Part shown: in pieces, positions 1-64,000 of the stretch
How the letters are laid out: every line of letters begins with the position of its first letter
Position numbering within the stretch: position 1 is the first letter of the stretch
From: a virus
Taxonomy: Duplodnaviria > Caudoviricetes
Direction: 5' to 3' (one strand)
IMG/VR virus record: IMGVR_UViG_3300028275_000007
Length of the DNA stretch: 64,000 nucleotides
The notes under the pieces: model-generated
Told to the model about the DNA's origin: nothing
Databases searched by the model: none
The model's input: the letters and a program-made list of their open reading frames with translations, nothing else
Program-made: the position numbers and the translations under genes

Positions 1-170
1 TGTATTTCATTATATAATAATTCGTTGTTCTTGTAAAGAGATTTAATTGGTCCATCACTGACTATCAAAATTTCGCCTACAAGAATACCACGCTCTGTGC
101 GAACAGGAATGATATTTTTGGATAGTTCTTTCTTAACTATCTGCTCTAGGCGTCGAGAAAGTTGAGTCAT
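1..170 (-). CDS. hypothetical protein (runs off window edge)
   Basis: ATG at 170, open frame MTQLSRRLEQIVKKELSKNIIPVRTERG... to position 1. Confidence 0.6.
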   Translation of the reverse strand, partial: MTQLSRRLEQIVKKELSKNIIPVRTERGILVGEILIVSDGPIKSLYKNNELLYNEI

Positions 171-193
171 AAAAAAAGGACCTATGGTCCTTT
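171..193 (-). terminator. intrinsic terminator
   Basis: AAAGGACC-TAT-GGTCCTTT hairpin followed by a T-run on the minus strand. Confidence 0.65.
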
Positions 194-222
194 ATTTAAC
201 TGCGTATATAATGTGCTAAAAA

Positions 223-465
223 TTATCCACCACGCATAAGCATGGTAATGATAATACTTAGAACACCTGCAATTACTGTACCAGCGGTACCAATAATGAC
301 TTTGGTCATTGACTTCTGGCCCTGAACAATATCAGTATGAATGTTTGAAACTTTGTCTTCCAAATTAGTTAGACGTTGATCTAACTGTTGATAACGAAGT
401 GCGCACAAATCAACGTGTGCTTCTAGGCTTTGTTTTTCTAAACTTGTGGTAGGCATATCAGCCAT
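223..465 (-). CDS. coiled-coil protein with C-terminal TM helix (XhlA/holin-like)
   Basis: Heptad segment LDQRLTNLEDKV then hydrophobic VIIGTAGTVIAGVLSIIITML. Confidence 0.55.
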   Translation of the reverse strand: MADMPTTSLEKQSLEAHVDLCALRYQQLDQRLTNLEDKVSNIHTDIVQGQKSMTKVIIGTAGTVIAGVLSIIITMLMRGG

Positions 466-543
466 AATAAAATATCTCCAATAAGGTATACTTGGATGCC
501 TAAATATTATGCCTGCGAAAAAAGCCTATAAATTTCTTATATT

Positions 544-864
544 TTATTTATCTTCGTCTGGTTTAATTACATCAATCACTAGACTCTTAATATCCTTAAT
601 ATCAGTAAGAACATTGTCTACTTTTGATTTAGTTTCATCCCAGTGTTTGACTAGATTTCGAAATACATACATTGCCCACCACCACCAAACTACAGCAACC
701 GCAAACATCAAAGTTTCGCCGGTGATCATCACATAGCCTAAAAATGTGCCATCAAAGAAACGCCATACAAAGAAAATGCCTGCAAGAGCCGTAACGGGAA
801 GGACAGCCGCTGCCCACGCCCAGAGCCTAATTTGTTTAATTGTTTTTTTTCTAAAGTTTTCCAT
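544..864 (-). CDS. two-TM membrane protein
   Basis: Two hydrophobic stretches, C-terminal coiled coil; TAAATA upstream (886-891). Confidence 0.6.
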   Translation of the reverse strand: MENFRKKTIKQIRLWAWAAAVLPVTALAGIFFVWRFFDGTFLGYVMITGETLMFAVAVVWWWWAMYVFRNLVKHWDETKSKVDNVLTDIKDIKSLVIDVIKPDEDK

Positions 865-917
865 ATTATAATTGCCTCAGTATAATATTTACTAGGGTAA
901 TTGTAATATGAATAATA

Positions 918-1310
918 CTAGATTATGGTAATCCAGGTATTTTGATTTCCGTTGCGTGTTTGGAACGCTGCGGGAGTTATGTCAACAGAATTTTCTAATT
1001 GGTCAACAATAGGAACACCGTGAACATCGTCTTTTAAAAGTCCGCAGGGATCATTATCTTTTAAGAAAACATCTTCTCTTTCACAGTCAACTTCCCATAT
1101 CCAATAGGTTGCCTTACCTTTGATGTCGTCTGGTAATGAGCCTGTATACTTTTTTGGATCTCTTACCCATTCTACATTTGATCTCAATCCTATTGCCTGT
1201 AGCAGAGAATTAAAATTTGCCTGCTGTCCAATTTTAATAGGATCAGATTCCGATCTTGTCGAATTGGTACGAGTTATGTCTACTAGGGTTACTATCTTAT
1301 ATCGTGCCAT
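918..1310 (-). CDS. hypothetical late protein
   Basis: 130-aa ORF, perfect TATAAATA upstream (1321-1328). Confidence 0.7.
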   Translation of the reverse strand: MARYKIVTLVDITRTNSTRSESDPIKIGQQANFNSLLQAIGLRSNVEWVRDPKKYTGSLPDDIKGKATYWIWEVDCEREDVFLKDNDPCGLLKDDVHGVPIVDQLENSVDITPAAFQTRNGNQNTWITII

Positions 1311-1334
1311 AATGTGCTACTATTTATAGCCAAA

Positions 1335-1359
1335 GAAAAAGGCCGGAATAAATCCGGCC
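1335..1359 (-). terminator. intrinsic terminator
   Basis: GGCCGGA-ATAAA-TCCGGCC stem with T-run on the minus strand. Confidence 0.65.
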
Positions 1360-1388
1360 CATCCTTCCCATCCCTAGGAATTAACTAA

Positions 1389-1781
1389 TTATAGTGCTGG
1401 TTTGAAAACTGCAACAATAGCAGTAGCAGCGCCAGTAACACCGTGTGCATCGGATGCATCAACTGTGTAATCGCCTGTACCTTGTAAACGTAGGTATACA
1501 ACGTCAGTTGTACCGCTTACAAAAGCTGAACCATCTGCTGTACCAACTGCTGCAACTGTAAATGCAGAGTCACCTGAACCTGCTGAACCGTGGCTGGTTG
1601 TTAGATAGTTAATAATTGTTTGCAATTCTGCATTAGTGATGTTTGTCTTAGTAATGCTAAGAACAACTTCACGACCAACGTCGGATTGGCTGATAGCAAA
1701 TTTTCCGTAGTTGTCGTCTGCTTGTGCAACTCCTGAACCAGAGTTGTTATATGTTTGATATACTGATGTAATGTCTGCCAT
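1389..1781 (-). CDS. putative virion structural protein
   Basis: G/A/T/S-rich with highly biased codons, AAGGAG RBS, own TAAATA promoter and terminator. Confidence 0.55.
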   Translation of the reverse strand: MADITSVYQTYNNSGSGVAQADDNYGKFAISQSDVGREVVLSITKTNITNAELQTIINYLTTSHGSAGSGDSAFTVAAVGTADGSAFVSGTTDVVYLRLQGTGDYTVDASDAHGVTGAATAIVAVFKPAL

Positions 1782-1867
1782 GATAGTTTCTCCTTAAATC
1801 ATTATGACCTCGCTCAGAGGCCGGCATAGTATTTAGTCAGATTGGAAAAAACTAGGGTTTATAGGCT

Positions 1868-3235
1868 TTAATCGGCTCTAAATGGGGTCCAACGATCACG
1901 TGGAACTAGCTTAACACCGTGTCCTGTGTGCATATAACCCTCACCGCCTGGTTTTCCGCCAGTGTGTGCAGTAATATCGCCTTCGGCAGCATCTAGTTCA
2001 CGAATAATTTCGTCTTTGGCTTTCATTAATTCGCGCACTAAATGAAACATATTATCCATTACACCTGCGTTGGCCTTGTTTAATTCAGCAATCTTAGCCT
2101 GTTTTGGAGCACTGACTTTGCTGCCCTGTAGCCACTGAAAGAAACTGTTTGTGTCTATTTTATCTAAGGCTTTGGCCTTTGACTGATTGTTTACAAAGGT
2201 ATAGATGATTGTCTGTAGATCGCTTAGGCCTGCAACAGGTGCTAATAGTTGATCAATTTTAGGGCCAACTTGGTTGGCTAATTTTTCAATTACACCTAGA
2301 TTGTCTGCATTTACCGCAGGTTGATGTGCTACATAGGTTTGTCCAAACACTACAAGTTCTGGACTGACATTAAGAGCCTTAACATCTGTTAGATCATCTC
2401 CAGTCTTGTCACCAAAATAATCTAAATGTTTGTGAGCAGCAATAGCTACCTTAGCCTTACCCAATCTTACGCCAACTGGACTTGTTGCTCTAACTGAATA
2501 TGTAGTTTGATTAGGGGTAAAATTAATTTTACCATTACCACTGTCATAAGGTTTTCCAGGATGGAACAAGATATCACCATAGATATAACCTCTAAAATCT
2601 TTGGGAGTTCCCTTTTCAAAGATAGGCCATAGGCTAGCCATATCACCAGCAAATTTCTCACGCCAGTCTTCTCCTTTGCCGCGACTTAGGATAAACTGCT
2701 TGAGCTCTTCTGGGTTAGAACTCTTACCTTCTTCACGACCCCAGTTATTTTTACCTACCATACGGAAGGTACCATCTTCGTCTCTGCCCCAATAGACAGT
2801 TGGATTACCGTCCCACTTGATAGAAACATCTTTAGCATCAGATGCTAGACTTTTTAAAACTTCAACAGCACGTTTGGCACCACCGTGTTCTGTAAACACT
2901 AGATCTTCTAGGTGATTAAACTCACGACCTACTTTCTTAGGTACAGGTGCTTCGGCTTCTGTTACAGTTTCTTTATAAGGTTCCCACTTGGCACACCAAT
3001 AAGCAGGTTTGACCACAGGCTCACCTTTGAACTTGTCACACTTCTTAGTTTTACTATCATAGTAGCCGCAATTGCTACATTTTTGTTGCGCAGGCACTCC
3101 CGGATTTGACGCTGGCTGATACCTATCGGGTAAGCTGTCAGGAATATCACTGCCGTCAGGATATCTATTACTACGCTTGTAGCTCATAGCCTGTTTACCA
3201 GGTTTTGATTCTATCAAAAACTCAAAAGCTCTCAT
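1868..3235 (-). CDS. HiPIP-like 4Fe-4S domain fused to RNA-ligase-like (DUF6267-like) domain, with capsid-targeting-like leader
   Basis: Leader MRAFEFLIE; QKCSNCGYY..CDKFKG..V..YWCAKW; ligase-type motifs KWDG, YGDILF, EGYM, VKLV. Confidence 0.65.
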   Translation of the reverse strand: MRAFEFLIESKPGKQAMSYKRSNRYPDGSDIPDSLPDRYQPASNPGVPAQQKCSNCGYYDSKTKKCDKFKGEPVVKPAYWCAKWEPYKETVTEAEAPVPKKVGREFNHLEDLVFTEHGGAKRAVEVLKSLASDAKDVSIKWDGNPTVYWGRDEDGTFRMVGKNNWGREEGKSSNPEELKQFILSRGKGEDWREKFAGDMASLWPIFEKGTPKDFRGYIYGDILFHPGKPYDSGNGKINFTPNQTTYSVRATSPVGVRLGKAKVAIAAHKHLDYFGDKTGDDLTDVKALNVSPELVVFGQTYVAHQPAVNADNLGVIEKLANQVGPKIDQLLAPVAGLSDLQTIIYTFVNNQSKAKALDKIDTNSFFQWLQGSKVSAPKQAKIAELNKANAGVMDNMFHLVRELMKAKDEIIRELDAAEGDITAHTGGKPGGEGYMHTGHGVKLVPRDRWTPFRAD

Positions 3236-3432
3236 TTACTTTTTCCTGACTTCATATTAGCACACCAATGATACATTTTAGCCTTTTCACCACTTGCATT
3301 TTTTGCACGTTTGCGTAGATCTGTCACTGATCCAGAACAGCTAGCACCAGAACGTTTGACACGACCGGGGCGGCTCTTTCCCTTTACCTTTCCATCGGCA
3401 AAATTTTCAATGACAAACTCACTGGCTCTCAT
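3232..3432 (-). CDS. small basic protein with capsid-targeting-like leader
   Basis: Start at 3432 (TAATG overlap) gives MRASEFVIE|NFADGK... Confidence 0.65.
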   Translation of the reverse strand: MRASEFVIENFADGKVKGKSRPGRVKRSGASCSGSVTDLRKRAKNASGEKAKMYHWCANMKSGKSK

Positions 3433-4265
3433 TAGCAGTTCCAACGACGGCGTGCCTTACAGATTGCCTTGTCTGGTGTCTTGGCACAGCTGATGCTGTG
3501 CATTTTCATTTGTCCACGTGAACGAGAACAGTAGCTCTTACGGCGCTTGCTGGCCTTGCTACCTTTTTTAAGTTTGCTTGGCTTTGTGGTTACCGCAGTC
3601 TTTAACTTACTACCTGGATTTTCTCTACGATAGGCCTTTACAGCCTTACGGCTCATACCGTCTGTTTTGTCTTTCTTATTAACCTTTTGCCAATCTTCGT
3701 TTAGTTGAGAAGTAACAGCAAATACATATAGCTCGTCATCTGTTAAGGATTCTAGATCTTCCCAAACTACTTCTGGGTCTACACCGTTGCTTTCTGCAAT
3801 GTCTTCAATGATTGATTCAATAAGATCAAAGTCTTGTTCTAGTTCTAGACTTTCAGGAGTGTGGCTCATTTCGTGCTCGCTCTCTAGATAATCCCAAACT
3901 GTCTGCATATAATCTTCAGCAATGGATAATTTTTCCTGTACCCATTCTGGGAGGTTCTCTCCGTCTTTGATTAACTTAGATAAACCTACTGCGGCTCTAT
4001 GAATAGTGTGTAGGCTGTTTTGAGCCATTCCGGATTCATCATTATATTCTGCATCATCAAATGCTTCATTCTTAGGTTTCTTACCTTGCTTTTTCATATT
4101 AACTGCGATTGCAGCCTGTTGAGCAGGATTAGCAGCCTCTGGCACACAGTTAGGCACAGTCTTGCCGCCCTTCTTCTTTGTACCTACTGGATGATATCCT
4201 TTCCAGCAAGGGTTACTGTTCTTAAGAGTTTTTTTAGATTCTATTAGAATGTCGGTTATTCTCAT
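3432..4265 (-). CDS. modular protein with capsid-targeting-like leader
   Basis: Start 4265 (ATGA overlap) MRITDILIE; modules PCWKGY..VPNCV, AQQAAIA, LPEWVQEKL, C-terminal KRRKSYC..RRRWNC. Confidence 0.65.
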   Translation of the reverse strand: MRITDILIESKKTLKNSNPCWKGYHPVGTKKKGGKTVPNCVPEAANPAQQAAIAVNMKKQGKKPKNEAFDDAEYNDESGMAQNSLHTIHRAAVGLSKLIKDGENLPEWVQEKLSIAEDYMQTVWDYLESEHEMSHTPESLELEQDFDLIESIIEDIAESNGVDPEVVWEDLESLTDDELYVFAVTSQLNEDWQKVNKKDKTDGMSRKAVKAYRRENPGSKLKTAVTTKPSKLKKGSKASKRRKSYCSRSRGQMKMHSISCAKTPDKAICKARRRWNC

Positions 4266-5074
4266 TTTACCATATCCATAATTTTGCGCATCCAACTTGG
4301 ACTGTTAGGTGTGTAGTGCTCTAATGATTCTTTCTGTGGAAGTTCAATTCCTGAACGCCCTAGTGTTTCACGAGCAGCACTGACTAATTCGTCATAGTTA
4401 GGTAATTTTTTAATGTAATTAATGATAGCATCAACGGAACGAATATCTTTAACTGTTGCGGTTTGACCTAACAACTGTTTAGCAATAGTATTCCAATCAT
4501 CTCCACCTTTAACAGGTTCATTTGTTTCTGGATCAACTAGACCAAACTTAGGACTATATTTCATTCCTCTTGCACGAGCAATAGAACTTAGAACAATATG
4601 GCGATGCTCTCCTCGATACTGTCCCTGCCCACCAATCATACTTCCTTGCTGGAACTTAGGATTGTTAGAGAACATAAAGTCTGCTTGTACAAATCCGTTG
4701 GCTTCGTCACCTTTAATTGGTGTCTTTAAGTGTACAGAATCGCCACTTAATTTTACGCTGTCTTTGCCAAATTGTTGTGCTAGTTTTGTAGCAAATTCTT
4801 TCTTGTCTACTTCGTTAGCGTCAACTGATAAATCTAAATCTCCAGAACTGTTTAATTCAAAAGTTCCGTCTGGATGCTCTTTACGTCCAGTTGTACCTAG
4901 CCATTTTACAGGTTTTTTATCGTGAGGATCTAATTCTTTGGTGAAGTCTAGTCCTGTTACTTTTTCGATAAAAGCAATAGTGGCTGGAACATCTCCCGTA
5001 GCAATACGCTGCGTTAAAGGTTGTTTGTCTGGGCCTTTGAATACGTTTCCGCCCTCAAATAATTTATTCGTCAT
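4262..5074 (-). CDS. Pol-beta superfamily nucleotidyltransferase
   Basis: LGTTG...SSGDLDLSVD and later VQADFMF (GS/GT plus DxD plus third Asp). Confidence 0.65.
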   Translation of the reverse strand: MTNKLFEGGNVFKGPDKQPLTQRIATGDVPATIAFIEKVTGLDFTKELDPHDKKPVKWLGTTGRKEHPDGTFELNSSGDLDLSVDANEVDKKEFATKLAQQFGKDSVKLSGDSVHLKTPIKGDEANGFVQADFMFSNNPKFQQGSMIGGQGQYRGEHRHIVLSSIARARGMKYSPKFGLVDPETNEPVKGGDDWNTIAKQLLGQTATVKDIRSVDAIINYIKKLPNYDELVSAARETLGRSGIELPQKESLEHYTPNSPSWMRKIMDMVK

Positions 5075-5345
5075 TTGAATCTAATGGTTTATTAACTTTG
5101 CGTGATTCTGCTATTTTACGAATACCGCGTGTAAACTTTGCTGCATCTTGTCCACGGATAGCATTAATTAAGCGGCGCTCTAGCTCATCAGCTTGTTCTG
5201 GCGTATAGTTCTTATGAATACTTTCCAAAAGATTAATAGCTGAATTAATAATGTTAACGGCGCGACTTTCAAACAGCGAGTCCTTGTTACGGACTTCTGC
5301 TATTTCGTTCAATTCTTGCAGGATTGACCTAGTTCTTAATTTCAT
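5064..5345 (-). CDS. hypothetical late protein
   Basis: Helical ORF, TAAATA upstream (5365-5370). Confidence 0.6.
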   Translation of the reverse strand: MKLRTRSILQELNEIAEVRNKDSLFESRAVNIINSAINLLESIHKNYTPEQADELERRLINAIRGQDAAKFTRGIRKIAESRKVNKPLDSNDE

Positions 5346-5504
5346 AATCAACTCGTTTATAATATATTTAACTCAAATTAAATCATATTGTAAATTAAAA
5401 AAACAATAAAGTCAAAGCCGTAAATGTGCAGATGCAGCATATCCCAACTAAATACTCAGTAGAAACCATTAGTTTTTACAGACACTTACAGAGGATATCA
5501 CACA

Positions 5505-5681
5505 ATGAAAACCGTATCAAACTTTATGCTAGGGCTTATGGAACGCCTAGCAGAAATGTTTCCAGAAAGTTCCTATCAAAGTCGCTTAGACAGCTATCTA
5601 AGTACCAAAGGCATTACCGATGCCGCACAGTTAGAAAACTATATCCGACAATTTAATTCTCAAAAGGAATCTTACCTATGA
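5505..5681 (+). CDS. small protein, DUF3563-like (not in ORF track)
   Basis: 58 aa MKTVSNFMLGLMERLAEMFPESSYQSRLDSYLSTKGITDAAQLENYIRQF; GAGG RBS; family resemblance from memory. Confidence 0.5.
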   Translation: MKTVSNFMLGLMERLAEMFPESSYQSRLDSYLSTKGITDAAQLENYIRQFNSQKESYL

Positions 5682-5794
5682 AAACATTCTTAAACAGTAT
5701 CTACGTTTTTTTTGAAGCAATGGGCAAAGCTCGTGCTGCCGCAGTACTGGCAAGATCAGGAAAAGTAGAAGAAGCACAAGCTCTATACAAATGA
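5678..5794 (+). CDS. 38-aa small protein (not in ORF track)
   Basis: AAGGA RBS, ATGA overlap, MKTFLNSIYVFFEAMGKARAAAVLARSGKVEEAQALYK. Confidence 0.5.
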   Translation: MKTFLNSIYVFFEAMGKARAAAVLARSGKVEEAQALYK

Positions 5795-5870
5795 GCAAAA
5801 AAGTTTAGAAAAAAGTTGATTTTTATCAACAAAAGATATATAATTTACACATTAACACAGAGGAGAAAAA

Positions 5871-6083
5871 ATGTTCACACCAGATTCATTTATTGAAGCA
5901 TATCAAAACACCAAGCGTGTTTTTGTCAATACAGTTGTAACTGACAAGGTTATCAAACAATCTGTACTAGACTTAATCGATGCACAAACAGCTTTTGCTA
6001 AGACCGTTAGCCAAAACGCTATTGATCTTGCTAAATATTCTACGGACGCATACGCTAGTGTATTGTTTCCAAAGAAGGCCTAA
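5871..6083 (+). CDS. phasin-like amphipathic protein
   Basis: 70-aa amphipathic A/T/Q-rich helix (LIDAQTAFAKTVSQNAIDL), GGAG RBS, own promoter. Confidence 0.4.
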   Translation: MFTPDSFIEAYQNTKRVFVNTVVTDKVIKQSVLDLIDAQTAFAKTVSQNAIDLAKYSTDAYASVLFPKKA

Positions 6084-6129
6084 TCCACCTAACGGATATA
6101 GACACAAACACACACACAAGGAGAAAATT

Positions 6130-6411
6130 ATGTCTAATGAATTTTTTAAAACACCAGAAATGAAAACACCAGAAGTTAAATTCAACAAAAACGGTTATGA
6201 AATCCGTACAGAAATCTTAGAAATGGCTAAAGAGCTTGTTTCTCAAGACTTCCACGTTAAGTTCCAAGGTTGGGAATTAACAGCAGAACGTGATGAAAAG
6301 ACTGGTCAAATTGTAACTAAGGTAGGTATGCCTGAATTCCCAGGCCTAGATAAAGTATTAGAAACCGCCGAAAAAATGTACGCATTTGTTAACAACGGCG
6401 TGAAGAAATAA
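6130..6411 (+). CDS. hypothetical phage protein
   Basis: Start 6130 after AAGGAG; KNGYEIRTEILEMAKEL. Confidence 0.7.
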   Translation: MSNEFFKTPEMKTPEVKFNKNGYEIRTEILEMAKELVSQDFHVKFQGWELTAERDEKTGQIVTKVGMPEFPGLDKVLETAEKMYAFVNNGVKK

Positions 6412-6440
6412 TATTAGGCTCATAGAGCAAATATAATAGA

Positions 6441-6476
6441 AAAAAGAAAAGCACTCTTCGGAGTGCTTTTTCTTTT
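6441..6476. terminator. bidirectional intrinsic terminator with C(UUCG)G loop
   Basis: AAAAGCACTC-TTCG-GAGTGCTTTT between convergent genes. Confidence 0.85.
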
Positions 6477-7059
6477 ATAGTGCTTTGGATATTTTTTCTA
6501 AAATGATTTTAACAGTCTTATCGCTGATCACAACTTCGTAATGATTTAATGGAAGCTCTATTTGTTCAAAGTCTTTGCGACTGCGCATACTCTTTAATGT
6601 AACTACTCCGTCATTATCACCTTGTATCCAAGGACTTTGCCCAACAGTAGAAACTATCTGAGTCCAATTTGGAGGAGCAGGTAAATCCCTCGATTCACGC
6701 ATCGGTGTACTCATTGTTCCAATATCTTTCATTAATTGATTGAATGGTACAAAGTACCTAGCAAAGTCTGCTTGTTCGCTGCCACCATAGGGTGTCGACA
6801 GGCTAACTCCTCCGTGTGTAGTTTCTTTATAATAATTGGCCAGATGCAGAGCGTAGATACCTCCTAGACTATGACTGATAAAGAAAAGTCTATCAGCATC
6901 ATCTAATTTGCCCTTCATTTGTTTTAGATTATGTTCAAACCCATCTTCGCTTTTGTACTCAAGCATAATATCGGGTTCGTCAAAATAATCTCTTACATAT
7001 TGTCTAATGTGAGTGAAACTTTCAGAAGTTGCACTAGCACCGTGTATGTAAACAATCAT
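6475..7059 (-). CDS. alpha/beta hydrolase (esterase/lipase)
   Basis: HGAS oxyanion loop, SHSLGG nucleophile elbow, DGVV acid, NHYE His. Confidence 0.85.
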   Translation of the reverse strand: MIVYIHGASATSESFTHIRQYVRDYFDEPDIMLEYKSEDGFEHNLKQMKGKLDDADRLFFISHSLGGIYALHLANYYKETTHGGVSLSTPYGGSEQADFARYFVPFNQLMKDIGTMSTPMRESRDLPAPPNWTQIVSTVGQSPWIQGDNDGVVTLKSMRSRKDFEQIELPLNHYEVVISDKTVKIILEKISKAL

Positions 7060-7060
7060 C

Positions 7061-7765
7061 TTACTTCCTTAATTCAGCTATCCTTAAAACTCTAAACAAA
7101 CTTAACCACATCCAACCAATGTCAAACTCAAACCATCGACGGCTTAGTTTAGGACTTGCTGGGCTAAGGTGATGATTGTTATGAAGCTCTTCCCCACCAA
7201 TGATAATACCCCAAGGACTAATATTGCGACTACGATCATTGCTAATTCCGTTTTTATATCCATACCAATGTCCTACTCCGTTGATAACTCCTGCTGCCCA
7301 GAAAGGAATCCAAAGCATTTGTATACCCCAAACTACTAGTCCTACAGGTCCAAAAAGAACAAGGTCTATGACCAACATTAAGAGAATCCCCCAGCGACTG
7401 TGTGGGGTATACAAATTACGTTCGATCCAATCATCCGGAGTACCAACTCCGTATTGTTGAATCATTTCAGAATCTTTACTTGCAGTATGATATAATACAG
7501 CACCTTTAAACAACACACGCCAAATACCGTATACGTGCGGACTATGCGGGTCGCCTTGTTCATCACTAAATCTGTGATGCTTACGATGTATCGCCACCCA
7601 TTGTTTTGTGACCATACCAGTAGTAAGCCATAACCAAAAACGTATTAGATGTTCAAATATAAAATTAAAGGTTATGCCTCTATGAGCCTGTCCACGATGC
7701 AGGTATAGTGTGACGCACACTATTGTGATGTGCGTCATCACTAACGTTGCTAAAATAATTTCCAT
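7061..7765 (-). CDS. membrane fatty-acid (delta-9 acyl-CoA type) desaturase
   Basis: His boxes HRGQAH, HRKHH, HNNHH plus TM segments. Confidence 0.9.
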   Translation of the reverse strand: MEIILATLVMTHITIVCVTLYLHRGQAHRGITFNFIFEHLIRFWLWLTTGMVTKQWVAIHRKHHRFSDEQGDPHSPHVYGIWRVLFKGAVLYHTASKDSEMIQQYGVGTPDDWIERNLYTPHSRWGILLMLVIDLVLFGPVGLVVWGIQMLWIPFWAAGVINGVGHWYGYKNGISNDRSRNISPWGIIIGGEELHNNHHLSPASPKLSRRWFEFDIGWMWLSLFRVLRIAELRK

Positions 7766-7772
7766 CTAATAT

Positions 7773-8981
7773 TTAGTGGAACTGATCTGCCTCTGTGCTG
7801 GACTTATTAGCAACTGTTGATGTAGCACCAACTGCTTCACTAATCAAATCAAAGTAACCAACGCCAACTTCACGTTGATGTTTAACTGTTGTAAAGCCAC
7901 GAGCCTGTGCTTCAAACTCACGCTGTTGCATTTCTGAATACCCAGCCATACCACGTTGTTTATAGGCTTCTGCTAATTCAAATGTAGCAAGGTTAACTGA
8001 ATGGAATCCTGCTAGTGTAATGAACTGAAACTTATAGCCTAACGCACCTAATTCACGTTGGAATGTTTCACATTCTTCAATGCTTAAAAACTTTTGCCAA
8101 TTAAAACTAGGACTGCAATTATAAGCAAGCATTTGATCAGGATACTGGGCACGGATCGCTTCAGCAAACTTTCTAGCCTGTGCGATATCAGGTGTGCTAG
8201 TTTCGAACCAAAGGAGATCAGCGTAAGGGGCATAAGCAAGACCTCTGCTAATACAAGCATCAAGCCCGTTTTTAAATTTGTAAAAGCCTTCGTCAGTGCG
8301 TTCATCAATAATAAAGTCCTTGTCCAATGGATCGTGATTGCTGGTAATAAGTGTAGCAGACTCTGCGTCGGTACGTGCCATAATAACTGTTTCTACTCCT
8401 GCTACATCGCTAGCAAGACGTGCGGCCTGTAGGTTACGAATAGCTTGGCTAGTGGGAATTAAAACCTTACCGCCTAAGTGTCCACATTTCTTTTCGCTAG
8501 ATAGTTGATCTTCAAAGTGTACGCCTGCGGCGCCTGCTTCGATCATAGCCATCATAAGTTCATATGCGTTTAATGCGCCACCAAAACCTGCTTCTGCGTC
8601 AGCTACAATTGGCAAGAAATAATCTGTTGTTAAATTGCCTTCACTGTGTTCGATTTGATCGGCACGACGGAACGCATTATTGATTTGCTTAACGATTGTG
8701 GGCACTGAATTTACTGGATATAAACTTTGATCAGGATATGTTTGTCCTGCTGTATTTGCGGCTGCGGCCACTTGCCAGCCTGATAGATAAATTGCTTTGA
8801 GTCCTGCTTTGGCGTGTTGTACGGCTTGTTGGCCGCTGTACGCTCCTAGCGTGTTAACGTATGGTTCTGTTGCTAGTAACTCACGTAGTTTGGTTGCACC
8901 ACGTTTGGCTAAAGTATGCTCAATTTGTAATGAGCCTTGTAACTTGCGGACTGTGTCTTGTGTGTAGTTGCGCTTCTTCAT
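7773..8981 (-). CDS. aceA: isocitrate lyase
   Basis: KKCGHLGGK active-site loop, [33 protein letters not shown]. Confidence 0.97.
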
Positions 8982-9085
8982 TTGGTTCTCCTTAAAAGCC
9001 TAGTATTTATGGCTCTTCTAGAGGACTTGACAAAATCATTATCTGAGTATATAATATTAGAGTAAAATAATAGATTGGACATACA

Positions 9086-9673
9086 ATGAAAGACAAAGTA
9101 ATACTCACTGACGCCGATGGCGTTCTACTAGATTGGGAATGGGCATTTGATGTTTGGATGCAGGAACACGGATTCAAACGTCAAGAAGGTAGCCAATTTG
9201 TTTATAGCATTGGTAAACGCTACGGTATTGATATGGAGCAGGGCAAGAAGCTGATTAAGATTTTTAATGAATCTGCTCATATGGGATTTTTACCTGCCCT
9301 ACGTGATGCTCAACATTATGTAAAACGCTTACACGAAGAACACGGTTATGTATTCCATTGTATCACTAGCCTAAGCAAAGATCGTAACGCTCAAAAACTA
9401 CGTAAGATGAATATGCGTAAGTTGTTTGGTGAAACTGCATTTGATAAGTTTATTATCCTAGACACAGGTGCAGACAAAGACGAAGTGTTAGAACAATATC
9501 GTGGGACAGGCTGCTGGTGGATTGAAGATAAAATCACCAATGCCGTCGCTGGTCATAACGTAGGACTAAAACCTCTGCTTATGGAACACGGTCACAATAT
9601 GGATTTTGAACACGCAGAAATTCCAAGAGTTCAATCCTGGAAAGACATTTACGAAATTATCGTAAACGGTTAA
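9086..9673 (+). CDS. HAD-family 5'(3')-deoxyribonucleotidase-like phosphatase
   Basis: DADGVLLDW motif I, WIEDK motif IV; sigma70 promoter TTGACA 9027 / TATAAT 9050. Confidence 0.8.
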   Translation: MKDKVILTDADGVLLDWEWAFDVWMQEHGFKRQEGSQFVYSIGKRYGIDMEQGKKLIKIFNESAHMGFLPALRDAQHYVKRLHEEHGYVFHCITSLSKDRNAQKLRKMNMRKLFGETAFDKFIILDTGADKDEVLEQYRGTGCWWIEDKITNAVAGHNVGLKPLLMEHGHNMDFEHAEIPRVQSWKDIYEIIVNG

Positions 9674-10280
9674 CAAAATCTAACAGTAACTGATAATGAG
9701 TACCTTGATGCCAATGCGGCTCAAGGTATTTTTTATCATACCACCACTGTTCGCTTTCTGGATGGCAACCTATTAGTCCGATATTCTTTTGCACAATCGC
9801 CATAGGATCACTATTGCTATAGCTAGCCACAACGTCCATATTATTCCCAACAAATGCACAACCGTCATAGAAATACATCCTTTCAAAATTGTCTAGCCAC
9901 TTCACTGGCATTGCTTTAGGGTGGGGTCTTCTAGTGCAGGTATTGGGACGTTTGATATATTGTGTAACCTCAACGTTATCTAATAAATCAAAATAGTCTG
10001 GGCCGGCCCAATACGCTCCCATACATATTCCTAAATACTTTCCGCCATTGCTAACGAAGTGTTTTACAGCATCATAATTCCATTTTACTAATGTATCAAA
10101 TCTGTCTGCATCTCCAAAGCCTCCTGGAAAGCATACACAGTCCACATCATCAAAGAAAGTGGTTTCTACTTCGTCTTTGGAGAATAATTTAAAAGAATGT
10201 TGGGGGGATAATGCTTTTATAATTCCATTAGCTGAATCAACTGCGCAAACAGGTTGATGTATGAATAAAGCAATTTTCAT
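9657..10280 (-). CDS. class I glutamine-amidotransferase-like protein (BPL_N-like)
   Basis: FPGG, GGKYLGICMGAY nucleophile elbow, HPE. Confidence 0.8.
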   Translation of the reverse strand: MKIALFIHQPVCAVDSANGIIKALSPQHSFKLFSKDEVETTFFDDVDCVCFPGGFGDADRFDTLVKWNYDAVKHFVSNGGKYLGICMGAYWAGPDYFDLLDNVEVTQYIKRPNTCTRRPHPKAMPVKWLDNFERMYFYDGCAFVGNNMDVVASYSNSDPMAIVQKNIGLIGCHPESEQWWYDKKYLEPHWHQGTHYQLLLDFVNRLR

Positions 10281-10295
10281 TGGACAAAATGTAAA

Positions 10296-10392
10296 TGCTC
10301 ACTTAGGGGACCATTCCGGGGCACGACTCCCATAATCCCCTGCCCAGCAGCCGGGCCACCCAAAGTAACGATAACGTCCTAAGGTAGGGTGT
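10296..10392 (-). ncRNA. candidate structured RNA (unassigned family)
   Basis: GC-rich intergenic island with stems CACCC/GGGTG, GCCCGG/CTGGGC, AGGGGATTAT/ATGGTCCCCT and a possible CTTA/TAAG pseudoknot. Confidence 0.55.
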
Positions 10393-10394
10393 TT

Positions 10395-11516
10395 TTAATT
10401 GCCTTCGCGATCTCTTTCGACTCTAAGTTGTTCTCTATGAATACTTGGATGTCTTTCAATAACTCTACGAATAGCATCTTCTTCGCTTTCTGCTTCAATA
10501 CGAGCTGTTCGTCCATTTTGAAGAAGTGTAACTATAAACATTCCGGGACCTTCTTCAGCTGGCTCATCTTCTTTCTTCTCTGGTTCAGATGCATATGAAT
10601 ATGGCAATCTAGATTTAATGTCTGCAATTGCTTTATCAATGTCGTAACCGTCTGGAGTTATATCTTTAGAATTCTGCTTGATTTCTTCTGCTTTAGATTT
10701 CATAGCAGCGATAATTTCTTTAAGCAATCCGGGGAATAGTTCAGCAAACTTTTCATCTCCACGGCTATAACTCAACGATTGATTACCGTTGTTCATCTGT
10801 CCTGTTGGGGCGTGCATCTGCCACTTACCGTTTACATCGTCTTGATTTTGTTTATCAACAATACTAACGATAGGACCTTCTGGAGCATAGCGTTCAAACC
10901 AACGTAGACCTGAACTAGATCCTGTACAGAAACTTGCCTGATAACCTTCGGAGTTATTGAATGTATAACAAGCACCGTAGTTGTAAGGTAATGTTACTAG
11001 GAAACGATCATTGTTGATCAATATAGATTCTTTCTTTTCACGCTTATGTTTCTCAATAACTTCAGCATCTTTAATCTTACGTAATTCGTCTCGGTATTCT
11101 CTAGTCTGTACAATTGCTTGAATCTGGCGTAGATTTTTAAAACGATTAAAATCCTGATGCGGCTCTTTGAGCTTACCGCGTATACTTAGAGCTTTCCAAG
11201 CACCTAGGGCATCCCCACCTTCACCGTTGATATCCTCATAGTCTACTACACCGTTCATATAAAGACGTGTCAACCAATCGTCAAACTTACCGTCTTGTGA
11301 AAGGTCGCCGTAGTCTGTTGAACGAAGTGATGTATCTAATAGTTCACTCCATAGTTGTAAAATTGCTTGATCGTCTGGTTTAGGACCTAACTTAGCAACC
11401 TTATCTTTTGGTAATGTGCTGTCGTGACGCATTGCAATTCCAAGCATCTTAACAGTCTTTGGATCTTTTAATTTTGCCGCAATGTTGGCTTCTAATACGA
11501 TTTGATCTAGTTTCAT
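10395..11516 (-). CDS. hypothetical late protein with capsid-targeting-like leader
   Basis: MKLDQIVLE|A; FCTG..WFERY..GPIVSIVDK..KWQMH segment. Confidence 0.7.
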   Translation of the reverse strand: MKLDQIVLEANIAAKLKDPKTVKMLGIAMRHDSTLPKDKVAKLGPKPDDQAILQLWSELLDTSLRSTDYGDLSQDGKFDDWLTRLYMNGVVDYEDINGEGGDALGAWKALSIRGKLKEPHQDFNRFKNLRQIQAIVQTREYRDELRKIKDAEVIEKHKREKKESILINNDRFLVTLPYNYGACYTFNNSEGYQASFCTGSSSGLRWFERYAPEGPIVSIVDKQNQDDVNGKWQMHAPTGQMNNGNQSLSYSRGDEKFAELFPGLLKEIIAAMKSKAEEIKQNSKDITPDGYDIDKAIADIKSRLPYSYASEPEKKEDEPAEEGPGMFIVTLLQNGRTARIEAESEEDAIRRVIERHPSIHREQLRVERDREGN

Positions 11517-12388
11517 CCTGTTATCAAAGCCCTTTTAAAGAATGAAAGAACTGCTCCAAGCTTCTTTTGATCTCCACCGGCAATGTCTTTTAATAATTGT
11601 TGTGTGCCTTCTGAACGTTGGGCACTAAATCTACTACCATAACTTTTTGTTATACTACCAGTCTGTTCTGGATAATAATGACTTGCGGCCATTAACACCG
11701 AAACGTTAATAGCATTAGTAACAAACTCTGGCGTAACATCTTCGCCTGCTTCTAATGCTTCTAATCCGCTTTGCAGTTTACTTACGTGATTAAGTTTCTT
11801 TTGTGCTTTTTCAAACGCATCGTTCTTGATCATATTGGCCACGTGACCTTTAACGTCTGCTATGGCCGCTGTGGTAGCACGAATCCACATTGGGCGAAAT
11901 TTTTTAACTAGAGTTTCTTGTGTAACTTCTTGTGTGCCGCCGGCGCCTTGTTGTGCATCTGCACGTTTGCGCTGTTTATCAGTGACTGCTCTAGTGTTCT
12001 TGCCCACATAAAACTTTTGTAGCTTACCAATTTTTGATTTTAAGAAATCTAGAATATTTCCGCCACGACCGTCTGATGTAGTGTCAATCGGGCCACCGCT
12101 ACTGGCAACTGCATCATAGGTACCGTTACGTCCGGATTTAATAGCTCCGGTACCCTTGGCTCCTTGTATAATAACCCAGGCACCTTCATAGGCATTTTTT
12201 AAATCGCTCCAAGATATTTTATCTACTGGACGATATCCAATATCGTGTGCAAGTTTTAGGTCTTTGTGTAGAGCCTGAACTACTTCTTTACCGCCAGGCT
12301 GTCCGGCAATAAGATTCATAGAAGTACTAGCTTCGTCTAAGTGTCCTTCTAAAAGTTGGGCAAATATTTGGTAAGATTCTGGTCGCAT
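11513..12388 (-). CDS. hypothetical late protein
   Basis: Likely start MRPESYQIFAQLLE, TAAATA immediately upstream. Confidence 0.7.
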   Translation of the reverse strand: MRPESYQIFAQLLEGHLDEASTSMNLIAGQPGGKEVVQALHKDLKLAHDIGYRPVDKISWSDLKNAYEGAWVIIQGAKGTGAIKSGRNGTYDAVASSGGPIDTTSDGRGGNILDFLKSKIGKLQKFYVGKNTRAVTDKQRKRADAQQGAGGTQEVTQETLVKKFRPMWIRATTAAIADVKGHVANMIKNDAFEKAQKKLNHVSKLQSGLEALEAGEDVTPEFVTNAINVSVLMAASHYYPEQTGSITKSYGSRFSAQRSEGTQQLLKDIAGGDQKKLGAVLSFFKRALITG

Positions 12389-12395
12389 AATATAT

Positions 12396-13196
12396 TTATT
12401 TGCATTTAGCTCGTTTTGCATTAGTCAAAGCACCAAAATCTACGGGCCATTCTTGCCCTGGTGCCAGCTCTTTGGCAGTACCTGGAAAACCAAATACAAC
12501 ATTTGCTTCTGCTTGAATATCGCGTATAGCAGTTCTAAATTTAGTTAGGTCGTTGCCTAGGTTGCCGTAGGGAGCACCGTGTGGAAATCTCCAACCTGCC
12601 ACAGCGCCTGTTTGTTGATCAACAACGATCTTATAGTAAGCGTGTGGAACTATAACTCCGTTACCGATGTATTTGTCACCAGCGCCATATATAGCCCCAA
12701 CGTATACGGTAAACGGGCGGTTCTGTTGAAAGGCCCACCCACGCACGGAAGTTTCCAGTAACTTCCAAATCCCACGATTTAGGCTCCCGTGTTGGGGATA
12801 CATATTCGTCATCAAAAAACTTTCGTACTCTACTTGTTGACTCCAGCTCATATCCCCGTCCGGTGCTGCATGGCCCTTGTCGTAGCCAGTCCCAGCATAG
12901 TCCGACGGGGTCGCTCCGTTTGGGACTGATTTGTCCGCAACAAAAGCATCTGTTCTAGGAAAACAACCTAGAGCATTTTGTGGCAATAATGTGTAGCTTA
13001 CATAAGCAGGAATCTTAACAGGAGCATCATAGCCTACTAGATATGCTTCTCTGCAAATAGGCTGTATCTGACGTACAGTCTGTGCCCATCCATAGGGGCT
13101 GTGTACTTTGCAGGCATCAACTGGTAGTGGAGCACGTTGTTCCCAAGCAAATGCCTGAGAAGTAAAAAGTGCTAATATAATTAAAAATTTATTCAT
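12396..13196 (-). CDS. secreted DNA/RNA non-specific endonuclease (NucA/Serratia type)
   Basis: Signal peptide MNKFLIILALFTSQAFA|W; YDKGHAAP, TNMYPQ..LNRGIWKLLE. Confidence 0.9.
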   Translation of the reverse strand: MNKFLIILALFTSQAFAWEQRAPLPVDACKVHSPYGWAQTVRQIQPICREAYLVGYDAPVKIPAYVSYTLLPQNALGCFPRTDAFVADKSVPNGATPSDYAGTGYDKGHAAPDGDMSWSQQVEYESFLMTNMYPQHGSLNRGIWKLLETSVRGWAFQQNRPFTVYVGAIYGAGDKYIGNGVIVPHAYYKIVVDQQTGAVAGWRFPHGAPYGNLGNDLTKFRTAIRDIQAEANVVFGFPGTAKELAPGQEWPVDFGALTNAKRAKCK

Positions 13197-13224
13197 TACG
13201 GTTATCCTAAAATTAACTGTGTAT

Positions 13225-13869
13225 TTATTTCCAGGATACCATCTTAAATCTTTCTTCAGGAATACCAAAATAATCGCATTTCCAACGGCTTTGAGCAAAA
13301 AAATCTAAATGATGCCATTGTTCCTTGAGATTTAATATTTGTTTTCCTGCATCAAGCCAGTCAATGGACAACAATATAGGTTCTACGGTTTTGCGAATGC
13401 TTTCTATTTCTTCGTAGTTAAAACTATCCCATTCCCAGTGTAATATTTCAAAAACATTACCTTTAGTATCAACCCAGTCCATACTAAAATCTAATCCCCA
13501 CTTAGGGCGAAGAGATATAATTTTATAAATTAATGGCAATGATTTGGCCCAATTTTGTAGCTCTTCAAGGGCCTCTCCTGTATAGCCTTTACGTTCAAAC
13601 AACAAACTATGATTAAGTACAGGGCCCACAATAGTAGGCTCTTGTACAAACCAATCTTGTTTCAAAGCACGTATATGTTCTCTGTGCTTCTTTGGTTTAG
13701 CGTAATTACCGTAGGCAAAATGTTGTTCTAGTACAGTAAGATCGTAGCCGTTTTGATCAAACAATGCTACATCTTCTGCTGTGGGTAAAAACAATATCTT
13801 AGCAATAGGTTGATCCCAATAACCGTTTGGATCAAACTTGTTATCAGTTATAACCACGTTTGTGTTCAT
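13225..13869 (-). CDS. hypothetical protein
   Basis: Long ORF, probable start MNTNVVI. Confidence 0.7.
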   Translation of the reverse strand: MNTNVVITDNKFDPNGYWDQPIAKILFLPTAEDVALFDQNGYDLTVLEQHFAYGNYAKPKKHREHIRALKQDWFVQEPTIVGPVLNHSLLFERKGYTGEALEELQNWAKSLPLIYKIISLRPKWGLDFSMDWVDTKGNVFEILHWEWDSFNYEEIESIRKTVEPILLSIDWLDAGKQILNLKEQWHHLDFFAQSRWKCDYFGIPEERFKMVSWK

Positions 13870-13993
13870 CTTCTGCTTGACAACGATCGCAGGCACATTC
13901 TGAACAGTGATCGCAGGTTTCTTCTAAACAGCTATGTCCGCAATGTGCGGGATGTTTACAATGATTACACGTAAGTCTTTGGTATTCGCTCAT
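13844..13993 (-). CDS. metallothionein-like Cys/His-rich microprotein (not in ORF track)
   Basis: AAGGAAG RBS; MSEYQRLTCNHCKHPAHCGHSCLEETCDHCSECACDRCQAEDEHKRGYN, 9 Cys + 6 His in 49 aa. Confidence 0.7.
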   Translation of the reverse strand: MSEYQRLTCNHCKHPAHCGHSCLEETCDHCSECACDRCQAEDEHKRGYN

Positions 13994-14002
13994 AGTACTT
14001 CC

Positions 14003-15334
14003 TTAATAAATCTCTCGCCATTGAAAGCCAACTCCAACATTTGTACTTTGTGCTCCGAGATTAGTTGCCACTACTACATATATCTCGCTGTCGGAACTAT
14101 CATAGTTTTGTATAATATAATTCTTTTTGGCTGAACTAGGGATGTTTGCTGCCGGTGCTCCGCCAGCCTTTTGACTTCCTTGTGTGCTGGCTCCAACAAA
14201 TCCGTTATCAAGTTCATCGCCGTCTGTAAATGCTGTACAGGTAGCGTTGTATTGTACACCACTGTCATCATCAACATCGACCCAAGTTGAACCTGTTAAC
14301 TGTGATTGAGCTGGTAATTTAATTAAACGCCATTTAATATTCTCGCCGTCGCTGAATACATTTATATTACCTGCGCGAACTATCATACGGTTAGCATAGG
14401 TTTTAAAGGTTGTCTTTAGTCTAATGGCTAAGACTGGCAATGTAGCCCCTGAAGCTAATGCTCTTAGGCTAGGACTACTCACAGCCCAATCGGTACCTGC
14501 TTCTACATAGCCGCCTTCTGATGCCACAGTAGAGCAAATCTGATCAAAGTACGCACCTGTGGTAGTGCCTGTGTTTACAATCTCACAGCGTACAGGCAAG
14601 TTTGGTGTACTCATATAAACTGTGGTTAAACTATTTGAATGATGAAATTGATGACAGGGAATAAAGGCACCTTCGTGTACAAATCCTACAGTAACTGATC
14701 CTACACCTAGCCATTGGAATTCTATAAATGATAGTTGTGTCTTAGTAATATCTATATCAAATGTACTTCCGCCTGTTCCGTCACATTTATCAATATTCCA
14801 CTCTGATTGTGTCTTACGATTTTCTACAGGTGCGCCAGATGTGTATGTTCTTATTACCCAACTTAGTGTACCGTCTCCTGCTTGTTCAAAGTATATACCA
14901 TTGTTGTCATCAAAGTAACCTGTGCGTTTTGTAACATTAGTAGTAGCCGCATAGAAGTTAAAACTTGAAAGTATCTGCTGACTTTTGCCTGGCATATAGT
15001 GATGATAGAACTTAGTCTGATGAACAACACGACTAGCAGAGTTGCTGGTAGTTGTTAGTCTAGCACAGGCTTTGTTTGATTGAAATTCTACAGTTCCACC
15101 GTTCACTGTGTAGTCAATGAAGTTAGGATCTAGTCCGTATAAGTGTTTGTAGTCTCCTAGAGTAAATGGCTCGCTCATACGTATGCGGCCGAACGCATCT
15201 GTCTGTCCTACTTTGTTAGTGGTTCTTAGTGTAGGCTGTCCTAACTGATTGTACTCCATAACCAAGTGAAGATCAGCAAGGTTAGGTTCCCAAGGATGTT
15301 CGTAGTTAGTGCTATTAGGATTTAAGATCGGCAT
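14003..15334 (-). CDS. putative virion protein (beta-rich)
   Basis: TDAFGRIRMSEPFTL motif, T/S/G-rich composition, late-gene context. Confidence 0.55.
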   Translation of the reverse strand: MPILNPNSTNYEHPWEPNLADLHLVMEYNQLGQPTLRTTNKVGQTDAFGRIRMSEPFTLGDYKHLYGLDPNFIDYTVNGGTVEFQSNKACARLTTTSNSASRVVHQTKFYHHYMPGKSQQILSSFNFYAATTNVTKRTGYFDDNNGIYFEQAGDGTLSWVIRTYTSGAPVENRKTQSEWNIDKCDGTGGSTFDIDITKTQLSFIEFQWLGVGSVTVGFVHEGAFIPCHQFHHSNSLTTVYMSTPNLPVRCEIVNTGTTTGAYFDQICSTVASEGGYVEAGTDWAVSSPSLRALASGATLPVLAIRLKTTFKTYANRMIVRAGNINVFSDGENIKWRLIKLPAQSQLTGSTWVDVDDDSGVQYNATCTAFTDGDELDNGFVGASTQGSQKAGGAPAANIPSSAKKNYIIQNYDSSDSEIYVVVATNLGAQSTNVGVGFQWREIY

Positions 15335-15337
15335 ATG

Positions 15338-15562
15338 TTACGCCCAAGGTCTGCCAGCAATGAGCCCGCCTACGTTGGCATTATCTTCAATAGTATTATC
15401 TGCTTTATATTTTGTAGGCAATTGAGTAATGTCTGCTGTTGTATCAGAATAACGTCCCGGTTCAACTGCATTACGATCTGCTCGATCCTGTCCAGCTAAT
15501 GCTAATTTAGCTTCTTGTCTTAATTTCTTATTGGCTAGAGTTGAGATTCCGTTAGCTGACAT
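15338..15562 (-). CDS. small late protein
   Basis: MSANGISTL... coupled to neighbouring ORFs. Confidence 0.6.
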   Translation of the reverse strand: MSANGISTLANKKLRQEAKLALAGQDRADRNAVEPGRYSDTTADITQLPTKYKADNTIEDNANVGGLIAGRPWA

Positions 15563-15969
15563 TATGGTCTATCCTTGCTTGGGTAAATTCTAAATGAGTT
15601 ACCTCTAATATCTTCTGGCTCTTTCGTACCCTGCCATTGGTCGGCACCTGCATCCTTAGTAACTGCATCAATGCCAGCATATTGTTCTTGTGGCTCTGTG
15701 CTAATAGTCTGCTGATTGGCCATATCAACAATCTGCCTAAATCTTTTAATATCGTTATCAGCATACCCAGTTTCTTCTTTAGCTGGTTTGCCCTGTTTCT
15801 GCATAAATGAAACAATGCTGTCATATGCGTCCATTGTTACAGGGCCCTCTTGCGATAATTTAGTTACAATTTCTGCTACATCGTGTAGATCAGCATCCTG
15901 TTTGACATCTTCGCGAGCTAATTCTAATAATCTAATAAAAAGAGGAACGTCTAACTGTACAATATCCAT
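15562..15969 (-). CDS. hypothetical late protein
   Basis: [16 protein letters not shown] motif; TAAATA upstream. Confidence 0.65.
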
Positions 15970-16011
15970 TTGATAATCTCCGATCTAATATTTAGCGTAA
16001 ATACAGTTACT

Positions 16012-17220
16012 ATGATAAACAAAGAACCCTTCAAACATTTAATAAAAGATCTAAAATCTAACGGAAAATATCGTGTGTTTAACGACATTCTTCGTGAAAA
16101 CGGCAAGTTTCCACAGGCTATTTGGTACGGACCGTATGCCATTAAAAATATAGTTAATTGGTGTTCTAATGATTATTTAGGTATGGGTCAATCTAAAGTT
16201 GTTTTAGATGCTATGCACACAGCTCTAGATATGACTGGTGCTGGTTCGGGAGGTACTCGTAATATTGGCGGCACTAGCCACTATCACGTTGCTCTAGAAC
16301 ACGAACTAGCAAAATTACATAATAAAGCCAGTGCTCTTTTGTTTAGCTCTGCGTATGTTGCCAACGAATGGACATTGATTGCTCTAAGTAAGATCATTCC
16401 TAATATACATTTTGTCAGCGACGAAAATAATCATAACAGTTTAATCATAGGTATGAGTCATAGTCGTGCTTCTAAGACTGTGTTCAAACACAACGATCTA
16501 CAACATTTAGAAGATATACTGTGTTCAGTAAAGTTAGCTGGTCAGACTCCGTGTATTGTGTTTGAAAGTGTTTACTCAATGGACGGAGATGTAGGGGAGA
16601 TAAAAGGAATCTGTGATCTAGCAGACAAGTATGAAGCAATCACTTATATTGATGAAGTACACGCGGTAGGGCTATACGGAACGCACGGTGGCGGCAAAGT
16701 TGAAGAGCTAGGCCTTGAACACCGAATTGATATAATCAATGGAACTCTAGGCAAGGCGTATGGTGTCCAAGGTGGCTATATAGCTGCCGATGCTGATGTA
16801 ATTGATGCTATTCGTTCAGTGGCAGCTGGATTTATCTTTACTACAAGTCTAAGTCCTGTTACCTGTGCAGGTGCTCTTGCTGCTGTCAAATACCTAAAAG
16901 AGCACAACGAGATTCGTGAGAAACATCAAGAACGTGCTCGCAAACTAAAACATAGATTGAACAATAACGGTATTCCAGTTATGGAATGTTCTACTACTCA
17001 CATAGTGCCGGTACTGATAGGGGAAGCTAAGAAGTGTAAGGCCATTAGCGATGACCTACTCAACGAACATAATATCTATGTGCAGCCTATTAATTATCCA
17101 ACTGTCGATGTAGGCACAGAACGACTACGGTTTGCACCTACACCGTTTCACGATGACGGAATGATTGAAGACTTAATCGCTGCTCTCAAAGAAAGTTTTA
17201 GTAAATTTGATTTGAAGTAA
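16012..17220 (+). CDS. hemA: 5-aminolevulinate synthase (PLP, Shemin C4 pathway)
   Basis: [52 protein letters not shown]. Confidence 0.92.
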
Positions 17221-18064
17221 GGAATGTAAAATACTTTTTAATTCCTTCCCAAGGTTCTAAAAACAAATCTGTCTTTACACCTGCTTGTTCCAATGCTCGA
17301 GTATCGGCCTTTGTATCTGTTTGATACTGTGCTTTTAGATCGTCGGGCATAGGAATATAAACTTTACTACCTTTAGAAGATTCGTGAATAACTATGTTTG
17401 CGATACTTTCAAAGTCAACACTTTCGCCTGTGCCTAGGTCATAGACACCCGGTTGATAATTCTGTATAAAGTGATAGATTGTACTGGCAACATCTTCTAC
17501 CCAGATAAAGTCTCTTTTAAATTGTTTGCTGTTTTCAAATATCTTTATAACTTCTTCTTTTTGAAGTTGATTGTACCAATGGTATATTGTACTGGCCATA
17601 CGGCCCTTATGATATTCGTTTGGTCCATAGACATTAAACAATCTTAGAACAACTCCGTTGATTTCATTTTCGCTTACCTGCTTGCTAAATGCATAATGAT
17701 TTAGTGGGCCGTTACCGTTACCGTAGACTGCTGCTGAACTTGTAAAGATAAACGGGATATTGTTTTCAGAACAAAAATGATTCCAACGGCGTGTGCTCAA
17801 CACGTTGGTATTATAAAGACTTTTCCAATCACGCTGTAGTGTACTAGAGTCTGCACCTATGTGTATGACTGCTTCAATCGTATCTGAGTCACTGGGCATT
17901 TCATCTGTAGAGTGTAGAGATATGTATTTTTTATTTGTTAAATTTTTATATTGATCAGCTGTTGGCAAATCGTCAAACAATACAATATCATCCCTTCCTT
18001 GTTTGTTTAGGTAACCTAATACCACACTACCGATAAATCCGCCTGCACCAGTTAATATAATCAT
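17198..18064 (-). CDS. hldD: ADP-L-glycero-D-manno-heptose 6-epimerase
   Basis: [40 protein letters not shown]. Confidence 0.9.
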
Positions 18065-18819
18065 AATATTTCTTCCATAGTAGGAGCATAGCAGCCAACG
18101 TGCTGAACTGTAACGGCAGCAGCCTGATTAGCAAAGTCCATTGCTTGTTTGATGTCTTTGGTATGTAGAAAGTTATAGACTAGTGCAGCAAGGAATGTAT
18201 CTCCTGCTCCCGTAACATCAACAACTTCAACCTTTGGTGCTTTAGAGGTATACTCGTGATGCACAGCTTCTGCACCTTTGCTGCCGCGTGTGACAATTAA
18301 CCCACTACATTCACTTTTAATTTTGCTGTGTTCTAATTCATTGATCTTAACCCACGCTCCTTGCATACGCTCTAGGTCAGTCTTCTTGGTATCGATGAAC
18401 ACAGGAATTCTAGTAGCGATAGCTTCTTCTATAACATCGTAAGTTATTGTGCCTTTATTGTAATCACTGATAACAATAGCATCGTAGACCTTAGGAATAG
18501 CTGTTTCAAACGTCAACGGGTCAGATACGATGTCATTGTCAATGCGTACAATCTGTTGTTTGCTACGAGCATCGATTAGTCTAGTCTTGGTGCTGGTTTC
18601 ACCGAACAGATAGTTTACTTCGCAGCCTAGCGACTCTAGATTGTTAAACACATTGCCTGCCATACCATCACGTTCTTCTACATAAGTAGGAACGAACACA
18701 GGTACTGGAGCTTCAGGACTTAATCGATCAATTGTACCGTACTGATAGATGTCTTTGCAATTATCGCCTATCAATAATATCTTGAATTGTTTTTGTTGTT
18801 GAGTGTTCTGTTCTGTCAT
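18061..18819 (-). CDS. hldA: D-glycero-beta-D-manno-heptose-7-P kinase (HldE N-domain, PfkB)
   Basis: RLSPEAPVPV, GMAGNV, SDYNKG, DVTGAGDTF. Confidence 0.9.
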   Translation of the reverse strand: MTEQNTQQQKQFKILLIGDNCKDIYQYGTIDRLSPEAPVPVFVPTYVEERDGMAGNVFNNLESLGCEVNYLFGETSTKTRLIDARSKQQIVRIDNDIVSDPLTFETAIPKVYDAIVISDYNKGTITYDVIEEAIATRIPVFIDTKKTDLERMQGAWVKINELEHSKIKSECSGLIVTRGSKGAEAVHHEYTSKAPKVEVVDVTGAGDTFLAALVYNFLHTKDIKQAMDFANQAAAVTVQHVGCYAPTMEEIL

Positions 18820-19162
18820 AAAACATTATATCTTTACAGTATTCTGATCCAATGATTGGTTTGTCTTTATAGTCACTGCCTTTGACCATAATATCCGGGC
18901 TATAGTTTTTAATAAGTTCTGCCAGTTCGTTGTCGGTGTCAAATATCCTAACACGGTCCACTGACTTCAAAGCAAACAACATACTAGCTCTATCGTATTC
19001 ATTATTGATTGGCCGACTTGGACCTTTGAGCCGTCGAACTCTTTGATCGCTGTCAATTAAAACATAAACATAAGCATCAGGGAAGCCCTTTGCAAATTCT
19101 AATAGTTTAATGTGTCCGATGTGTAATATATCAAAAGTTCCATTTACAATAATTTTTTTCAT
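18761..19162 (-). CDS. hldC: heptose-1-P adenylyltransferase (HldE C-domain)
   Basis: NGTFDILHIGH, SDQRVRRLKGPSRP, VKGSDY, STT. Confidence 0.9.
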   Translation of the reverse strand: MKKIIVNGTFDILHIGHIKLLEFAKGFPDAYVYVLIDSDQRVRRLKGPSRPINNEYDRASMLFALKSVDRVRIFDTDNELAELIKNYSPDIMVKGSDYKDKPIIGSEYCKDIMFYDRTEHSTTKTIQDIIDRR

Positions 19163-19767
19163 GGTAAACTTTCTACGAATTGTTCAAGATTATCAAAAAT
19201 TAAAACTTTTGGTTTAATCTTTCTATATGTAAACTTGTTTAGTTCTTTTTCTGTTTCTTCACCGTAACCAGTTCTAACCAACACAGGTCTAGCTCCAATG
19301 TTTATTGCAGCCTTAAGGTCTTTCATTTTATCGCCAACGTAATAACCGCCTTTGAATTTCATATCTGGTACTTCTTTCTCACATCGTTTGAACATACCAG
19401 TGTTGGGTTTTGCAAACGGATCGTCTTTGCGACTAGAAGCAGAATAATACAATGCGTCAATACTGAAACAGCCTGCGGCACCTAACAGTTCAAACATATG
19501 AGTGTGTACTGTTTCAACATCTTCTTGAGTGTAGATGCCTTTTTCAATACCACCTTGGTCTGAGATGATTGCAATTTTATAACCTTTGCGTCTAAGAGTA
19601 GCAATAGCATCAATGCTTCCTGGGATAGGATCAAAGTCTTCTACCTTGTAGCAATAGGTACCTAGATCACGATTGATAACTCCGTCACGATCTAAGCCCA
19701 CTACACATTTTGTTCTAAACTCTCCGCCTGACCAAGAAATCTTAGGCTGGTTTGTCTGTTGTTCCAT
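19159..19767 (-). CDS. gmhB: D,D-heptose 1,7-bisphosphate phosphatase
   Basis: LDRDGVIN, SDQGGI, KPNTGM, VGDK..D. Confidence 0.88.
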   Translation of the reverse strand: MEQQTNQPKISWSGGEFRTKCVVGLDRDGVINRDLGTYCYKVEDFDPIPGSIDAIATLRRKGYKIAIISDQGGIEKGIYTQEDVETVHTHMFELLGAAGCFSIDALYYSASSRKDDPFAKPNTGMFKRCEKEVPDMKFKGGYYVGDKMKDLKAAINIGARPVLVRTGYGEETEKELNKFTYRKIKPKVLIFDNLEQFVESLP

Positions 19768-20128
19768 TCTGGCTGTCTCCGGGGATAATTCTATAGTTAT
19801 CCTCTACGCTGTCTGCTGTACTCACTTCAAAGATCATAGAGTTAGGTTGAAGAGCAATTAGTTGATGCGGCATCATTGGAGGATTATGCCAGGTTTCGCC
19901 TTCGTTAAGAATCTTTTCAACGTAGGTTGCCGTTTTTGTATCGCAGTAAACTAACCTAAACTTGCCTGCGTTAACAAACCAAGTTTCTTCTTTTTCTTTG
20001 TGAAAGTGCATACTAAACTTTGCACCTTCACGTTCGAATACCATAATCTTTCCGCAGTATTTGTCGTTGGTGGCCCAAATAATTTCGTAGCCCCAACCCT
20101 TGTCTACTTTACCTGTTAATCTTGTCAT
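19742..20128 (-). CDS. cupin (sugar-isomerase-like)
   Basis: [21 protein letters not shown]. Confidence 0.75.
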
Positions 20129-20715
20129 GGTCGCTTCTCAATAACTTTATCGATAAGTCCGTACTCTAGAGCTTCTTCTGCACTCATAAACTTATCACGA
20201 TCCATATCGCGTTCGAAGTCTTGGTAGGTCTTACCTTTGGTGTTGTGCTTAACATATAGTTCTGTTAAACGTTTCTTAATATGCATAATTTCTTTGTATG
20301 AAATCTCAATGTCAGATGCCATACCTCTCGCACCACCCGATGGTTGATGGATCATATGACGAGCATTTGGCAGCATAAAACGTTTGCCTGCTGCTCCTGC
20401 ATTGGCAAGGAACGAGCCCATTGAACAGGCCTGTCCCATTACATAGGTTGCTACATCGCATTTAATAAATTGCATAGTATCATAAATGCTTAGGCCTGCT
20501 GTGACTACACCGCCTGGACTATTAATAAACAAATTGATATCTTTATTTGGATCTTCTGATTCTAAAAACAATAACTGAGATACAATCAAATTAGCCATAT
20601 GGTCTTCTACAGGACCGTTTAGCATAATAATACGCTCGCGAAGCAAACGACTGTAAATGTCATAGGCTCGTTCGCCTTTGGATGTAGACTCAATAACTAC
20701 TGGTACCAAACTCAT
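20125..20715 (-). CDS. clpP: ATP-dependent Clp protease proteolytic subunit
   Basis: [49 protein letters not shown]; sigma70-type promoter upstream (about 20742-20770). Confidence 0.95.
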
Positions 20716-20856
20716 TTTGTTCCTTTAAGGTTGTAAAATTAAAGTGTAACTGTTCTATTAATTATTGTCAAGACTCTTGTTCTGACCATAATCTGAGTAT
20801 ATAATAGCTCTATCGTTCAACTACAGTTAAATACTGTTTTGTAAGAAAATTCCGAA

Positions 20857-21375
20857 ATGAGTACCCTATTATTAAATGCAGATATGCAACCAATCAGCTT
20901 GCTTCCTCTATCCGTTGTGGATTGGCAGGAGGCTATTCGCTATATGGTTTTGGACAAGGCTGAAGTCCTTGAGTGGCACGACGAATGGATTGTTCATTCC
21001 GCTCGTTGGGAAACTCGTGTGCCTGCTGTATTATTGTTAAAAGAATATCAGAAGCCAAAGAACACAATGCGCCTATCAAAGCGTAATGTATTCTTACGTG
21101 ACCAATATACCTGCCAATACTGTGGCACAGAAGTAACAGATCAAACTGCTACTTTGGATCACGTGCATCCTGTTTCCAAAGGCGGTAAGACAACTTGGGA
21201 AAACTCTACCACAGCCTGCAAACCTTGTAACTACAAGAAAGCTGCTCACGTGGGCAAAATGAAGCCAAAGAACGCACCTTACAAACCTCACTTTTGGGAT
21301 TTGGTTGAAAAGCGTAAACTAAAAGGCTACCATTTGCATCACCCAAGTTGGGCAACCTATTTGGGTGTAGAGTGA
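20857..21375 (+). CDS. HNH endonuclease
   Basis: RDQYTCQYCG..TLDHVHP.SKGG..WEN..ACKPCN. Confidence 0.9.
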   Translation: MSTLLLNADMQPISLLPLSVVDWQEAIRYMVLDKAEVLEWHDEWIVHSARWETRVPAVLLLKEYQKPKNTMRLSKRNVFLRDQYTCQYCGTEVTDQTATLDHVHPVSKGGKTTWENSTTACKPCNYKKAAHVGKMKPKNAPYKPHFWDLVEKRKLKGYHLHHPSWATYLGVE

Positions 21376-21432
21376 TTGACATCCTTGCTTCTTGGTGCTA
21401 TAATATTAGCAACTTAGAAATTAGGAGCAAGG

Positions 21433-21786
21433 ATGCGCTACATTTTGGCATCGTGGGATCAAGAAGGTTTTGAATGTCTAGAAGATATCACTTCTAAGCA
21501 TCCAGATCACTTTGAAAAAGGGCAAATAATAGAAGCCCTTAAAGGTAACAAGCCGCAACGCAATCCTCTTGCACAACAAATTGAGCATATGAAACTTCGT
21601 GCTCGATTTAATTCGCAACGCTGTTATGAAATCTATGTGTTTACCACAAATGATGACATAGAGTTTAAAGATGTAGAGGATTGGATGATTGCCGATCCTC
21701 AAAGTCTAGTAGATTGGATTCGTGTTAATCACTATTCCAAAATCTATTCAGACTATCGCCCTAAACATAAACCCGCAATTGTATAA
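21433..21786 (+). CDS. hypothetical protein
   Basis: sigma70 promoter (21376/21399) and AGGAG RBS. Confidence 0.7.
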   Translation: MRYILASWDQEGFECLEDITSKHPDHFEKGQIIEALKGNKPQRNPLAQQIEHMKLRARFNSQRCYEIYVFTTNDDIEFKDVEDWMIADPQSLVDWIRVNHYSKIYSDYRPKHKPAIV

Positions 21787-21794
21787 GGACTAAA

Positions 21795-23117
21795 ATGCGT
21801 ACACAACCACAAGCAATTATTCAACGACTTGAAGCAGACAATAGTCGTCTTGCCAAAGAAGCTATCCTTGCAGAAGCAATGACGGAAGGCCTAGACGAGT
21901 TCTTCGAAGGCGTTCGTATGGCATTGGACAATCTTTATACTTTTGGTGTAAAGCAAGTTCCTACATCCGACAAGGACGGACAAGGACTAAGCTGGGATAA
22001 CTTCAAACAACTGGCAGAAAGCCTTTACCGTCGTGAGCTTACTGGTCACGCTGCTCGTGATGCTATTCAATTGGCTATGGATGTGGCTACTAAAGAACAA
22101 TGGAACGACTTTTATCGTCGTATCCTTATCAAAGACCTACGCTGTGGTGTAAGTGAAAAGACAGTGAACTCCGTGGCCAAAAAGTCTAAGAAAGATCAAT
22201 ATCGAGTTCCTGTGTTTGAATGCCAATTGAGTCACGATTCGGCCAATCACGAAGGCAAGCTCACAGGTACTAAAATTGTAGAACGTAAGTTGGATGGTGT
22301 TCGCTGTCTAACTGTCGTAGACTATGAAAACAAAACTGTGGTGCAGTATACTCGCAACGGCAAAGAGTTGGCTAACTTTAGTCACATCACAGACTATTTG
22401 AGCAACTTCATTGAAGAATTTGGACGCTCCTATGTCATTGACGGTGAAATTATGAGCAACAGCTTCCAAGACCTTATGAAGCAGGTACATCGCAAAGACA
22501 ATGTCTCAGCATCAGATGCTGTTCTCAATGTGTTTGATATTGTGCCCTTGTTTGAGTTTAAACAGGGTAAGAGCACAATGAAACAAAAGAGTCGTTCACA
22601 GTTCCTCAAGGGCTTTGAAAACATCTTTACAGATTCGGGCTTTATCCAAATTGTGCCACAGAAGACTTTTAATCTTGATTCAATGGTTGAAGAAATTGAA
22701 TTCAAAGACTATATGAAAGAAATGGTTGCAGCAGGCTACGAAGGTGTAATGATCAAAGATCCAAATGCTGTCTACGAATGTAAGCGTTCCACTGCCTGGC
22801 TCAAAATGAAACCCTTTATTGAAGTAAGTTTGAGTGTTACCAGCGTCGAAGAAGGTACAGGACGTAATGTGGGTAAGTTGGGTGCTATTGTATGTGAAGG
22901 AACTGATGATGGTAAAAGGATTGTGGTCAACTGCGGTTCAGGTTTTACAGATGAACAAAGAGCAGAATTTTGGGAAGCTAAGGATTCGCTCATTGGGCAG
23001 GTCGTGGAAGTCCGTGCAGATGCAGCGACTCGGAGCCAGGATAGTGAGGACATTTGGTCGCTACGGTTTCCGCGCTTCCTACGATTCCGAGGCTTTACAA
23101 AAGGTGAGAAAATCTAA
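21795..23117 (+). CDS. ATP-dependent DNA ligase
   Basis: KLDGVR, DGEI, FDI, EGVMIK, WLKMK, C-terminal OB fold CGSGFTD..LRFPRF. Confidence 0.95.
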   Translation: MRTQPQAIIQRLEADNSRLAKEAILAEAMTEGLDEFFEGVRMALDNLYTFGVKQVPTSDKDGQGLSWDNFKQLAESLYRRELTGHAARDAIQLAMDVATKEQWNDFYRRILIKDLRCGVSEKTVNSVAKKSKKDQYRVPVFECQLSHDSANHEGKLTGTKIVERKLDGVRCLTVVDYENKTVVQYTRNGKELANFSHITDYLSNFIEEFGRSYVIDGEIMSNSFQDLMKQVHRKDNVSASDAVLNVFDIVPLFEFKQGKSTMKQKSRSQFLKGFENIFTDSGFIQIVPQKTFNLDSMVEEIEFKDYMKEMVAAGYEGVMIKDPNAVYECKRSTAWLKMKPFIEVSLSVTSVEEGTGRNVGKLGAIVCEGTDDGKRIVVNCGSGFTDEQRAEFWEAKDSLIGQVVEVRADAATRSQDSEDIWSLRFPRFLRFRGFTKGEKI

Positions 23118-23118
23118 T

Positions 23119-23358
23119 ATGAAAAAAGGTGCTATCAAAGATCTATGCTATGGCGGTATGCTAGAACTACTGAACAACCGCAACTACTACTATAAGAGTT
23201 CTGTGGGCAAAGACTATAGTCACCTTACTGATGATGGTAAACAGGCTGTGGTAGAGTTTATGGATATGATTGCCTGGAAGATGATCGAAGCAGAAGACAC
23301 TGATCTAGATCGTAGAGCCAAAGAACAGGTCCTAGAACAACTTAAAAAGAAAGACTGA
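23119..23358 (+). CDS. hypothetical protein
   Basis: Start reassigned to 23119 (MKKGAIKD), operon-coupled. Confidence 0.6.
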   Translation: MKKGAIKDLCYGGMLELLNNRNYYYKSSVGKDYSHLTDDGKQAVVEFMDMIAWKMIEAEDTDLDRRAKEQVLEQLKKKD

Positions 23359-23359
23359 T

Positions 23360-23626
23360 ATGAAAGAATTCTTTGGATGGATACGTTGGGTTTGGAACAA
23401 GCAGGAGACCTGGCAAAAGACCTTTCTTGTGGCCTTTTTCTTCCTGGGGGCTGGTATCAATGCCAGCGCCGAAGCTCAGAAGTATCTTTGGAGCATCAGC
23501 TCGATTATAATTGCATTTTGGCTGACCAAATGGTGCCTATGGGACGCATTTTGGGCATCGTGGGCTAAGTATAGAGAACATCGCAACGAACTATTAACAA
23601 CTATCAAGACATCGGACAAGGAGTGA
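23360..23626 (+). CDS. two-TM membrane protein
   Basis: Hydrophobic W-rich segments. Confidence 0.6.
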   Translation: MKEFFGWIRWVWNKQETWQKTFLVAFFFLGAGINASAEAQKYLWSISSIIIAFWLTKWCLWDAFWASWAKYREHRNELLTTIKTSDKE

Positions 23627-23898
23627 TTATGATTGAAAACGAATTTGAATATAACAACGAAGAAGAAGCAGAAGTTGCACAGATCAACTCTCTGATTATG
23701 AATATGAACGCTGTGGGTGCTCTACAGCGAGAACTGGCCAAACAGCGCAGCCAACCTTCAGCTGAGTTCTGCGAAGAATGTGGGGAAGATATTCCTGAAG
23801 CACGTAGGCAAGCGATTCCGGGTGTGCAGTTCTGTATTCACTGCCAGACTAAAATGGAACGCTTCAAAGCCAACTATCGACAGCCTGGTGCGAACTAA
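23623..23898 (+). CDS. TraR/DksA-family C4 zinc-finger protein
   Basis: CEECGEDIPEARRQAIPGVQFCIHCQ. Confidence 0.88.
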   Translation: MIMIENEFEYNNEEEAEVAQINSLIMNMNAVGALQRELAKQRSQPSAEFCEECGEDIPEARRQAIPGVQFCIHCQTKMERFKANYRQPGAN

Positions 23899-24427
23899 GG
23901 GTAATCACGTTACCCCATAGGTCCTCACAGCTTTGATCAAACAGCCATTCTGGGCCTAGATTCTGAGCCACTAGCCAGCTGTGTTTCTGACTCCAAGGCC
24001 CCTGCCCATTCATTTCTAATTCCAGCTGACCCGGGGCCCAGCTGGCAAAACCCATAATCATTCTAAAGTGTCTAGGGAAGTCACCGTCGGCCAAGTGATG
24101 AAACATTGCTTCATTGCTGGTCATAGCCCAGGCCGAAGTTATCATAACAGATCCCGAAATCACCCACTCTGCTGAATGCAGCATCCATAGGCTCTGAGGG
24201 CTCATAGGGCCACCCCAGTGTAGGGGTAAATTGGGTAGGCCCCCAACGTCTAGGTCTATGCCGTCTGCTATGTCGTTGAGAGTTTGGTCTAGGGGTCTAT
24301 TAACACAGAGCGCAAATGAGCCCTGGGGGTTAGTATGTGTGACCATTAATACTGAGTTCCGGAATCTGGTGTCCGGCATTGTTGGGGGTGCTATGAGTAG
24401 GTCAGTTGGACGTACCCTGGTAGACAT
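23864..24427 (-). CDS. algH: YqgE/AlgH (DUF179) family protein
   Basis: LLIAPPTMPDTRFRNSV, NRP, WGGP, GFASWAPGQLELE. Confidence 0.88.
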   Translation of the reverse strand: MSTRVRPTDLLIAPPTMPDTRFRNSVLMVTHTNPQGSFALCVNRPLDQTLNDIADGIDLDVGGLPNLPLHWGGPMSPQSLWMLHSAEWVISGSVMITSAWAMTSNEAMFHHLADGDFPRHFRMIMGFASWAPGQLELEMNGQGPWSQKHSWLVAQNLGPEWLFDQSCEDLWGNVITLSSHQAVDSWL

Positions 24428-24428
24428 A

Positions 24429-24917
24429 TCAACTCCAGTCTGGGAGCGGACCCCCGTACTTTTTACCCAAGATCTTCTTGCCGCGGACCTTGACACGCTC
24501 TGAGCCAATCTTGTGGCTCTTGCCCCCTTCGCGACTGCGATAGCCCTGTGACTTACAGCTGGCTAGGTTTGATGCACCCAGGGCTGAGTCTGGCTTACCT
24601 GATGTGCAGAGTGCTCTGGACGCGGGTTCTTCCGCGACGGCTTCATCATCACTCTGGACGCCATACATGATCTCATCGTTTAGAGGAAAGTCCAATTCCA
24701 TAAAACGCTCGGGTAGTTCTGAAGTATCGATGATGTAGTCTAGCTCATCATCTGTAGGGTGTTCTTTCATTAGGACCTTGGCAGCTTCATCGTGACCCTT
24801 GGCATTGTTCCAAATGTTGATGCCATAGTGGTTGTCATAGAGTGCGGCCACAGCGTCCATGACCTTGTGATAGTCACAGGTAAAGATATTTTCTTTAAGT
24901 ATTTCGTTGATTCTCAT
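24429..24917 (-). CDS. late protein with capsid-targeting-like leader
   Basis: MRINEILKE|N; basic C-terminal module. Confidence 0.65.
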   Translation of the reverse strand: MRINEILKENIFTCDYHKVMDAVAALYDNHYGINIWNNAKGHDEAAKVLMKEHPTDDELDYIIDTSELPERFMELDFPLNDEIMYGVQSDDEAVAEEPASRALCTSGKPDSALGASNLASCKSQGYRSREGGKSHKIGSERVKVRGKKILGKKYGGPLPDWS

Positions 24918-25147
24918 GCTAATTTAGCCCCTAACATCACAGCAGCCACTAGGTAGTTTTTTACTTCTAGATTGTCTGCTTCCTTGTGGAACTCATCTGC
25001 TGTGATTAGGTCACGCAGAAGTTCCTGATATTCTGATTCTTTGAGCTCGCCCGACTCGTACATTTGGGTAATCTCTAGAGCGTATTTTGCACGTTCACTA
25101 GCCCAACTAGGTGCGTTTTCTATCACGTACTGTAACTGTTCTTTCAT
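24914..25147 (-). CDS. hypothetical protein
   Basis: Coupled ORF MKEQLQY... Confidence 0.6.
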   Translation of the reverse strand: MKEQLQYVIENAPSWASERAKYALEITQMYESGELKESEYQELLRDLITADEFHKEADNLEVKNYLVAAVMLGAKLA

Positions 25148-25524
25148 TACCATCTCCCTAGTACGACTTCAGCAGCTCGTTGTGCTTCCTGAGTCAATAG
25201 CTTCTTTTTAACTGTGCAGTAGCCCCGAGTGCCCTCGCCACGTTCTACCCACTCATCTACCTGTGTTTTAATGGGCCGGACCACACGTAGAACATCTGCT
25301 TGTAGACGACCCTTAGACTGTGAATATAGTTCAAATCTGCGTAGATCCTCTTGTACTCGTAGGACCTGTGCTCGCTGTGGTTCTTCACAGTTGATCTGCT
25401 CGATCTTCAATCTAGCCTCAACTATATAGTGACTTTGATTTGCATCCCAAAATGAAGGAATCCACTGAGTGACAGTGGCACAACCAGATAACCAAAACAC
25501 CGCAGAGAGAATAATTAGGCGCAT
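25147..25524 (-). CDS. lipoprotein
   Basis: MRLIILSAVFWLSG|C lipobox. Confidence 0.7.
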   Translation of the reverse strand: MRLIILSAVFWLSGCATVTQWIPSFWDANQSHYIVEARLKIEQINCEEPQRAQVLRVQEDLRRFELYSQSKGRLQADVLRVVRPIKTQVDEWVERGEGTRGYCTVKKKLLTQEAQRAAEVVLGRW

Positions 25525-25531
25525 ATGATAT

Positions 25532-25759
25532 TTACCTAGGAAACTCAGATCGCAAGACCGCAGAGCCAAATCTACGTTCAAACTCTAGACTGCGATCTCG
25601 CTCCGAAGGTATCGTCCTCCAGGGCTCAATGTCAATGACCACACTGGCACCGTCCGAAGCTCGTATCAGTGTAGATCTATTAGCGAGATCTGCGACCCAA
25701 AGTTCTATGTCAGGAATCACTGATTCATCGATGATTTTAAAATAACGTAGTTCATTCAT
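25532..25759 (-). CDS. hypothetical protein
   Basis: TAAATA upstream (25767-25772). Confidence 0.5.
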   Translation of the reverse strand: MNELRYFKIIDESVIPDIELWVADLANRSTLIRASDGASVVIDIEPWRTIPSERDRSLEFERRFGSAVLRSEFPR

Positions 25760-25840
25760 AGTCTAATATTTACCCAAACGAGCTTGGGATAATTCACTGG
25801 CTGCGAAGCAGCAGCGCAGCAAAAATCCGGCAGCGATTTT

Positions 25841-26047
25841 TTATACATAGTCTTCGTTTCTCCTACGCTCTAATAAAGGCCACGCACAGATCAAGAATAG
25901 TTCCGCAGAGGGCGAGACCCAAAAGTCTATGGAGTCTGCTCTAATACTAATATGGCCGCCCGAACGCTGTACATATGCCCAAACAATCTCCGAATCATAG
26001 TCAACGTCAGAGCGTAATCTATAACAAAATAATCTAGTATCTCGCAT
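25841..26047 (-). CDS. hypothetical protein
   Basis: Divergent from 26067 with AAGG RBS. Confidence 0.5.
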   Translation of the reverse strand: MRDTRLFCYRLRSDVDYDSEIVWAYVQRSGGHISIRADSIDFWVSPSAELFLICAWPLLERRRNEDYV

Positions 26048-26066
26048 ACCTTGGTTAAATATCCCT

Positions 26067-26324
26067 ATGCAGACAACGGTCTATTACTTAGTGCATAAAG
26101 ATACTCTGAGACGCCTAAAATGGTACAGAACTCTTGCTGGTGCTCGTATAGCACAGAGATCGCGTAATCATAGACTGGGTTTCATAACTCGTATTGAACG
26201 TGTATATATGTTTGATAACTGGGAAGTAGAGTTGTGTCGTAACATAGACGGAGACATACTAGAAGCAACTTACTGCATAGTAGAAGATACTATAGAGAGT
26301 GAGGAGTTATTTACAAATGGATAA
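26067..26324 (+). CDS. hypothetical protein
   Basis: TAAATA 26056-26061 upstream. Confidence 0.5.
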   Translation: MQTTVYYLVHKDTLRRLKWYRTLAGARIAQRSRNHRLGFITRIERVYMFDNWEVELCRNIDGDILEATYCIVEDTIESEELFTNG

Positions 26325-26398
26325 TCGAACACAAGCACTGGTAGTGAGCATAGCGGTAGTATGTGTATACTATGTTTACTATATACTAAGTCATTAAA

Positions 26399-27197
26399 GG
26401 CCCCGCTGCGCTATAGTGACATATACGTATACGCATAATAAGTCTAGCGTGAGCACGCTCAATGTGCGTATATACGCTGGAAAAAGCTCAGTAAGTGTGA
26501 TTTACTGACCCCCAAGATGCGTATAGAGGTCTAGCGACCTGGTGGGGATTGGAAAAGGGTGCAGAAAAGTAGTAGAAAGTGTGATAAAGTGTGAAATTGT
26601 GTGACCATTTGAGCATAGCCTCTCATACCACCGTTCTAGACTTTTAGTCTACTATAAAATTTACAGTAGATCTCCCTAGTTCGAACCGTTTGACCGTTTT
26701 CTAGACACGAATTCACTCTAGAACTAGCGTTCTAGACTGTTCTAACGACCTATATACAGTGGCCCCGCTGCGAGTGATTCTAGATATATACTGTATACTC
26801 AGGAGCGATCTGATGTTAACCTATATATGCTGTGCAACTCTGCCCTTGGTCCTCATACTCATATACGAATCTATATACAGTAAGAGTTGGCTAGAGCGCC
26901 GTCATGCTCGTATAGTGCTTGCCTGTGGTCTAGCCATTATCCTGAGTCTCTGCTTATAGTGGCCCCGCTGCGTAGGTAACATAATGAAAGACTCAAAAGA
27001 CATAGCTGAATGGGTTCTGCGTGAGATCGCGGGAGTTAATCCCTATACTAGTCAAGACAAGACTCTGGCATTCATTTGGGCCACGGGCTTTCTGGCACGC
27101 TGCGTAGCTGAGATGATCTGGCGGGACAATCACAACTATAAGATCTTTGCAGCAATTCGTGAACGTGCAGCACGGAAACTGGGGAAGGCCCCGCTGC
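26399..27197 (+). repeat. dispersed GGCCCCGCTGC repeat plus phased and palindromic repeats (origin-like region)
   Basis: GGCCCCGCTGC at 26399, 26761, 26961, 27187 (fifth copy 35725); 10-bp phased AAAGTGTGA-type repeat x3 at 26576-26605; TCTAGA x5 at 26635-26784. Confidence 0.75.
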
Positions 27198-27211
27198 AGA
27201 ATACTGACTAA
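26984..27211 (+). CDS. hypothetical protein
   Basis: 75-aa ORF with AGGT RBS. Confidence 0.5.
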   Translation: MKDSKDIAEWVLREIAGVNPYTSQDKTLAFIWATGFLARCVAEMIWRDNHNYKIFAAIRERAARKLGKAPLQNTD

Positions 27212-27299
27212 TTTGCCAAAAAGAGTTGACAAGTTGGGGTTCTGCTCGTATAATATACATATGCTTAAGAAACGAGCACTAACTAGGAGCAGAGAATCA

Positions 27300-27563
27300 A
27301 TGACACTTCCAGATGAGCGGTATCGTAGTGTTAAGACCGCAGCAGAGTTTCTTCAACGTCTAGCGGGTGGGCATTATGCCCGTGTGCCCAAGGCAGTTCG
27401 TGAGGAAGCTCGCAGCATCTTACGACACTATCCTTCATCGTGGGATCTAGATCAAATTGAACGAGCAGCGCCTCACGTTATGCAGCAGCGTATGGAACCC
27501 CTGCACAGGATGGTTGCTGCGTACAATCCAGAAGTAACACAACCTTTAGAGAATCGAGATTAA
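27300..27563 (+). CDS. BPSL0761-like small protein
   Basis: MTLPDERYRSV..AEFL..L..RVPKAVREEARSILRHYP. Confidence 0.6.
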   Translation: MTLPDERYRSVKTAAEFLQRLAGGHYARVPKAVREEARSILRHYPSSWDLDQIERAAPHVMQQRMEPLHRMVAAYNPEVTQPLENRD

Positions 27564-27579
27564 CTACTAGTAAGACGTC

Positions 27580-27664
27580 GCGACTGTGGTGAAATAGGTA
27601 GACACAAGGGACTTAAAATCCCTCGCAGCAATGCATACCAGTTCGATTCTGGTCAGTCGCACCA
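27580..27664 (+). tRNA. tRNA-Leu(UAA)
   Basis: GCGACTG/CAGTCGC acceptor, anticodon loop CTTAAAA, long variable arm, GTTCGAT T-loop, encoded CCA. Confidence 0.95.
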
Positions 27665-27671
27665 TTTAAAT

Positions 27672-27748
27672 CACGCATTAGCTCAGTTGGATAGAGCAAC
27701 AGCCTTCTAAGCTGTGGGTCAGGGGTTCGAATCCCTTATGCGTGGCCA
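27672..27748 (+). tRNA. tRNA-Arg(UCU)
   Basis: CACGCAT/ATGCGTG acceptor, ACAGC-CTTCTAA-GCTGT, GGTTCGAATC, CCA. Confidence 0.95.
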
Positions 27749-27752
27749 GTTA

Positions 27753-27830
<78 letters not shown>

Positions 27831-27877
27831 AGCTGCGAGCCATCTAGTCACTGGCGCAGAGTGCAGCAGCACGGGAG

Positions 27878-27912
27878 AAACCCTATAGCCTAGTAAACTA
27901 TAGGGTTTTTTC
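27878..27912 (+). terminator. terminator of the tRNA operon
   Basis: AAACCCTATAG/CTATAGGGTTT stem plus T-run. Confidence 0.8.
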
Positions 27913-28177
27913 TTGTCCAAAATGCTGTTTGCTTGTATAATATGCATTTAAACAAGGACAGCAATGACAGAACTACAGCACGTCTTCTACGCTGCTTTAG
28001 CACGTATACAGCACTACACGGATCTCGACGACGAAGCTCAGCAAGACGCAATTGCTGCACTCGCGCAGCTAATCGAGGATCACGTCAAATAACCCTAGGC
28101 CCTCTAGGGTCTTTAACAAATTGGTTGACATTTTGGCAGTTCGATCGTACAATATACATATGTTGAAGGAGCGAGCA

Positions 28178-28510
28178 ATGACCACTGTACAACGAAAGAA
28201 GCGTGTAGATCGCAATCACATCATCTACGAACTGCGTGTTAATGGTCAAAACTACATTGGCGTCACTGCCAAGACAGAGTCAACTATTAATAAGTCAGTG
28301 TTGGCACGTGCCGCGAAACACTTCTATCGTGCCAAAACAGAGTCGAAGAACTGGCTCTTGTGTCAAGAACTGCGCAAGCTCGCGAACAAGAACGAGATTG
28401 AAGTACTTGTACATGAGGTCATCCGCGGCAAAGCGGCTGCACACCGTAGGGAAGTAGAAATCCGTAGAGCTGTTAACCCTACACTGAACACGGACATTCG
28501 AGGTGATTGA
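28178..28510 (+). CDS. GIY-YIG-like nuclease domain protein
   Basis: IIYELRV..QNYIGVT..R..H..E. Confidence 0.55.
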   Translation: MTTVQRKKRVDRNHIIYELRVNGQNYIGVTAKTESTINKSVLARAAKHFYRAKTESKNWLLCQELRKLANKNEIEVLVHEVIRGKAAAHRREVEIRRAVNPTLNTDIRGD

Positions 28511-28561
28511 CACCTTGGGTGTTCGGCAGTATAATACAGGTATTGTAACGTTAAGGAGCGA

Positions 28562-28741
28562 ATGATGACTAACCCGATTCCACATAGCAATATTTGGCAC
28601 ACTCCCGCAGATCTCAACGAGCTGCACGATATAATCAATCAGTTCACAGGCCAGGATGCTGCGCTGGCTGCACACGTGATGATGCTGACCCTGAACACCT
28701 GCCACAAATTGGTTGCTGATTCTATCAAGGAGACTGCATGA
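28562..28741 (+). CDS. early small protein (not in ORF track)
   Basis: Own promoter plus AAGGAGCGAATG. Confidence 0.6.
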   Translation: MMTNPIPHSNIWHTPADLNELHDIINQFTGQDAALAAHVMMLTLNTCHKLVADSIKETA

Positions 28742-29106
28742 TGCGTTACTGGGACGAACTGCTGCGCGAACAGCACAATGGGGTCACTGTGATCGTGGAC
28801 AAGACCTGGGAAGATTGCACTATCCGCGATCTCTTTGATGATACCTGCTGTGATGTAGAGGACTTAGAGCGCAAGGTTAACCGGGGCGATTTGGATTGGT
28901 TTATGCTCAGGGCTCGTGTCATGTTCAATGACATGGAACTGGGATCGTCGATCTGCGGTGGCTACCTCTACGAAGATGCTCGCGAGGTTCTCAGGGACGG
29001 TTGTGCTGCTGATCTGATCTGGCAAGCAGAGGAAGAAGCTAAGAAACGATTACCCGAGCTAATTGAAGGGTTATTGCGTGTAGAGGTTGACAAATTGGCT
29101 GCGTGA
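28738..29106 (+). CDS. early hypothetical protein
   Basis: AAGGAG RBS, ATGA overlap; ends VDKLAA over the next promoter. Confidence 0.65.
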   Translation: MMRYWDELLREQHNGVTVIVDKTWEDCTIRDLFDDTCCDVEDLERKVNRGDLDWFMLRARVMFNDMELGSSICGGYLYEDAREVLRDGCAADLIWQAEEEAKKRLPELIEGLLRVEVDKLAA

Positions 29107-29144
29107 GCATACAATAGAGACTTAGTAACACAAAGGAGCGCGAA

Positions 29145-29489
29145 ATGAAACAGACAATTTTTAGCACTAGCGGCGACGGCTACTGGTCTAACGTTGCAAA
29201 GCCTGTACACGTTACAGATATGCGACTTGCATATGTAAACGACGAAAAAGACTTCGGCGAGCTGCGTGTATACTTTAACACTAAGTTTTGGGATGTAGAC
29301 ACAGACGGTCTCATTTACACAGACGAGGGATTTATGACAGACTTGCGCAACTTCCTCGCGCTGCAGGGTCTTAACAACTTAGACATAGACTATAGCGAGC
29401 AAGGGATGCAAGGCGACAATTACGTTAGCTTAGACGTAGGCGCTGCGTTTATTAGTGCGTGGGATGCAAAGTTTAATTTGTTTGCATAA
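29145..29489 (+). CDS. early hypothetical protein
   Basis: Promoter plus GGAGCG RBS; DYSEQGMQGDNYVS. Confidence 0.75.
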   Translation: MKQTIFSTSGDGYWSNVAKPVHVTDMRLAYVNDEKDFGELRVYFNTKFWDVDTDGLIYTDEGFMTDLRNFLALQGLNNLDIDYSEQGMQGDNYVSLDVGAAFISAWDAKFNLFA

Positions 29490-29564
29490 AAACAACAGGG
29501 GTTGACAGCCCCTGCTTTTGACAGTATAATAAACACTTCAACAACGCAACTAAGGAGCGAAACT

Positions 29565-29918
29565 ATGGAAGCGCAAGCACGTGAGTATTTTGTCCGTCGT
29601 CTTAACGAAGTAGCACAAGAGAAGGTGCAGGCTAAGGCTGTAGAACTTTACGGCGCAAGTGGCCGTCCAGAACAGCCTACGTGGGGTATGGTCTTTGAGG
29701 GCATCCGCTCAGGCGAGATTACCCTTAAAGCAGACAAGGTAGACTACACGGGTCCTTACCTCAACCCTACGGACGTGGAGTGGCCTGCTATGGAAGCAAA
29801 GAAAGCAGAGCTGGAAGCATATCGCAAGTTGGTAGCCGCTGAGAAGCAACGGGCTATGGACGCTGTCTATTTGGACGAGAGCGCACAAGAAGCCCTTAAG
29901 GCATTTGAAGCAATTTAA
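29565..29918 (+). CDS. early hypothetical protein
   Basis: Promoter plus GGAGCGAA RBS. Confidence 0.7.
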   Translation: MEAQAREYFVRRLNEVAQEKVQAKAVELYGASGRPEQPTWGMVFEGIRSGEITLKADKVDYTGPYLNPTDVEWPAMEAKKAELEAYRKLVAAEKQRAMDAVYLDESAQEALKAFEAI

Positions 29919-29980
29919 GGGGTTGACAGGGCCTACGGGCCCTGTTATAATATAGGCTTAGCAACACACAGGAGCGAACA

Positions 29981-30421
29981 ATGGCTACACGAAGCACTAT
30001 TGCAATGGAGCAACCCGACGGCCGCGTAATGCAGATCTACTGCCACTGGGACGGCTACATTGATCACAACGGTCAAATTCTCAGCGAACATTATACAGAT
30101 CGTGCCAAGGTCCTGGCACTCATGCTCTTGGGATCGATCAGCTCGCTGCGTCCTGAGATCGGTGAGCCTCACGACTTCGATGCTCGCTATACCAACGAAG
30201 ATCACCGCAACAACTGGACCTGTGCCTACGGTCGAGATCGTGGTGAGAGCGATACTGAAGCTGCTGTTTTCGCTAACTACGAAGCCTACGTCAAGGATCA
30301 CCAGTACGAGGAATACGAGTATATCTTCCGTTCGGACGATCAGTGGTATGTTTCCGAATACGGACGCCCCTACCGCTTGCTCGCTGCTGTGTTGATGGAA
30401 GCAGAAACCCTAGAAGACTAA
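29981..30421 (+). CDS. early hypothetical protein (YCHWDGY motif)
   Basis: MATRSTIA..IYCHWDGY..YEEYEY. Confidence 0.75.
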   Translation: MATRSTIAMEQPDGRVMQIYCHWDGYIDHNGQILSEHYTDRAKVLALMLLGSISSLRPEIGEPHDFDARYTNEDHRNNWTCAYGRDRGESDTEAAVFANYEAYVKDHQYEEYEYIFRSDDQWYVSEYGRPYRLLAAVLMEAETLED

Positions 30422-30496
30422 GGGTTATTTTTAGGGGTTGACAGGTTGGCTGTTTGATGGTACAATAGAGTCATAGTTAAACAAAACGGAGCGAAG

Positions 30497-31603
30497 ATGC
30501 AGATTACATTCACTGAAGGCTGGTACAACATCAAGGGTCAACCTGTTAACGTTGCAGGACTTACTTTTAATCTTGTAGAAGATTACAAAGTGTCTAAGAA
30601 CGGCGACGGCTATGTTACTGTTGATGGTACTAGTGTAGAGGGCTTCCCTGAGCGCAATATCCGAATCAAGTGCCGTCAGGGCGACTATGCTGTCGCAGGT
30701 ACTGTTCAAGCAACACAAATTCCACAAGGGGTATCAATGCTGACTGCTTTAAAGTCAAAGAGTGCCAAAGGCGCAGAGGTCACCGATTTCACTCAGATCA
30801 AGGTGCCCGATACTGCTGTAGCACACGAGTCCGACGAGGACATCATCGAACGCACTCGTCTGCGCTTTGACATCCTCAAAGATATGACTAAAGCTGTCAA
30901 GAATGGTGATGTACGTGCTATGATCGTCACAGGCCCTCCAGGTGTGGGCAAATCCTTTGGCGTTGAAGAAGTACTTGCCAAAGACGATCTGTTTGATATG
31001 ATGGGTCAGCGTAAGCCCAAATATGAGATCGTCAAGGGCGCAATGTCAGCCATTGGTCTGTACACTAAGCTCTACAAATACTCAGACGCTAAGAACATTC
31101 TTGTGTTCGACGACTGTGACTCAATTCTTTTGGACGACATTGCACTTAACATTCTTAAGGCCGCTTTGGACTCTAGCAAGAAGCGTACCATTTCGTGGAA
31201 CACTGACAGCCGTCTGCTTCGTTCAGAAGGAGTGCCAGATCGTTTCGAGTTCAAGGGTGGTGCTATCTTTATCACTAACTTGAAGTTTGAGAACGTTCGC
31301 TCTAAGAAACTGCAGGAGCACTTGGCGGCCCTAGAGTCACGCTGTCACTATATTGATCTGCGTATGGACACAGATCGCGAGAAGGTACTGCGTATCAAGC
31401 AGATTGTCAAGGATGGTATGTTGGATAGCTACGAGCTGGAGGACATTGCCAAAGATGAGGTTGTCAGCTTCATCGACGACAATCGCGCTACTATGCGTGA
31501 ACTGAGCCTGCGTACTGTGCTCAAAGTCGCAGACCTGCGCAAGAGCTTCCCATCTAACTGGCAGAATATGGCCAAGGTCACTGTTATGAAAGGAATTGCA
31601 TAA
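30497..31603 (+). CDS. P-loop AAA+ ATPase
   Basis: Walker A GPPGVGKS, Walker B ILVFDD, IFITN sensor, SR finger. Confidence 0.85.
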   Translation: MQITFTEGWYNIKGQPVNVAGLTFNLVEDYKVSKNGDGYVTVDGTSVEGFPERNIRIKCRQGDYAVAGTVQATQIPQGVSMLTALKSKSAKGAEVTDFTQIKVPDTAVAHESDEDIIERTRLRFDILKDMTKAVKNGDVRAMIVTGPPGVGKSFGVEEVLAKDDLFDMMGQRKPKYEIVKGAMSAIGLYTKLYKYSDAKNILVFDDCDSILLDDIALNILKAALDSSKKRTISWNTDSRLLRSEGVPDRFEFKGGAIFITNLKFENVRSKKLQEHLAALESRCHYIDLRMDTDREKVLRIKQIVKDGMLDSYELEDIAKDEVVSFIDDNRATMRELSLRTVLKVADLRKSFPSNWQNMAKVTVMKGIA

Positions 31604-31833
31604 TGGATTACCGTCCGCTGACCTGTCAGTGGATTGGGCCCGAACAGGACCCCCGCAAGGGTTCTGTTCACTACTGCGGTAAGCCCAATCTAACTGGAAA
31701 GAGCTACTGTGCTGACCACTTCTACAAAGTATATCAGGGTGGCACTTCAGTAAATGGAAAACGAGCAGAAAAGCTCTTGCAAAAGGAAATCGAGTCTGTT
31801 AAACTAGCAGAAGAGATAGGAGAATTACTATGA
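31603..31833 (+). CDS. GcrA C-terminal-like zinc-binding domain protein
   Basis: TCQWIG..YCG..KSYCADH matches the GcrA pattern C.WPIG..FCG..PYC..H. Confidence 0.6.
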   Translation: MDYRPLTCQWIGPEQDPRKGSVHYCGKPNLTGKSYCADHFYKVYQGGTSVNGKRAEKLLQKEIESVKLAEEIGELL

Positions 31834-32027
31834 GTACCGTAATTAAGATCGCATTGGCATTCTTGCTGATCGTTGTATTGTTGGCGATTGGACCGTGGCT
31901 TGTGATCTGGTCACTGAACACGCTGTTCCCTAGCCTGGCTATTGAATTTGGTTTGGCTACTTGGGCTGCTGTTGTGATCCTAGGAACTTTCTTTCGAGCG
32001 AATGTATCCGTAAAAAGGAAAGATTGA
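31830..32027 (+). CDS. two-TM membrane protein
   Basis: Hydrophobic; GGAG RBS. Confidence 0.6.
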   Translation: MSTVIKIALAFLLIVVLLAIGPWLVIWSLNTLFPSLAIEFGLATWAAVVILGTFFRANVSVKRKD

Positions 32028-32111
32028 GGTTGATTCTTCCAGAGCGTTCTGCTAATATTTAAGAACGCTGAAGAACAAGTAATCAGCTATATTAACTTAA
32101 AAGGAAACAAA

Positions 32112-32384
32112 ATGAAACGCATTTCTAAAGACACCAAGACTTTCAAGGTCTTCAACGCACTTTACAATGGTGCAAAACTTACCCAATCCGAAGCAACTAA
32201 GCGTTTCGGCGTAGGTAACTTGGCTGCTGAAGCAAGCCGCATTCGTCAGCATGGTTACGCTGTTTATGCCAACACTCGTGTTGCTGGCAACGGTGTGACT
32301 GTTACCGAATACGAGTTGGGCCAACCAAGCCGTGAGATCGTAGCACTTGGCTACAAAGCTCGCGCAATGGGTATCACTCTTTAA
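32112..32384 (+). CDS. winged helix-turn-helix-like protein
   Basis: LT..EA.KRFGV.NL.A..SRIR..GY.V..N....TEY; own promoter, biased codons. Confidence 0.6.
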   Translation: MKRISKDTKTFKVFNALYNGAKLTQSEATKRFGVGNLAAEASRIRQHGYAVYANTRVAGNGVTVTEYELGQPSREIVALGYKARAMGITL

Positions 32385-32460
32385 GAGTCGCTCCTAAAGT
32401 AAACGATCCGATTCGCTCCCGGGGACTTTCTTTGAGCCGCTACTACAGCGGCTTTTCTTT
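32385..32460 (+). other. 3'-UTR carrying two anti-GGAGCG sites and a terminator
   Basis: TCGCTCCT 32388-32395, CCG-ATTCGCTCC-CGG 32408-32422, GAGCCGCT/AGCGGCTT hairpin plus T-run. Confidence 0.6.
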
Positions 32461-32565
32461 TGGCTGGATGTTGCAAAAATGCCACACCGGCCGGCACTCT
32501 CCAAACCGGTTGACAACTTGGGCGATCAGCTATATAATAGAGACAGTTAGACAACGGAGCGAAGA

Positions 32566-33207
32566 ATGCAATTCACAGCAGATCAAGTATGGGGCCTGGC
32601 TGTTAGGGCTGATGTTCAAAATGGCGGCTACTGCAAAGAGCCAGTCTATGCTGCTACTGCCACCCACGGGATAGACTACAACACCGTGATCAAGCAACCA
32701 AACAAGGTCTTGGTCAAGCAATGGCTCCGCGACAATGTGCAGCCTACAGCAGAAGAGATCGCTCAGGGACAGCAATATCGCGCACAGATCAACACCTTCA
32801 CCATGAAGCTGCTGACTGGGAAGATCACAGACTTCGAGCAGACTGCTCTCAAGATTGCCCAAAAGGACGAGTTCACGGGCCGTGATATGTTGGACTTCGC
32901 CATTGTCAGCTGCTTGCCCCAGTCAGCTCGCATGGAGCAATCCCGGACGGAGATGAAACGAGAACTGTTCCAAAGTGAGCAACTCCCGGGCGCTGTAGGG
33001 GATACTGTTGTGATCTCTCTGACTGTAATACGTTCGCGTTACAATCCTGAATACAACAAGTTCAAGATCTACGCCCGTGCAGGTGAGTCATTTGTGGACT
33101 TTTGGTTCTCACGTGCTGTAGAAGGTGAACTGCGGGTGAAGGCCAAGATCAAACAGCATCGTGGCGATAAAACAACAGCCCTAAATTATGTGAAAATCAT
33201 CAGTTGA
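32566..33207 (+). CDS. early hypothetical protein (possible C-terminal OB fold)
   Basis: Promoter plus GGAGCGAA RBS. Confidence 0.65.
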   Translation: MQFTADQVWGLAVRADVQNGGYCKEPVYAATATHGIDYNTVIKQPNKVLVKQWLRDNVQPTAEEIAQGQQYRAQINTFTMKLLTGKITDFEQTALKIAQKDEFTGRDMLDFAIVSCLPQSARMEQSRTEMKRELFQSEQLPGAVGDTVVISLTVIRSRYNPEYNKFKIYARAGESFVDFWFSRAVEGELRVKAKIKQHRGDKTTALNYVKIIS

Positions 33208-33281
33208 CAGGTTGGGCACCTGGTGCTACAATAATGATACTGAGAGAGTAATTGTTTTAACTGTTTTTTAAGCGAGGTCTT

Positions 33282-34367
33282 ATGTCAAAGCAAGTAGATG
33301 TTTCCGTTCGCCAAGTTGGTCCTAAAAACGCCAAGAAGGCAATTCGTAAGGCGGTCAATGTTCGCCGTCCAGTGTTCCTGTGGGGTCCTCCAGGCATTGG
33401 TAAATCCGATCTCGTCAAGCAGATCGGTGAAGACGCAGGTCGTGAGGTCATCGACGTCCGCCTAGCACTTTGGGAGCCCACCGACATCAAGGGTATTCCT
33501 TATTACAATGCCGATCAAGGCAAAATGACTTGGGCTCCTCCTGCAGAACTGCCTGTGGACCCAGATAGCAAGGCAATCATCTTCTTGGATGAATTGAACT
33601 CTGCTCCTCCTGCTGTTCAGGCCGCGGCCTATCAGTTGATTCTGAACCGTCGTGTTGGTACCTACGAACTGCCTAAGGGTGTTGACGTAGTCGCCGCTGG
33701 TAACCGTGAAGGTGACCGTGGTGTTACCTACCGTATGCCTGCTCCGCTGGCTAACCGTTTCGTTCACTTGGAAATGAAAGTGGACTTTGATGACTGGCAA
33801 GACTGGGCTACCTTGAACAAGGTGCATCCAGATGTCGTAGGTTATGTAGGCTTTGCCAAGCAAGACCTGTATGACTTCGATCCTAAGAGCCCTAGCAAGT
33901 CATTTGCTACTCCTCGTTCTTGGATGTTCGTTTCTGACCTGCTCAGCGACGACGATGTTGACAACGAGACTTTGGCTACCCTGATTGCGGGTGCCGTTGG
34001 TGACGGTCTGAGCAATAAGTTTATGGCTCACCGTAAGATCGCAGGCAAACTGCCTAAGGCAGAAGACATTTTGGATGGCAAGGTCAAGGACCTGCAGATC
34101 AAAGAAGTGTCTGCGATGTATTCGTTGACTGTTTCACTCTGCTACGAGTTGAAAGACCGTGCTGAGAAGAAGGTCAAGGACTGGGACGGTATGGCAGATA
34201 ACTTCTTTGCCTATATGATGGCTAACTTCCCAACAGAGTTGGTTGTTATGGGTGCAAAGACTGCTCTTACTAACTACGACCTGCCCCTGGACGCTACTAA
34301 GATGAAGTCGTTCGACGAGTTCCACAAGCGTTTCGGCAAGTATGTTCTTTCAGCAATGGAGAATTAA
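33282..34367 (+). CDS. MoxR-like AAA+ ATPase
   Basis: WGPPGIGKS, FLDELN, AAGNR, PLANRF, TPRSW. Confidence 0.9.
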   Translation: MSKQVDVSVRQVGPKNAKKAIRKAVNVRRPVFLWGPPGIGKSDLVKQIGEDAGREVIDVRLALWEPTDIKGIPYYNADQGKMTWAPPAELPVDPDSKAIIFLDELNSAPPAVQAAAYQLILNRRVGTYELPKGVDVVAAGNREGDRGVTYRMPAPLANRFVHLEMKVDFDDWQDWATLNKVHPDVVGYVGFAKQDLYDFDPKSPSKSFATPRSWMFVSDLLSDDDVDNETLATLIAGAVGDGLSNKFMAHRKIAGKLPKAEDILDGKVKDLQIKEVSAMYSLTVSLCYELKDRAEKKVKDWDGMADNFFAYMMANFPTELVVMGAKTALTNYDLPLDATKMKSFDEFHKRFGKYVLSAMEN

Positions 34368-34384
34368 GACCTCGCCCATTGCGG

Positions 34385-34415
34385 GGGTGTTGTAGAAATA
34401 CAACACCCTTTTTTT
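34385..34415 (+). terminator. intrinsic terminator
   Basis: GGGTGTTGTA-GAAA-TACAACACCC plus T7. Confidence 0.9.
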
Positions 34416-34473
34416 ACGGTTGACGCATTGGATTTCCGGTGCTATAATATATACATACTAAGGAGAGCGACTT

Positions 34474-35679
34474 ATGGATCCAATCGTTGAGAAACTAACT
34501 ACTGCACGAGTAGGCCTGCTTTTGAAAGCACCCTTCTTCGGCAATATGGCCACCCGTATGCGTTTGATGGACGCTTCAGACTGGTGCCCTACCGCGGCAA
34601 CTAACGGCCGTGACTTTATGTATAACAAGGACTTCATTAACAAACTGTCTGTTAAGAAGTTAGAGTTCCTGCTGGCACACGAGATCTGCCACTGCGTTTT
34701 TGATCACTTTGGTCGCGTAGGTTCACGTGATCGTATGCTGTCTAACATCGCACAGGACTATGCCGTAAACCAAATCCTTGTAGACGAACGCATCGGTGAG
34801 AAGATCACCGAGGTTAAGATCTGCTACGATCCCAAGTATCGTGGTATGGCTTGGGAAGAAATCTACGATCAATTGTATGAACAAGCAGAGAAGATCCCTA
34901 TGGATCAACTGCTGAAGCAATTGGGTGACCTTTTGGACGAGCACATTAAAGAAGAAGAAGGTGCTGGTAGCCCTGGCGACAAGACCAAAGACGGCAAAGA
35001 GAAGCCTACGCTCAGTAAGGAAGAAGCTGAGAAACTGCGTCAAGAGATCAAAGAGGCTATGATCCAAAGTGCCGCGGCCGCTGGTGCAGGTAAGACTCCT
35101 GCGGGCATTATGCGTATGATCAAGACTATGACTGAGCCTAAAATGGACTGGCGCCAATTGGTTCAGCAAGAGATCCAATCTATTGTGCGTAATGACTACT
35201 CATTCGCTCGCTACAATCGTAAGAGCCAACACTCAGGTGCGGTGCTTCCTGGTATGAAAGAAGCAACTACCATTGACGTGGCTATTGCAATCGATATGTC
35301 GGGTTCGATCGGTGAAGAGGATGCAACTGTATTCCTTTCTGAGATCAAAGGCATTATGGATCAATACGAGGACTTCAAGATCAACCTGTGGTGTTTTGAC
35401 ACAGAGATCTACAATCACCAAAGCATCAGCCACGACAACGCTGAAGACTTGGTTGAGTATGAACCTCAAGGTGGCGGTGGCACAGACTTCGATGTCAACT
35501 TTACCTTTATGGAAGAGAATGACATTCGCCCTAAGAAGTTCATTATGTTCACAGACGGCTATCCCTGCGGTAGTTGGGGTCCTGAGGACTACTGCGACAC
35601 AATCTTTATCGTTAAAGGTAACACATCTGCTCAAGCACCCTTTGGTCAGACTGTTATCTACGAAAAGGAAACGGGCTAA
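34474..35679 (+). CDS. DUF2201-type metallopeptidase plus VWA domain protein
   Basis: TAATNG, AHEICH (HExxH), NIAQDYAVN, IDMSGS MIDAS, GGGTDF, FTDG. Confidence 0.88.
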   Translation: MDPIVEKLTTARVGLLLKAPFFGNMATRMRLMDASDWCPTAATNGRDFMYNKDFINKLSVKKLEFLLAHEICHCVFDHFGRVGSRDRMLSNIAQDYAVNQILVDERIGEKITEVKICYDPKYRGMAWEEIYDQLYEQAEKIPMDQLLKQLGDLLDEHIKEEEGAGSPGDKTKDGKEKPTLSKEEAEKLRQEIKEAMIQSAAAAGAGKTPAGIMRMIKTMTEPKMDWRQLVQQEIQSIVRNDYSFARYNRKSQHSGAVLPGMKEATTIDVAIAIDMSGSIGEEDATVFLSEIKGIMDQYEDFKINLWCFDTEIYNHQSISHDNAEDLVEYEPQGGGGTDFDVNFTFMEENDIRPKKFIMFTDGYPCGSWGPEDYCDTIFIVKGNTSAQAPFGQTVIYEKETG

Positions 35680-35820
35680 CCGGAGTGCCGGGGGTTGTGG
35701 CTAAAAAGCCACAACTTCCTAAGTGGCCCCGCTGCTACGTGTGTGCGTGAATCTAGGTCTTGACAGATAGGTAGATTGGTTGTATAATATAGATATCGTA
35801 ACAAAGTAAGGAGTGATAAA

Positions 35821-35952
35821 ATGCTTAAATTCTTGTTAGGAGTATTTTTAACATTGGCTGTCCTGTACCCTGCTGTTACTAAGACCATCGTTGGTAATGC
35901 TGTTGATACCACCCACACGGTTGTAACTGGAGTTATGGAGAATGCTAAATGA
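35821..35952 (+). CDS. small membrane protein (not in ORF track)
   Basis: Promoter plus AAGGAG; MLKFLLGVFLTLAVLYP. Confidence 0.55.
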   Translation: MLKFLLGVFLTLAVLYPAVTKTIVGNAVDTTHTVVTGVMENAK

Positions 35953-36125
35953 GTAAAGTCGCAGATCTTGCCTATGATATCGAGCAACTGTATATCGAAG
36001 GTCATTCGCCTAAGATGATTGCTCTCATGTTGGAGTGCCCCACAGAGATGGTCTATGATTGGATCGCCGGTAACGGGCTAACCACAGACGATTCCTACGA
36101 TCCGTTTGAGACTGTAAATTCGTGA
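35949..36125 (+). CDS. small protein (not in ORF track)
   Basis: ATGA overlap; MSKVADLAYDIEQLYIEGHSPKMIA (HTH-like). Confidence 0.55.
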   Translation: MSKVADLAYDIEQLYIEGHSPKMIALMLECPTEMVYDWIAGNGLTTDDSYDPFETVNS

Positions 36126-36388
36126 GCAAATTAGAATACTACGCCCGCCCCCTTGTAGCCTTTGATCCAAGGAACAAGATGCACAGACGCTACTACAACC
36201 AATTCCTAGAGCATATGAGTTGGGGTCACTGTCCGGTTCGGTTCATCTGCCCGGAATCTAACGGTTCGGATTTGGTCAAAATGATCCAAACAGAGCTGCT
36301 CAAATACTATGTTGAGAAAGAGTTTAAGGTCAAGAAGAAACCCGCCAAACTCAAAGGTTATCCACATATCGCTAAAAAAACTGGTTGA
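36122..36388 (+). CDS. hypothetical protein
   Basis: GTGA overlap; RPLVAFDP..WGHCPVRF. Confidence 0.6.
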   Translation: MSKLEYYARPLVAFDPRNKMHRRYYNQFLEHMSWGHCPVRFICPESNGSDLVKMIQTELLKYYVEKEFKVKKKPAKLKGYPHIAKKTG

Positions 36389-36435
36389 CACTTTGGCTGA
36401 TCCTTGCTATAATTGACACATAGTTAGGAGAGCGA

Positions 36436-36576
36436 ATGGAATACACCGTGATTTACCCCAATGGCAACTCCCAGAAGTTCTACGTTCGGGCTGTAGCGGA
36501 AATGTACGCCACAATCAACGGCGGCCGTGTTGTAGGAAAACCTGAGTTGAAATTGGTTGACAAATTGGCTGCTTGA
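36436..36576 (+). CDS. 46-aa early protein (not in ORF track)
   Basis: Promoter plus GGAGAGCGAATG; ends LVDKLAA. Confidence 0.55.
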   Translation: MEYTVIYPNGNSQKFYVRAVAEMYATINGGRVVGKPELKLVDKLAA

Positions 36577-36608
36577 TCATACAATAGAACTATGATAAGG
36601 AGCGAACG

Positions 36609-36857
36609 ATGATAACAGAAAAACAGCGTGTTGTAAATGCCCTAAAGGGTTGGCAGTTCGTGCGTGGAACCCATGGTTGCTTGTATGATCGTGGATCCGC
36701 AGACTCCTACTACGGTAGGGCACGTGATCCTCACTACGGTGGAGTGGGAGGCGATTCCGGCGCCCGAGTCTCGGTCAACGACGAGGCTTCAGTGGCTGAA
36801 TACATGGCCGGCTACAACGACAACGAGCGTGATGGTAACAAGAAGGATTGGCGATGA
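36609..36857 (+). CDS. early hypothetical protein
   Basis: HG..YDRGSADSYYGR motif; GGAGCGAA RBS. Confidence 0.7.
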   Translation: MITEKQRVVNALKGWQFVRGTHGCLYDRGSADSYYGRARDPHYGGVGGDSGARVSVNDEASVAEYMAGYNDNERDGNKKDWR

Positions 36858-37051
36858 CCCCTACGGAATTTCAATACATTCAACGAGCCGTCAAGGCCTT
36901 GGAAACACCCATGAGCCTTCCAGAGAGGATTAAGGTGGAACGCACTATGGCCCAGATTCTGAGTCGCTCCGCTGACACTTTGGAACAGAATTTGGTTGAC
37001 AACATCGAAGATCGGTTGTATAATACTAATACTGAAACAGAAGGAGCGTGA
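36854..37051 (+). CDS. hypothetical protein
   Basis: ATGA overlap with the upstream gene. Confidence 0.5.
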   Translation: MTPTEFQYIQRAVKALETPMSLPERIKVERTMAQILSRSADTLEQNLVDNIEDRLYNTNTETEGA

Positions 37052-37052
37052 T

Positions 37053-37676
37053 ATGCCAAATTGGTGCAACAACACATTGACCCTTGAGCACGATGATCCA
37101 GCAATGATTACTCGTGCCAAAGAAGCACTGGATCGTGGAGAGTTCCTGCAGGAGTTCATTCCTGTGCCCAAAGAACTCACAGAAACCATGGCTGGTTCCT
37201 ACGGGGACGGAGACAAGCAGGCCGCATTGGAAGCACAGATGAAGTCCAATGTTGAAAAGTTTGGCTACAGCAACTGGTATGACTACTGCGTCGGCGAGTG
37301 GGGAACCAAATGGGATGTAGGTGGCGATGGACAGACTGATATTCACCCTGATGGTAAGACGCTGTTCACTACCTTTGATTCAGCATGGTCTCCACCCGTG
37401 AATGCTTATCAGAAGTTAGAGCAACTAGGCTTCCGAGTTTCTGCACAGTTCTATGAATCAGGTATGGCTTTTGCTGGTGTATATGAGGACGGCAACTGCG
37501 AGGACTTTAGCCTCGAAGGCATGACTGCTGATGAGATCGAACGGGATTACCCAGAACTAGACGAAGCGTTCTGCATCGCTGAGGCTATCCGTGAGTTCCA
37601 GGAAGAGGAAGAAGAAGAACTCACAGAGTGGATCAAAGATGGTGTTGACAAGAACCTGGAGTTGAAGTCTCTATGA
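37053..37676 (+). CDS. DUF1281/YubB ferredoxin-like domain protein
   Basis: MPNWCNN, NWYDYC..WGTKWD, FDSAWSPP, FYESGMAFAG. Confidence 0.8.
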   Translation: MPNWCNNTLTLEHDDPAMITRAKEALDRGEFLQEFIPVPKELTETMAGSYGDGDKQAALEAQMKSNVEKFGYSNWYDYCVGEWGTKWDVGGDGQTDIHPDGKTLFTTFDSAWSPPVNAYQKLEQLGFRVSAQFYESGMAFAGVYEDGNCEDFSLEGMTADEIERDYPELDEAFCIAEAIREFQEEEEEELTEWIKDGVDKNLELKSL

Positions 37677-37987
37677 CAATGACTGTGGTCAAAATGGACC
37701 GACGCTATGACGGGCACGATCGCTTCAGTCATAGAGTCGAGTTCACAGGCTATCAGCCACATGGCCAGAAGCAGACTCGAATTGCACAATGGGTTCGAGC
37801 TCGCAACTGGCTGTGGCAACAGTTTGGTCCTTCAGGAGAATTGTTCTGCGCCCGGCCCACTTACTTCGATGGACATCAGCCGGTTTGGGCCTGGGATGCA
37901 GAGAAATCATCGCTGTATCTGAGCAAGGAAGCCTACACGATGTTTATGTTACGCAAGGAATTTTGGGAAAATGTCGAGAACCTTTAA
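37673..37987 (+). CDS. hypothetical protein
   Basis: Coupled ORF. Confidence 0.6.
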   Translation: MTMTVVKMDRRYDGHDRFSHRVEFTGYQPHGQKQTRIAQWVRARNWLWQQFGPSGELFCARPTYFDGHQPVWAWDAEKSSLYLSKEAYTMFMLRKEFWENVENL

Positions 37988-38177
37988 CTATCGATTAGAA
38001 GTCATCTGTGGAGGTTCAGGCACAGCGGACGAGGTCCGGGTCGAGGAAATGCTCGATTTGGCCTTTCAGGATCTGGTCTATGACGACGAGTTTATCGCCG
38101 CCCTAGACGAGAAAGAGTCTGTGACCATTCGAGTGTCTAAATTGGACAACCGAATGGTTGACAGAAGTGGCACTTGA
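37971..38177 (+). CDS. hypothetical protein
   Basis: Coupled ORF, acidic. Confidence 0.55.
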   Translation: MSRTFNYRLEVICGGSGTADEVRVEEMLDLAFQDLVYDDEFIAALDEKESVTIRVSKLDNRMVDRSGT

Positions 38178-38240
38178 TGCTACATTTATAACATACCAAA
38201 AAGGTATATTTTTTAACACACACAGAAAGAGGTAATTTAA

Positions 38241-38552
38241 ATGGCTACAGATAAGAAGTTTGCGGTTGCTGGTGTTTCCACTCAAGCAGGTAAGACCAAG
38301 GTTCGTTTCGCTAATGACGTGATGCGCATCAAGATCCTTGCCAAGAATGGTCACACTGACATCAACCTCGTGGATCTTCCACGTGAAATGACCAAGGCTG
38401 AGATTGGTGCCTATATGGTCGAAACTGGCTTTGGCAAGGGCAATGCTGCTGTAGAAGCTGCTGTTGCTTACATTGTCAAGAAGAACCCTTTGGCCACAGC
38501 TGCCAAGGTAAGTAAGACTACTGTCGCGAAGACAGAAGCTATCGCCGAATAA
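38241..38552 (+). CDS. probably highly expressed small basic protein
   Basis: Own promoter, GAGG RBS, strongly biased codons, A/K-rich tail. Confidence 0.7.
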   Translation: MATDKKFAVAGVSTQAGKTKVRFANDVMRIKILAKNGHTDINLVDLPREMTKAEIGAYMVETGFGKGNAAVEAAVAYIVKKNPLATAAKVSKTTVAKTEAIAE

Positions 38553-38621
38553 ACCCGATTCGCTCCCGGTATCGGCGGTCTTAACACCCTACTGTATACA
38601 CGTACAGTAGGGTTTTTTTTG
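38553..38621 (+). other. 3'-UTR with anti-GGAGCG hairpin and terminator
   Basis: CCGATTCGCTCCCGG 38555-38569 (identical to 32408-32422); ACCCTACTGTA/TACAGTAGGGT plus T-run. Confidence 0.65.
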
Positions 38622-38670
38622 GTTGACAACTGGCGTTTTTGAATATATAATTAAACAATAGGAGAGCGCG

Positions 38671-39063
38671 ATGGAACTTATTGATTGGATCACACTAGCT
38701 ATATTCTTTGCCCTGGGTTGGTTCCTAGGTAACAGGGCTGCGACCCGCATTCATCTCACTGCTTTCTCCATGATCCTCAAGGAGTTGGGCGTGAAGAATC
38801 AGGATTTGATTCGTGTGGCTCGTGCCAATGGCCTCACTATCCCTGAACCTGAGCATGATGAACCTGAGTTAGATCACATCGAAATCAAGGTGGAAAAGCA
38901 CGGTGAAATGCTCTATGCTTTCCGCAAGGACAACGATCGGTTCCTAGGCCAAGGCACTTCACGTGAAGAACTCATCAATCGTATGGCTGAGTCACTGCGC
39001 AATGTTCGCTGTACCGTAGTGGAAGGCAATGAGTATATGATCAAGGATAGCCCTACAAGCTAA
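38671..39063 (+). CDS. N-terminal TM protein
   Basis: Promoter plus GGAGAGCG; N-terminal TM helix. Confidence 0.65.
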   Translation: MELIDWITLAIFFALGWFLGNRAATRIHLTAFSMILKELGVKNQDLIRVARANGLTIPEPEHDEPELDHIEIKVEKHGEMLYAFRKDNDRFLGQGTSREELINRMAESLRNVRCTVVEGNEYMIKDSPTS

Positions 39064-39135
39064 AGGGTTATTACAAATTGGTTGACAGATTGGCTGTTTG
39101 GGCATACAATATACACATACTAACAAGGAGCGAAG

Positions 39136-39318
39136 ATGTTAACAAACAAGCAAAACCAGCAACTGCTCAGGGCTGTGGAACTACTGCAGGAAGCAGACGC
39201 ATTGGTACAGTCAGCAATGGGCGCCAGCGACGAATGCTACTACATCCACACACAAATTGAAAACTCAGCGGATGACGTGCTGGACTTTATACAAGAGAAC
39301 ACTGAAGAGGCAGCGTAA
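39136..39318 (+). CDS. early small protein
   Basis: Promoter plus GGAGCGAA. Confidence 0.65.
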   Translation: MLTNKQNQQLLRAVELLQEADALVQSAMGASDECYYIHTQIENSADDVLDFIQENTEEAA

Positions 39319-39629
39319 TGGAAGCCCTACAGGAAACCACTGGGGGGCAGTTTCCTGCCCACACTTACCTACTCGATGGCACAACGCTGGTTGCCTATAT
39401 CAAGCAAGGGGAAACTACGCCATTCTATTTCAAGTCAGGAATCAAAGGCTTCGACAAGCGAGGCCGGAAGTTCCAAACCGTAACACCAAACCCATTCAAA
39501 GTAAAGGCATCAAATGACACACGCACAGTCCAAGGCTCAAACGGCAAAACTTACACAGTCAACGACGCAGAGAAAACCTGTACCTGTCCAGGATTTACAT
39601 TTAGAGGTGCCTGCAAACACCTGGGCTAA
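39318..39629 (+). CDS. SWIM zinc-finger protein
   Basis: CTCPGFTFRGACKH. Confidence 0.75.
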   Translation: MEALQETTGGQFPAHTYLLDGTTLVAYIKQGETTPFYFKSGIKGFDKRGRKFQTVTPNPFKVKASNDTRTVQGSNGKTYTVNDAEKTCTCPGFTFRGACKHLG

Positions 39630-39669
39630 TATGGTTGACAGATTGGTAAAAGGCTGTTAAAATACACAT

Positions 39670-39894
39670 ATGATAAACAACTTACTCCAATGGTCCGGTA
39701 CTGCATTCCTCTTAGGAATGTATGTGGTTATGAACTTCTTCCACACTCTGCATCCTCTGCAGATCGTCTTGGGACTCTGCGGTGGCCTGTGCTATTTTGC
39801 TTGGAGCTACCGTGTGGCAAATAAGCCACAGATGATCGTTAACCTAGCGGGCATATCCGTATGCGCCGCAGGGTTATTCCACTATTTTGGTTGA
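39670..39894 (+). CDS. three-TM membrane protein
   Basis: Hydrophobic, own promoter. Confidence 0.6.
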   Translation: MINNLLQWSGTAFLLGMYVVMNFFHTLHPLQIVLGLCGGLCYFAWSYRVANKPQMIVNLAGISVCAAGLFHYFG

Positions 39895-39946
39895 CAGTTT
39901 GGGCTAAAGATCCTATACTATAAACACTGAAACAAAGGAGCGAACA

Positions 39947-40060
39947 ATGATCAAACTCATCGGATGGATTGCAGTTACCTGGGCTCTGTTCCACTTTGGC
40001 ATTGCTCAGGCCATCTTAATCACGGCCGCTGCTGCGGGAACCATAGTCTTCGGAGGTTGA
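39947..40060 (+). CDS. 37-aa hydrophobic peptide (not in ORF track)
   Basis: Promoter plus GGAGCGAA. Confidence 0.55.
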   Translation: MIKLIGWIAVTWALFHFGIAQAILITAAAAGTIVFGG

Positions 40061-40061
40061 T

Positions 40062-40322
40062 GTGTCAGGTTGGGTAGTCTACGATCAGCGTTCGGGTCAT
40101 ATGCAGAAGTATTACAAGCTGGCTGCAACTGCGAAAAGGATCGTCACACAGCACAACACAGAACGCGAGTATGATTGGGGCGATGGCTCAGGCAGCTACA
40201 CCTATCGTCCTCAGAGTCTTTGGGCCTGCTGCTCCTATGCAGACTACGAAGGGATTCTAATGGGTCTGCGTGGGGAAGCGTTTAAGATGTGGCAGTTTGT
40301 GCGCAATAACCCTAGAGGTTGA
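40062..40322 (+). CDS. hypothetical protein
   Basis: GTG start with GGAGG RBS. Confidence 0.55.
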   Translation: MSGWVVYDQRSGHMQKYYKLAATAKRIVTQHNTEREYDWGDGSGSYTYRPQSLWACCSYADYEGILMGLRGEAFKMWQFVRNNPRG

Positions 40323-40585
40323 CAGGTCTTCCAAAAGACAGTATAATTGACACATACACAAACAAACAAGGAGCGAAAGATGATCAATCAAGACCTTAGA
40401 GTAATCGCAGGAATCCAAGAACGCCTGGGCCAACTGCCCGTGCTGGAAACCCTGATCTATATCGAAAACAACACTGGCGAGTTCACTATCGCTGAACTGC
40501 GTAGTTTCTACAACGTGATGTCACAATTCCGTGCGCTGTTTGCTGCCGCCTAAAGACCCTAGAGGTTGACAGGTCTTCCAAAAGA
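40309..40585 (+). repeat. 30-bp direct repeat spanning two promoters
   Basis: ACCCTAGAGGTTGACAGGTCTTCCAAAAGA at 40309-40338 and 40556-40585. Confidence 0.9.
40380..40553 (+). CDS. early small protein
   Basis: Promoter plus GGAGCGAA. Confidence 0.6.
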   Translation: MINQDLRVIAGIQERLGQLPVLETLIYIENNTGEFTIAELRSFYNVMSQFRALFAAA

Positions 40586-40623
40586 TCGTATAATACACGC
40601 ATATTAACAAATAGGGAGCGCAA

Positions 40624-40860
40624 ATGAAACACAACGAAGTTCAACTCTACAAGAACATCGGCTCTATCCAGGCAGTCGAGGGTGACGAAGGCCGCTACTA
40701 CTTCTACCGTCACTTTGCCACAGGTAACACCTGCGATGAAGACACCATCAAAGGCGCCAAAGAGATGTTGGATTGGGAAGAAAAGAACTATCAAGAAGTA
40801 CAGGCCGCGATCCGTGTGCTTCAGGGCCGTGGCTATCGTGTGTTCAAAGAAGTGGCCTAA
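40624..40860 (+). CDS. early small protein
   Basis: Promoter plus GGAGCG. Confidence 0.65.
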   Translation: MKHNEVQLYKNIGSIQAVEGDEGRYYFYRHFATGNTCDEDTIKGAKEMLDWEEKNYQEVQAAIRVLQGRGYRVFKEVA

Positions 40861-40926
40861 ATTGGTTGACAAACGGCCAGTTCGATCGTATAATATACAC
40901 ATACACTAAACAACTAGGAGCTGAAA

Positions 40927-41109
40927 ATGGTTACAGAAGGTCAGGGAATGTTTGTCGTCATAGTAGGACTTGTGATCACTATGTTGGGCACAGGTGGTGT
41001 AGAGAATAGCATCACCAACACAGAGCTGCTACAGGCCCTAGCTGTTGCAGTAACTGGACTAGGTGCAATGTATGCAGGTACACTTATGATCCAGAGGGCT
41101 CAGCAATGA
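40927..41109 (+). CDS. two-TM small membrane protein
   Basis: Promoter plus GGAGCT. Confidence 0.6.
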   Translation: MVTEGQGMFVVIVGLVITMLGTGGVENSITNTELLQALAVAVTGLGAMYAGTLMIQRAQQ

Positions 41110-41333
41110 CTATAGAACTACACGGACTTAATCGTCAACAACATCAGATCGCAGACATGATCTGGAGCTGTGAATCGCAAGCAGATGTTGAGCGGCTTAT
41201 ACGGAACCTGCCCCCCGCATATCAAAAGGATGCTGTAGTCATACACGATCTAATGATCGCTGCTGTGATGGATCAACATATGGAGATCACTGAAGATGTT
41301 CGTGCGCTTATTCGTAGCCTTAGCTCTAGCTAA
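41106..41333 (+). CDS. hypothetical protein
   Basis: ATGA overlap. Confidence 0.6.
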   Translation: MTIELHGLNRQQHQIADMIWSCESQADVERLIRNLPPAYQKDAVVIHDLMIAAVMDQHMEITEDVRALIRSLSSS

Positions 41334-41496
41334 TCTAGCTGCCTGTACAGCCTACGATCGTAGAGACGCAGCTTGGTCACGGCCCTATCATCAGAAGTTT
41401 GATCAGATTCCCAATCAACCTGGCGAGGCTCTTCGACGCTGTGGAGGTCAGGTTAGACCTGAACTGAGGACACCGGAGATGACCGACCGGTGCTGA
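41296..41496 (+). CDS. putative lipoprotein
   Basis: LALANLAA|C lipobox. Confidence 0.5.
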   Translation: MFVRLFVALALANLAACTAYDRRDAAWSRPYHQKFDQIPNQPGEALRRCGGQVRPELRTPEMTDRC

Positions 41497-41658
41497 GGTG
41501 GTGGGGGGTGGCCGGTATAGTGTGTATACTATAGTAGTAGTTTTACTAGCGGTATGGGGTCTAAAATCACCACCCTGAAATGAAAAGTACTCCACCCAAA
41601 TTTTTTGCGCGGCCAAATTTTTGACCTCTAAAACCCTTTTCTTAGTATATACTAGTCT

Positions 41659-42159
41659 ATGCTTTATACACCCAAATATCAACAGATGCTGGTTCAAGAA
41701 CATCTGCGCAGACCCTGGGGCGATGTTGGTCATCGTTACTCTGAACATATCTTAGAGCTTTATCATCAATACTCCTGTGCGCACATCTTGGACTACGGCT
41801 GTGGACAAGCTCTGCTCAGTAAAAAAATCGGCGATCTAGTCCCTGTGGATAACTATGATCCCGGAATCCCAGCTTATTCTACTCTGCCACAACCTAGAGA
41901 TCTCGTAGTCTGCGTAGATGTCTTAGAGCACATAGAACCTCAGTGTATTCACTCAGTCTTGGCACATCTACAGTCTTTGACTCTAAAAGTAGCCTATGTT
42001 AACATATCGTCAGTGCCTGCACGTAGTTCATTCCCTAACGGACAAAATCTTCATCTTATACAAGAACCCCTAGAATGGTGGCTAAGTCAGCTTAGTCAGT
42101 ACTTTACTCTTGGCTCTGTTACTAACAATCTAGTTATATGCCACAGTACGCACTCCTAA
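41659..42159 (+). CDS. class I SAM-dependent methyltransferase
   Basis: ILDYGCGQ, YDPG, CVDVLEHI. Confidence 0.85.
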   Translation: MLYTPKYQQMLVQEHLRRPWGDVGHRYSEHILELYHQYSCAHILDYGCGQALLSKKIGDLVPVDNYDPGIPAYSTLPQPRDLVVCVDVLEHIEPQCIHSVLAHLQSLTLKVAYVNISSVPARSSFPNGQNLHLIQEPLEWWLSQLSQYFTLGSVTNNLVICHSTHS

Positions 42160-42323
42160 ACTCTGATCCCCAGCTTAGAGAATTCTTTGCTTTTATAGAG
42201 CAACACAGTCTCCGTCACGAAATCCACTTAAATCGTACTCGTGTATGGATTGATTCCAGTCCTATATTAACTGAGTTTTTACTACGGTTTACTTCAGTGT
42301 TTCGTGTTCTAGATGATATATAG
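42138..42323 (+). CDS. hypothetical protein
   Basis: Coupled ORF. Confidence 0.5.
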   Translation: MPQYALLNSDPQLREFFAFIEQHSLRHEIHLNRTRVWIDSSPILTEFLLRFTSVFRVLDDI

Positions 42324-42589
42324 TGTATGCAGACATTTAGTCCCCACCCCGATTGGCGCCGAACCTTTGAGTTTACGGCGCAGTATGTATCCACTCTAGA
42401 TCTGTCATTTAAACCGGATCCCATTCTAGCTCATAAGCAGACTCTAGAGTTTGTCATAGATCCTGTTATACACAAGTTCAGTCTCGCCAATGCACAGATT
42501 CATAACTCATCAACATCAGTGGCTTAAACGACGCAAACTGCCCTTGGGATCTCACATAGATATAAGGGTTTGATGTAAATACTAGTGTA

Positions 42590-42853
42590 ATGCTACTTGT
42601 GTACCTAGAGCCATTTCGCCAGTCGCAGATTACCTTACTTAATTCTTGGCGCGACTCAGTACACTATTGGCCTCGTAGTTATGCTCACACTGATGCCTAT
42701 AACTCTGCTATTCCCACAGACTACTGGCTGCTTTTTGGAGTGCCAAAATTGGCCACACAATGGCTTCTACAGTATCCTGAACACTCGCGTATAATGCGCA
42801 CTCTGTTCGAAGACTTTGATCAAGATTTACTGACTAAATTCTCTTGTAGATAG
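42590..42853 (+). CDS. hypothetical protein
   Basis: TAAATA 42576-42581 upstream. Confidence 0.5.
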   Translation: MLLVYLEPFRQSQITLLNSWRDSVHYWPRSYAHTDAYNSAIPTDYWLLFGVPKLATQWLLQYPEHSRIMRTLFEDFDQDLLTKFSCR

Positions 42854-42885
42854 GGCTTCTGCGGATATATGCGCAGATAATTCTT

Positions 42886-43509
42886 CTAAAAAATCTTGCG
42901 CTGCTGCGCTTCGCGCTCAGGAATTTGCGCTGCGGCTTCGCCGACTCTATAGAAATTACTTCCCCAAGATCTAGGCATTGCATTAAAGCTCAGAGTTTTT
43001 CTTGGTTCTTCGCTGGTGTGTGCTGTGGTTGAGTGCTGTAGATAACTGGGCCATAGGAGTAGATCACCTTGTTCTACGGGCAGTATGACTTCTGTCTGTG
43101 ACCAGGCTGTGGGCCTTTGATCCAGTTTCATAGTCCAGTGTGTAGATGAGTTTAAGCCCTGTTTGTGAAATCTAATCTCTGTTTCGGGTGTTGACCAATA
43201 CCAAGTTCCCGACACTATGGAATTAGGGTGGCTGTGCTGATGTATGGAGTCGCCGGTATTATAGACATTGATCCAACTTTCTGTGATGTAGAGTGTATCC
43301 GTGATGCCCAGAACCTGTTCAGCCCACTGTTGAACCCTTTGTTCAATTATTTGGTGTAGATCTGGAACTGTGTCCAAAACTCTCTGGGACAGGGAGTAAC
43401 AGTGATTGGTCTGATATTCACAGGGAATCTGATCAAGCTGCTGTTGCCAGGTTCCGGGCCAAATCTGTTGGCGAGTCACGGGTTCGGAAAATAAGCCTAG
43501 GGTCTGCAT
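42886..43509 (-). CDS. 2OG-Fe(II) oxygenase (TIGR02466-like)
   Basis: SWINVY..HQHSHPNSIVSGTWY, GDLLLWPSYLQH, RKTLSFN. Confidence 0.85.
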   Translation of the reverse strand: MQTLGLFSEPVTRQQIWPGTWQQQLDQIPCEYQTNHCYSLSQRVLDTVPDLHQIIEQRVQQWAEQVLGITDTLYITESWINVYNTGDSIHQHSHPNSIVSGTWYWSTPETEIRFHKQGLNSSTHWTMKLDQRPTAWSQTEVILPVEQGDLLLWPSYLQHSTTAHTSEEPRKTLSFNAMPRSWGSNFYRVGEAAAQIPEREAQQRKIF

Positions 43510-43565
43510 ATCAATATTTAATTCACTGACCAGTTTATGGGATAAGTATGTGACAAGGAGATACT

Positions 43566-44153
43566 ATGACTGAAGAACTGTTGCCTAAACTGACTCAAAT
43601 TGATGACCTTTTTGAGGGTCAGGTCCGGGGCTGGCTAGCTGAACGCATCGGCAACCCATTGACTAATTGGGGATTTTTTCCTCCAGAAATGGCCCGAGAT
43701 ATTCGCAGATACGACTGGCACCAATATACCAATGTGGTCTATGACAACGACACCGTGATCAACGAAGAACTAATGGACATCTGTCAAATGATCCTATTCC
43801 GAGCCTTGGATCATCAGGGCAAAAACCTAAGTAGAATTTTTAAAATAAGAGTAGTTAATTCTCTACCCGGAGATCGTGGCAATAGCCAACCGCACATTGA
43901 CATCACAGGCCCACATCAAACTGGCATTTATTTCCCCATGGATTCCGACGGCACCACAGACATTCTTCGTGAACGTTCTTGGATGCAGGACTGGGAATTA
44001 CCCCAGAATTTGGAGAACATTGTGCATCGTCTAGAACCCCGTGGTGGTACTTGGTACGACTTTGACGGCACACACTGGCGCTGGACTGGACGTCCTCAAG
44101 AACATCAACAGCGTATCTGTGTGATCTTCAATTACACAACCACAAGGGTATAA
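43566..44153 (+). CDS. 2OG-Fe(II) oxygenase-like protein
   Basis: PHID, GIYF..DSDG.T, H, RICVIFN. Confidence 0.7.
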   Translation: MTEELLPKLTQIDDLFEGQVRGWLAERIGNPLTNWGFFPPEMARDIRRYDWHQYTNVVYDNDTVINEELMDICQMILFRALDHQGKNLSRIFKIRVVNSLPGDRGNSQPHIDITGPHQTGIYFPMDSDGTTDILRERSWMQDWELPQNLENIVHRLEPRGGTWYDFDGTHWRWTGRPQEHQQRICVIFNYTTTRV

Positions 44154-44177
44154 ATATACTATTACAGGAGACGACCC

Positions 44178-44369
44178 GTGATAGCATATAGAGTAATGGC
44201 CCGAAATTTAAAAACACGCATTAGAATAGAAAGACAGCAGATCGACGGCCGTCTAATCACCAACGAAGACCTTGCCTGGAGATTGGCCCAAGATTTTGCT
44301 GTTCAACAAGAGCAGCGAACGCTGGATCAATGGAAGGCAGAAGTTGAATCATACACACCCAGAAGCTAA
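44178..44369 (+). CDS. hypothetical late protein
   Basis: TATAAATA 44149-44156, AGGAG RBS, GTG start. Confidence 0.55.
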   Translation: MIAYRVMARNLKTRIRIERQQIDGRLITNEDLAWRLAQDFAVQQEQRTLDQWKAEVESYTPRS

Positions 44370-45267
44370 AAAAGATCCTCGCAGACTATGGATATTTGGT
44401 GATAGCTGGTCTGCGCTGTGGCCCGATCGCGATCCTATTCGCGTATGGACACGTCAACTGAGTCACGCCTTGGCCACTGAGCTAGGTGAAGTAATACAGT
44501 TACGCAATAATTCATTGGTAGGTTCTGCACAGGACTGGGCCCTAAATGAATTCCTAAAAGTTGTTCATTTAATAGATCCCAATGACATTGTGATCTTTAT
44601 TCTAACCAGTCCAGCAAGATTTTGGTACTTTGAAGATGAACCTACGATCAGTAACTGGAATATCATGGATCTTGATCAACACATATCTTCAGAACAGGCC
44701 AAGGCCATTGAACTGTTTATCAAGCACATACAAAGACCACACATTGATAGTCTAGCAATGCGATCGCGCCTAGGACTCATTGCCTACGAAATTGCCAGAA
44801 GAGGTCTAAATCGTGCTCTAGTTATTCCGGGCTTTGATATGGACCTAGTTGGCTGCGATCAATATGAACATCTGTTGTTTGCTCAGGGAAATTTATCTTT
44901 TATTCAATGGGGCGAATACAAGGATAAGAAAAAACTAGATGAAATGCTGGACCAAGGACACTCGGGATATTTCCAGGGCGGAGACTGTAGATACAATCAT
45001 ATGTGCCTGTGCAATCACGATGTCCTAGTTAAAAAGATTCTAGACACCTTGGTCAAAGGTCAACCCTTGGATCTTACCTCAGGATTTCATACAGAGCTGA
45101 TTGGTCCAGATTGGCTGTCTGACCAGGATCTTGTCGAAGGTGAATTGAATCCCCAGGCCGTAGAATTCTTTATCAAAGAAATACAGACTTCAAAATGGAA
45201 CCTGCCTTGGAAAAAGCGGTCTGGGGTAGAAAAAGTTATGCAGTCTAGAGGATACCACGCTGGTTAG
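44272..45267 (+). CDS. SGNH/GDSL-like protein (start uncertain)
   Basis: IFGDSW block I, GS block II, NH near the C-terminus. Confidence 0.55.
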   Translation: MPGDWPKILLFNKSSERWINGRQKLNHTHPEAKKDPRRLWIFGDSWSALWPDRDPIRVWTRQLSHALATELGEVIQLRNNSLVGSAQDWALNEFLKVVHLIDPNDIVIFILTSPARFWYFEDEPTISNWNIMDLDQHISSEQAKAIELFIKHIQRPHIDSLAMRSRLGLIAYEIARRGLNRALVIPGFDMDLVGCDQYEHLLFAQGNLSFIQWGEYKDKKKLDEMLDQGHSGYFQGGDCRYNHMCLCNHDVLVKKILDTLVKGQPLDLTSGFHTELIGPDWLSDQDLVEGELNPQAVEFFIKEIQTSKWNLPWKKRSGVEKVMQSRGYHAG

Positions 45268-45701
45268 TGGTATAGGTAGTTTACACTATCTTCGTTTTCT
45301 CTATGAATCTCAGCACCGTTTTTCAAGTGAAATCTCTTGGCCATTTCTGTCTTAGGACTTAGAGTAACATAGGTTTCCACTTCAGGGTGTTCCTTTTTAA
45401 TGTGCTCTTGAGCCTGTTCGATTAGAGTACGGCCTGCACCAGCAGCATATGACCAAATAGTATAGAATACTGCGGTATTTGTGTTAATTGCAGCTTCGGC
45501 TAGATCGTTCACAGAACTAGGAATTTTTTCTAAGAACTTTACGCAGGTCACTGCCAGAGGTTCTTGTGTGGTTTCGTCGCGAAGAACAAAGATTTTTGAG
45601 TTTTGATTAACTCTTTGTTCAACGGGAATTTCAGGACGAACAGGATCGTCTTTGATTAAATTAAGTAGATTATCTGATAAGTCTTGGATGATGTGTAACA
45701 T
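45264..45701 (-). CDS. minimal malonyl-CoA-decarboxylase-like (GNAT-fold) protein
   Basis: TAVFYTI, VTLSP, RFHLKNGA correspond to MCD motifs TAIFYSI, TLSP, ARFHLGNGA. Confidence 0.6.
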   Translation of the reverse strand: MLHIIQDLSDNLLNLIKDDPVRPEIPVEQRVNQNSKIFVLRDETTQEPLAVTCVKFLEKIPSSVNDLAEAAINTNTAVFYTIWSYAAGAGRTLIEQAQEHIKKEHPEVETYVTLSPKTEMAKRFHLKNGAEIHRENEDSVNYLYH

Positions 45702-45750
45702 TTTTGTGCCCCATAATATGCGTATTTATATTATAAGACAAAAAATGTCA

Positions 45751-46464
45751 TTAGTCAAGCGGTTGTATAGCCTGTTCTAGAGAAAGTTCTTGATCTTCCA
45801 ATTCTCTAATTTTGTCAGTGAGCTCGTCGATAAGTCCAAGGTTACGAAGTATTTTGAATACAAGATTTTCTACTGACCACTCGCCCGCACGTTCCAATCC
45901 GCTCTTGCGCATCTGTGTAACTTTATCTTTTACTGTGCGTAACTTATCGATATCCTTGCTCAATAATGCGTGTTCGATCTGACGCAGTATTGCATCTTTT
46001 TTGGCTTCAATTGCAGCATCGTCTACTTGAGGTTTTACCTTCTTGGGCTCTACGAGCCACTTATCATCTAACAGAGAAAAAACGCCTGTTGAGTGATGTG
46101 GTTCATCTGCGCCTTGTACGTAGCATTCTACGGGCAAGCCTTTGATAGTGATGTCGTGTTGTTCTGCCCAAAGTGCCTTTTTAGCGGAAAATAATTCACG
46201 TTGTTCGTCTGTTGCTGTGCCTGGGATGATAATGTGTAAATCTAGATCTGAATACTGTGTCCAAGTATAATTAGCATTAGATCCGGTGATTGTGTAATCT
46301 TCTACTTCTAGATCAATGCCTACAAATTCTTCAAAGGCGTGTGCAATTTCAATTAATTTATTTCTAACTTCTGGATTGAGTTTGTCACTTGCCCAAATTT
46401 TAGGGTTTAGTTTTGAGTTTACGGTAACAAAATCTGAAGATTCATCTAATTCACGTAAACGCAT
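45751..46464 (-). CDS. Pol-beta superfamily nucleotidyltransferase with capsid-targeting-like leader
   Basis: MRLRELDE|S; ITGSNANY..YSDLDLHI; VECY. Confidence 0.75.
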   Translation of the reverse strand: MRLRELDESSDFVTVNSKLNPKIWASDKLNPEVRNKLIEIAHAFEEFVGIDLEVEDYTITGSNANYTWTQYSDLDLHIIIPGTATDEQRELFSAKKALWAEQHDITIKGLPVECYVQGADEPHHSTGVFSLLDDKWLVEPKKVKPQVDDAAIEAKKDAILRQIEHALLSKDIDKLRTVKDKVTQMRKSGLERAGEWSVENLVFKILRNLGLIDELTDKIRELEDQELSLEQAIQPLD

Positions 46465-46465
46465 A

Positions 46466-46846
46466 TTAAACTCCGTATTTGTTACGTTTTGGCTTTGCTA
46501 CAGAACTTGTTATATTAACATCTTTAGCTTCGGTTGATTTTGGAGTGCTAATTAGTTTAACGGCACCTGCGTGAACTTCTTTTGCTGCCTGCTTGACCAT
46601 TTTTTCGCTTTCGTTGTCATATGCTACAACAATAGCGTTTTCGCCCCAAGGAGTGTTAGGGGAAAACTGGTCTCGATCTGCAGGCTTACTTCCACCTGCT
46701 CTAGCTAGGGCCATACCAAATCTGTATTGTTTGTACGGATCTTGGTTCTGTAATGATGGAATAGAAAAGGTTGATGGTAGTGCATCAGCAACATCGTCTT
46801 GGATACTGCCTTCTCTAGCTTCGTTAATAAATTCTTTGGCTCGCAT
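46466..46846 (-). CDS. late protein with capsid-targeting-like leader
   Basis: MRAKEFINE|A; TAAATA 46852-46857. Confidence 0.7.
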   Translation of the reverse strand: MRAKEFINEAREGSIQDDVADALPSTFSIPSLQNQDPYKQYRFGMALARAGGSKPADRDQFSPNTPWGENAIVVAYDNESEKMVKQAAKEVHAGAVKLISTPKSTEAKDVNITSSVAKPKRNKYGV

Positions 46847-46850
46847 ATCA

Positions 46851-47096
46851 TTATTTAGCCCACATTAGATAGTAAGTAGCTAAGGTGCGTTCATCGTAGA
46901 ATTCTGCTATTAAACGACAATACATATCGTTTCTTTCAAGCACAACCTGACAATTAGTATGATTTTGATTTAACAACCATTTAGTATGATCTACACCAAT
47001 CGTACGGTGTACTTTAGGCCAATCGATTTCAATATATTCGCCCTCGTGTGGTAACCACTTTAACAGCTCTACCTTAGATGTCTTCATCATCACCAC
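46851..47096 (-). CDS. hypothetical protein
   Basis: Coupled to the helicase. Confidence 0.55.
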   Translation of the reverse strand: MVMMKTSKVELLKWLPHEGEYIEIDWPKVHRTIGVDHTKWLLNQNHTNCQVVLERNDMYCRLIAEFYDERTLATYYLMWAK

Positions 47097-48513
47097 CCAT
47101 ACTGTTCAAGATTTCACGTAGTTTTGACGAACCTACATTTGCTCGAACTTTGCCTATGCTAGCGCCTTGGGTTGGATCTATTTCGCCTGTTTCTGGATCT
47201 ACTTTATTAATTTCTGTTTTACGTTTAATGCTGTCAATGATACTGCTTGTGCCTCTATTTGCTCCGTTATGCGACTCTTGTTCATCTTCGGGCAAATCGC
47301 TAATCTTAAGCGTTTCTAGATTAAACTCTAGATCTACCTTTTGTCCTACACCTGAACTAGAACGAGTTTTCATTAATTGTATTTGATAACGTCCACGCTC
47401 ACGCATAGCACGTGACGTAAAGATACCAAACACGTTATCTGCTGTTTGAATCTTAGAAAGACCGCCTGAAATATGACTGTGGTCAAATTCAACTTCTTCA
47501 ACAGCACCACGGTTCAACTGTGCCGCAGTAACTAGAATACATTGTTTTTCCATTGCTAGGTTGCGTAATTCTTCAGAAACATACTTGTCTTTAATAAACA
47601 AGTTTTCTGCTGAAATCTTACGACTTGCTGGCATTAACAAGTCTAAGTAATCTACTAGTAATACATCAATCTTAGCACCTGTTTTGATTTCAAACTCTTT
47701 CATATATGCTCTAAGGTCATTGGCAGTCTTGCCACTAGGCATATATTTGATTTGTAGTTTACCAGCCTTCTTACCAATAACACGAACTTTCATTTCAACG
47801 TTTTCTAGATCTTTAAAAATCTCTTTTGTTGAAATACCAGTAGTCATTGCATCAATACGCATAGCTACTAGGTCTTCTGAAAGTTCTAATGTTAGATATA
47901 AAACATTAAGTCCTTGTAGACACCAATTCACGCCAAGGTTAGCAAGAAAGAGGGATTTACCTGCACCTGATCCACCAGCAAAAATGTTAAGTTCTCCACG
48001 ATTCATTCCTCCAAATAGTCTACGATCAAGAGTAGGCCAGCCTGTGCTAATTTGACCATTCTTGTCTTTGATACGCATTAATCGCTGTCTAGGATCTTCA
48101 AAATAATCAGTGCCTAGATCTTTAGTTAAAGAAATTTGTACTGCTTCTTTAATCATAGATTCTACTTGACCGTAGTCTTTCTTTTCAAGTAAATCTGCAG
48201 AATTAATAATTGCACGTTCTAATGCCTTATGGCGAGTAAAGTTTTCAAACTCGTCCATTAGCCAATCGTTGTGACCTTCTTTGATATCTTCTGGCTTTTT
48301 AAGATCTGATCTACACGATGCATTAACCATTTCGTAGTCAGGCATAACAGAATATTCTTTTGCATAGAGATTAATAAACTCTGCTGCATCTTGTAATTTT
48401 CTGTCAAAAAGTGTGTGATCAAAAATACCTTGGCAACGTACAAACACTTCTGCGTCTGCTAGCATTAGCTCAAGATATAATTTTTGTAGTTCGTATCCGT
48501 AGTCTTTAATCAT
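47074..48513 (-). CDS. replicative DnaB/T4 gp41-like helicase
   Basis: AGGSGAGKS, LTLEL, VDYLDL, AAQLNR, KTR. Confidence 0.93.
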   Translation of the reverse strand: MIKDYGYELQKLYLELMLADAEVFVRCQGIFDHTLFDRKLQDAAEFINLYAKEYSVMPDYEMVNASCRSDLKKPEDIKEGHNDWLMDEFENFTRHKALERAIINSADLLEKKDYGQVESMIKEAVQISLTKDLGTDYFEDPRQRLMRIKDKNGQISTGWPTLDRRLFGGMNRGELNIFAGGSGAGKSLFLANLGVNWCLQGLNVLYLTLELSEDLVAMRIDAMTTGISTKEIFKDLENVEMKVRVIGKKAGKLQIKYMPSGKTANDLRAYMKEFEIKTGAKIDVLLVDYLDLLMPASRKISAENLFIKDKYVSEELRNLAMEKQCILVTAAQLNRGAVEEVEFDHSHISGGLSKIQTADNVFGIFTSRAMRERGRYQIQLMKTRSSSGVGQKVDLEFNLETLKISDLPEDEQESHNGANRGTSSIIDSIKRKTEINKVDPETGEIDPTQGASIGKVRANVGSSKLREILNSMGGDDEDI

Positions 48514-49138
48514 TTTTGTTGTAAATGTAATCTATAATAATTGATCTTCTTGGTGTGGTCTTAACAGGATATACTCCGTGAAATACATCTCCTGTCATTA
48601 AAATACTTCTACCAGGAAATCCAACAAATGGAATATATACTGGTTTTCCATCTGTCATTAACGCATACATTGATCCAGGCGTATAATCCTTTGCCGCAGT
48701 ACTTTCATTAATATTGGGCTCATCCATATAAATTACCTGTGTAATACAATTTACACTATGCGTATGCATCGCCTGCCAGCCACCTGGCTCATAGTCCATC
48801 CACCAAGATATTACAGGCGTGATTTGTTTAATGATATGATGCTCTATTAATTTTGCCTGAGTCCATTTTGTAATGTTGTCGAGTTCTTGCTGCCAAGGTA
48901 TTGAAGAATTATCGTTATTGAATTTTTTATGTGAATAGTATTCGTCAGAAAGATTAGGATCTCTCCACAATGGATATTGTTTTGCAAAATGCGCCGATGT
49001 CTCGGAACTATATTCTTGCTCGTTACTAGGCAATAAAAATTTATACAAATTTTTATAGTTAGGATATTCCGAATCGATGATCCATTGATTTCCGCTAGTA
49101 AATTTTTTTTCTGTACTCAACATAATACTATTATACAC
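48506..49138 (-). CDS. 2OG-Fe(II) oxygenase-like protein
   Basis: WWMDY..AMHTH, FHGVYP, RRSI. Confidence 0.65.
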   Translation of the reverse strand: MYNSIMLSTEKKFTSGNQWIIDSEYPNYKNLYKFLLPSNEQEYSSETSAHFAKQYPLWRDPNLSDEYYSHKKFNNDNSSIPWQQELDNITKWTQAKLIEHHIIKQITPVISWWMDYEPGGWQAMHTHSVNCITQVIYMDEPNINESTAAKDYTPGSMYALMTDGKPVYIPFVGFPGRSILMTGDVFHGVYPVKTTPRRSIIIDYIYNKND

Positions 49139-50075
49139 GAATCTCGATATGTTTTACAACCCCAAGGTTTGCATCCCAAACTCTTTGCTTAGTGTGATAC
49201 AGTACAGCGCCAATACTGCTACTAGGATCGCCAGGTTGCGGCAATGACCAAATGTAATTAAATTTTGGTTCTACTACCTTTTTGTTTGCTCGACTATTCA
49301 TAGCACAGCCACCCATATATACTAGACAATCGGCTCCTGTTAAATCTTTGGCAATTTTCATTACCATATCAATTTGTTCTTCAAACACTTCCTGAACGGC
49401 AGCGGCAATGTGTACCTTGTCTTCATTGGTAATTTCATACGGCCAATTCCAAATGCCTTGATGCATATTTTGATGCGCATTAATAACGCTGCCCATATAT
49501 TCTTTTACATCAAAATAATATTTGTTAGGATCGCCTAGTTCTGCATCTTTTTGTAAAAGAAATTCATCTTGAATAGGAGTATGCCCTATTAACTCAGTGA
49601 AAGCGGAATAAAATAATCCTAAACTGTTAGGATATGTCTTACTCCATACTTTTTTCATTTCGCCGTGTTTACCTTCCCATATTGTAGCGCATTCCCATTC
49701 GCCAATCGCATCAAGCACAACAATGGCACAATGGTTAAATGGACTGGTATAGTAACCAGCGGCAGCGTGACTTGCGTGATGCGGAGTATAATGCATCTTT
49801 GCATAATTAGCACGTATACTTCTAATATAGGCACTAGGTATTGCTTGAAAATCAAAGACTCTATGCCATTGACCTGCATAGGCCTGTCTTGCTTTTTTAA
49901 TCCAAGGCCTTTCGTACCAAAATATATCCGAAGGTGCTCCGTGATGTAGAGCAGTTGTAATAGTCTTAGTATCTAACGTGTCAGTCTTATCAAAGGTATT
50001 TGAAATAAATTTTCCGTCTTTAAACACGGCAAGACTAGAGCCGTGATTAAGTGCGTTTATTCCCCAGCTTATCAT
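49131..50075 (-). CDS. carbamoyltransferase N-terminal (Kae1-like) domain
   Basis: HHASHAAAGYYTSPF, VLDAIGE, SLGLFY, GGCAMN, PGDPSSSIGA. Confidence 0.88.
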   Translation of the reverse strand: MISWGINALNHGSSLAVFKDGKFISNTFDKTDTLDTKTITTALHHGAPSDIFWYERPWIKKARQAYAGQWHRVFDFQAIPSAYIRSIRANYAKMHYTPHHASHAAAGYYTSPFNHCAIVVLDAIGEWECATIWEGKHGEMKKVWSKTYPNSLGLFYSAFTELIGHTPIQDEFLLQKDAELGDPNKYYFDVKEYMGSVINAHQNMHQGIWNWPYEITNEDKVHIAAAVQEVFEEQIDMVMKIAKDLTGADCLVYMGGCAMNSRANKKVVEPKFNYIWSLPQPGDPSSSIGAVLYHTKQRVWDANLGVVKHIEIRV

Positions 50076-50188
50076 TTGTAAATGAAAGGATCCCGTTTTC
50101 TTAATTCAGCGATCCGTTTTTTAAATCTTTGATGTTCTTGATATTTTCTGTAGGGATATAAAATGATATTAAGTATTTTCTTTAGCAT
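50072..50188 (-). CDS. 38-aa peptide (not in ORF track)
   Basis: MLKKILNIILYPYRKYQEHQRFKKRIAELRKRDPFIYK; ATGA overlap. Confidence 0.55.
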   Translation of the reverse strand: MLKKILNIILYPYRKYQEHQRFKKRIAELRKRDPFIYK

Positions 50189-51218
50189 ATTCGAGTCTCT
50201 CCAATTTGTGTTCTTGTTGCTTCTTAGCCATATTAATTTTAATCGATCCTTTTTGTGCTGTCTTTATTGCATCAACAATAACAAATAATTTTCCGTAGGA
50301 TTTTACAGCATCTGCAACGTCTTTTACATCGTCGTCCCAGTTAGGCATAGCCACTGACCAATTTAATTCGGCAGCTCTGTCAAATAATACTAGTCCTGCT
50401 TGATCTTGATCCGGAATTACAATAACTTCAGCACCTAGACTATTAATTATCCTAGATTGTTGTTCAGCTATATCGTTAGTAAGAAGAGCAACACCGTCTA
50501 TTGCCAATGCATCAAATGGACCTTCGCAGACAAATATATACTTCTGATTTTCTTTTTGACGGTCAAAGTTGAATACAAAATGTGGATGTTGATCTGAAAG
50601 ATATTTTGGTTTTCCGTCTCTAACTTTTCTAGCTGTATTTCCTACTATTCTTCCTTCCCATCTAAAAGGAACAATAACTCTATCAATATATCCAGGAGCC
50701 GGGCTCCAATAAAAATCATATTCAAATGGATTGTTATATCCTCTGCTGATTAGATATCTTAATACGTTTGAATAGTCTTCACCAATCTGTTCTTCAACTT
50801 CGCCTTCTATTAAATTCCCCCATTCTGCCAAAGGCATCGCACCTTCTGGTAATGCTTTATCTGTAAAATTTATTGGGGTGTTATCTTCTGAATGATATTC
50901 GTGATAATCGGGACCTTCTGTTTTAAGAGCTTCAAACACTAGATCTTTTATAAGGTCTTCACTGGCGCCCATCCATCGCGCCAGTGTTTTCATTTTTTCA
51001 CCAAAGGGTGCCCCTGGTTGCCAGCCTGTAGAAAACTTGCAGTTAAAGCAATTATAAACTACACTATTTCCGTCAAACCTAATACCACCACGTTTGCGAG
51101 TATCGGGACTATGGCCACGATGCTGGCAACAAGGGGCGTTAAACGATGTCCAACCAGACGGCGAGTGTTTGGCTCGCGGAGGAAGTAACGTTCGAAATTT
51201 ATCTACGACTAGTGTCAT
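50169..51218 (-). CDS. DNA primase (T4 gp61-like)
   Basis: Zn finger C..H..CFNC; TOPRIM VCEGPFDAL, PDQD; KDVAD. Confidence 0.9.
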   Translation of the reverse strand: MTLVVDKFRTLLPPRAKHSPSGWTSFNAPCCQHRGHSPDTRKRGGIRFDGNSVVYNCFNCKFSTGWQPGAPFGEKMKTLARWMGASEDLIKDLVFEALKTEGPDYHEYHSEDNTPINFTDKALPEGAMPLAEWGNLIEGEVEEQIGEDYSNVLRYLISRGYNNPFEYDFYWSPAPGYIDRVIVPFRWEGRIVGNTARKVRDGKPKYLSDQHPHFVFNFDRQKENQKYIFVCEGPFDALAIDGVALLTNDIAEQQSRIINSLGAEVIVIPDQDQAGLVLFDRAAELNWSVAMPNWDDDVKDVADAVKSYGKLFVIVDAIKTAQKGSIKINMAKKQQEHKLERLEYAKENT

Positions 51219-51230
51219 AGATATAGTATA

Positions 51231-52310
51231 TTATCTATAGAGAACTTTGTCAAGACTTCCAATGCCGGAAGTTGTGCCAGAAAGAACAAAAGTTTTGACG
51301 CCGTTATAAGAAAGACCTGTCCAATCTATAGATACAATTGCACCACCGGGACTTACGCCTGTGACTGTAATAACTAGATCATTAGTACCTAGTTCACCGC
51401 CTAATTGATTTCCTGGTATAGTAATTGTGTCTCCAATTTGGTATCCTTGACCTGGGCTGTAAACAGATGCCTGATAATTCAATAACATTGTTTGGCTAAT
51501 AACAAATTGAGCTGTGTTAGATGACCTCGAAGGAATATGTTTAATTCTAAACCAACTCCAATTACCAATTATGTTTTTATAGCTTTCAACAGTTAGATCT
51601 ACAGAATCGATATTGACCCATTTATCGTGCCTAGGCGATGCTCCTTGATCGTCTAGACTTCCTTGTATGATTACTGATCCGTCGTAGTTAGTAGAGTAAA
51701 ATTGAAATGTGTGTAGGGCATTTCCTGTTTTTATTTTCGGTCTTGCATCTATAATTTCGCTTTCAAACCAAGCAGGAGTAGTATCTCCTTGTGTAAATGG
51801 ATTGACGTAATTAAAGGTATTGATTATCTTACTGCTTTCTACAGTTCCATAAACATCACCTAGGATTTCTAAAACCCCAGTTGGTCCGTATTGACTGTCA
51901 ACATACAATGGCATCTTAGAAGTTACTCGGTAATCTGTTGAATCAACTGTTTCTCTAATTTCTTTAACAATACTATATTCGTAGAATCCGTTATCAACGT
52001 TTAACAATTCGTTGTCAGTTAAAATTACTGTTACTTTTCCTGTAGATAAATCCATTGTGTCAAAATCTTTCTGTAATACTAAATCTTTTGTCACTTTAGA
52101 AATTAGATTAAATACCAAAGTAGAACCAGTTATGTTACTGGCTTTTTGATCGGGATTACGAACTTGGATGTCAATGCGATTATCAACACCACGATATATT
52201 TTTAAATTGCGATTGTACACTTTACGATACCTCTCTGATGACCAAGCGTCCGAGGGACTTGTAAATACGTCTAACTTATTTGTGTATAAATAAACTGGAT
52301 TAAATTGCAT
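51231..52310 (-). CDS. putative virion structural protein
   Basis: Beta-rich, TAAATA upstream (52329-52334). Confidence 0.5.
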   Translation of the reverse strand: MQFNPVYLYTNKLDVFTSPSDAWSSERYRKVYNRNLKIYRGVDNRIDIQVRNPDQKASNITGSTLVFNLISKVTKDLVLQKDFDTMDLSTGKVTVILTDNELLNVDNGFYEYSIVKEIRETVDSTDYRVTSKMPLYVDSQYGPTGVLEILGDVYGTVESSKIINTFNYVNPFTQGDTTPAWFESEIIDARPKIKTGNALHTFQFYSTNYDGSVIIQGSLDDQGASPRHDKWVNIDSVDLTVESYKNIIGNWSWFRIKHIPSRSSNTAQFVISQTMLLNYQASVYSPGQGYQIGDTITIPGNQLGGELGTNDLVITVTGVSPGGAIVSIDWTGLSYNGVKTFVLSGTTSGIGSLDKVLYR

Positions 52311-52338
52311 TTTTACGGACCTTTAGCATATTTATCGA

Positions 52339-52710
52339 ATGAGAATAACAACTAACTTACAAGAAAACTTTCCGTTCATCAGCGTTATAACCCACGTTAA
52401 TCAAGAGTACGTAGGAATCATTATCAACCAGGATGCACAAGTAACTAGCTTTTACGACTACTCTGCAATACGTACAGAAACAGAAAAACAACGATTTCTA
52501 GAACTGGGCGAAGCCTGGTGGTGGGAATCTAATAGGCAGATTCCTATTAACATTTTCTTACTTAAAGAAATTGCTGTATTCAAATATGTCATTAAAAACT
52601 TTAGTACAAAAGATGTTAAAATAATTCTTGGACCCTGTACCAGTTTAAATGATATCATTGTTAAAAGAATTAAAAGAAAATCTATTACTTTGGTCAGAAA
52701 AAGTTCTTAA
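52339..52710 (+). CDS. hypothetical protein
   Basis: 123-aa ORF, WWWESN motif. Confidence 0.65.
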   Translation: MRITTNLQENFPFISVITHVNQEYVGIIINQDAQVTSFYDYSAIRTETEKQRFLELGEAWWWESNRQIPINIFLLKEIAVFKYVIKNFSTKDVKIILGPCTSLNDIIVKRIKRKSITLVRKSS

Positions 52711-53285
52711 CTAAATCCGTAACTAATACCTTCGCAGATTAAATTCATCTGAACCACAATAGCTACCGCATACGCTGTAGCGTGTGATTTTTTAAAATAG
52801 TATTCGTCATTCTCCGGTTTCGTCCAAACTTCCGTCATCACCGTAGTCCAATCTTTGCCAATCAGATAACGTTTCGCTGGGCGTATCATTGCTAGAATGG
52901 CCGCCAGTTGTTCCACACTCGTCGGCTTCATTTGCCTTAATATAGAACCATGCCCGTTTACGTGAAAGAGTAAGTTGACGAAATCGTCTTGCTCTAGAAG
53001 ATCCCATAGTGGCTCCGTGTTCATTAATTGTACAAGATGTTCTTCGTCTCGAACACCTTTGTATAAACCTACATTCAAAAAGTCAATTTTAAAATAACCC
53101 TGTTCTTCTGCTTTGTCGTAAGGTACCGCACATACTGCTTCGAGGGAACTCATAGGTACTTCGTGCATATACACGCCCGTATTGTGCTTGACTAATTTTC
53201 CGTCGTCAATACGACTTGCCTTAACGTGTTTAAAGTGTTTTAAGGCATTGTCTCTATCAACAAAGTCAATATCGATATCAGGCAT
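52707..53285 (-). CDS. miniature C-family DNA polymerase (DnaE palm-like)
   Basis: MPDIDIDF, KHNTGVY, FKIDFL, LAMIRP, YFKKSHATAYA. Confidence 0.8.
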   Translation of the reverse strand: MPDIDIDFVDRDNALKHFKHVKASRIDDGKLVKHNTGVYMHEVPMSSLEAVCAVPYDKAEEQGYFKIDFLNVGLYKGVRDEEHLVQLMNTEPLWDLLEQDDFVNLLFHVNGHGSILRQMKPTSVEQLAAILAMIRPAKRYLIGKDWTTVMTEVWTKPENDEYYFKKSHATAYAVAIVVQMNLICEGISYGFS

Positions 53286-53286
53286 A

Positions 53287-53475
53287 TTATTGCATCCTAG
53301 TAGTTTCAAATAACAATAGAGGTAATGTTTCTGCTAAAAAATCTGCATATTCTTCTGCATCTTCAGCGTCTGCAAAATTTGAAAATTTAACATAAACGCA
53401 GGGCTCTTCATCAGAGGTGCTCATAACTTCAATATCAAGATCATCTCTTGAAATATATTCTTCATTGTCTTTCAT
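53287..53475 (-). CDS. small acidic protein
   Basis: Coupled ORF. Confidence 0.55.
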   Translation of the reverse strand: MKDNEEYISRDDLDIEVMSTSDEEPCVYVKFSNFADAEDAEEYADFLAETLPLLLFETTRMQ

Positions 53476-54155
53476 AATATTTTTGCCTCTTTAATAACAT
53501 CTTTTACTAGTTCTGTGTCTGCTGGCAATGACTTAAATCTACGCATCCAAAACTGAGGATCGATATATTGTCCAACGATTTCTAATTGTTCGTCGTTCAT
53601 TTTTTGAAGCATTGTTTTGCCTTCTTTAGTATTTAAAATTACCCAAGGACTAATCAATCCTTCTTTAATATCGTGAGTTGCACGATTAAGATTCACGTAG
53701 GCAAAATAATGTTCCCAAGACGAATTGTTTTTCTCACCCCAGTCCATCATAGTCTGTATTGTACGCTGTATGGCTCCGTCTGCTGGTTCTATTTTAATTA
53801 ATTCTTTTACATATGTTTCGTAGAGTTCGTCTCTACACCAGTGATCAAGTTTCACGCCGCTCTTGATTACAAATTCAATAAATTTGTCTGGATGTATTGG
53901 TGCAGTATTAACCATAAAACTACCAAACTTGATAAAAGCGGTGTAGTACGGGCTAGATGCAAATTCGTCAAATGATTTTTGACTTTTCCCTTTTTGTGCG
54001 ATCTCGTAGAATTTTTGATAGGTCATTAGACCCATCTGAACGTGCTTCTCATTTTTGCTAAGATGTCGACGTTTTTGTTCGCAAATATGAACTACCAAAG
54101 TTTTTTCTTTGGCAAATAACTTACCGCAATATTCACATTTATAATTTAATTCCAT
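53472..54155 (-). CDS. protein with N-terminal C2H2/C2HC zinc finger
   Basis: YKCEYCGKLFAKEKTLVVHIC. Confidence 0.7.
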   Translation of the reverse strand: MELNYKCEYCGKLFAKEKTLVVHICEQKRRHLSKNEKHVQMGLMTYQKFYEIAQKGKSQKSFDEFASSPYYTAFIKFGSFMVNTAPIHPDKFIEFVIKSGVKLDHWCRDELYETYVKELIKIEPADGAIQRTIQTMMDWGEKNNSSWEHYFAYVNLNRATHDIKEGLISPWVILNTKEGKTMLQKMNDEQLEIVGQYIDPQFWMRRFKSLPADTELVKDVIKEAKIL

Positions 54156-54618
54156 TGACTTCTTTTTTATCCCAACCAAGAGACTCGCAATATTGTTTGA
54201 TTTCTTTGTCTGAGGTAATGGCTGCAAGTGTTTCAATGTCTGCTCTCTTCATATTAGGAAATAGTTCTGCTAAAAATTCTTCTTTCTTATTCTTTTCACG
54301 TTTTAACGGTAACCACTCGTGGAATTGTGTTTTCTTACTTTCATGGCTGCACATTGCGAGAGTAAGCCATTGCAGTTTTGGATGCTTACTAATGTCTGCC
54401 CAATTCTTATTGTAAAATTCATTCACTGTCATTAGGTAATGTTCTTGTAACTCTGAATTGTTACTTTTTACATTACTAATATAGCGATTAAGATTCCACA
54501 GGTCGCCTTTGATCTCTTTACGACCTTCTTCAGTGGCGGCATCCCAAAGCTCTTTTAAGCCCATATCCACAGCAGGAATCATATCTTTAAAAAGGTCTAC
54601 GTGTTTATTTTTGCCCAT
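54139..54618 (-). CDS. clamp-loader small-subunit (gp62)-like protein
   Basis: LNRYIS..VNE..HPKLQW..FHEWL pattern; replication-operon context. Confidence 0.5.
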   Translation of the reverse strand: MGKNKHVDLFKDMIPAVDMGLKELWDAATEEGRKEIKGDLWNLNRYISNVKSNNSELQEHYLMTVNEFYNKNWADISKHPKLQWLTLAMCSHESKKTQFHEWLPLKREKNKKEEFLAELFPNMKRADIETLAAITSDKEIKQYCESLGWDKKEVNGIKL

Positions 54619-54901
54619 CGTCTTTACTCAAATGATATATTATTTTAACACGATCAATAGCCTCTTGTAAAGTAGGATTCTTTTTTCCGGCTAACCTGAT
54701 CTTAATCCATTCATTATGATCGTCGAGTTCGGCTTTTCCTGTTTTTTGATCTAATCCTCTGACCCTTGCCGGATTAGTTTCCTGCTCATAATCCCAACCT
54801 ATGGCAACTCTTGTTGACGGGTCTGAACCAAACTCACGTGCATAAACTGTGCCGCCTTGGCGCTCATAGATATATTCTGCTCCTGGTTTAAGCGATCCCA
54901 T
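54605..54901 (-). CDS. hypothetical protein
   Basis: Start MGSLKPG at 54901. Confidence 0.6.
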   Translation of the reverse strand: MGSLKPGAEYIYERQGGTVYAREFGSDPSTRVAIGWDYEQETNPARVRGLDQKTGKAELDDHNEWIKIRLAGKKNPTLQEAIDRVKIIYHLSKDDGQK

Positions 54902-55241
54902 TATTGTACCCCACAGTTTCTCTTTCAATGTCGTCGTGATCAAATTCTGCCCAATATAATTCAAAAGCAACACAGTCTTCAATTGCTTCAAACTGATGAT
55001 ATTCGCCAGGAGCAACTTTAGTATATTGTCCAGCCTCTAATAGCGTTTCATCTACTAGATCATAATTATTCTTCCATACACGAATAATCATCTTTCCTTT
55101 TTCAACAAAGAATCCGTTCCACTTATATTTGTGTTTATGTTTAGAACAGACTCCGCCTGCTTTGGCTTCAATGCGATGAAACTCTAATACACCGTTGGCT
55201 TCTAATAATTCTGTAACACCCCAAACTTTTCCAGCTTTCAT
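54888..55241 (-). CDS. cupin
   Basis: KVWG, SKHKH..F.V..G, PGEYHQF. Confidence 0.75.
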   Translation of the reverse strand: MKAGKVWGVTELLEANGVLEFHRIEAKAGGVCSKHKHKYKWNGFFVEKGKMIIRVWKNNYDLVDETLLEAGQYTKVAPGEYHQFEAIEDCVAFELYWAEFDHDDIERETVGYNNGIA

Positions 55242-55456
55242 ACGATACCTTTAATTTTAAGAAATAGATATTGATCTTTATCACACCATCTATATTCAAA
55301 TACAGGTTCACCCGGACCTGTTATCATTGCTGTGCCAAGATAAGCACGTTTCAACCACAAATATTTACTTGTGTAGTGACACTTGCGAGGGATTATAACA
55401 AACTTATCAACCCAGCCAATACATCTCCGCTTAAACGCCTCGTCGTCCCACATCAT
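55238..55456 (-). CDS. hypothetical protein
   Basis: Coupled ORF. Confidence 0.5.
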   Translation of the reverse strand: MMWDDEAFKRRCIGWVDKFVIIPRKCHYTSKYLWLKRAYLGTAMITGPGEPVFEYRWCDKDQYLFLKIKGIV

Positions 55457-55959
55457 AATAACTTATGTAGTTGTAACACTTCACTTTGACGGCTAACTTC
55501 TTTTACAAAATATACACAAGGAGGATTAACACCGTCAGTTAACGGAACTGTTAATAACTGTCCGTTTTTCATTTTTGGAAAATACCATCGAACATCTTGA
55601 AAGATATTAACAATTTCAATTGGCATAAATTCTGCTCTAAACCCTTTAATAGGATTGAATACTAATGCGTCAAATCCTCGTTCATTAATACTTGTTAACG
55701 GAAGAACTTCGGGATCCATACCGCAATCTTTATCTCCTACTACCATACACCAATCCAACGGCATTTGAATTTCGTGTCCTCCTATATTCAATAAAATAGC
55801 AGGACTGTTAAATGATTCTAAGAATATCAACGGCATAAAAAAGAAATCAGGTTCTTGCGGATTACTGTTATCTAATACACTAAACCTAGTGTCTTCATCT
55901 ACTTCGTCGGGCAGGTCATTTAAATCAAATGCCTGATTGTTTAATGTTAAAATTTTCAT
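55453..55959 (-). CDS. hypothetical protein
   Basis: Coupled ORF. Confidence 0.65.
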   Translation of the reverse strand: MKILTLNNQAFDLNDLPDEVDEDTRFSVLDNSNPQEPDFFFMPLIFLESFNSPAILLNIGGHEIQMPLDWCMVVGDKDCGMDPEVLPLTSINERGFDALVFNPIKGFRAEFMPIEIVNIFQDVRWYFPKMKNGQLLTVPLTDGVNPPCVYFVKEVSRQSEVLQLHKLL

Positions 55960-57446
55960 GTATTCACCTTAATAATTGTAAAGGGGTATTTCGCCTCCTT
56001 ATAGTATTTTTTACGTTCTGTTAAATGTCGTTTTGCATATTTGCAGGTACTAGTTATATCCCAGATTTCAACGTGGTCTTTGTCTTCTGCTTTTCTAATA
56101 CCTCGCCCAATAGATTGTATAACCCTAACAAAGCTCTTTCCGGGTTCCAAAAGAACCAAATTAAAAATCCTAGGGATATTAATACCCACAGCGGCCACAC
56201 CATAAGTCGCCACAATAATCTTTTCATTGCTAGTCCGTACTTCATCGTATTCTTCCTTTCGATCATCTAACTTAACGCTACCGTTGATAAACACCGCATC
56301 TGGCAATTGCTCCATTAGTTTATTTCCAGTATCAATGCGATTGATGAGGACTAGGGTGTTGCCTGATTGACTTAATTCTTTAATTTTATTTGCTATCCAA
56401 GTTAATCTTTTTGGATCAGTTACTAACCAAGTATACTCTTCTTGATAACTTCTAAACACCTCAACATCGTTAGTTTGAACAATATTAATATTAAGATTTG
56501 CCAACACTCCTTTTTGTTGTAGATCGTGTGCAGATACGTTATTAATAACTGGACCAATGCTAGCAAGGATACCTTGAAATTCCCAATTTTCCTTAGGGAC
56601 AGTTCCAGTTAATCCCCAACGAATGGCACAATTTCTAAAGTTTTGTGTAAGAAGTTTTGTTAATACATCTGCCTTAGCCTGATGGACTTCGTCAACAATG
56701 ATTGCTACTACTCCTTCACAAAACTCTGCTAACGAAAGACTCTCTTCGTCATAACTCTTTTTATCCAAGACGTTAAGACTTTGCCAAGTACAGATAGTGT
56801 GCGTTCTGTTAAGTTCTTTTCTATCACCAAAATAAACTCCTACATCTAATCCTAAATTTTTGTAGTCTTCTTCAGTTTGGACAACAAGCGATTTGTTCGG
56901 AACAATAACCATCGTACGGCCATACGGTTCACAAAGATGCGATAACGTCGCAGTAGTAATTGTCTTGCCGGCACCTGTTGCTACCTCCTGTAGAGCTTGT
57001 GGATTTTCTAAAAATTTATTAACAACGTCATATTGATAATCACGTAAAACAATTGGCTGTCCTTCGGCAGGATGACCTTTAGGCCAAGTTTTTCCTTTGT
57101 CTGCCCAATAGTTTTCAGTTACTGGATCGAATTTAAAATCATGAGAAGATCTTAAATCTTCAACTTCAATGTCGTATCCTGCTTCATCTATTATAGGAAG
57201 AATAACATCTAAGTGTGCAAGATAACCGTTGCCACCAATGCTAAAATATGTTTTAGTTCCGTCCCAGCGACCTAGTTTGTAGGCTGGCATATGCCTTGCA
57301 TAGGGAAGGTCAAATTTTAATTTGTTGACAATTTTTCTTCGTGTTTCAACACTAAGTCCATCGACTTTAATGTTAACTTCATCTCTAATTGTAAGTTTAC
57401 AATTCGACAATCTTTCTTCCTTTATGAGTGCTTGGTTTTGCTGCAC
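55956..57446 (-). CDS. uvsW: SF2 DNA helicase (UvsW-like); true start probably TTG near 57410
   Basis: LRDYQ, ATGAGKT, DEVH, GLTGT, GINIP, QSIGRGIR. Confidence 0.88.
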   Translation of the reverse strand: MQQNQALIKEERLSNCKLTIRDEVNIKVDGLSVETRRKIVNKLKFDLPYARHMPAYKLGRWDGTKTYFSIGGNGYLAHLDVILPIIDEAGYDIEVEDLRSSHDFKFDPVTENYWADKGKTWPKGHPAEGQPIVLRDYQYDVVNKFLENPQALQEVATGAGKTITTATLSHLCEPYGRTMVIVPNKSLVVQTEEDYKNLGLDVGVYFGDRKELNRTHTICTWQSLNVLDKKSYDEESLSLAEFCEGVVAIIVDEVHQAKADVLTKLLTQNFRNCAIRWGLTGTVPKENWEFQGILASIGPVINNVSAHDLQQKGVLANLNINIVQTNDVEVFRSYQEEYTWLVTDPKRLTWIANKIKELSQSGNTLVLINRIDTGNKLMEQLPDAVFINGSVKLDDRKEEYDEVRTSNEKIIVATYGVAAVGINIPRIFNLVLLEPGKSFVRVIQSIGRGIRKAEDKDHVEIWDITSTCKYAKRHLTERKKYYKEAKYPFTIIKVNT

Positions 57447-58584
57447 CTAGATAAATTACACAAGGATGAGAATCAAACCAATCTTTTGTAATAACACTTG
57501 TTGGCGGATAAATGTTATTTGTTACTAACATTTTAACATCAAGGTTATCTTTAAACAACCATTTAGCTGGCTTAGATTCAAATATTAAAAATTTTCCAGT
57601 ATCCACTTTGCCGCCAACACCTGCTAGTTTAATCCAGTCATTAAGACCGGTCTTTGAATCTTTAGTATCTCTAAAACATACCTTAATTTCTTCTCTAGGA
57701 ACACTATTTTGATCAGCTGCTTTTACAAATTCTTGTAACCATTTTAGTGTGTCAGATGTTCTATCTAAAATTATACAGACTCTGCCTTTAACGGTAGTGC
57801 TAATGTTAAAGAAATCTTGAACATTTTTAATCCAGAATAAATTTTCAGACGAAGATGCTATTTTTTCTACTAAACTTACCGGATTTTTTTTCAATGGAAA
57901 TCCCATACTCTTAGCCAGTAATAAATCATTGTTTAATGATTCGGTGCGAGTATTTGACCACCATTCTTCGGTTTCTGGATCAGCATTTACTAATTCAACT
58001 TTTGAATTAATTATTTCCGAACAGGGAATAATGTTGTCTGAATTTTGCCATATTTCTTCAACATCTGACAACACACTCATAAAACTGTCGTCAATTACAA
58101 AGTTGTGTTTATTAGCAAATTCATATAGACTGATCAAGTTGTATTCGTAAAATTTTAAACGTCGAACTTTGTCTTCTTGATCCCAATGACTGACTCTAGT
58201 TGAATTAGGCAAGTTAACATTTATTTCATCGTCAAACTCTTTTTTCAATTGATATGGAAATTTTAGACAAATTTCTAAAGATCCATCTTTGTTTTCTACA
58301 TAGATTTTTTTTGTAAGATCTAGTACTCTAAAAGGTCTTTGCCATTGCGCTGTTAACAATGCGTCTTTGTAATCAAAACCCAATAATGCCGATACATTTT
58401 TGTATTTTTCTAATATTTTTAAAATGTAGTTAGCTTGATTTTTTGTTAGTTCGCTGTCATTGGAAATTTTCTCGTGAAAACTAAGAATAGGCGAGAAGTC
58501 CTGGTGCTGAACGTGTAGTTGACCAGATTGAACAAGAGTATAAAAACGAAGAAAAATGTCTTCGGCATACACAGAGCTTAACAT
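57397..58584 (-). CDS. hypothetical protein, first gene of the replication operon
   Basis: TTGACT-17-TATAAT promoter on the minus strand at about 58591-58619. Confidence 0.7.
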   Translation of the reverse strand: MLSSVYAEDIFLRFYTLVQSGQLHVQHQDFSPILSFHEKISNDSELTKNQANYILKILEKYKNVSALLGFDYKDALLTAQWQRPFRVLDLTKKIYVENKDGSLEICLKFPYQLKKEFDDEINVNLPNSTRVSHWDQEDKVRRLKFYEYNLISLYEFANKHNFVIDDSFMSVLSDVEEIWQNSDNIIPCSEIINSKVELVNADPETEEWWSNTRTESLNNDLLLAKSMGFPLKKNPVSLVEKIASSSENLFWIKNVQDFFNISTTVKGRVCIILDRTSDTLKWLQEFVKAADQNSVPREEIKVCFRDTKDSKTGLNDWIKLAGVGGKVDTGKFLIFESKPAKWLFKDNLDVKMLVTNNIYPPTSVITKDWFDSHPCVIYLGAAKPSTHKGRKIVEL

Positions 58585-58615
58585 TTAATTATTATATAAC
58601 AGGCAGATATGAAAG

Positions 58616-59440
58616 TCAACCGAACAATCTTGCCAAAGGAATACCTTGACTTATTTCGTCAACAGTCCATTCGGTATGGCAGAGTTTGAGAAACCATTCT
58701 TCTCTATCTGGCAATGTGGGATTTTCAAGATTTTCCCATTTAATGCTTAATTCGCCAGCTAGGCTAGAAGAATCACAGAGCACGGGAATCCCATTTATAG
58801 GAGCTTGAACAGACGGTCCTGCATTATAATTAATCACGCAATGATAGTTGTAAAAAATATCAAAATTATCATAGGTGTTTGGAATATGTCTAGGCCTCTC
58901 TAATATTACATTAGGCACACTAAACGGAAATGGAGACCTTGGATGTGGTCTAACTATAATCCTGCGCTGTGAGTGCCGTCTAATTTTAGAAATCGTATCC
59001 TTACACCATTCTGCCATAGTTGGCATACCTTCCCATTGAAGACTTTCTTGATGTTGGCAAGCCACTAGTATCTCTCCTCTTGTTTTGTTAGGAGGAGATT
59101 TTAATTCTATACCTAATTTTCCTGGTCTCGAGGAGTCTAAATTTGTAAGATTATTAAAAACGCCTAATCCGTTTATATGGTTTAAAGAAATTCTCCAGGT
59201 CTCGTTCCTTTTTAAATTTCCAACTTCTATAATTAAAACAGATTTTTTATTTTTTATAGCATTATGATATATGGCTTGATTGTTTTTCATCCTGCCTGAC
59301 CATAAAACTGACCAAATTACCGGTATGTCTTCGTCTTTATTAACAATTTCGTGGCCAAGTGAACGCAGTCCTTGTTCGACTGCATTAAAAATTGGTGCGC
59401 TGTTTAAGGCACCGTATTCACGATAAAGTTTGAAGCGCAT
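58616..59440 (-). CDS. GT-B glycosyltransferase-like (capsule-modification type)
   Basis: ACQ, VRPHP, NAGPSVQAPINGIP. Confidence 0.65.
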   Translation of the reverse strand: MRFKLYREYGALNSAPIFNAVEQGLRSLGHEIVNKDEDIPVIWSVLWSGRMKNNQAIYHNAIKNKKSVLIIEVGNLKRNETWRISLNHINGLGVFNNLTNLDSSRPGKLGIELKSPPNKTRGEILVACQHQESLQWEGMPTMAEWCKDTISKIRRHSQRRIIVRPHPRSPFPFSVPNVILERPRHIPNTYDNFDIFYNYHCVINYNAGPSVQAPINGIPVLCDSSSLAGELSIKWENLENPTLPDREEWFLKLCHTEWTVDEISQGIPLARLFG

Positions 59441-59474
59441 AGGAGTAATAAATATCAGAGTATTTAATTAATTT

Positions 59475-59873
59475 ATGGCCTCGTTTGAAAAAAAGATCAA
59501 AAAAATTATTGGCAGAGCAGAAAATGCTTTGGTAATTGGTGACGGTTTTGGAATGTTGCAGGACATAGTGTCTTTACATAACACAACTTTTATAATAGAA
59601 GCAGAAGATAGATCTTTAAAATCAAAAAAATTAATTTATAGAGAAAATTTTGACTATATTGAAACATTATATGAAATAAAGGCCATATACTTTAACCTAG
59701 ATAAAATAGATAGGCTGGAAAAATTGAATAATTTTTGGACAAGATTTAAATCTGTTGTAATAGTCGAAGGAAATTCTATAGTAGACAAAAAAACAATGAA
59801 GGCTCTATACAATACAGGCTGGGTATGCACCTCGGTTGATAAAAAATTTCACGTTTGGGAAAAAAGAAAATGA
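59475..59873 (+). CDS. hypothetical protein (degenerate Rossmann-like)
   Basis: ALVIGDGFG; TAAATA upstream. Confidence 0.55.
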   Translation: MASFEKKIKKIIGRAENALVIGDGFGMLQDIVSLHNTTFIIEAEDRSLKSKKLIYRENFDYIETLYEIKAIYFNLDKIDRLEKLNNFWTRFKSVVIVEGNSIVDKKTMKALYNTGWVCTSVDKKFHVWEKRK

Positions 59874-60685
59874 AATATGCAGTGGTAACAACTTTTAATG
59901 ATGCGGGTCGTGCAAAATACGGCCAAAAAATGATAGATAGTTTTTGTGAAAAGTGGCCAGAAGAGGTCACCCTTCACATTTATCCAGAACTTTGTAATCC
60001 TGCAATACGAAATCACAATCACGTGACATTAAAACGCCTTGAAGAAGTTGAAGAGCTTATGAAATTTAAAGAAAAGTGGAAAAATGTTCCCAAGGCTAAC
60101 GGCGATGTATCAGCAGATCCTATTCGAAGTCGAAGAAAAGATGCTGGCAAAGGTTTTAAATGGGATGCTGTTAGATTTGCCCACAAAGTCTATGCAATTT
60201 TTCACTGTGCTAAGGAAACTGACGCAGATATTTTAGTTTGGATGGACGCAGATACCATTTGTCATAGTCCAATTACCATGGAAACAATTCAACGTCTAAT
60301 TCCGGCAGACAAAGATTTGTGTTTTCTTGGAAGAAAAGGAAAATTTAGTGAATGTGGCCTTTACGCAATGAATTTGCGTTCACCTGCTGTTCAAAAATTC
60401 TTAGAAAAATTTCAATGGATGTACGATTGTGCAGAATTAGGAATTTTTACCTTAGAAGAATGGCATGATAGTTTTGTATTTGATGTCGTACGACGAAATT
60501 CAACCTTAAATGAATTAGATTGGAGCAGCCATCTTATCACTGGAGAAGGTCATCCGCTGATTAACAGTGAATGGGGAGCATATCTTGACCATTTGAAAGG
60601 CGGTAGAAAAGATCTAGGCCGTAGTAAGCCTCAAGATCTAAAGGTTAGAAGAAAAGAAAGTTATTGGCAAACTGGAACAGTTTGA
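59870..60685 (+). CDS. GT-A glycosyltransferase-like
   Basis: RFAHKV, WMDADT, WHD, DHLKG. Confidence 0.75.
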   Translation: MKYAVVTTFNDAGRAKYGQKMIDSFCEKWPEEVTLHIYPELCNPAIRNHNHVTLKRLEEVEELMKFKEKWKNVPKANGDVSADPIRSRRKDAGKGFKWDAVRFAHKVYAIFHCAKETDADILVWMDADTICHSPITMETIQRLIPADKDLCFLGRKGKFSECGLYAMNLRSPAVQKFLEKFQWMYDCAELGIFTLEEWHDSFVFDVVRRNSTLNELDWSSHLITGEGHPLINSEWGAYLDHLKGGRKDLGRSKPQDLKVRRKESYWQTGTV

Positions 60686-61410
60686 ATATTGCCAATTAAT
60701 TCTTCAATACTCGTATCAAGGTCATCATCTTCTTTTAGTCCTGCCTTAAAATGAGTAAAATAATCTTTTAGTATGGTTCTTGGCATCGGAGTTTTGTGAA
60801 AGTTAGGATTAATTTCATTCATACCTCCTAATTTTTCTAAATCTTTAATAGTTGCTCCAAGGACTTCACCGTCATAGAATCTTCTTAAATTCTCAGTTAA
60901 TCGATTATCATAATATTCACGATATCTCTTTGAAAATAATGAAAAATTTTGATGAGTTTTGTTTACAACAAAAAAACTTGATTCACAACTGAAATATTCT
61001 TTGTCATTTGCTTCGTGCCATACACCCATAAACGTAGTTAGATCTTTAGACGAACATAAATTTTCTAAAAATTCTCTAGGAACCGCTGTATGTGTTAATA
61101 CATCAGAATCAATCCATATTAATAGATCGCAATCTATGTTTTCCATAGCGTGAATTACAGAATAACCTTTTTTAGAAAAAGTTTTTACTCTTTGTTTAAA
61201 TTTTGTTTTTTGCAAATCAAAATATTCAACAGGAAGTTCTGTAAAAGGAATTTGTATAATACGTGGATCGGGAGTTAATGACATTTCTTCCACGTAACAG
61301 GTTAAATTAATGTCAGTTGGCCAATTTTTTAAAAATGTAGCAACACAATATTTGCCAATTAACTCATAATATTTTTCGTTAAAACTTGTAATAACAGAAA
61401 TCTTTTTCAT
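60661..61410 (-). CDS. GT-A glycosyltransferase-like (paralog)
   Basis: FSKK, WIDSDV, YDG, HFKAG. Confidence 0.72.
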   Translation of the reverse strand: MKKISVITSFNEKYYELIGKYCVATFLKNWPTDINLTCYVEEMSLTPDPRIIQIPFTELPVEYFDLQKTKFKQRVKTFSKKGYSVIHAMENIDCDLLIWIDSDVLTHTAVPREFLENLCSSKDLTTFMGVWHEANDKEYFSCESSFFVVNKTHQNFSLFSKRYREYYDNRLTENLRRFYDGEVLGATIKDLEKLGGMNEINPNFHKTPMPRTILKDYFTHFKAGLKEDDDLDTSIEELIGNIQTVPVCQ

Positions 61411-62339
61411 ATAAATTTTTTCATATGGCTCCAGCATTCGCCGGATCTTAGTTCGTCAAAATTCCAATGAAACATGGCTAATCGTTCAAGCCATCTGTCT
61501 CTATAGGGCATTTGTGGATTTTCAATTTGAGATAAATCAGTATTAGCAATTTCTGCGCACTGACTACGGGCAGGATCCATTACAAAAATAGGAACACCTT
61601 CAATCGCTGCTCCTACAGCAGGACTTGAATTATAATTAATTGCTGCCCAACAATCTACTAAATCATCTTCTAAATTTTTATTATAGCTAAGAGTGATTCT
61701 TTTAGAAAATTTAATTTTACATCTACCTAGTCTAGGATTAAGATAATTTATAGCATCTTTATCTCCAGGATGTGGTCGTATAATTATGTGTCGATCGGAA
61801 TATTGTCTTACCTGAGCTATAACATCGTTAGCCCAGTCTTGTACATCAAGATTTCCCATACTCCATCCGCCGTTTCTTTGTAGCAACAACAAAATATGGT
61901 CTCCGTTAGTTCTCCACTCTTTAGGTTGAATTTTTAAATTATGACTAATTTTTTTCCATCGAAATGGATCAATTTCCGTATCACAATAAATTCCTGTATT
62001 AGGAAATATTCCATCAAAACTGTATCTGAGATAATGCAAAGGATTTTCTTTATTTTTATAAAGAAATAAATTGCTGTCAACACCTATTACGTGTCTTTTA
62101 TTTTTAAGTTGTTGTTGAATAACAGTATTTCTTAAGAGTAAATGCTTACCAGTTGGCCGACCGGGAGCGACCCAACCTTGTATAATGGCCACATCCGATG
62201 GTCGATAAGAGTGATCAAGATAGTCGTAGACTATTGATCCTGTTCTTCTAGCACCTTCAGAGAAGTATCTTAAAAGATCAATTTTTTCTTGGCTCTTTTT
62301 GTTTGGTACAGAACCGTGGTATACCGCTACTGTTGTCAT
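61407..62339 (-). CDS. GT-B glycosyltransferase-like (paralog)
   Basis: LLQR, IRPHP, NSSPAVGAAIEGVP. Confidence 0.68.
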   Translation of the reverse strand: MTTVAVYHGSVPNKKSQEKIDLLRYFSEGARRTGSIVYDYLDHSYRPSDVAIIQGWVAPGRPTGKHLLLRNTVIQQQLKNKRHVIGVDSNLFLYKNKENPLHYLRYSFDGIFPNTGIYCDTEIDPFRWKKISHNLKIQPKEWRTNGDHILLLLQRNGGWSMGNLDVQDWANDVIAQVRQYSDRHIIIRPHPGDKDAINYLNPRLGRCKIKFSKRITLSYNKNLEDDLVDCWAAINYNSSPAVGAAIEGVPIFVMDPARSQCAEIANTDLSQIENPQMPYRDRWLERLAMFHWNFDELRSGECWSHMKKFI

Positions 62340-63019
62340 TTATTCTTTTCAATTAATAATTTTTTATTATCTTTATTAATCCAATGTTTAAAATATGGAG
62401 CAAAGTGACTATTAGCTAATGCTTCTGCATTAGGACATTTTTTCTTGCATAAATTTAAAAATCCTCTTTCCATTGCCACAGCACCTAATGCCTGTGCATC
62501 GTAAGGTTTCCATAGACTAAACAAGTTATCTTGATTTAGATACATATTTTCATATTTTCTAACAACCAAATCGATCTTATCGGCAGTTTGATTAAAAACA
62601 ACTATGCCGGATTCCCAACAGTCTTCGCCGTCACCGGAGTTTAACATTGCAATTGGTTCCATAAAACTAAAAGAAAAAATAGATTCTGGTAAAGTGGATG
62701 CTGTTTGTTCAACGTCAGCATCTATCCAAACTATTCTTTCATCTTTACCTCGTTCTCTCATTGCAGATATCTGGGCGCAGGCTTTACCCCAGAATTTTCT
62801 AATTTTTGTAGAATCTCTATCTTCTAAATTTAGATTAGGAACACGAACTAATTTTTTAACAAAGGATGATGGTAGTTCATTGATCCAGGCTATGTCACCT
62901 TCTTGTTGATCGATATAAACTGTCACTGTGCCTGGAAAATTTTTCCAAGTCTTTAGACAAAATTTTCCTGTTCCTTCCCAATATTCTTTAGAAAGACTGG
63001 TAATAAAATTTAAGTTCAT
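62336..63019 (-). CDS. GT-A glycosyltransferase-like (paralog)
   Basis: FWGK, WIDADV, ESG, YDA, HWI. Confidence 0.68.
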   Translation of the reverse strand: MNLNFITSLSKEYWEGTGKFCLKTWKNFPGTVTVYIDQQEGDIAWINELPSSFVKKLVRVPNLNLEDRDSTKIRKFWGKACAQISAMRERGKDERIVWIDADVEQTASTLPESIFSFSFMEPIAMLNSGDGEDCWESGIVVFNQTADKIDLVVRKYENMYLNQDNLFSLWKPYDAQALGAVAMERGFLNLCKKKCPNAEALANSHFAPYFKHWINKDNKKLLIEKNK

Positions 63020-63846
63020 CTATGTTCCTTTATTAACTCATATGTTTCTTCTAACATCTTTTTTGCAGAACCATCTCTAAGTTCGTTGTTATGATATTGC
63101 AGATATGCTAGATGACAAGCCCAAGCATAAACTTTATCCTTGTCTGCATAATACGGATTTTCAATCTTGCTTAAGTCTCTTAATGTTACTGGACTAGCCG
63201 CATGGCTTGGAGCAAGTATAAATGCTGGTATTCCGTGTAGGACTGACTCAGTTGCAGAATTACTATTAAAAGTAACTAGGCAATGAACATCGTCATCGAG
63301 TGCTTCTTTTAGTGTATTATGAATTACACGATCTAATCTACTCTTAACTCTATCCCTAACAACAATCGGTCTATCGGTATATTTCTTAATTGTTTCTATA
63401 GTTTCTTCCAACCATTGTTCTCGATCTAATCCGTAGAACCTCATAGGTTTTTCATCGGGTGCAGCAATTAAAACTTTTCTTCCGCCTTTTTTCCAATCGC
63501 TAATCGGAATAGCTAACTGTTTAAATCTATCATTAGGTCTAGGAATTATATCTCCTTCGTATTGCAAATCGTTTTTTACAATTCTATGATAGTATTTCCA
63601 ACCCATTGGATTTACAGGACTTTTTTGATTTCCTAAATATCCAGTGTCAATAAAATAAAAATCTCGTTGTTCACGCCAGCATTGTTGAATTATTTTCTTT
63701 TTTAATATTCCTCTCATCACAATAGGATCTTCGGAATCTTCAAAGATAAAATCTTCAGTCGACACCACTCTTCCTCCGGTGCCGATAGCAAACATATTAA
63801 TATATTCGTCCTGGCCGTCTTTGCTTAAAAATAACCAATTGTTCAT
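63016..63846 (-). CDS. GT-B glycosyltransferase-like (paralog)
   Basis: DTGYLG, NSNSATESVLHGIP, LAYLQY. Confidence 0.65.
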   Translation of the reverse strand: MNNWLFLSKDGQDEYINMFAIGTGGRVVSTEDFIFEDSEDPIVMRGILKKKIIQQCWREQRDFYFIDTGYLGNQKSPVNPMGWKYYHRIVKNDLQYEGDIIPRPNDRFKQLAIPISDWKKGGRKVLIAAPDEKPMRFYGLDREQWLEETIETIKKYTDRPIVVRDRVKSRLDRVIHNTLKEALDDDVHCLVTFNSNSATESVLHGIPAFILAPSHAASPVTLRDLSKIENPYYADKDKVYAWACHLAYLQYHNNELRDGSAKKMLEETYELIKEHR

Positions 63847-64000
63847 AGATTCCTTTGTTGACACCAATCTGCATAAATTCTTTCAAGATGCCATTCGCCT
63901 GAAAAACTTCCTTGATGTGCAAATTCGTGGAAGCAAGGTGTACCTAACGTATAATGAACTAATTTTGCATCTGGGTTATAATCATATTCGACATCCAGCC
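63843..64000 (-). CDS. C-terminus of a glycosyltransferase-like ORF (partial)
   Basis: ..WLDVEYDYNPDAKLVHYTLGTPCF.. Confidence 0.55.
   Translation of the reverse strand, partial: LDVEYDYNPDAKLVHYTLGTPCFHEFAHQGSFSGEWHLERIYADWCQQRNL

Follow-up and report, generated by a model that had tools for sequence, protein, structure and literature searches.

Genes and regulatory elements at the locus

The window analysed here is the whole 64,000-nucleotide stretch of IMG/VR virus record IMGVR_UViG_3300028275_000007 (Caudoviricetes), and the features under study occupy a few kilobases near its beginning (Table 1). Three enzyme genes, encoding an isocitrate lyase (ICL), a membrane fatty-acid desaturase and a serine hydrolase, adjoin one another in the same orientation, separated by 7 nt and 1 nt, in agreement with an earlier reading made from the letters of the DNA alone (hereafter the sequence-only reading). 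That reading also had the small plus-strand genes converge with the enzyme genes on one terminator, and a single bidirectional terminator common to both sets was indeed found. The region occurs in river metatranscriptome libraries (a weak indication, as contigs only), and RNA-library contigs from three runs end at 6419-6427 (likewise weak).

Table 1. Genes and regulatory features of the locus, with positions in the window.
Feature	Position	Strand	Evidence or remark
TGC-N4-GCA box (5427-5436), then TAAATA (5449-5454)	5427..5454	+	upstream of the micro-ORFs
Two overlapping micro-ORFs, 58 aa and 38 aa	5505-5681, 5678-5794	+	ORFs; called DUF3563-like in the sequence-only reading
Sigma-70-type promoter TTGATT-17-TATAAT for g70 and g93	5816..5844	+	
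g70, conserved 70-aa helical-hairpin protein	5871..6083	+	called phasin-like in the sequence-only reading
g93, conserved 93-aa phage protein	6130..6411	+	strong RBS
Bidirectional intrinsic terminator	6446..6471	.	stem of 10-11 pairs, T-runs on both strands
Minimal alpha/beta serine hydrolase (esterase/lipase/thioesterase-like), 194 aa	6475..7059	-	fold, weak sequence matches
Short DesA-family membrane fatty-acid desaturase, 234 aa	7061..7765	-	NF049918, 401.3 bits
aceA, isocitrate lyase, 402 aa	7773..8981	-	PF00463, E = 4.9e-101; NF011645, 686.4 bits
Late-type promoter box CCATAAATACT	9002..9012	-	ATAAATA core 9004-9010, 23 nt upstream of the aceA ATG

The heptamer ATAAATA is rarer in the window than expected (10 copies found against 18 expected), seven of the ten copies precede a same-strand start codon by 4-26 nt, and the CCATAAATACT box is kept before aceA in relatives, including those that carry the other type of ICL. 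The assignment of aceA, the desaturase and the hydrolase to one operon behind a late-type promoter is supported. Late-type TAAATA motifs had been claimed before both aceA and the desaturase; the former was retained, being part of the conserved box, and the latter was rejected, as it coincides in part with the stop codon of aceA, stops 4 nt short of the desaturase ATG and so cannot serve as the promoter of that gene. The operon is a real auxiliary-metabolic operon of an uncultured large T4-related river phage.

The plus-strand small genes

The small genes of the plus strand are real, conserved genes. The g93 product has counterparts of 70-87% identity in 13 of the 81 ICL loci and in 15 of the 79 hydrolase loci; the language-model clusters nearest to it are all viral hypotheticals. 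The micro-ORFs have homologues of 44-56% identity in related loci and matched nothing in Pfam, PHROG or NCBIfam; their proposed likeness to DUF3563 was not recovered, with no match to PF12086 at E <= 0.1 and none in the related phage records at E <= 10. The relatives of g70 number 74, all small proteins, and the family spans 43-161 aa. The -35 element of the g70/g93 promoter sits within the palindrome GTTGAT-TTTT-ATCAAC, and relatives retain the GATATATAAT -10 region before their own g70 gene.

The designation of g70 as phasin-like found no support in Pfam, profile-profile, reversed-control or fold searches. The Phasin and Phasin_2 HMMs matched none of 48 family members at E <= 1, and comparison of g70 with 33 Burkholderiales phasins in hhalign gave probabilities of 0.9% (local) and 3.7% (global), within a range of 0.15-3.7% over all runs. 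Family members scored at most 7.9 bits with the phasin HMM against 7.7 bits for a reversed-sequence control; because reversed sequences score alike, the signal is compositional. The AF2 model of g70 (pLDDT 92) consists of helices at residues 4-22 and 26-65 and found no PDB match at E < 1, and the comparison phasins are 171-202 aa in length. Two leads point the other way and were treated as leads only, namely a nearest viral cluster that was automatically named 'Phasin family protein' in the language-model search, and nearest Pfam-bearing clusters of Phasin_2 (13% of members, score 0.86) and PHB_acc (score 0.82). The micro-ORFs, g70 and g93 are described as a unit separate from the operon, driven by a sigma-70-type promoter, and they are not phasins.

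Upstream of the micro-ORFs, the box TGCAGATGCA (4-nt spacer) is conserved in position, and the relatives L014, L058, L019 and L006 carry a box with TGC..GCA arms at the same place, ahead of (T)ATAAATA. Since the window contains 29 copies of the bare pattern, only the position and conservation of this copy are notable.

The isocitrate lyase

The aceA call, made from a KKCGH motif, was confirmed: the motif is present at residues 164-168, and the NCBIfam NF011645 score of the product lies above the curated equivalog cut-off of 562 bits. Among the isocitrate lyases of the PDB, searched using phmmer, the best match was 6lrp (E = 2e-173, residues 4-402 on 36-436), with which the catalytic and binding motifs, including TLAGFH, align. 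These motifs are invariant in five diverse viral copies, and the enzyme appears catalytically intact and working, judged by the catalytic motifs that it has kept. It is shortened by the first 25-35 residues of cellular ICLs, such that the alignment sets in at residue 25-36 in the PDB chains and position 27 in the NF011645 model, and every member of the main viral ICL clade is 401-402 aa long. Malate synthase had been reported missing from the window, correctly, the longest ORF there being 496 aa; PF01274 was also absent from five related phage records, two of them complete and both of those ICL-bearing.

The desaturase and the hydrolase

The desaturase, likewise recognised earlier by its His boxes, carries all three (HRGQAH 23-28, HRKHH 60-64 and HNNHH 195-199, of the forms HX4H, HX2HH and HX2HH) together with hydrophobic segments, and its NF049918 score is marginal against the cut-off of 400 bits for this DesA family, the family of the Pseudomonas aeruginosa DesA-type aerobic phospholipid delta-9 desaturase. 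The match spans only positions 9-241 of the 385 in the profile, and the protein shares 54% identity with a Paraburkholderia desaturase of 394 aa, aligned over residues 15-247 of the latter; the phage enzyme is without the C-terminal third, of about 150 residues, of the full cellular architecture (about 385-394 aa). The neighbouring hydrolase was compared with this missing part and is not it. Homologues of 232-240 aa exist in the thousands, and tblastn of the desaturase against 50,697 phage records gave no match at E <= 1e-5.

The hydrolase has no signal peptide and reached the threshold of no Pfam family, the best match being Abhydrolase_6 (22.5 bits vs 26.3), with PGAP1, DUF676 and UPF0227 also below their cut-offs. 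With its AF2 model (pLDDT 81), Foldseek placed Bacillus LipA first (E about 3e-6), and VIA Z values of 17-18 over 170-180 residues were obtained against carboxylesterases, monoacylglycerol lipases and TesA, the fold matches being tied across many esterase classes; a profile search of the PDB gave weak matches to family-I lipases (E 0.015-0.1). The modelled fold and the weak sequence matches point to the small lipases, esterases or thioesterases as its probable kin. A catalytic triad is predicted at S64, D150 and H173, residues that are invariant in 30 homologues. The earlier call of a GxSxG hydrolase holds as to the hydrolase, the protein being an alpha/beta hydrolase with an invariant putative triad; the nucleophile motif, in which S64 lies, is SHSLG and not strictly GxSxG.

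Distribution across phages

ICLs 85-96% identical to this one were found in at least 190 viral contigs, and the cellular ICLs found are at most 67% identical to this clade. Of 81 ICL loci, 26 have a desaturase next to the ICL, on at least five different backbones, and few have the hydrolase. The hydrolase was found in at least 535 viral contigs, most of them with neither of the two partners; among 79 hydrolase loci the desaturase follows it in 20 and the ICL precedes it in 14, and its other neighbours include pstS, an OprO/P (phosphate) porin and a radical SAM gene. The order of the three genes is ICL-desaturase-hydrolase here and ICL-hydrolase-desaturase elsewhere. In sister phages of the same backbone a different ICL, 60-63% identical to the present one and 76-81% identical to betaproteobacterial (Burkholderiales/Neisseriales) ICLs, occupies the same operon position, with the same promoter upstream and followed by the hydrolase and the desaturase.

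Most ICL loci have neither partner, so the link to lipid is not general for the ICL, which there directly follows nrdA-nrdB or lies between them. It is flanked by genes for glutaredoxin, IscA, IscU/NifU and ferritin/Dps. Because the neighbours are mostly of the RNR, glutaredoxin, Fe-S and ferritin kind, and only about one third of loci have the desaturase and few the hydrolase, mobilisation of storage carbon is not the general context of this enzyme.

Functional interpretation

The account to which we give somewhat better than even chances is that an ICL, a membrane-lipid desaturase and an esterase act in the metabolism of the host from one late operon. Late in infection the phage ICL would split isocitrate into succinate and glyoxylate, so that the infected cell would skip the two CO2-losing steps of the TCA cycle, a bypass that would depend on the host's own malate synthase or on other users of glyoxylate. 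The desaturase and the esterase would work on the existing acyl lipids of the membrane, the former adding cis double bonds with no need for fresh fatty-acid synthesis and the latter freeing or trimming acyl chains; fatty acid freed in this way would pass through beta-oxidation to acetyl-CoA, making the bypass useful. A route from lipid through acetyl-CoA to the glyoxylate bypass is plausible and chemically coherent, given the shared late operon and the likeness of the hydrolase to lipases, esterases and thioesterases. In favour of the mechanism counts the recurrence of the trio with changed gene order and with a different type of ICL. Against it count the absence from the desaturase of the C-terminal part of cellular DesA, the need of that enzyme for an electron donor, and the fact that adjacency in variable phage regions can mean shared insertion sites and not a shared pathway.

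A stronger form of this account, in which the trio is a selected lipid-salvage module of phages on river Betaproteobacteria, appears doubtful. Membrane or storage lipid would here be stripped and remodelled late in infection, with acetyl-CoA passing through the phage ICL to yield net C4 compounds and energy; the module would matter so much that phages acquired the ICL on two occasions or have maintained it as two widely divergent types at one operon position, and the TGC..GCA box before the micro-ORFs may provide a link to the sensing of the host's carbon store.

It is also unlikely that the three genes were acquired independently and have a permissive insertion site and a transcript in common, with no joint pathway. 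The many hydrolase genes that stand without either partner, near pstS, the porin or the radical SAM gene, the many ICLs that do likewise and the variable gene order would all fit such a history, but the adjacency of ICL and desaturase recurs in at least five unrelated backbones, and the trio persists even with an ICL of another lineage.

Less probable still is a role in sparing redox capacity and iron, in which the ICL would divert carbon from the NADH-generating TCA steps, lowering respiratory load and oxidative stress, and would travel with the di-iron desaturase and a di-iron RNR. The bacterial glyoxylate shunt has a role under iron limitation and oxidative stress. The position of the ICL next to nrdA-nrdB in most loci and its glutaredoxin, Fe-S and ferritin/Dps flanks are consistent with this role, as is the ICL region of phage C48C1, which also holds NifU and peroxiredoxin genes. 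This is association only, however; the variable regions of T4-like genomes gather genes of this kind in any case, and no Fe-S or ferritin gene adjoins the operon of this window.

The sequence-only reading had proposed that the phage mobilises the PHB granules and lipid of its host, with a phasin-like protein binding the granules, the hydrolase depolymerising PHA and the ICL assimilating the acetyl-CoA; this we consider improbable. Many Betaproteobacteria store PHB, and the hosts are likely to belong to this class, judged from the backbone shared with the phages that have the Burkholderiales/Neisseriales-like ICL. The language-model neighbours of g70 could be taken in the same sense, as could one longer relative of it, in a 374-kb phage, that scores 15 bits with Phasin_2, below the cut-off of 24.9. 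Granule mobilisation was nevertheless not supported, the phasin tests being negative throughout and Esterase_PHB (PF10503) and PhaZ (TIGR01849) being neither among the Pfam or NCBIfam matches of the hydrolase nor present in the five related phage records; a search of those records for aceB and phaZ returned no malate synthase and no PhaZ-type gene. Neither the profile search of the PDB nor the fold searches matched the hydrolase to a PHB-depolymerase family, and the fold lists speak neither for nor against a LipA-like depolymerase. The TGC-N4-GCA box of the micro-ORF promoter resembles PhaR sites, but its spacer is 4 nt, whereas the published palindromic core at the promoter, YGCR-N-YGCR, has 3 nt (PMC12542648), and neither the aceA nor the g70 promoter in this window carries a PhaR-type box.

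Most improbable of all is a supply of precursors, by which glyoxylate would give glycine and succinate would give succinyl-CoA as substrates of a phage 5-aminolevulinate (ALA) synthase, or glycine would enter purine synthesis: an ALA synthase gene does lie at 15970-17220 (TIGR01821, 577 bits vs a cut-off of 339) and in the records of the two closest relatives, viral AlaS has been shown to be active (PMC11480375) and the related records hold no phage malate synthase, but three complete ICL-bearing phage genomes are without ALA synthase, no glyoxylate aminotransferase was identified, and 7 kb separate aceA from the ALA synthase gene, which is on the other strand and has its own promoter.

Comparison with known systems

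The g70 product resembles phasins (Phasin_2, PF09361; PhaP of Burkholderiales) in being small and all-helical, and its start, M-F-T-P-D-x-F, recalls the M-Y-x-T-P-E-Q-F with which many Burkholderiales phasins begin; unlike them (170-200 aa) it has only 70 residues and scores equal to reversed sequences, and the phasin and PHB-tapping story for its family rests on helical composition and not on detectable homology. The hydrolase is similar in size to the 'minimal alpha/beta hydrolase' LipA of Bacillus subtilis and B. pumilus (1i6w, 7r1k; about 180-195 aa), has the same lid-less alpha/beta fold and shares an [A/S]-H-S-x-G elbow with LipA, small carboxylesterases, monoacylglycerol lipases and TesA, while its sequence identity to these enzymes is only 9-18%.

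ICLs, desaturases and ALA synthase have each been published from phages before. For the lipid desaturases of cyanophages, an adjustment of host membrane lipids during infection has been proposed (Roitman et al. 2018, PMC5776448); the present enzyme is likewise a phage-borne membrane His-box enzyme, but it belongs to the proteobacterial DesA family (NF049918) and not to the cyanobacterial type, consists of a 234-aa catalytic core only and is linked to an ICL. Compared with cellular DesA, it has the same three His boxes and is 53-57% identical over the catalytic domain to members from Legionella, Burkholderia, Ralstonia and Variovorax.

Phage ICL has been described in viromes (Hurwitz et al. 2013, PMC4053976), an aceBA operon in a T4-like marine viral genome (Nishimura et al. 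2017, PMC5332604) and 98 ICLs in huge phages, the freshwater copies being without adjacent malate synthase (bioRxiv 10.1101/2025.02.27.640493). Like these published enzymes the present ICL is a phage metabolic gene with intact catalytic motifs, and like the freshwater copies it has no adjacent malate synthase; in this it differs from the aceBA glyoxylate-shunt operon, as no malate synthase partner was found with it. Unlike the published phage ICLs it is the first gene of a late operon that continues with a desaturase and an esterase, and it belongs to a tight viral clade with a shortened N-terminus, whose place is taken in sister phages by a Betaproteobacteria-like ICL. New here are the breadth of this ICL, the recurrent pairing of ICL and desaturase, the exchange of the ICL in sister phages, and the other settings of the two genes, the ICL after nrdAB and the esterase by pstS and the porin. 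Phage ICLs are plentiful in fresh water, but so far they have simply been catalogued, and their role without malate synthase is the question; the operon offers three handles on it, namely the ICL-desaturase pairing, the accessory esterase and the natural replacement of the ICL by a host-like one in sister phages, which make it testable in Burkholderiales hosts.

Organisation of the aceA operon

The three minus-strand ORFs described by a sequence-only reading, namely those for isocitrate lyase (ICL, aceA), a DesA-family desaturase and an alpha/beta serine hydrolase, were recovered as described, and the best-supported interpretation of them is a late auxiliary-metabolic operon. The genes are separated by 7 nt (aceA to desaturase) and 1 nt (desaturase to hydrolase), the ribosome-binding site of the hydrolase overlaps the desaturase stop codon and, as that reading had also proposed, the operon and the plus-strand small genes converge on a single terminator, which is bidirectional. 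CCATAAATACT sits upstream of aceA. The heptamer ATAAATA is rarer in the window than expected (10 copies versus 18), and seven of the 10 copies are followed 4-26 nt later by a same-strand start codon. Many relatives retain the late-type box in front of aceA and vary in the sequence beyond it, which together with this placement of ATAAATA agrees with a late promoter of the T4 type. TATAAATA was also considered as the late promoter and rejected, as it showed no enrichment (4 found versus 4.35 expected) and the shorter ATAAATA was the better fit. Late-type TAAATA motifs had been proposed before both aceA and the desaturase; the former stands as a conserved late-type box, whereas the latter shares bases with the aceA stop codon, stops 4 nt short of the desaturase ATG and is therefore not a promoter.

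Features of the operon, the converging small genes and other genes of the window
Feature	Position	Strand	Description
TGC-N4-GCA box, TGCAGATGCA	5427-5436		ahead of the micro-ORFs; with the TAAATA that follows, spans 5427-5454
Micro-ORFs	5505-5794	+	two overlapping ORFs, 58 and 38 aa
Palindrome GTTGAT-TTTT-ATCAAC	5815-5830		perfect; over the -35 of the g70/g93 promoter; operator-like
Sigma-70-type promoter TTGATT-17-TATAAT	5816-5844	+	precedes g70 and g93
g70	5871-6083	+	70 aa
AC-rich repeat	6090-6125		between g70 and g93
g93	6130-6411	+	93 aa
Bidirectional terminator	6446-6471	both	closes the minus-strand operon and the converging plus-strand genes
Hydrolase	6475-7059	-	194 aa; nucleophile elbow SHSLG
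Desaturase	7061-7765	-	234 aa; DesA-family model barely passed (401.3 bits versus 400)
aceA	7773-8981	-	402 aa; NF011645, 686 bits versus cut-off 562; KKCGH
Sigma-70 promoter TTGACA-17-TATAAT	9027-9055	+	perfect consensus; drives the NT5C/HAD-like gene
NT5C/HAD-like gene	9086-9673	+	divergent from aceA
ALA synthase	15970-17220	+	TIGR01821, 577 bits
ADP-heptose 6-epimerase-like, heptose-7-phosphate kinase-like and ClpP protease genes	17198-18819, 20125-20715	-	host-like; the first two both under equivalog cut-offs

The three enzymes

The aceA call was borne out by its NF011645 score and KKCGH motif; the protein can be aligned over its full length with solved ICLs (E = 2e-173) and lacks the first 25-35 residues of the cellular enzymes. 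The desaturase covers only positions 9-241 of the 385 in its profile, carries the His boxes HX4H, HX2HH and HX2HH, and matches a 394-aa Paraburkholderia protein at 54% identity over residues 15-247 of the latter; a tblastn search of phage records with it gave no match. The idea of a split gene, with the hydrolase as the missing C-terminal part of DesA, was rejected, since the hydrolase is not that part. In the hydrolase, S64, D150 and H173 are invariant across 30 homologues, and all Pfam matches fell under threshold. The best Foldseek match of its AF2 model (pLDDT 81) was the minimal Bacillus lipase A, structure comparison by VIA placed carboxylesterases, monoacylglycerol lipases and the thioesterase TesA level at Z 17-18, and family-I lipases were the sole hints in a PDB sequence search (E 0.015-0.1).

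The phage ICL, predicted to be active, would open the glyoxylate bypass, with the downstream steps carried out by host enzymes, and membrane acyl lipids are the most likely target of the truncated DesA-type desaturase and the lid-less esterase/lipase.

Distribution among viruses

PHROG and Pfam matches (DnaB-like helicase, primase, DNA ligase, virion structural proteins, ClpP and HNH endonucleases) identify a large T4-related phage, one structural protein of which is 50% identical to that of cyanophage S-RIM32. Riverine metagenome runs (at least 18) and six river metatranscriptome runs contain DNA near-identical to the window; a megablast search of the region against phage records gave no match. 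IMG/VR contigs with this ICL at 85-96% identity number at least 190, metagenome proteins add many more copies, and contigs carrying it reach 207,869 bases. Among cellular ICLs, the nearest found share 62-67% identity with it and are scattered across many phyla; a branch with an SH-aLRT of 99 sets the viral copies apart on one side.

The short desaturase directly adjoins ICL at 26 of the 81 loci compared, on at least five unrelated backbones, and the hydrolase adjoins ICL at five, the usual order being ICL-hydrolase-desaturase. At about 47 of the 81, ICL follows nrdA-nrdB or lies between them; at L031, L040, L060, L065, L068 and about 40 more it stands directly behind nrdB or between the two genes and lacks its own promoter. 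A class II aldolase (PF00596) was observed between ICL and desaturase, or just behind ICL, at L002-L008, L010 and L053 (e.g. L003:1939-2592). The hydrolase family extends to at least 535 viral contigs; among 79 hydrolase-centred loci the desaturase adjoins at 20 and ICL precedes the hydrolase at 14. In other phages, at L249, L250 and nine further hydrolase loci (4648-7170 of the locus), pstS (PBP_like_2) and the phosphate-selective porin OprO/P come immediately after the hydrolase, an arrangement that hints at a role of the minimal hydrolase in phosphate-stress lipid remodelling, and some other hydrolase loci have a radical SAM gene nearby.

A second ICL type in sister phages

Sister phages share the backbone of the window (HAD-like gene, ICL, hydrolase, desaturase, g93, g70, g95 and g270). 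Their flanking proteins are mostly 60-90% identical to those of the window, the lowest values (37-46%) being those of g70, the g270 homologue and one micro-ORF. Their ICL (L203-L210 and L247; approximately 2794-4000 of the locus) is only 60-63% identical to the window ICL, has a full-length N-terminus and is 76-81% identical to ICLs of Burkholderiales and Neisseriales; the same CCATAAATA-type box precedes it, and the hydrolase and desaturase follow in tight coupling. In the maximum-likelihood tree it is nested among eleven betaproteobacterial rows (SH-aLRT 98). However, a single viral ICL clade was not rejected by the AU test (p = 0.18), so that the sequences would be compatible either with two captures or with a single betaproteobacterial capture, after which the main viral clade diverged fast and lost the N-terminus. 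Under either scenario the position of ICL in the operon is maintained, and whether ICL was captured once or twice the host is probably a betaproteobacterium.

The plus-strand small genes and the phasin question

Both g70 and g93, the two proteins encoded behind the sigma-70-type promoter, have a strong ribosome-binding site. The palindrome over the -35 is not conserved among the relatives inspected. The small-gene stretch appears as a separate contig in four RNA libraries, ending at 6419-6427 in three runs, and all four also contain aceA fragments; these data are contigs, in which depth cannot rank genes and uncovered parts prove nothing, and they therefore show presence in RNA libraries and hint, weakly at most, at transcription. 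Strain variants were seen in the river RNA-library assemblies, with two bases missing at 6108 in all four and an A>C change at 5843, within the -10 hexamer, in two. The micro-ORFs are conserved; their earlier assignment as DUF3563-like was not upheld, as neither they nor the records of their relatives matched DUF3563.

Mobilisation of host PHB/lipid granules by the phage had been proposed on the basis of a phasin-like g70 together with the hydrolase, desaturase and ICL. g70 is a real conserved gene that accompanies g93 in related loci and has 74 relatives, all small proteins, and its predicted structure is a confident helical hairpin (pLDDT 92). Phasin homology was assessed in six ways: Pfam, BLASTP with hhalign, a larger hhalign comparison, an HMM, Foldseek, and Phasin_2 over related records. 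No Phasin or Phasin_2 match at E <= 1 was obtained for 48 family members in Pfam. The hhalign comparison was made against one phasin (also by BLASTP), then six, then 33, with locus L187 (genome G041) omitted from the phasin alignment; the profile comparison that the sequence-only reading had called for gave, with the 33 Burkholderiales phasins, probabilities of 0.9% (local) and 3.7% (global), and the alignment was limited to the first residues (M-F-T-P-D-x-F versus M-Y-x-T-P-E-Q-F). An HMM of the same 33 phasins scored the g70 family at up to 7.9 bits versus 7.7 bits for a reversed-sequence control, which indicates that the sub-threshold Phasin_2 scores in the family are compositional. Foldseek with the g70 model returned nothing at E < 1, and a language-model search pointed towards phasin and PHB_acc clusters with scores of 0.82-0.86, which the tool rates as leads only. 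A 90-aa family member in a complete 374-kb phage (G002:C1:205867-206139; L201:468-740, minus strand) gave a sub-threshold Phasin_2 score (15 bits; genome-wide E = 0.008), the cause of which, as the reversed-sequence control suggests, is Ala/Lys/Glu-rich helical composition. g70 is thus not detectably a phasin: the Pfam, profile-profile, HMM and fold comparisons gave the call no support, and what is left is a resemblance in composition and in a few N-terminal residues.

Malate synthase, intracellular PhaZ and Esterase_PHB were looked for in five phage records related to the window, of which up to three were complete, and none was found. The adjacency of desaturase and phasin/phbB genes on two plasmids, one from Paraburkholderia, was put down to chance because a desaturase lay within 1.5 kb in none of 37 Burkholderiales phasin loci. 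The TGC..GCA-armed box ahead of the micro-ORFs recurs at the same position, ahead of a late-type motif, in relatives L014, L058, L019 and L006. Although it is similar to PhaR sites, the window copy has a 4-nt spacer, one base longer than that of the published core, YGCR-N-YGCR (PMC12542648). Its bare pattern is common within the window, and the box is absent from the window's aceA and g70 promoters; of the promoters considered here, at most that of the micro-ORFs would carry a PhaR-type box.

Interpretation and comparison with known systems

The recurrent linkage of the trio suggests one lipid-to-carbon pathway. A rival reading is redox or iron sparing; genes for glutaredoxin, IscA, IscU/NifU and ferritin/Dps lie near ICL in the 81-locus set. 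Another is that ICL products serve as precursors for the phage's own ALA synthase or for purines: ALA synthase is encoded in the window and in the two closest relatives, and each of its two substrates is one step from an ICL product. However, three complete ICL-bearing phage genomes are without alaS, and the link was therefore rejected as a general rule. Mere co-location of the three genes is the remaining rival to the lipid-to-carbon reading. Found nowhere described were the joining of a short DesA-type desaturase to ICL, the accessory minimal esterase and the host-like alternative ICL at the same operon position; already published are the viral AlaS (vAlaS; PMC11480375), phage ICL (PMC4053976, PMC5332604, bioRxiv 10.1101/2025.02.27.640493) and phage desaturases (PMC5776448).

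Follow-up and report, generated by a model that had tools for sequence, protein, structure and literature searches.

Among described RNAs that act by base pairing, CopA/CopT and RNA I/RNA II are loop-initiated antisense RNAs, and base-pairing sRNAs derived from 3' UTRs also exist. snoRNAs pair with pre-rRNA, either as box C/D and H/ACA guides or as chaperones (U3, snR10 and snR190), and rRNA-pairing elements carried on mRNAs occur in eukaryotes (the calicivirus TURBS and the 3' CITEs of plant viruses). To our knowledge, no snoRNA-like RNA of this kind exists in bacteria, and among the natural RNAs of bacteria and phages none is known to us to regulate ribosomes through pairing with 23S rRNA. 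The SAM/SAH riboswitch (RF01727) contains hairpin-loop and 3'-tail pseudoknot words superficially similar to those of the element described here. Among phage factors, phiKZ014 is a protein that, early in infection, binds 5S rRNA at a site away from the interface (PMC10914614), and the PeSL cassettes of T4-type phages are multicopy units of a single terminator stem-loop and a sigma70 promoter (PMC2839356). A PNA directed against 23S rRNA helix 69 (H69) blocks translation according to Kulik 2017, as cited in PMC12828698.

The window analysed here (the whole stretch of 64,000 nucleotides) is part of a large T4-like phage present in river samples, and carries an RNA element that, in its conserved unpaired bases, is antisense to helices 67-71 of 23S rRNA. 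The first-pass annotation had described an unexplained structured RNA, possibly a stand-alone sRNA, a description that stands; the complementarity to 23S rRNA, the main feature of the element, had been overlooked.

Fold, distribution and genomic context

The sequence and coordinates of the 97-nt element had been given exactly, and its GC-richness was borne out (58.8% relative to 41.2% for the window, within the top 0.5% of 97-nt windows). The gap from its end to the ATG of the GATase-like gene at 10280, first put at about 16 nt, is 15 nt. A search with the RNA model found the element as the sole copy within the window. The proposed Rfam check (Rfam 15, covariance-model search) gave no match at the gathering threshold and no ordinary known family even at E up to 10, ARAGORN reported neither a tRNA nor a tmRNA at the element (no cloverleaf, no tag reading frame), and BLAST against GenBank phages returned chance-level matches only. 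As had been remarked, there is no U-tract; the element is not the single GC hairpin followed by a U-tract that characterises an intrinsic terminator. Its single-sequence folding energy was not above chance relative to shuffles (z -0.77), and the structure therefore had to be derived from homologs, which resolved three serial hairpins (P1, P2 and P3) and a pseudoknot joining loop 2 to the 3' tail, supported by covariation:

10296-10392, minus strand: entire RNA element, with three hairpins and the loop 2/tail pseudoknot (88.7 bits, RNA model)
10387-10391, minus strand: 5' strand of P1 (homolog stem analysis)
10357-10361, minus strand: 3' strand of P1 (homolog stem analysis)
10342-10356, minus strand: P2 hairpin, 4 bp, with two-sided changes at all four pairs
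10346-10352, minus strand: loop 2, 7 nt, 5' strand of the pseudoknot, pairing with the 3' tail
10305-10341, minus strand: P3, a long hairpin with an internal loop and variable sequence (fold and homologs)
10297-10303, minus strand: 3' tail, pseudoknot partner of loop 2 (covariation)

Across the homologs, the stems of the element covaried, including its P1, inner hairpin and P3 stems. Two details of these stems had to be amended: the inner P3 hairpin has a loop of 8 nt (AGUCGUGC), and the GCCCGG-CUG-CUGGGC hairpin covaries, not as 6 bp with a CUG triloop but as 4 bp with a 7-nt loop. A P1 stem of 4-8 bp could be formed in 153 of the 157 listed homologs, with varied sequence; it contains loop 1 together with, in longer forms (the window copy among them), an extra hairpin (P1b), and in minimal forms of the family the P1 domain has shrunk to a 9-nt loop. 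For the loop 2/tail pseudoknot, 97.7% of cells were paired, three of the five pairs showed two-sided changes and slid registers reached at most 50%, and in the most distant members loop 2 and tail had been jointly swapped for unrelated complementary words. The CUUA/UAAG pseudoknot proposed earlier was abandoned, UAAG being found in 18 of 186 listed sequences while CUUA is near-invariant. Read on the minus strand, the anchored stem positions contained many G-U pairs and almost no A-C pairs, and these G-U pairs identify the minus strand as the RNA strand. A sense-strand rRNA mimic was ruled out by this pattern together with the co-orientation of the element with upstream genes.

Homologs were collected by scanning IMG/VR with four patterns and by one further scan anchored on a protein, all counts referring to the matches listed, and comprised at least 166 distinct full members (at least 186 with another parser) from uncultured large aquatic phages. 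Loop 1 was fixed in three of the four collection patterns, which biases the collection towards apparent loop-1 invariance; in a scan with loop 1 released, it was still present in genuine members. The element is usually single-copy per contig: with the RNA model, 20 long contigs each gave one strong copy; complete or near-complete genomes (339-365 kb) were among them, and one genome held a second, decayed copy. A remote look-alike on the minus strand of another contig (L670, G424:C1:117820-117913) had a one-base insertion in loop 1, a different loop 3 and a weak model score (E 0.006). No copy was found with the RNA model in a sample of 151 genomes of one Burkholderiales family, searched without a positive control, and a bacterial-genome scan with an overly loose pattern gave 120 chance matches, none with the family layout. 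River metatranscriptome contigs, which carry no ends, strand or level, contained the locus and the element copies of several relatives. The family is a real and widespread phage RNA, apparently undescribed as such, and a literature search for an rRNA-complementary phage RNA of this type found no description. It may figure, without a name, among the 8,495 IMG/VR candidates of Fremin et al. 2023 (PMC10690425); main-text passages of that article on viral csRNAs make no mention of rRNA complementarity.

The genes around the element, and a late promoter box upstream, were as follows:

10395-11516, minus strand: upstream ORF of 373 aa without a Pfam match, its stop 2 nt before the element start; not a constant partner
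9657-10280, minus strand: BPL_N/GATase-like ORF downstream of the element, adjacent to it only in one clade
12393-12399, minus strand: T4-like late promoter box, separated by 4 nt from the ATG at 12388

Among the listed homologs the element was flanked by about 49 upstream and about 49 downstream gene clusters. Its core lay 3-22 nt past a stop codon in 113 of the 139 listed homologs with an upstream ORF, and the next start followed after 3-90 nt. Only 17 of 147 listed homologs, mostly from the search with that protein, were followed by the GATase-like gene; most relatives of the protein lacked the element, and in a complete 365-kb genome the two were more than 85 kb apart. A late-promoter-like box was present 3' of the element in 62 of 166 listed homologs (control 2.7%), so that the element often lies outside the transcript of the next gene, and directly 5' of it in about 12. 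A -35-like word downstream of the element was found in 56 of 166 listed homologs (20% in controls), and a separate terminator after it in 4 of 166. The varied neighbours, the proximity to stop codons and the positions of the late boxes suggest a relocatable RNA gene placed at the 3' ends of late transcripts, and not a leader. In the window, the late box at 12393-12399 is the probable promoter of the element-bearing transcript, which may be leaderless, given the distance of only 4 nt between box and ATG.

Elsewhere the window encodes auxiliary metabolic genes (a fatty-acid desaturase, an isocitrate lyase and an ALA synthase-like class I/II aminotransferase; 7061-8981, minus strand, and 15970-17220, plus strand), a cluster of tRNA-Leu(UAA), tRNA-Arg(UCU) and tRNA-Met(CAU) (27580-27830, plus strand), a MoxR-like AAA ATPase adjoining a DUF2201 metallopeptidase/vWA gene (33282-35679, plus strand) and an AlgH-like (DUF179) phage gene (23864-24508, minus strand).

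Complementarity to 23S rRNA

The invariant loop was recognised as the reverse complement of 23S H69-H70, and this complementarity was then tested on fetched rRNA sequences. Three segments of the window copy were antisense to 23S rRNA:

10376-10387, minus strand: arm 1 (loop 1), 12 nt perfectly antisense to 23S 1922-1933, its core near-invariant in the family
10365-10387, minus strand: extended arm 1, including P1b and GUUAC, 22 of 23 nt pairing with 23S 1910-1933
10321-10328, minus strand: loop 3 (arm 2), with UCGUGC antisense to 23S 1964-1969

In E. coli numbering, 23S 1910-1933 comprises the loop and 3' strand of helix 69 and the H70 junction. With P1b opened, the duplex of extended arm 1 at this site was calculated at -29.3 kcal/mol (-21.3 +/- 2.2 for 60 shuffles, the best of which reached -28.3), making it the best site in 16S plus 23S by 8 kcal, at a cost of 6.6 for opening the element's own domain; the co-fold of element and target gave -76.3, compared with -60.0 for the separate folds. 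The longest perfect antisense runs of the window element were 12 nt, one of them at 23S 1922-1933, a length that alone is modest since 49 of 2000 shuffles reached it anywhere. The window loop-3 match covers 6 nt only and has equally good matches elsewhere in rRNA. Loop 2 was also complementary to 16S 518-527 and 23S 1070-1076; pairing of loop 2 with the 16S 530 loop, and of loop 2/tail with the 23S GTPase centre, was ranked low, variants losing the match and keeping the knot.

Across the family, the element core was antisense to 23S 1921-1930 in 166 of 166 listed homologs, 23S 1901-1940 was the best arm duplex site in 16S plus 23S for 149 of them, and a GUUAC-type word occurred in 121. Loop 3 fell into classes defined by target, with 111 listed members directed to 1929/30-1937, 48 (the window copy included) to 1964-1969, four to 1968-1976 and three, weakly, to 1938-1943. 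The largest class abuts the loop-1 target and, like the 1968-1976 class, makes 8-10 perfect pairs. The loop-3 words came from searches that left loop 3 free and constitute non-circular evidence; the chance of an 8-mer match within 80 nt is 0.0012. The independent recurrence of loop-3 targets within one junction is the strongest indication of pairing. A CUA that extends arm 1 over 1931-1933 was present in 43 of the 48 members without loop-3 cover of these positions relative to 12 of the 111 with cover, in a comparison that ignores kinship. Conserved substitutions that break pairs were seen opposite A1928 (U to C, six listed members) and opposite A1936/A1937.

Distant members carried a further arm to 23S 1826-1836, the partner strand of H67. 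One member (L448, 6560-6660, minus strand) held five antisense arms to 23S domain IV, all in one junction, and was without the standard pseudoknot tail. In another (L479, 3100-3210), 23 nt were perfectly complementary to a helix-69 variant with a U1909:A1921 pair, which occurs naturally in at least 120 metagenome contigs; this is a single event, the changes also preserve the member's own stem, and its phage has terminase- and portal-like neighbours, unlike the T4-like hosts of the family. L479 also complements an H67 variant found in a few natural rRNAs. The target was identical in the rRNAs fetched for E. coli, Burkholderiales, Sphingomonas, Bacteroidota and cyanobacteria, and in nearly all listed proteobacterial matches; it differs in Mycobacterium, Actinomycetota diverging at 1921-23.

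Some further observations concern individual members and contigs. In one subclass (L162, L257, L404, L445, L446, L466, L474 and L493) an internal complementary copy, with the H67 arm next after it, can sequester loop 1, possibly representing a locked state. A second, diverged copy in a complete 353-kb genome (L669:600-760, G406:C1:76939-77018) had a degenerate loop 1 and a loop 3 that pairs with 23S 1927-1936 over 10 nt. Four of the 23S rRNA contigs (L541-L660) diverge immediately past U1931, probably because an intron sits in the middle of the target.

Candidate modes of action

The computational evidence that the family targets the intersubunit core of 23S rRNA is strong, and physical pairing of the element with 23S rRNA, in one form or another, is likely. 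On balance we favour a trans-acting, pseudoknotted antisense RNA that would bind host 23S rRNA at H68-71 of the immature or free 50S subunit; put more broadly, the odds lean slightly towards a snoRNA-like, multi-armed RNA of large phages that invades the 23S intersubunit helices and controls 50S maturation or subunit joining. The RNA would be made at the 3' end of a late message, or from its own promoter in the roughly 12 homologs directly behind a late-promoter box, and the three hairpins and the pseudoknot would make up a stable scaffold whose 3' end is protected. Loop 1 would seed on 23S 1921-1930, the weak P1 domain would open to let pairing spread over helix 69 (1910-1933), and loop 3 would clamp a neighbouring strand of the H67-H71 junction. 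Immature or free (split) 50S would be the likely target because the H67-H71 region is undocked or disordered in late 50S precursors, where H68, H69 and H71 are flexible (PMC11260487), and in subunits split by mycobacterial HflX, where H68-71 remain disordered (PMC11831132). With H69-H71 kept open, docking and subunit joining would be blocked, and late in infection 50S particles might be parked or directed towards turnover. Because a lytic phage depends on ribosomes, the benefit of inhibition is not obvious, and the outcome could instead be chaperoning or protection. The ICL search gave no host identity.

If true, this would add an RNA route to the phage takeover of translation, with a viral RNA acting on the ribosome core by base pairing as a natural counterpart of anti-H69 oligonucleotide antibacterials. 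It would also offer a way to probe H68-71 docking, the last step in 50S folding, and illustrate how antisense arms come to be displayed in evolution against a target that is both structured and universal. Testing would not require phage culture, since E. coli has the identical target.

The support for other explanations descends roughly from a cis tether, through a relic just above a guide, to a ribozyme and a riboswitch. A cis-acting 3'-UTR element would pair with the same rRNA region while on the mRNA and catch the 50S subunit released at the upstream stop, which would be recycled onto phage messages or aid re-initiation. The location of the core 3-22 nt past a stop codon in 113 of 139 listed homologs and the eukaryotic viral precedents fit such a tether, but tight spacing is normal for phage genomes, about 12 listed homologs lie directly behind a late-promoter box, and a single copy per genome behind unrelated genes fits an RNA gene better; we regard it as unlikely. 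It is doubtful that the element is a relic scaffold of captured antisense-strand rDNA with loops now read by protein or tertiary contacts: L448 and L479 do resemble mosaics of reverse-strand domain IV, and antisense copies of helices self-fold into hairpins, but divergence has been free in the paired regions, whereas the unpaired antisense words are kept exactly, and swapped loop-3 words, dissimilar but directed to the same target neighbourhood, are hard to explain without pairing. A guide or trans-ribozyme, in which arm 1 would set an H69-H70 site for cleavage or modification (by a phage protein, a host protein or the RNA itself) with loop 3 as anchor, would explain why majority-class loops read a continuous target (1922-1937) and meet at G1930, like two-armed guides. 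It appears rather improbable in view of four loop-3 target sites across the family, an arm-1 register that slides up to 3 nt, the lack of a constant neighbour gene and the absence of an RNA-modifying enzyme among about 40 window proteins scanned.

The compact intergenic pseudoknot might also belong to a self-cleaving ribozyme, either HDV-like or of a new class, with a role in processing late transcripts. This is very unlikely: no Rfam ribozyme matched and no known fold fits, the nested double pseudoknot P1-P2-P3-P1.1-P4 could not be drawn across the homologs, which have serial hairpins and one knot, the strand 3' of P2 lacks a conserved 5' partner, and the position corresponding to the catalytic J4/2 nucleotide is U in 68, C in 39, A in 33 and G in 15 of 155 listed homologs. 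The least credible reading, to which we give almost no weight, is that the downstream gene is controlled by a metabolite riboswitch, of a glutamine or SAM/SAH-like type. The GATase-like gene that follows the element in the window, and a loop 2/tail knot resembling the SAM/SAH aptamer, would be in keeping with the riboswitch-like leader of the first-pass annotation, an idea that did not survive the comparison of homologs: there are 49 downstream clusters, 62 of 166 homologs have the late box on the 3' side of the element, the next start is 3-90 nt away, the GATase-like gene is an inconstant neighbour, the knot bases covary freely, and the element has no Rfam match at E 10.

Comparison with described systems

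The element would act in the manner of a loop-initiated antisense RNA or a snoRNA chaperone, but it does not have the full defining features of snoRNAs or of any riboswitch, ribozyme, terminator or PeSL class tested. In contrast to the SAM/SAH riboswitch, it has no model match, no link to metK, a freely covarying knot and two extra domains. With PeSL cassettes it shares an intergenic structured element, a putative promoter that often follows and variable neighbours; it differs in being multi-helix, pseudoknotted, rRNA-complementary and single-copy, where PeSLs occur in many copies per genome. Like phiKZ014, it would be a large-phage factor aimed at the 50S subunit, though an RNA, predicted to act against interface helices and present in late transcripts. 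The anti-H69 PNA acts on the helix predicted as target here, likewise in an antisense mode, but is artificial and unstructured. The resemblance to CopA/CopT, RNA I/RNA II and 3'-UTR-derived sRNAs lies in a short structured RNA, recognition by exposed loops and an origin at the 3' end of mRNAs, whereas the predicted target is rRNA rather than an mRNA or primer, the arms number two to five, and the 3' end is pseudoknotted without a terminator. Unlike eukaryotic and archaeal snoRNAs, the element is encoded by bacterial viruses, with no C/D or H/ACA boxes among the conserved columns of the alignment and no Nop or Cbf5 partner seen; like them, it carries antisense elements to rRNA, in the form of several short arms to functional regions, and plausibly acts on an assembly intermediate.

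Follow-up and report, generated by a model that had tools for sequence, protein, structure and literature searches.

The early gene cluster and its leader motif

The stretch of DNA analysed here (the window, 64,000 nucleotides) derives from an uncultured freshwater giant phage, which is large and apparently virulent and has T4-like late promoters; no cultured relative of this phage was found. The early genes form a cluster on the + strand at 26.8-40.6 kb, in which 14 promoter-proximal genes carry GGAGCG(AA) ahead of the start codon. The initial annotation had listed 13 such sites, nine of them in the form GGAGCGAA, and all were recovered in the position of a ribosome-binding site, each preceding an open reading frame with a GGAGCG-to-ATG spacing of 9-11 nt; the additional site lies at 26802. 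The GGAGAGCG variants that it had placed before the starts at 34474, 36436 and 38671 are also present, at 34462, 36427 and 38661. The early leaders are as follows.

26802-26809, + strand: early leader GGAGCGAT
28168-28175, + strand: early leader GGAGCGAG
28555-28563, + strand: early leader GGAGCGAAU, loop-complementary at 9/9 positions; top predicted target, -14.3 kcal/mol
29135-29142, + strand: early leader GGAGCGCG
29554-29561, + strand: early leader GGAGCGAA
29971-29978, + strand: early leader GGAGCGAA
30488-30495, + strand: early leader GGAGCGAA, preceding the ATPase-like gene 30497-31603
32556-32563, + strand: early leader GGAGCGAA
34462-34469, + strand: early leader GGAGAGCG, GAGCGA retained
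36427-36434, + strand: early leader GGAGAGCG, GAGCGA retained
36599-36606, + strand: early leader GGAGCGAA
37043-37050, + strand: early leader GGAGCGTG
38661-38668, + strand: early leader GGAGAGCG
39127-39134, + strand: early leader GGAGCGAA
39937-39944, + strand: early leader GGAGCGAA
40370-40377, + strand: early leader GGAGCGAA
40615-40622, + strand: early leader GGAGCGCA

When the window was scanned ahead of start codons, the suspected enrichment was borne out, with 14 early genes bearing the GGAGCG leader as against 0 of ~58 non-early genes; no operon-internal early gene carried it either. The full GGAGCGAA occurs 11 times in the window where 1.3 copies are expected, a count attained in none of 100 shuffles, and nine of the 11 copies lie on the + strand, each 1-3 nt upstream of an ATG. 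In the phage family, 342 distinct promoter-leader modules show GGAG followed by C in 81% and then by G in 79%, and the distance from leader to ATG is constant while that from leader to -10 element ranges from 7 to 30 nt. The non-early genes of the phage have ordinary ribosome-binding sites of the AGGAG type without CG, from which it follows that GGAGCG is not required by the host ribosome; pairing of the host 16S 3' end with GGAGCG would, according to the initial annotation, have spoken against its proposal.

Carrier genes and the hairpins in their 3' UTRs

Two genes of the cluster carry the complement of the leader downstream of their stop codons. As had been noted, neither has a GGAGCG leader, the ribosome-binding site being AAAGGAAAC, without GAGCG, in the first and AGAGGU in the second.

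32030-32058, + strand: sigma70-like promoter of the first carrier, TTGATT-17-TAATAT, read from sequence
32112-32384, + strand: carrier gene 1, 90-aa winged helix-turn-helix (wHTH) protein (Pfam HTH_39, E 1.4e-5; phrog_4973)
32387-32394, + strand: anti-leader site 1, GUCGCUCC, directly 3' of the stop codon, outside the conserved hairpin and present in some relatives only
32396-32433, + strand: anti-leader hairpin 1, outer stem AAAG.AAA / UUUCUUU, apex 32408-32422 (CCG-AUUCGCUCC-CGG), loop 32411-32419
32434-32462, + strand: intrinsic terminator of carrier 1
38158-38186, + strand: sigma70-like promoter of carrier gene 2, TTGACA-17-TACATT
38241-38552, + strand: carrier gene 2, 103-aa protein of unknown fold
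38541-38579, + strand: anti-leader hairpin 2, apex 38555-38569, loop 38558-38566
38586-38622, + strand: intrinsic terminator of carrier 2

The wHTH protein has 80 relatives. A consensus-type promoter lies equally far from the gene in relatives; in the window an 8-bp inverted repeat (AGCGTTCT/AGAACGCT) spans the -10 element of this promoter. The second promoter is followed by a ~48-nt leader with a 5' hairpin, and its gene product, for which searches of Pfam, PHROG and PDB folds gave no match, has 1525 metagenomic homologues. The carriers had been described as self-contained transcripts. They are not islands that lack a promoter: both have sigma70-like promoters of their own, and upstream early promoters may read them too. 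The interval from the early promoter at 30438 (leader 30488) to the wHTH terminator revealed no other terminator, nor did that from the promoter at 36996 (leader 37043) to the terminator of the 103-aa gene, and each loop could therefore sit on a transcript that starts with a GGAGCG leader. It is conceivable, if quite improbable, that the loop folds back in cis onto the 5' leader of the same long transcript and circularises the mRNA, such that the first gene is silenced or the ends are protected, as in the fbi of hok or the 5'-3' UTR pairing of icaR. However, there are ~17 leaders and only three anti-leader sites, the terminators of most leader-bearing transcripts lack the loop, the carriers are served by promoters of their own, with different leaders, and the arrays of loops seen in some relatives exceed what one 5' end would need.

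The 15-mer CCGATTCGCTCCCGG was located exactly where the initial annotation had put it, at 32408-32422 and 38555-38569 (0.02 expected), each copy flanked by the stop codon on its 5' side and an intrinsic terminator on its 3' side; the reverse strand of these two 15-mers accounts for the remaining two of the 11 copies of GGAGCGAA. The second site claimed for the wHTH UTR is likewise there (GTCGCTCC, 32387-32394). The claim that the 15-mer displays the complement in a hairpin loop needs amending, since the CCG/CGG stem by itself is weak (-2.4 kcal/mol) and a genuine hairpin results only through its extension by longer outer stems; in hairpin 2 the outer stem pairs the final codons of the gene (AUCGCCGA) with UCGGCGGU. 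In the lowest-energy fold of the second window copy part of the loop is buried, and one of the two copies has a low P(unpaired), 0.07. Metatranscriptome runs were examined as contigs, which in two of four runs break off abruptly at 32422, on the apical stem's 3' side, hinting at an RNA end at this position. The hairpin has no match in Rfam.

Conservation and the matched change of leader and loop

The apex CCG-AUUCGCUCC-CGG is invariant behind the same two genes in ~60 distinct uncultured relatives (IMG/VR), while the outer stems vary in sequence yet remain paired. Compared with chimeras, that is, hairpins assembled from mismatched flanks, native hairpin 2 of 18 distinct relatives folds at -13.0 versus -8.7 kcal/mol (p 1.6e-6), and a second such comparison gave -13.2 versus -10.7 kcal/mol (p 6e-7). 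Other closing stems include UCG/CGA, CAG/CUG, CCUAGG/CCUAGG and CUAG/CUAG. For hairpin 1 the sense strand is the better fold in 35 of 40 cases, with 106 versus 35 G.U pairs. Within the UTR, accessibility is highest at the loop, the median P(unpaired) being 0.42 for UCGCUCC versus 0.001 for the remaining 7-mers of these RNAs.

These observations bear on the proposal that the motif is a site in double-stranded DNA, for example an operator of the wHTH protein, which by chance occurs in both orientations. That the wHTH gene is itself a carrier, and that a palindrome lies over its promoter, would suit such an operator. However, this reading is disfavoured to the point of being scarcely credible, because the stems that flank the motif co-vary, the G.U pairs are biased towards the sense RNA strand, and the leader motif is fixed relative to the ATG and not to the promoter. 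In addition, the palindrome at the promoter, AGCGTTCT, differs in sequence from the motif, and the sister clade described below uses another pair of motifs although its wHTH protein is 82% identical.

In this sister clade (B), the leader is (A)GAGGGY in place of the GGAGCGA of the A type, and arrays of hairpins with GCCCUC loops lie 3' of an ATPase-like gene. Among phages with GGAGCGA-type leaders, the UCGCUCC loop is found downstream of the 103-aa gene in 18 of 20 distinct UTRs and, as hairpin 1, downstream of the wHTH gene in 39 of the 42 distinct UTRs from GAGCG-type relatives; GCCCUC is found in none of 78 UTRs of GGAGCGA-leader phages. Among (A)GAGGGY-leader phages, 27 of 35 UTRs hold GCCCUC loops (63 sites), and UCGCUCC occurs in none of 38 UTRs. 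When 116 distinct UTRs were sorted by leader class, none of those with either motif was discordant. The co-variation of loop and leader for which the initial annotation had looked to related phages is thus seen at the clade level, 50 classifiable loci dividing into 24 A/A, 26 B/B and none mixed, and in the sequences compared leader class predicts loop class at that level without exception. No leader-rich relative clearly without the loop was encountered among those examined. One phage (L209) combines A-type leaders with an A-type loop at the exact position of the B-clade array, and in another (G006) the orthologous ATPase-like gene is followed by four hairpins (fold z -6.8); the multi-loop arrays hold 2-5 loops per UTR. 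A small group (L098/L102/L109) retains the AUUCGCUCC motif, with most sampled leaders reading GGAGCWG and pairing over 5-7 bp only. The A/B contrast maps to a single switch on the ATPase tree and therefore counts as one independent event, not many. Further, as the B clade illustrates, a shared odd leader can persist by cassette ancestry, so that leader conservation by itself is no proof.

The hairpin may alternatively be a recognition site for a protein or RNase, its complementarity to the leader being incidental. Candidates would be a nut-like (boxA-boxB) antitermination signal, a hairpin of the T7 kind (for RNase III or for stability), or a site bound by the carrier product. As in lambda nutR, the hairpin always lies directly 5' of an intrinsic terminator; site 1 (CGCUCCUAAAG) resembles boxA (CGCUCUUAAAA), and the contig ends at 32422 in two of four runs would fit a processing site. 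The resemblance to lambda nut (boxA + boxB) extends to a conserved hairpin between stop codon and terminator with, in some copies, a CGCUC-containing stretch upstream. However, a recognition site gives no account of two unrelated loops that each complement the leader of their own clade (estimated chance ~4^-8 and 4^-6), nor would a matched leader change at the clade level be expected of nut. The loop, which complements the ribosome-binding leader, has 9 nt and differs from GNRA-like pentaloops, the stems, at 12-15 bp, are short for an RNase III hairpin, and antitermination is unneeded given separate promoters for the genes downstream. An N-like protein was not identified. We regard a recognition site as distinctly unlikely.

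A candidate mechanism and its parallels

Since leader and loop differ together in sister phages, the hairpin most likely masks the ribosome-binding sites of the early genes. At the level of sequence, this matched change supports the earlier reading in which UTR RNA pairs with early ribosome-binding sites, and to an antisense anti-leader borne on 3' UTRs we assign a probability of about 0.65. In the model, the 15-mer, as the apex of the conserved RNA hairpin, sits in the 3' UTRs of two genes that would be well expressed and transcribed by the host polymerase, one encoding the wHTH protein of 90 aa and the other the 103-aa protein; a stem just 5' of the terminator keeps the 9-nt loop AUUCGCUCC open. 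The loop would then base-pair with GGAGCGA(A), the ribosome-binding site of the first gene after nearly every early sigma70 promoter. Predicted loop-leader duplexes average -11.9 kcal/mol for 19 early leaders versus ~-4 for all other starts (p 5e-11), and the predicted anti-SD duplex is weaker, with a mean of -9.0. With the Shine-Dalgarno sequence occluded by a pairing predicted to be stronger than that of 16S rRNA, 30S subunits should stay off the early mRNAs, which may additionally be marked for decay. The carriers would escape silencing because their own ribosome-binding sites differ, and the build-up of carrier RNA would throttle or shut off the early regulon. The RNA could act either as the whole mRNA or as a 3' fragment processed from it, possibly with a helper protein. 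The carrier promoters are sigma70-type like those of the targets, and late shut-off is therefore not inherent in the timing of transcription.

The same pairing could also serve another purpose, RNA-based superinfection exclusion, in which the main effect would be to silence early mRNAs brought in when another, related phage enters a cell that is already infected; the A- and B-type pairs would then represent specificity groups. Leader and loop are clade-wide and switch as one unit, many related strains occur together in the same river samples, and sigma70-type carrier promoters imply production from the onset of infection, a timing that fits exclusion better than it fits a delayed shut-off. A parallel exists in temperate phages, with antisense RNAs (P1 c4, P4 CI) as immunity factors. 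However, the early mRNAs of the resident phage would be hit equally, and nothing here separates self from non-self; exclusion is in our view unlikely.

For the preferred reading, a shut-off of the phage's own early regulon, several known systems offer partial likenesses. In P1/P7 c4 RNA, P4 CI RNA and lambda OOP, exposed loops pair with leader or ribosome-binding regions of the phage's own mRNAs and turn them off in trans. The present element resembles these, by predicted pairing, as a phage-encoded loop RNA directed against its own phage's mRNA leaders. However, c4, CI and OOP belong to temperate phages and act on one operon in immunity, c4 and CI being cut from a leader transcript, whereas here the loops lie in 3' UTRs of an apparently virulent large phage and match ~17 leaders. 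In T4, the RegB nuclease and the RegA repressor silence many early mRNAs post-transcriptionally via a short motif of the ribosome-binding site, GGAG for RegB (PMC3014915). The presumed purpose is the same, but those are proteins with no RNA partner and no need for leader complementarity. The cuckoo/CcsR RNAs of alphaproteobacteria (Rfam ar14, RSs0680) show anti-Shine-Dalgarno-type sequences in hairpin loops, often in tandem hairpins, and Rhodobacter CcsR is released by RNase E from the 3' UTR of a small-protein gene, whose product binds this RNA (PMC8034643). The phage element also consists of 3'-UTR hairpins with anti-SD-type loops, several per UTR in some cases. However, the cuckoo loop CCUCCUCCC is a general anti-SD, whereas the phage loop (UUCGCUCC, with GCCCUC as its counterpart in clade B) complements a private, phage-specific SD extension, and the cuckoo RNAs are cellular stress regulators while the putative targets here are an apparently virulent phage's own early regulon.

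As in this phage, a position between the mRNA stop codon and an intrinsic terminator characterises the seeds of enterobacterial 3'-UTR sRNAs of the Hfq type (CpxQ, SroC, DapZ), in which the terminator forms the 3' end of the sRNA. Those seeds are mostly single-stranded stretches, whereas the phage seed is an apical loop that contains UUCG and fits the YUNR U-turn pattern typical of loop-acting antisense RNAs.

Early leaders of the phage

The window derives from a large uncultured phage of river metagenomes, with no close relative among 50,697 sequenced phage records (megablast, blastn), and its genes for DNA ligase, DnaB-like and other helicases, primase and virion proteins lie for the most part on the minus strand. 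Many minus-strand genes at 1-26000 and 42000-64000 have TAAATA or TATAAATA-like motifs 10-25 nt upstream of their starts (for example, before the genes ending at 1310, 8981, 15969, 45701, 52310, and 59440), a pattern resembling T4 late promoters. Neither an integrase nor a repressor was seen among the genes of these 64 kb of genome, which include replication and structural genes. From 26.8 to 41 kb the genes are exclusively on the plus strand, with near-perfect sigma70 promoters (TTGACA-17-TATAAT; 21 or more) each leading into a short leader and a small gene; this is the early region, transcribed by host polymerase. Three tRNA genes (Leu-UAA, Arg-UCU, and Met-CAU) are clustered at its start (27580-27830), and in its middle (33282-35679) the gene for a MoxR-like AAA ATPase precedes one for a DUF2201 metallopeptidase/VWA-like protein, a pair with DNA-level similarity to PA5oct-like Pseudomonas jumbo phages.

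Features of the early region discussed here (window coordinates)
30497-31603, plus strand: ATPase-like gene with an early leader
32112-32384, plus strand: 90-aa wHTH gene (carrier 1)
32408, plus strand: 15-mer in the 3' UTR of carrier 1
38241-38552, plus strand: 103-aa gene (carrier 2)
38555, plus strand: 15-mer in the 3' UTR of carrier 2

The motif coordinates of the initial annotation were all correct on recheck. In the window GGAGCGAA occurs 11 times against 1.3 expected, nine of the copies being on the plus strand in the position of an RBS. All 13 of the GGAGCG sites originally noted lie 9-11 nt upstream of an ATG, a further such site is present at 26802, and the GGAGAGCG variants reported before three more starts were confirmed, with about 17 leaders in the window forming a target set that can be read from the sequence. 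The motif is specific to early genes, preceding 0 of the ~58 other window genes; within the early region it is found only at the first gene behind a promoter, operon-internal genes being without it. Among 342 distinct promoter-leader modules of the phage family, the positions after GGAG are C in 81%, G in 79%, A in 58%, and A in 54%, and GGAG and the start codon are separated by 5-6 nt in 248 (range 4-10), whereas the distance from the motif to the -10 element runs from 7 to 30 nt. Because the start-codon spacing is tight and the -10 spacing variable, the motif is tied to translation and not to the promoter. In the GGAGAGCG class the Shine-Dalgarno (SD) sequence is displaced by two bases with GAGCGA retained, a sign that selection may act on GAGCGA itself. 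Pairing with the canonical 16S 3' end is not possible for the CGAA of the leader, which the phage's other genes lack.

Hairpins in the 3' UTRs of two small genes

The 15-mer CCGATTCGCTCCCGG was found exactly as noted at 32408 and 38555 (0.02 expected), both times in the 3' UTR of a coding gene, after the stop codon and ahead of the intrinsic terminator, as in relatives. The hairpin originally drawn from it is real, by comparison with those relatives, although the CCG/CGG stem alone is worth just -2.4 kcal/mol. In relatives from IMG/VR (37 loci with homologues of the 103-aa protein and 80 with wHTH homologues) the apex CCG-AUUCGCUCC-CGG is nearly invariant behind both carrier genes and the flanks are divergent, forming an outer stem whose sequence varies from phage to phage while its complementarity is kept. 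At the 103-aa gene the pairing is between the final codons and bases 3' of the apex (for example, GUUACCGCU/AGCGGUAAC, GUUGCUGA/UCAGCAAC, and UCACUGA/UCAGUGA); at the wHTH gene the stem has a CAAA...UUUG base with a variable helix inside it. With per-sequence constrained folding, native UTRs were more stable than chimeras combining 5' and 3' flanks from different phages, at -13.0 versus -8.7 kcal/mol (p 1.6e-6) and, in a second set, at -13.2 versus -10.7 kcal/mol (p 6e-7). This procedure replaced RNAalifold on plain MAFFT alignments (A1 and A2), which recovered, besides the CCG/CGG stem, no more than a few outer pairs, the outer stems being of variable length. Around the same loop the closing stem may be replaced by UCG/CGA, CAG/CUG, CCUAGG/CCUAGG, or CUAG/CUAG, and the UTRs of some relatives hold two or three such hairpins. 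Sense folding was better than antisense folding in 35 of 40 wHTH UTRs, with 106 G.U pairs against 35, and the structure therefore belongs to the mRNA strand. A DNA operator, an alternative raised at the outset, is contradicted by the covarying stems, by this strand bias, and by the anchoring of the leaders to the ATG.

The loop is predicted to be both accessible and complementary to the leaders. UCGCUCC has a median unpaired probability of 0.42, as opposed to 0.001 for other 7-mers of the same RNAs, and the predicted loop-leader duplex averages -11.9 kcal/mol over 19 early leaders against about -4 at other starts (p 5e-11); the anti-SD duplex, with a mean of -9.0 kcal/mol, is weaker. No Rfam family matched, a cmscan of 27000-42000 at E<=1 returning only three tRNAs and one sub-threshold chance hit. 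Two sets of further candidate sites were discarded: a third in the window at 36963 (GTCGCTCC), which falls within a plausible coding frame and is without a hairpin, and TTCGCTCC sites elsewhere in five large related contigs, which are opposite-strand gene leaders or chance coding matches.

Leader and loop types in two clades

The pair of the window, GGAGCGAA/UUCGCUCC (A-type), has a counterpart in a sister clade, GAGGGC/GCCCUC (B-type; e.g., locus L134). At locus L061, on the 357-kb phage record G006, the wHTH protein is 82% identical to that of the window, the early leader reads (A)GAGGG[C/U], and the wHTH gene has no loop behind it. An initial B-type search pattern, RCCCTCT, showed no enrichment (20 forward matches, 20 control); the real loops are GCCCUC without a trailing U. 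A two-site GCCCTC pattern gave a single match in G006, on the early-gene strand, with 0 in controls and 0 in two other records of the clade. The match corresponds to the 3' UTR behind an ATPase-like gene of 368 aa, which shares 60% identity with window gene 30497-31603; this UTR comprises four hairpins with GCCCUC in every loop, the last being the terminator (fold z -6.8). No such array was found in records G007 or G008. Eighty loci were then fetched around the ATPase-like gene, and all distinct carrier UTRs were classed by the leader type of the locus; counts in the three carrier UTRs replaced a lax hairpin criterion, with which the 6-mer GCCCTC had many background matches in A-type loci.

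Loop motifs in carrier 3' UTRs by leader type of the locus
GAGCG leaders: UCGCUCY in 18/20 (103-aa), 39/42 (wHTH), and 2/16 (ATPase-like) UTRs; GCCCUC in 0/78
GAGGGY leaders: UCGCUCY in 0/38 UTRs; GCCCUC in 27/35 ATPase-gene UTRs (63 sites)

GCCCUC sites fall in hairpin loops of the minimum-energy fold in 65 of 79 cases. At L209, a locus with A-type leaders, an A-type apex sits atop the terminator hairpin behind the ATPase-like gene, the site of the array in the B clade. When 70 ATPase-like proteins were placed on a tree, types A and B separated into two clades (support 96); both the leader type and the loop type switch a single time, and on one shared branch, with 24 A/A, 26 B/B, and 0 discordant loci. 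The matched change of leader and loop between the clades is therefore a single independent event. Even so, the two motif pairs are unrelated and each shows complementarity, across 8 nt in one and 6 nt in the other, which is hard to obtain by chance or via a protein-binding site. A third pair was sought in the L033 clade (leaders AAGGAAC), where the locus has no complementary loop. Seven B-type loci (L136, L139, L165, L170, L171, L174, and L176) have a second ATPase-like copy directly downstream, with its own GAGGGC leader, and in these phages the array is apparently behind the second copy. In a small group of relatives (L098, L102, and L106-L110) AUUCGCUCC is kept in the wHTH 3' UTR, some copies lying outside hairpin loops, and most sampled leaders are GGAGCWG, so that pairing is only partial; this state is either transitional or reflects a different target of the loop.

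A putative anti-leader RNA and its alternatives

The feature is real and conserved, and it is best read, from sequence comparison, as a phage version of anti-SD hairpin riboregulation, for which an anti-leader RNA appears the most economical reading. Under this reading, an open loop of the carrier 3' UTR would expose a sequence complementary to the early RBS; the UUCG of this loop conforms to the YUNR U-turn motif of loop-acting antisense RNAs, and with the loop paired, some 17 early mRNAs would be closed to 30S subunits. The carriers themselves would escape repression because they have sigma70-type promoters, long leaders with 5' hairpins, and RBSs other than the early leader. The outcome could be timed shut-off, as first proposed, mere damping of early expression, or exclusion of a second phage. 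It is possible that the loop instead folds back in cis onto the leader of the same long transcript, for either carrier, but this leaves 17 leaders against 3 sites, as well as the multi-loop arrays, unexplained.

River metatranscriptomes cover the region as assembled contigs only, the ends and levels of which are not reliable and the depths of which cannot be ranked. In run X22 a contig of depth 140 (32250-32422) stops at the last base of the 15-mer, with no contig at 32441-32545, and the X21 contig that reaches 32422 has a depth of 38 and passes there directly into Illumina adapter, the next having a depth of 4.5; contigs of runs X20 and X24 continue past this position. These ends, in 2/4 runs, are a weak hint that an abundant RNA stops short of the terminator, in the 3' half of the apical stem; 32422, at the foot of the apical hairpin, may be a processing site or an RNA 3' end. 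Recognition by a nut-like factor, an RNase, or another protein would accord with the location before terminators and with the putative end at 32422, but it leaves unexplained why leader and loop are complementary in both clades. Lambda nut has a GNRA-like boxB pentaloop, N protein, and boxA, whereas the loop here is of 9 nt, no N-like gene was identified, and boxA-like CGCUCCUAAAG is present in a minority of relatives only. T7-type RNase III hairpins are irregular ~20-bp duplexes cut once, on the 3' side of an internal loop; the stems here total 12-15 bp, and the putative fragment end at 32422 is 3' within the apical stem.

Among known systems, P1 c4 and P4 CI act similarly, in temperate immunity and on one operon, through RNA loops complementary to the phage's own RBS or leader, as here. 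As would be expected of a trans-acting sRNA derived from a 3' UTR, the element lies between stop codon and terminator and has a conserved complementary seed that is predicted to be accessible. The closest bacterial analogue is the cuckoo/CcsR family of multi-hairpin RNAs, which have anti-SD loops and arise by cleavage of the 3' UTR behind a small-protein gene (PMC8034643), a position shared by the present hairpins behind genes of 90 and 103 aa. Membership of that family was rejected on the loop motif and the Rfam covariance model: its loops (Rfam ar14, RSs0680) are CCUCCUCCC, as against AUUCGCUCC here or GCCCUC in the sister clade. Cuckoo RNAs are processed by RNase E; the sole hint of processing here is the contig ends at 32422. 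In T4 a comparable job is done by the proteins RegB and RegA (PMC3014915), and UTR-derived RNAs of virulent Pseudomonas phages have been catalogued, without targets (PMC10914365). No description of the motif or design of the leader/anti-leader pair was found in the literature searched.

Among virulent phages, very few RNA regulators have been matched to a target, and none was found whose target is a whole regulon; the present element is conserved in uncultured phages of rivers and lakes that make up a large and abundant family. If the anti-leader reading is true, it would add an RNA route to early-gene shut-off alongside the protein routes of T4, explain the odd conserved bases beside the SD in phage early cassettes, and offer compact orthogonal translation switches for engineering. 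The two natural and presumably orthogonal pairs, A and B, would serve as ready-made compensatory mutants, the nearest natural equivalent found to a rescue by compensatory mutation, and because these pairs come with sigma70-consensus promoters and short parts, the proposal is testable in E. coli without the host. A further, rather improbable extension is that large freshwater phages possess private translation codes, in which a clade-specific SD extension on all early leaders would be matched by an anti-leader RNA, and that the matched pairs are RNA incompatibility or superinfection-exclusion groups diversifying under phage-phage competition; the proposed GGAGCGA/UCGCUCC and GAGGGC/GCCCUC groups would then be likened to the immunity groups of temperate phages.

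The wHTH protein has a sole tblastn match among sequenced phages (36%, Pelagibacter phage HTVC008M), and a perfect 8-bp inverted repeat, AGCGTTCT/AGAACGCT at 32043-32069, spans the -10 of its promoter and is a candidate operator for autoregulation. The 103-aa protein (model pLDDT 74) has 0 tblastn matches in sequenced phages and none in Pfam, PHROG, Atlas, or Foldseek-PDB, and more than 1500 metagenomic homologues. Its distant homologues (L030-L034) bear long lysine/alanine-rich tails as in histone H1 and nucleoid proteins, and for this reason it may be a nucleic-acid binder, perhaps of its own UTR. Elsewhere in the early region, the ATG at 39670 lies only 6 nt past the -10 of the promoter at 39635-39663, possibly giving a leaderless early mRNA, which, if real, would evade RBS-directed control.
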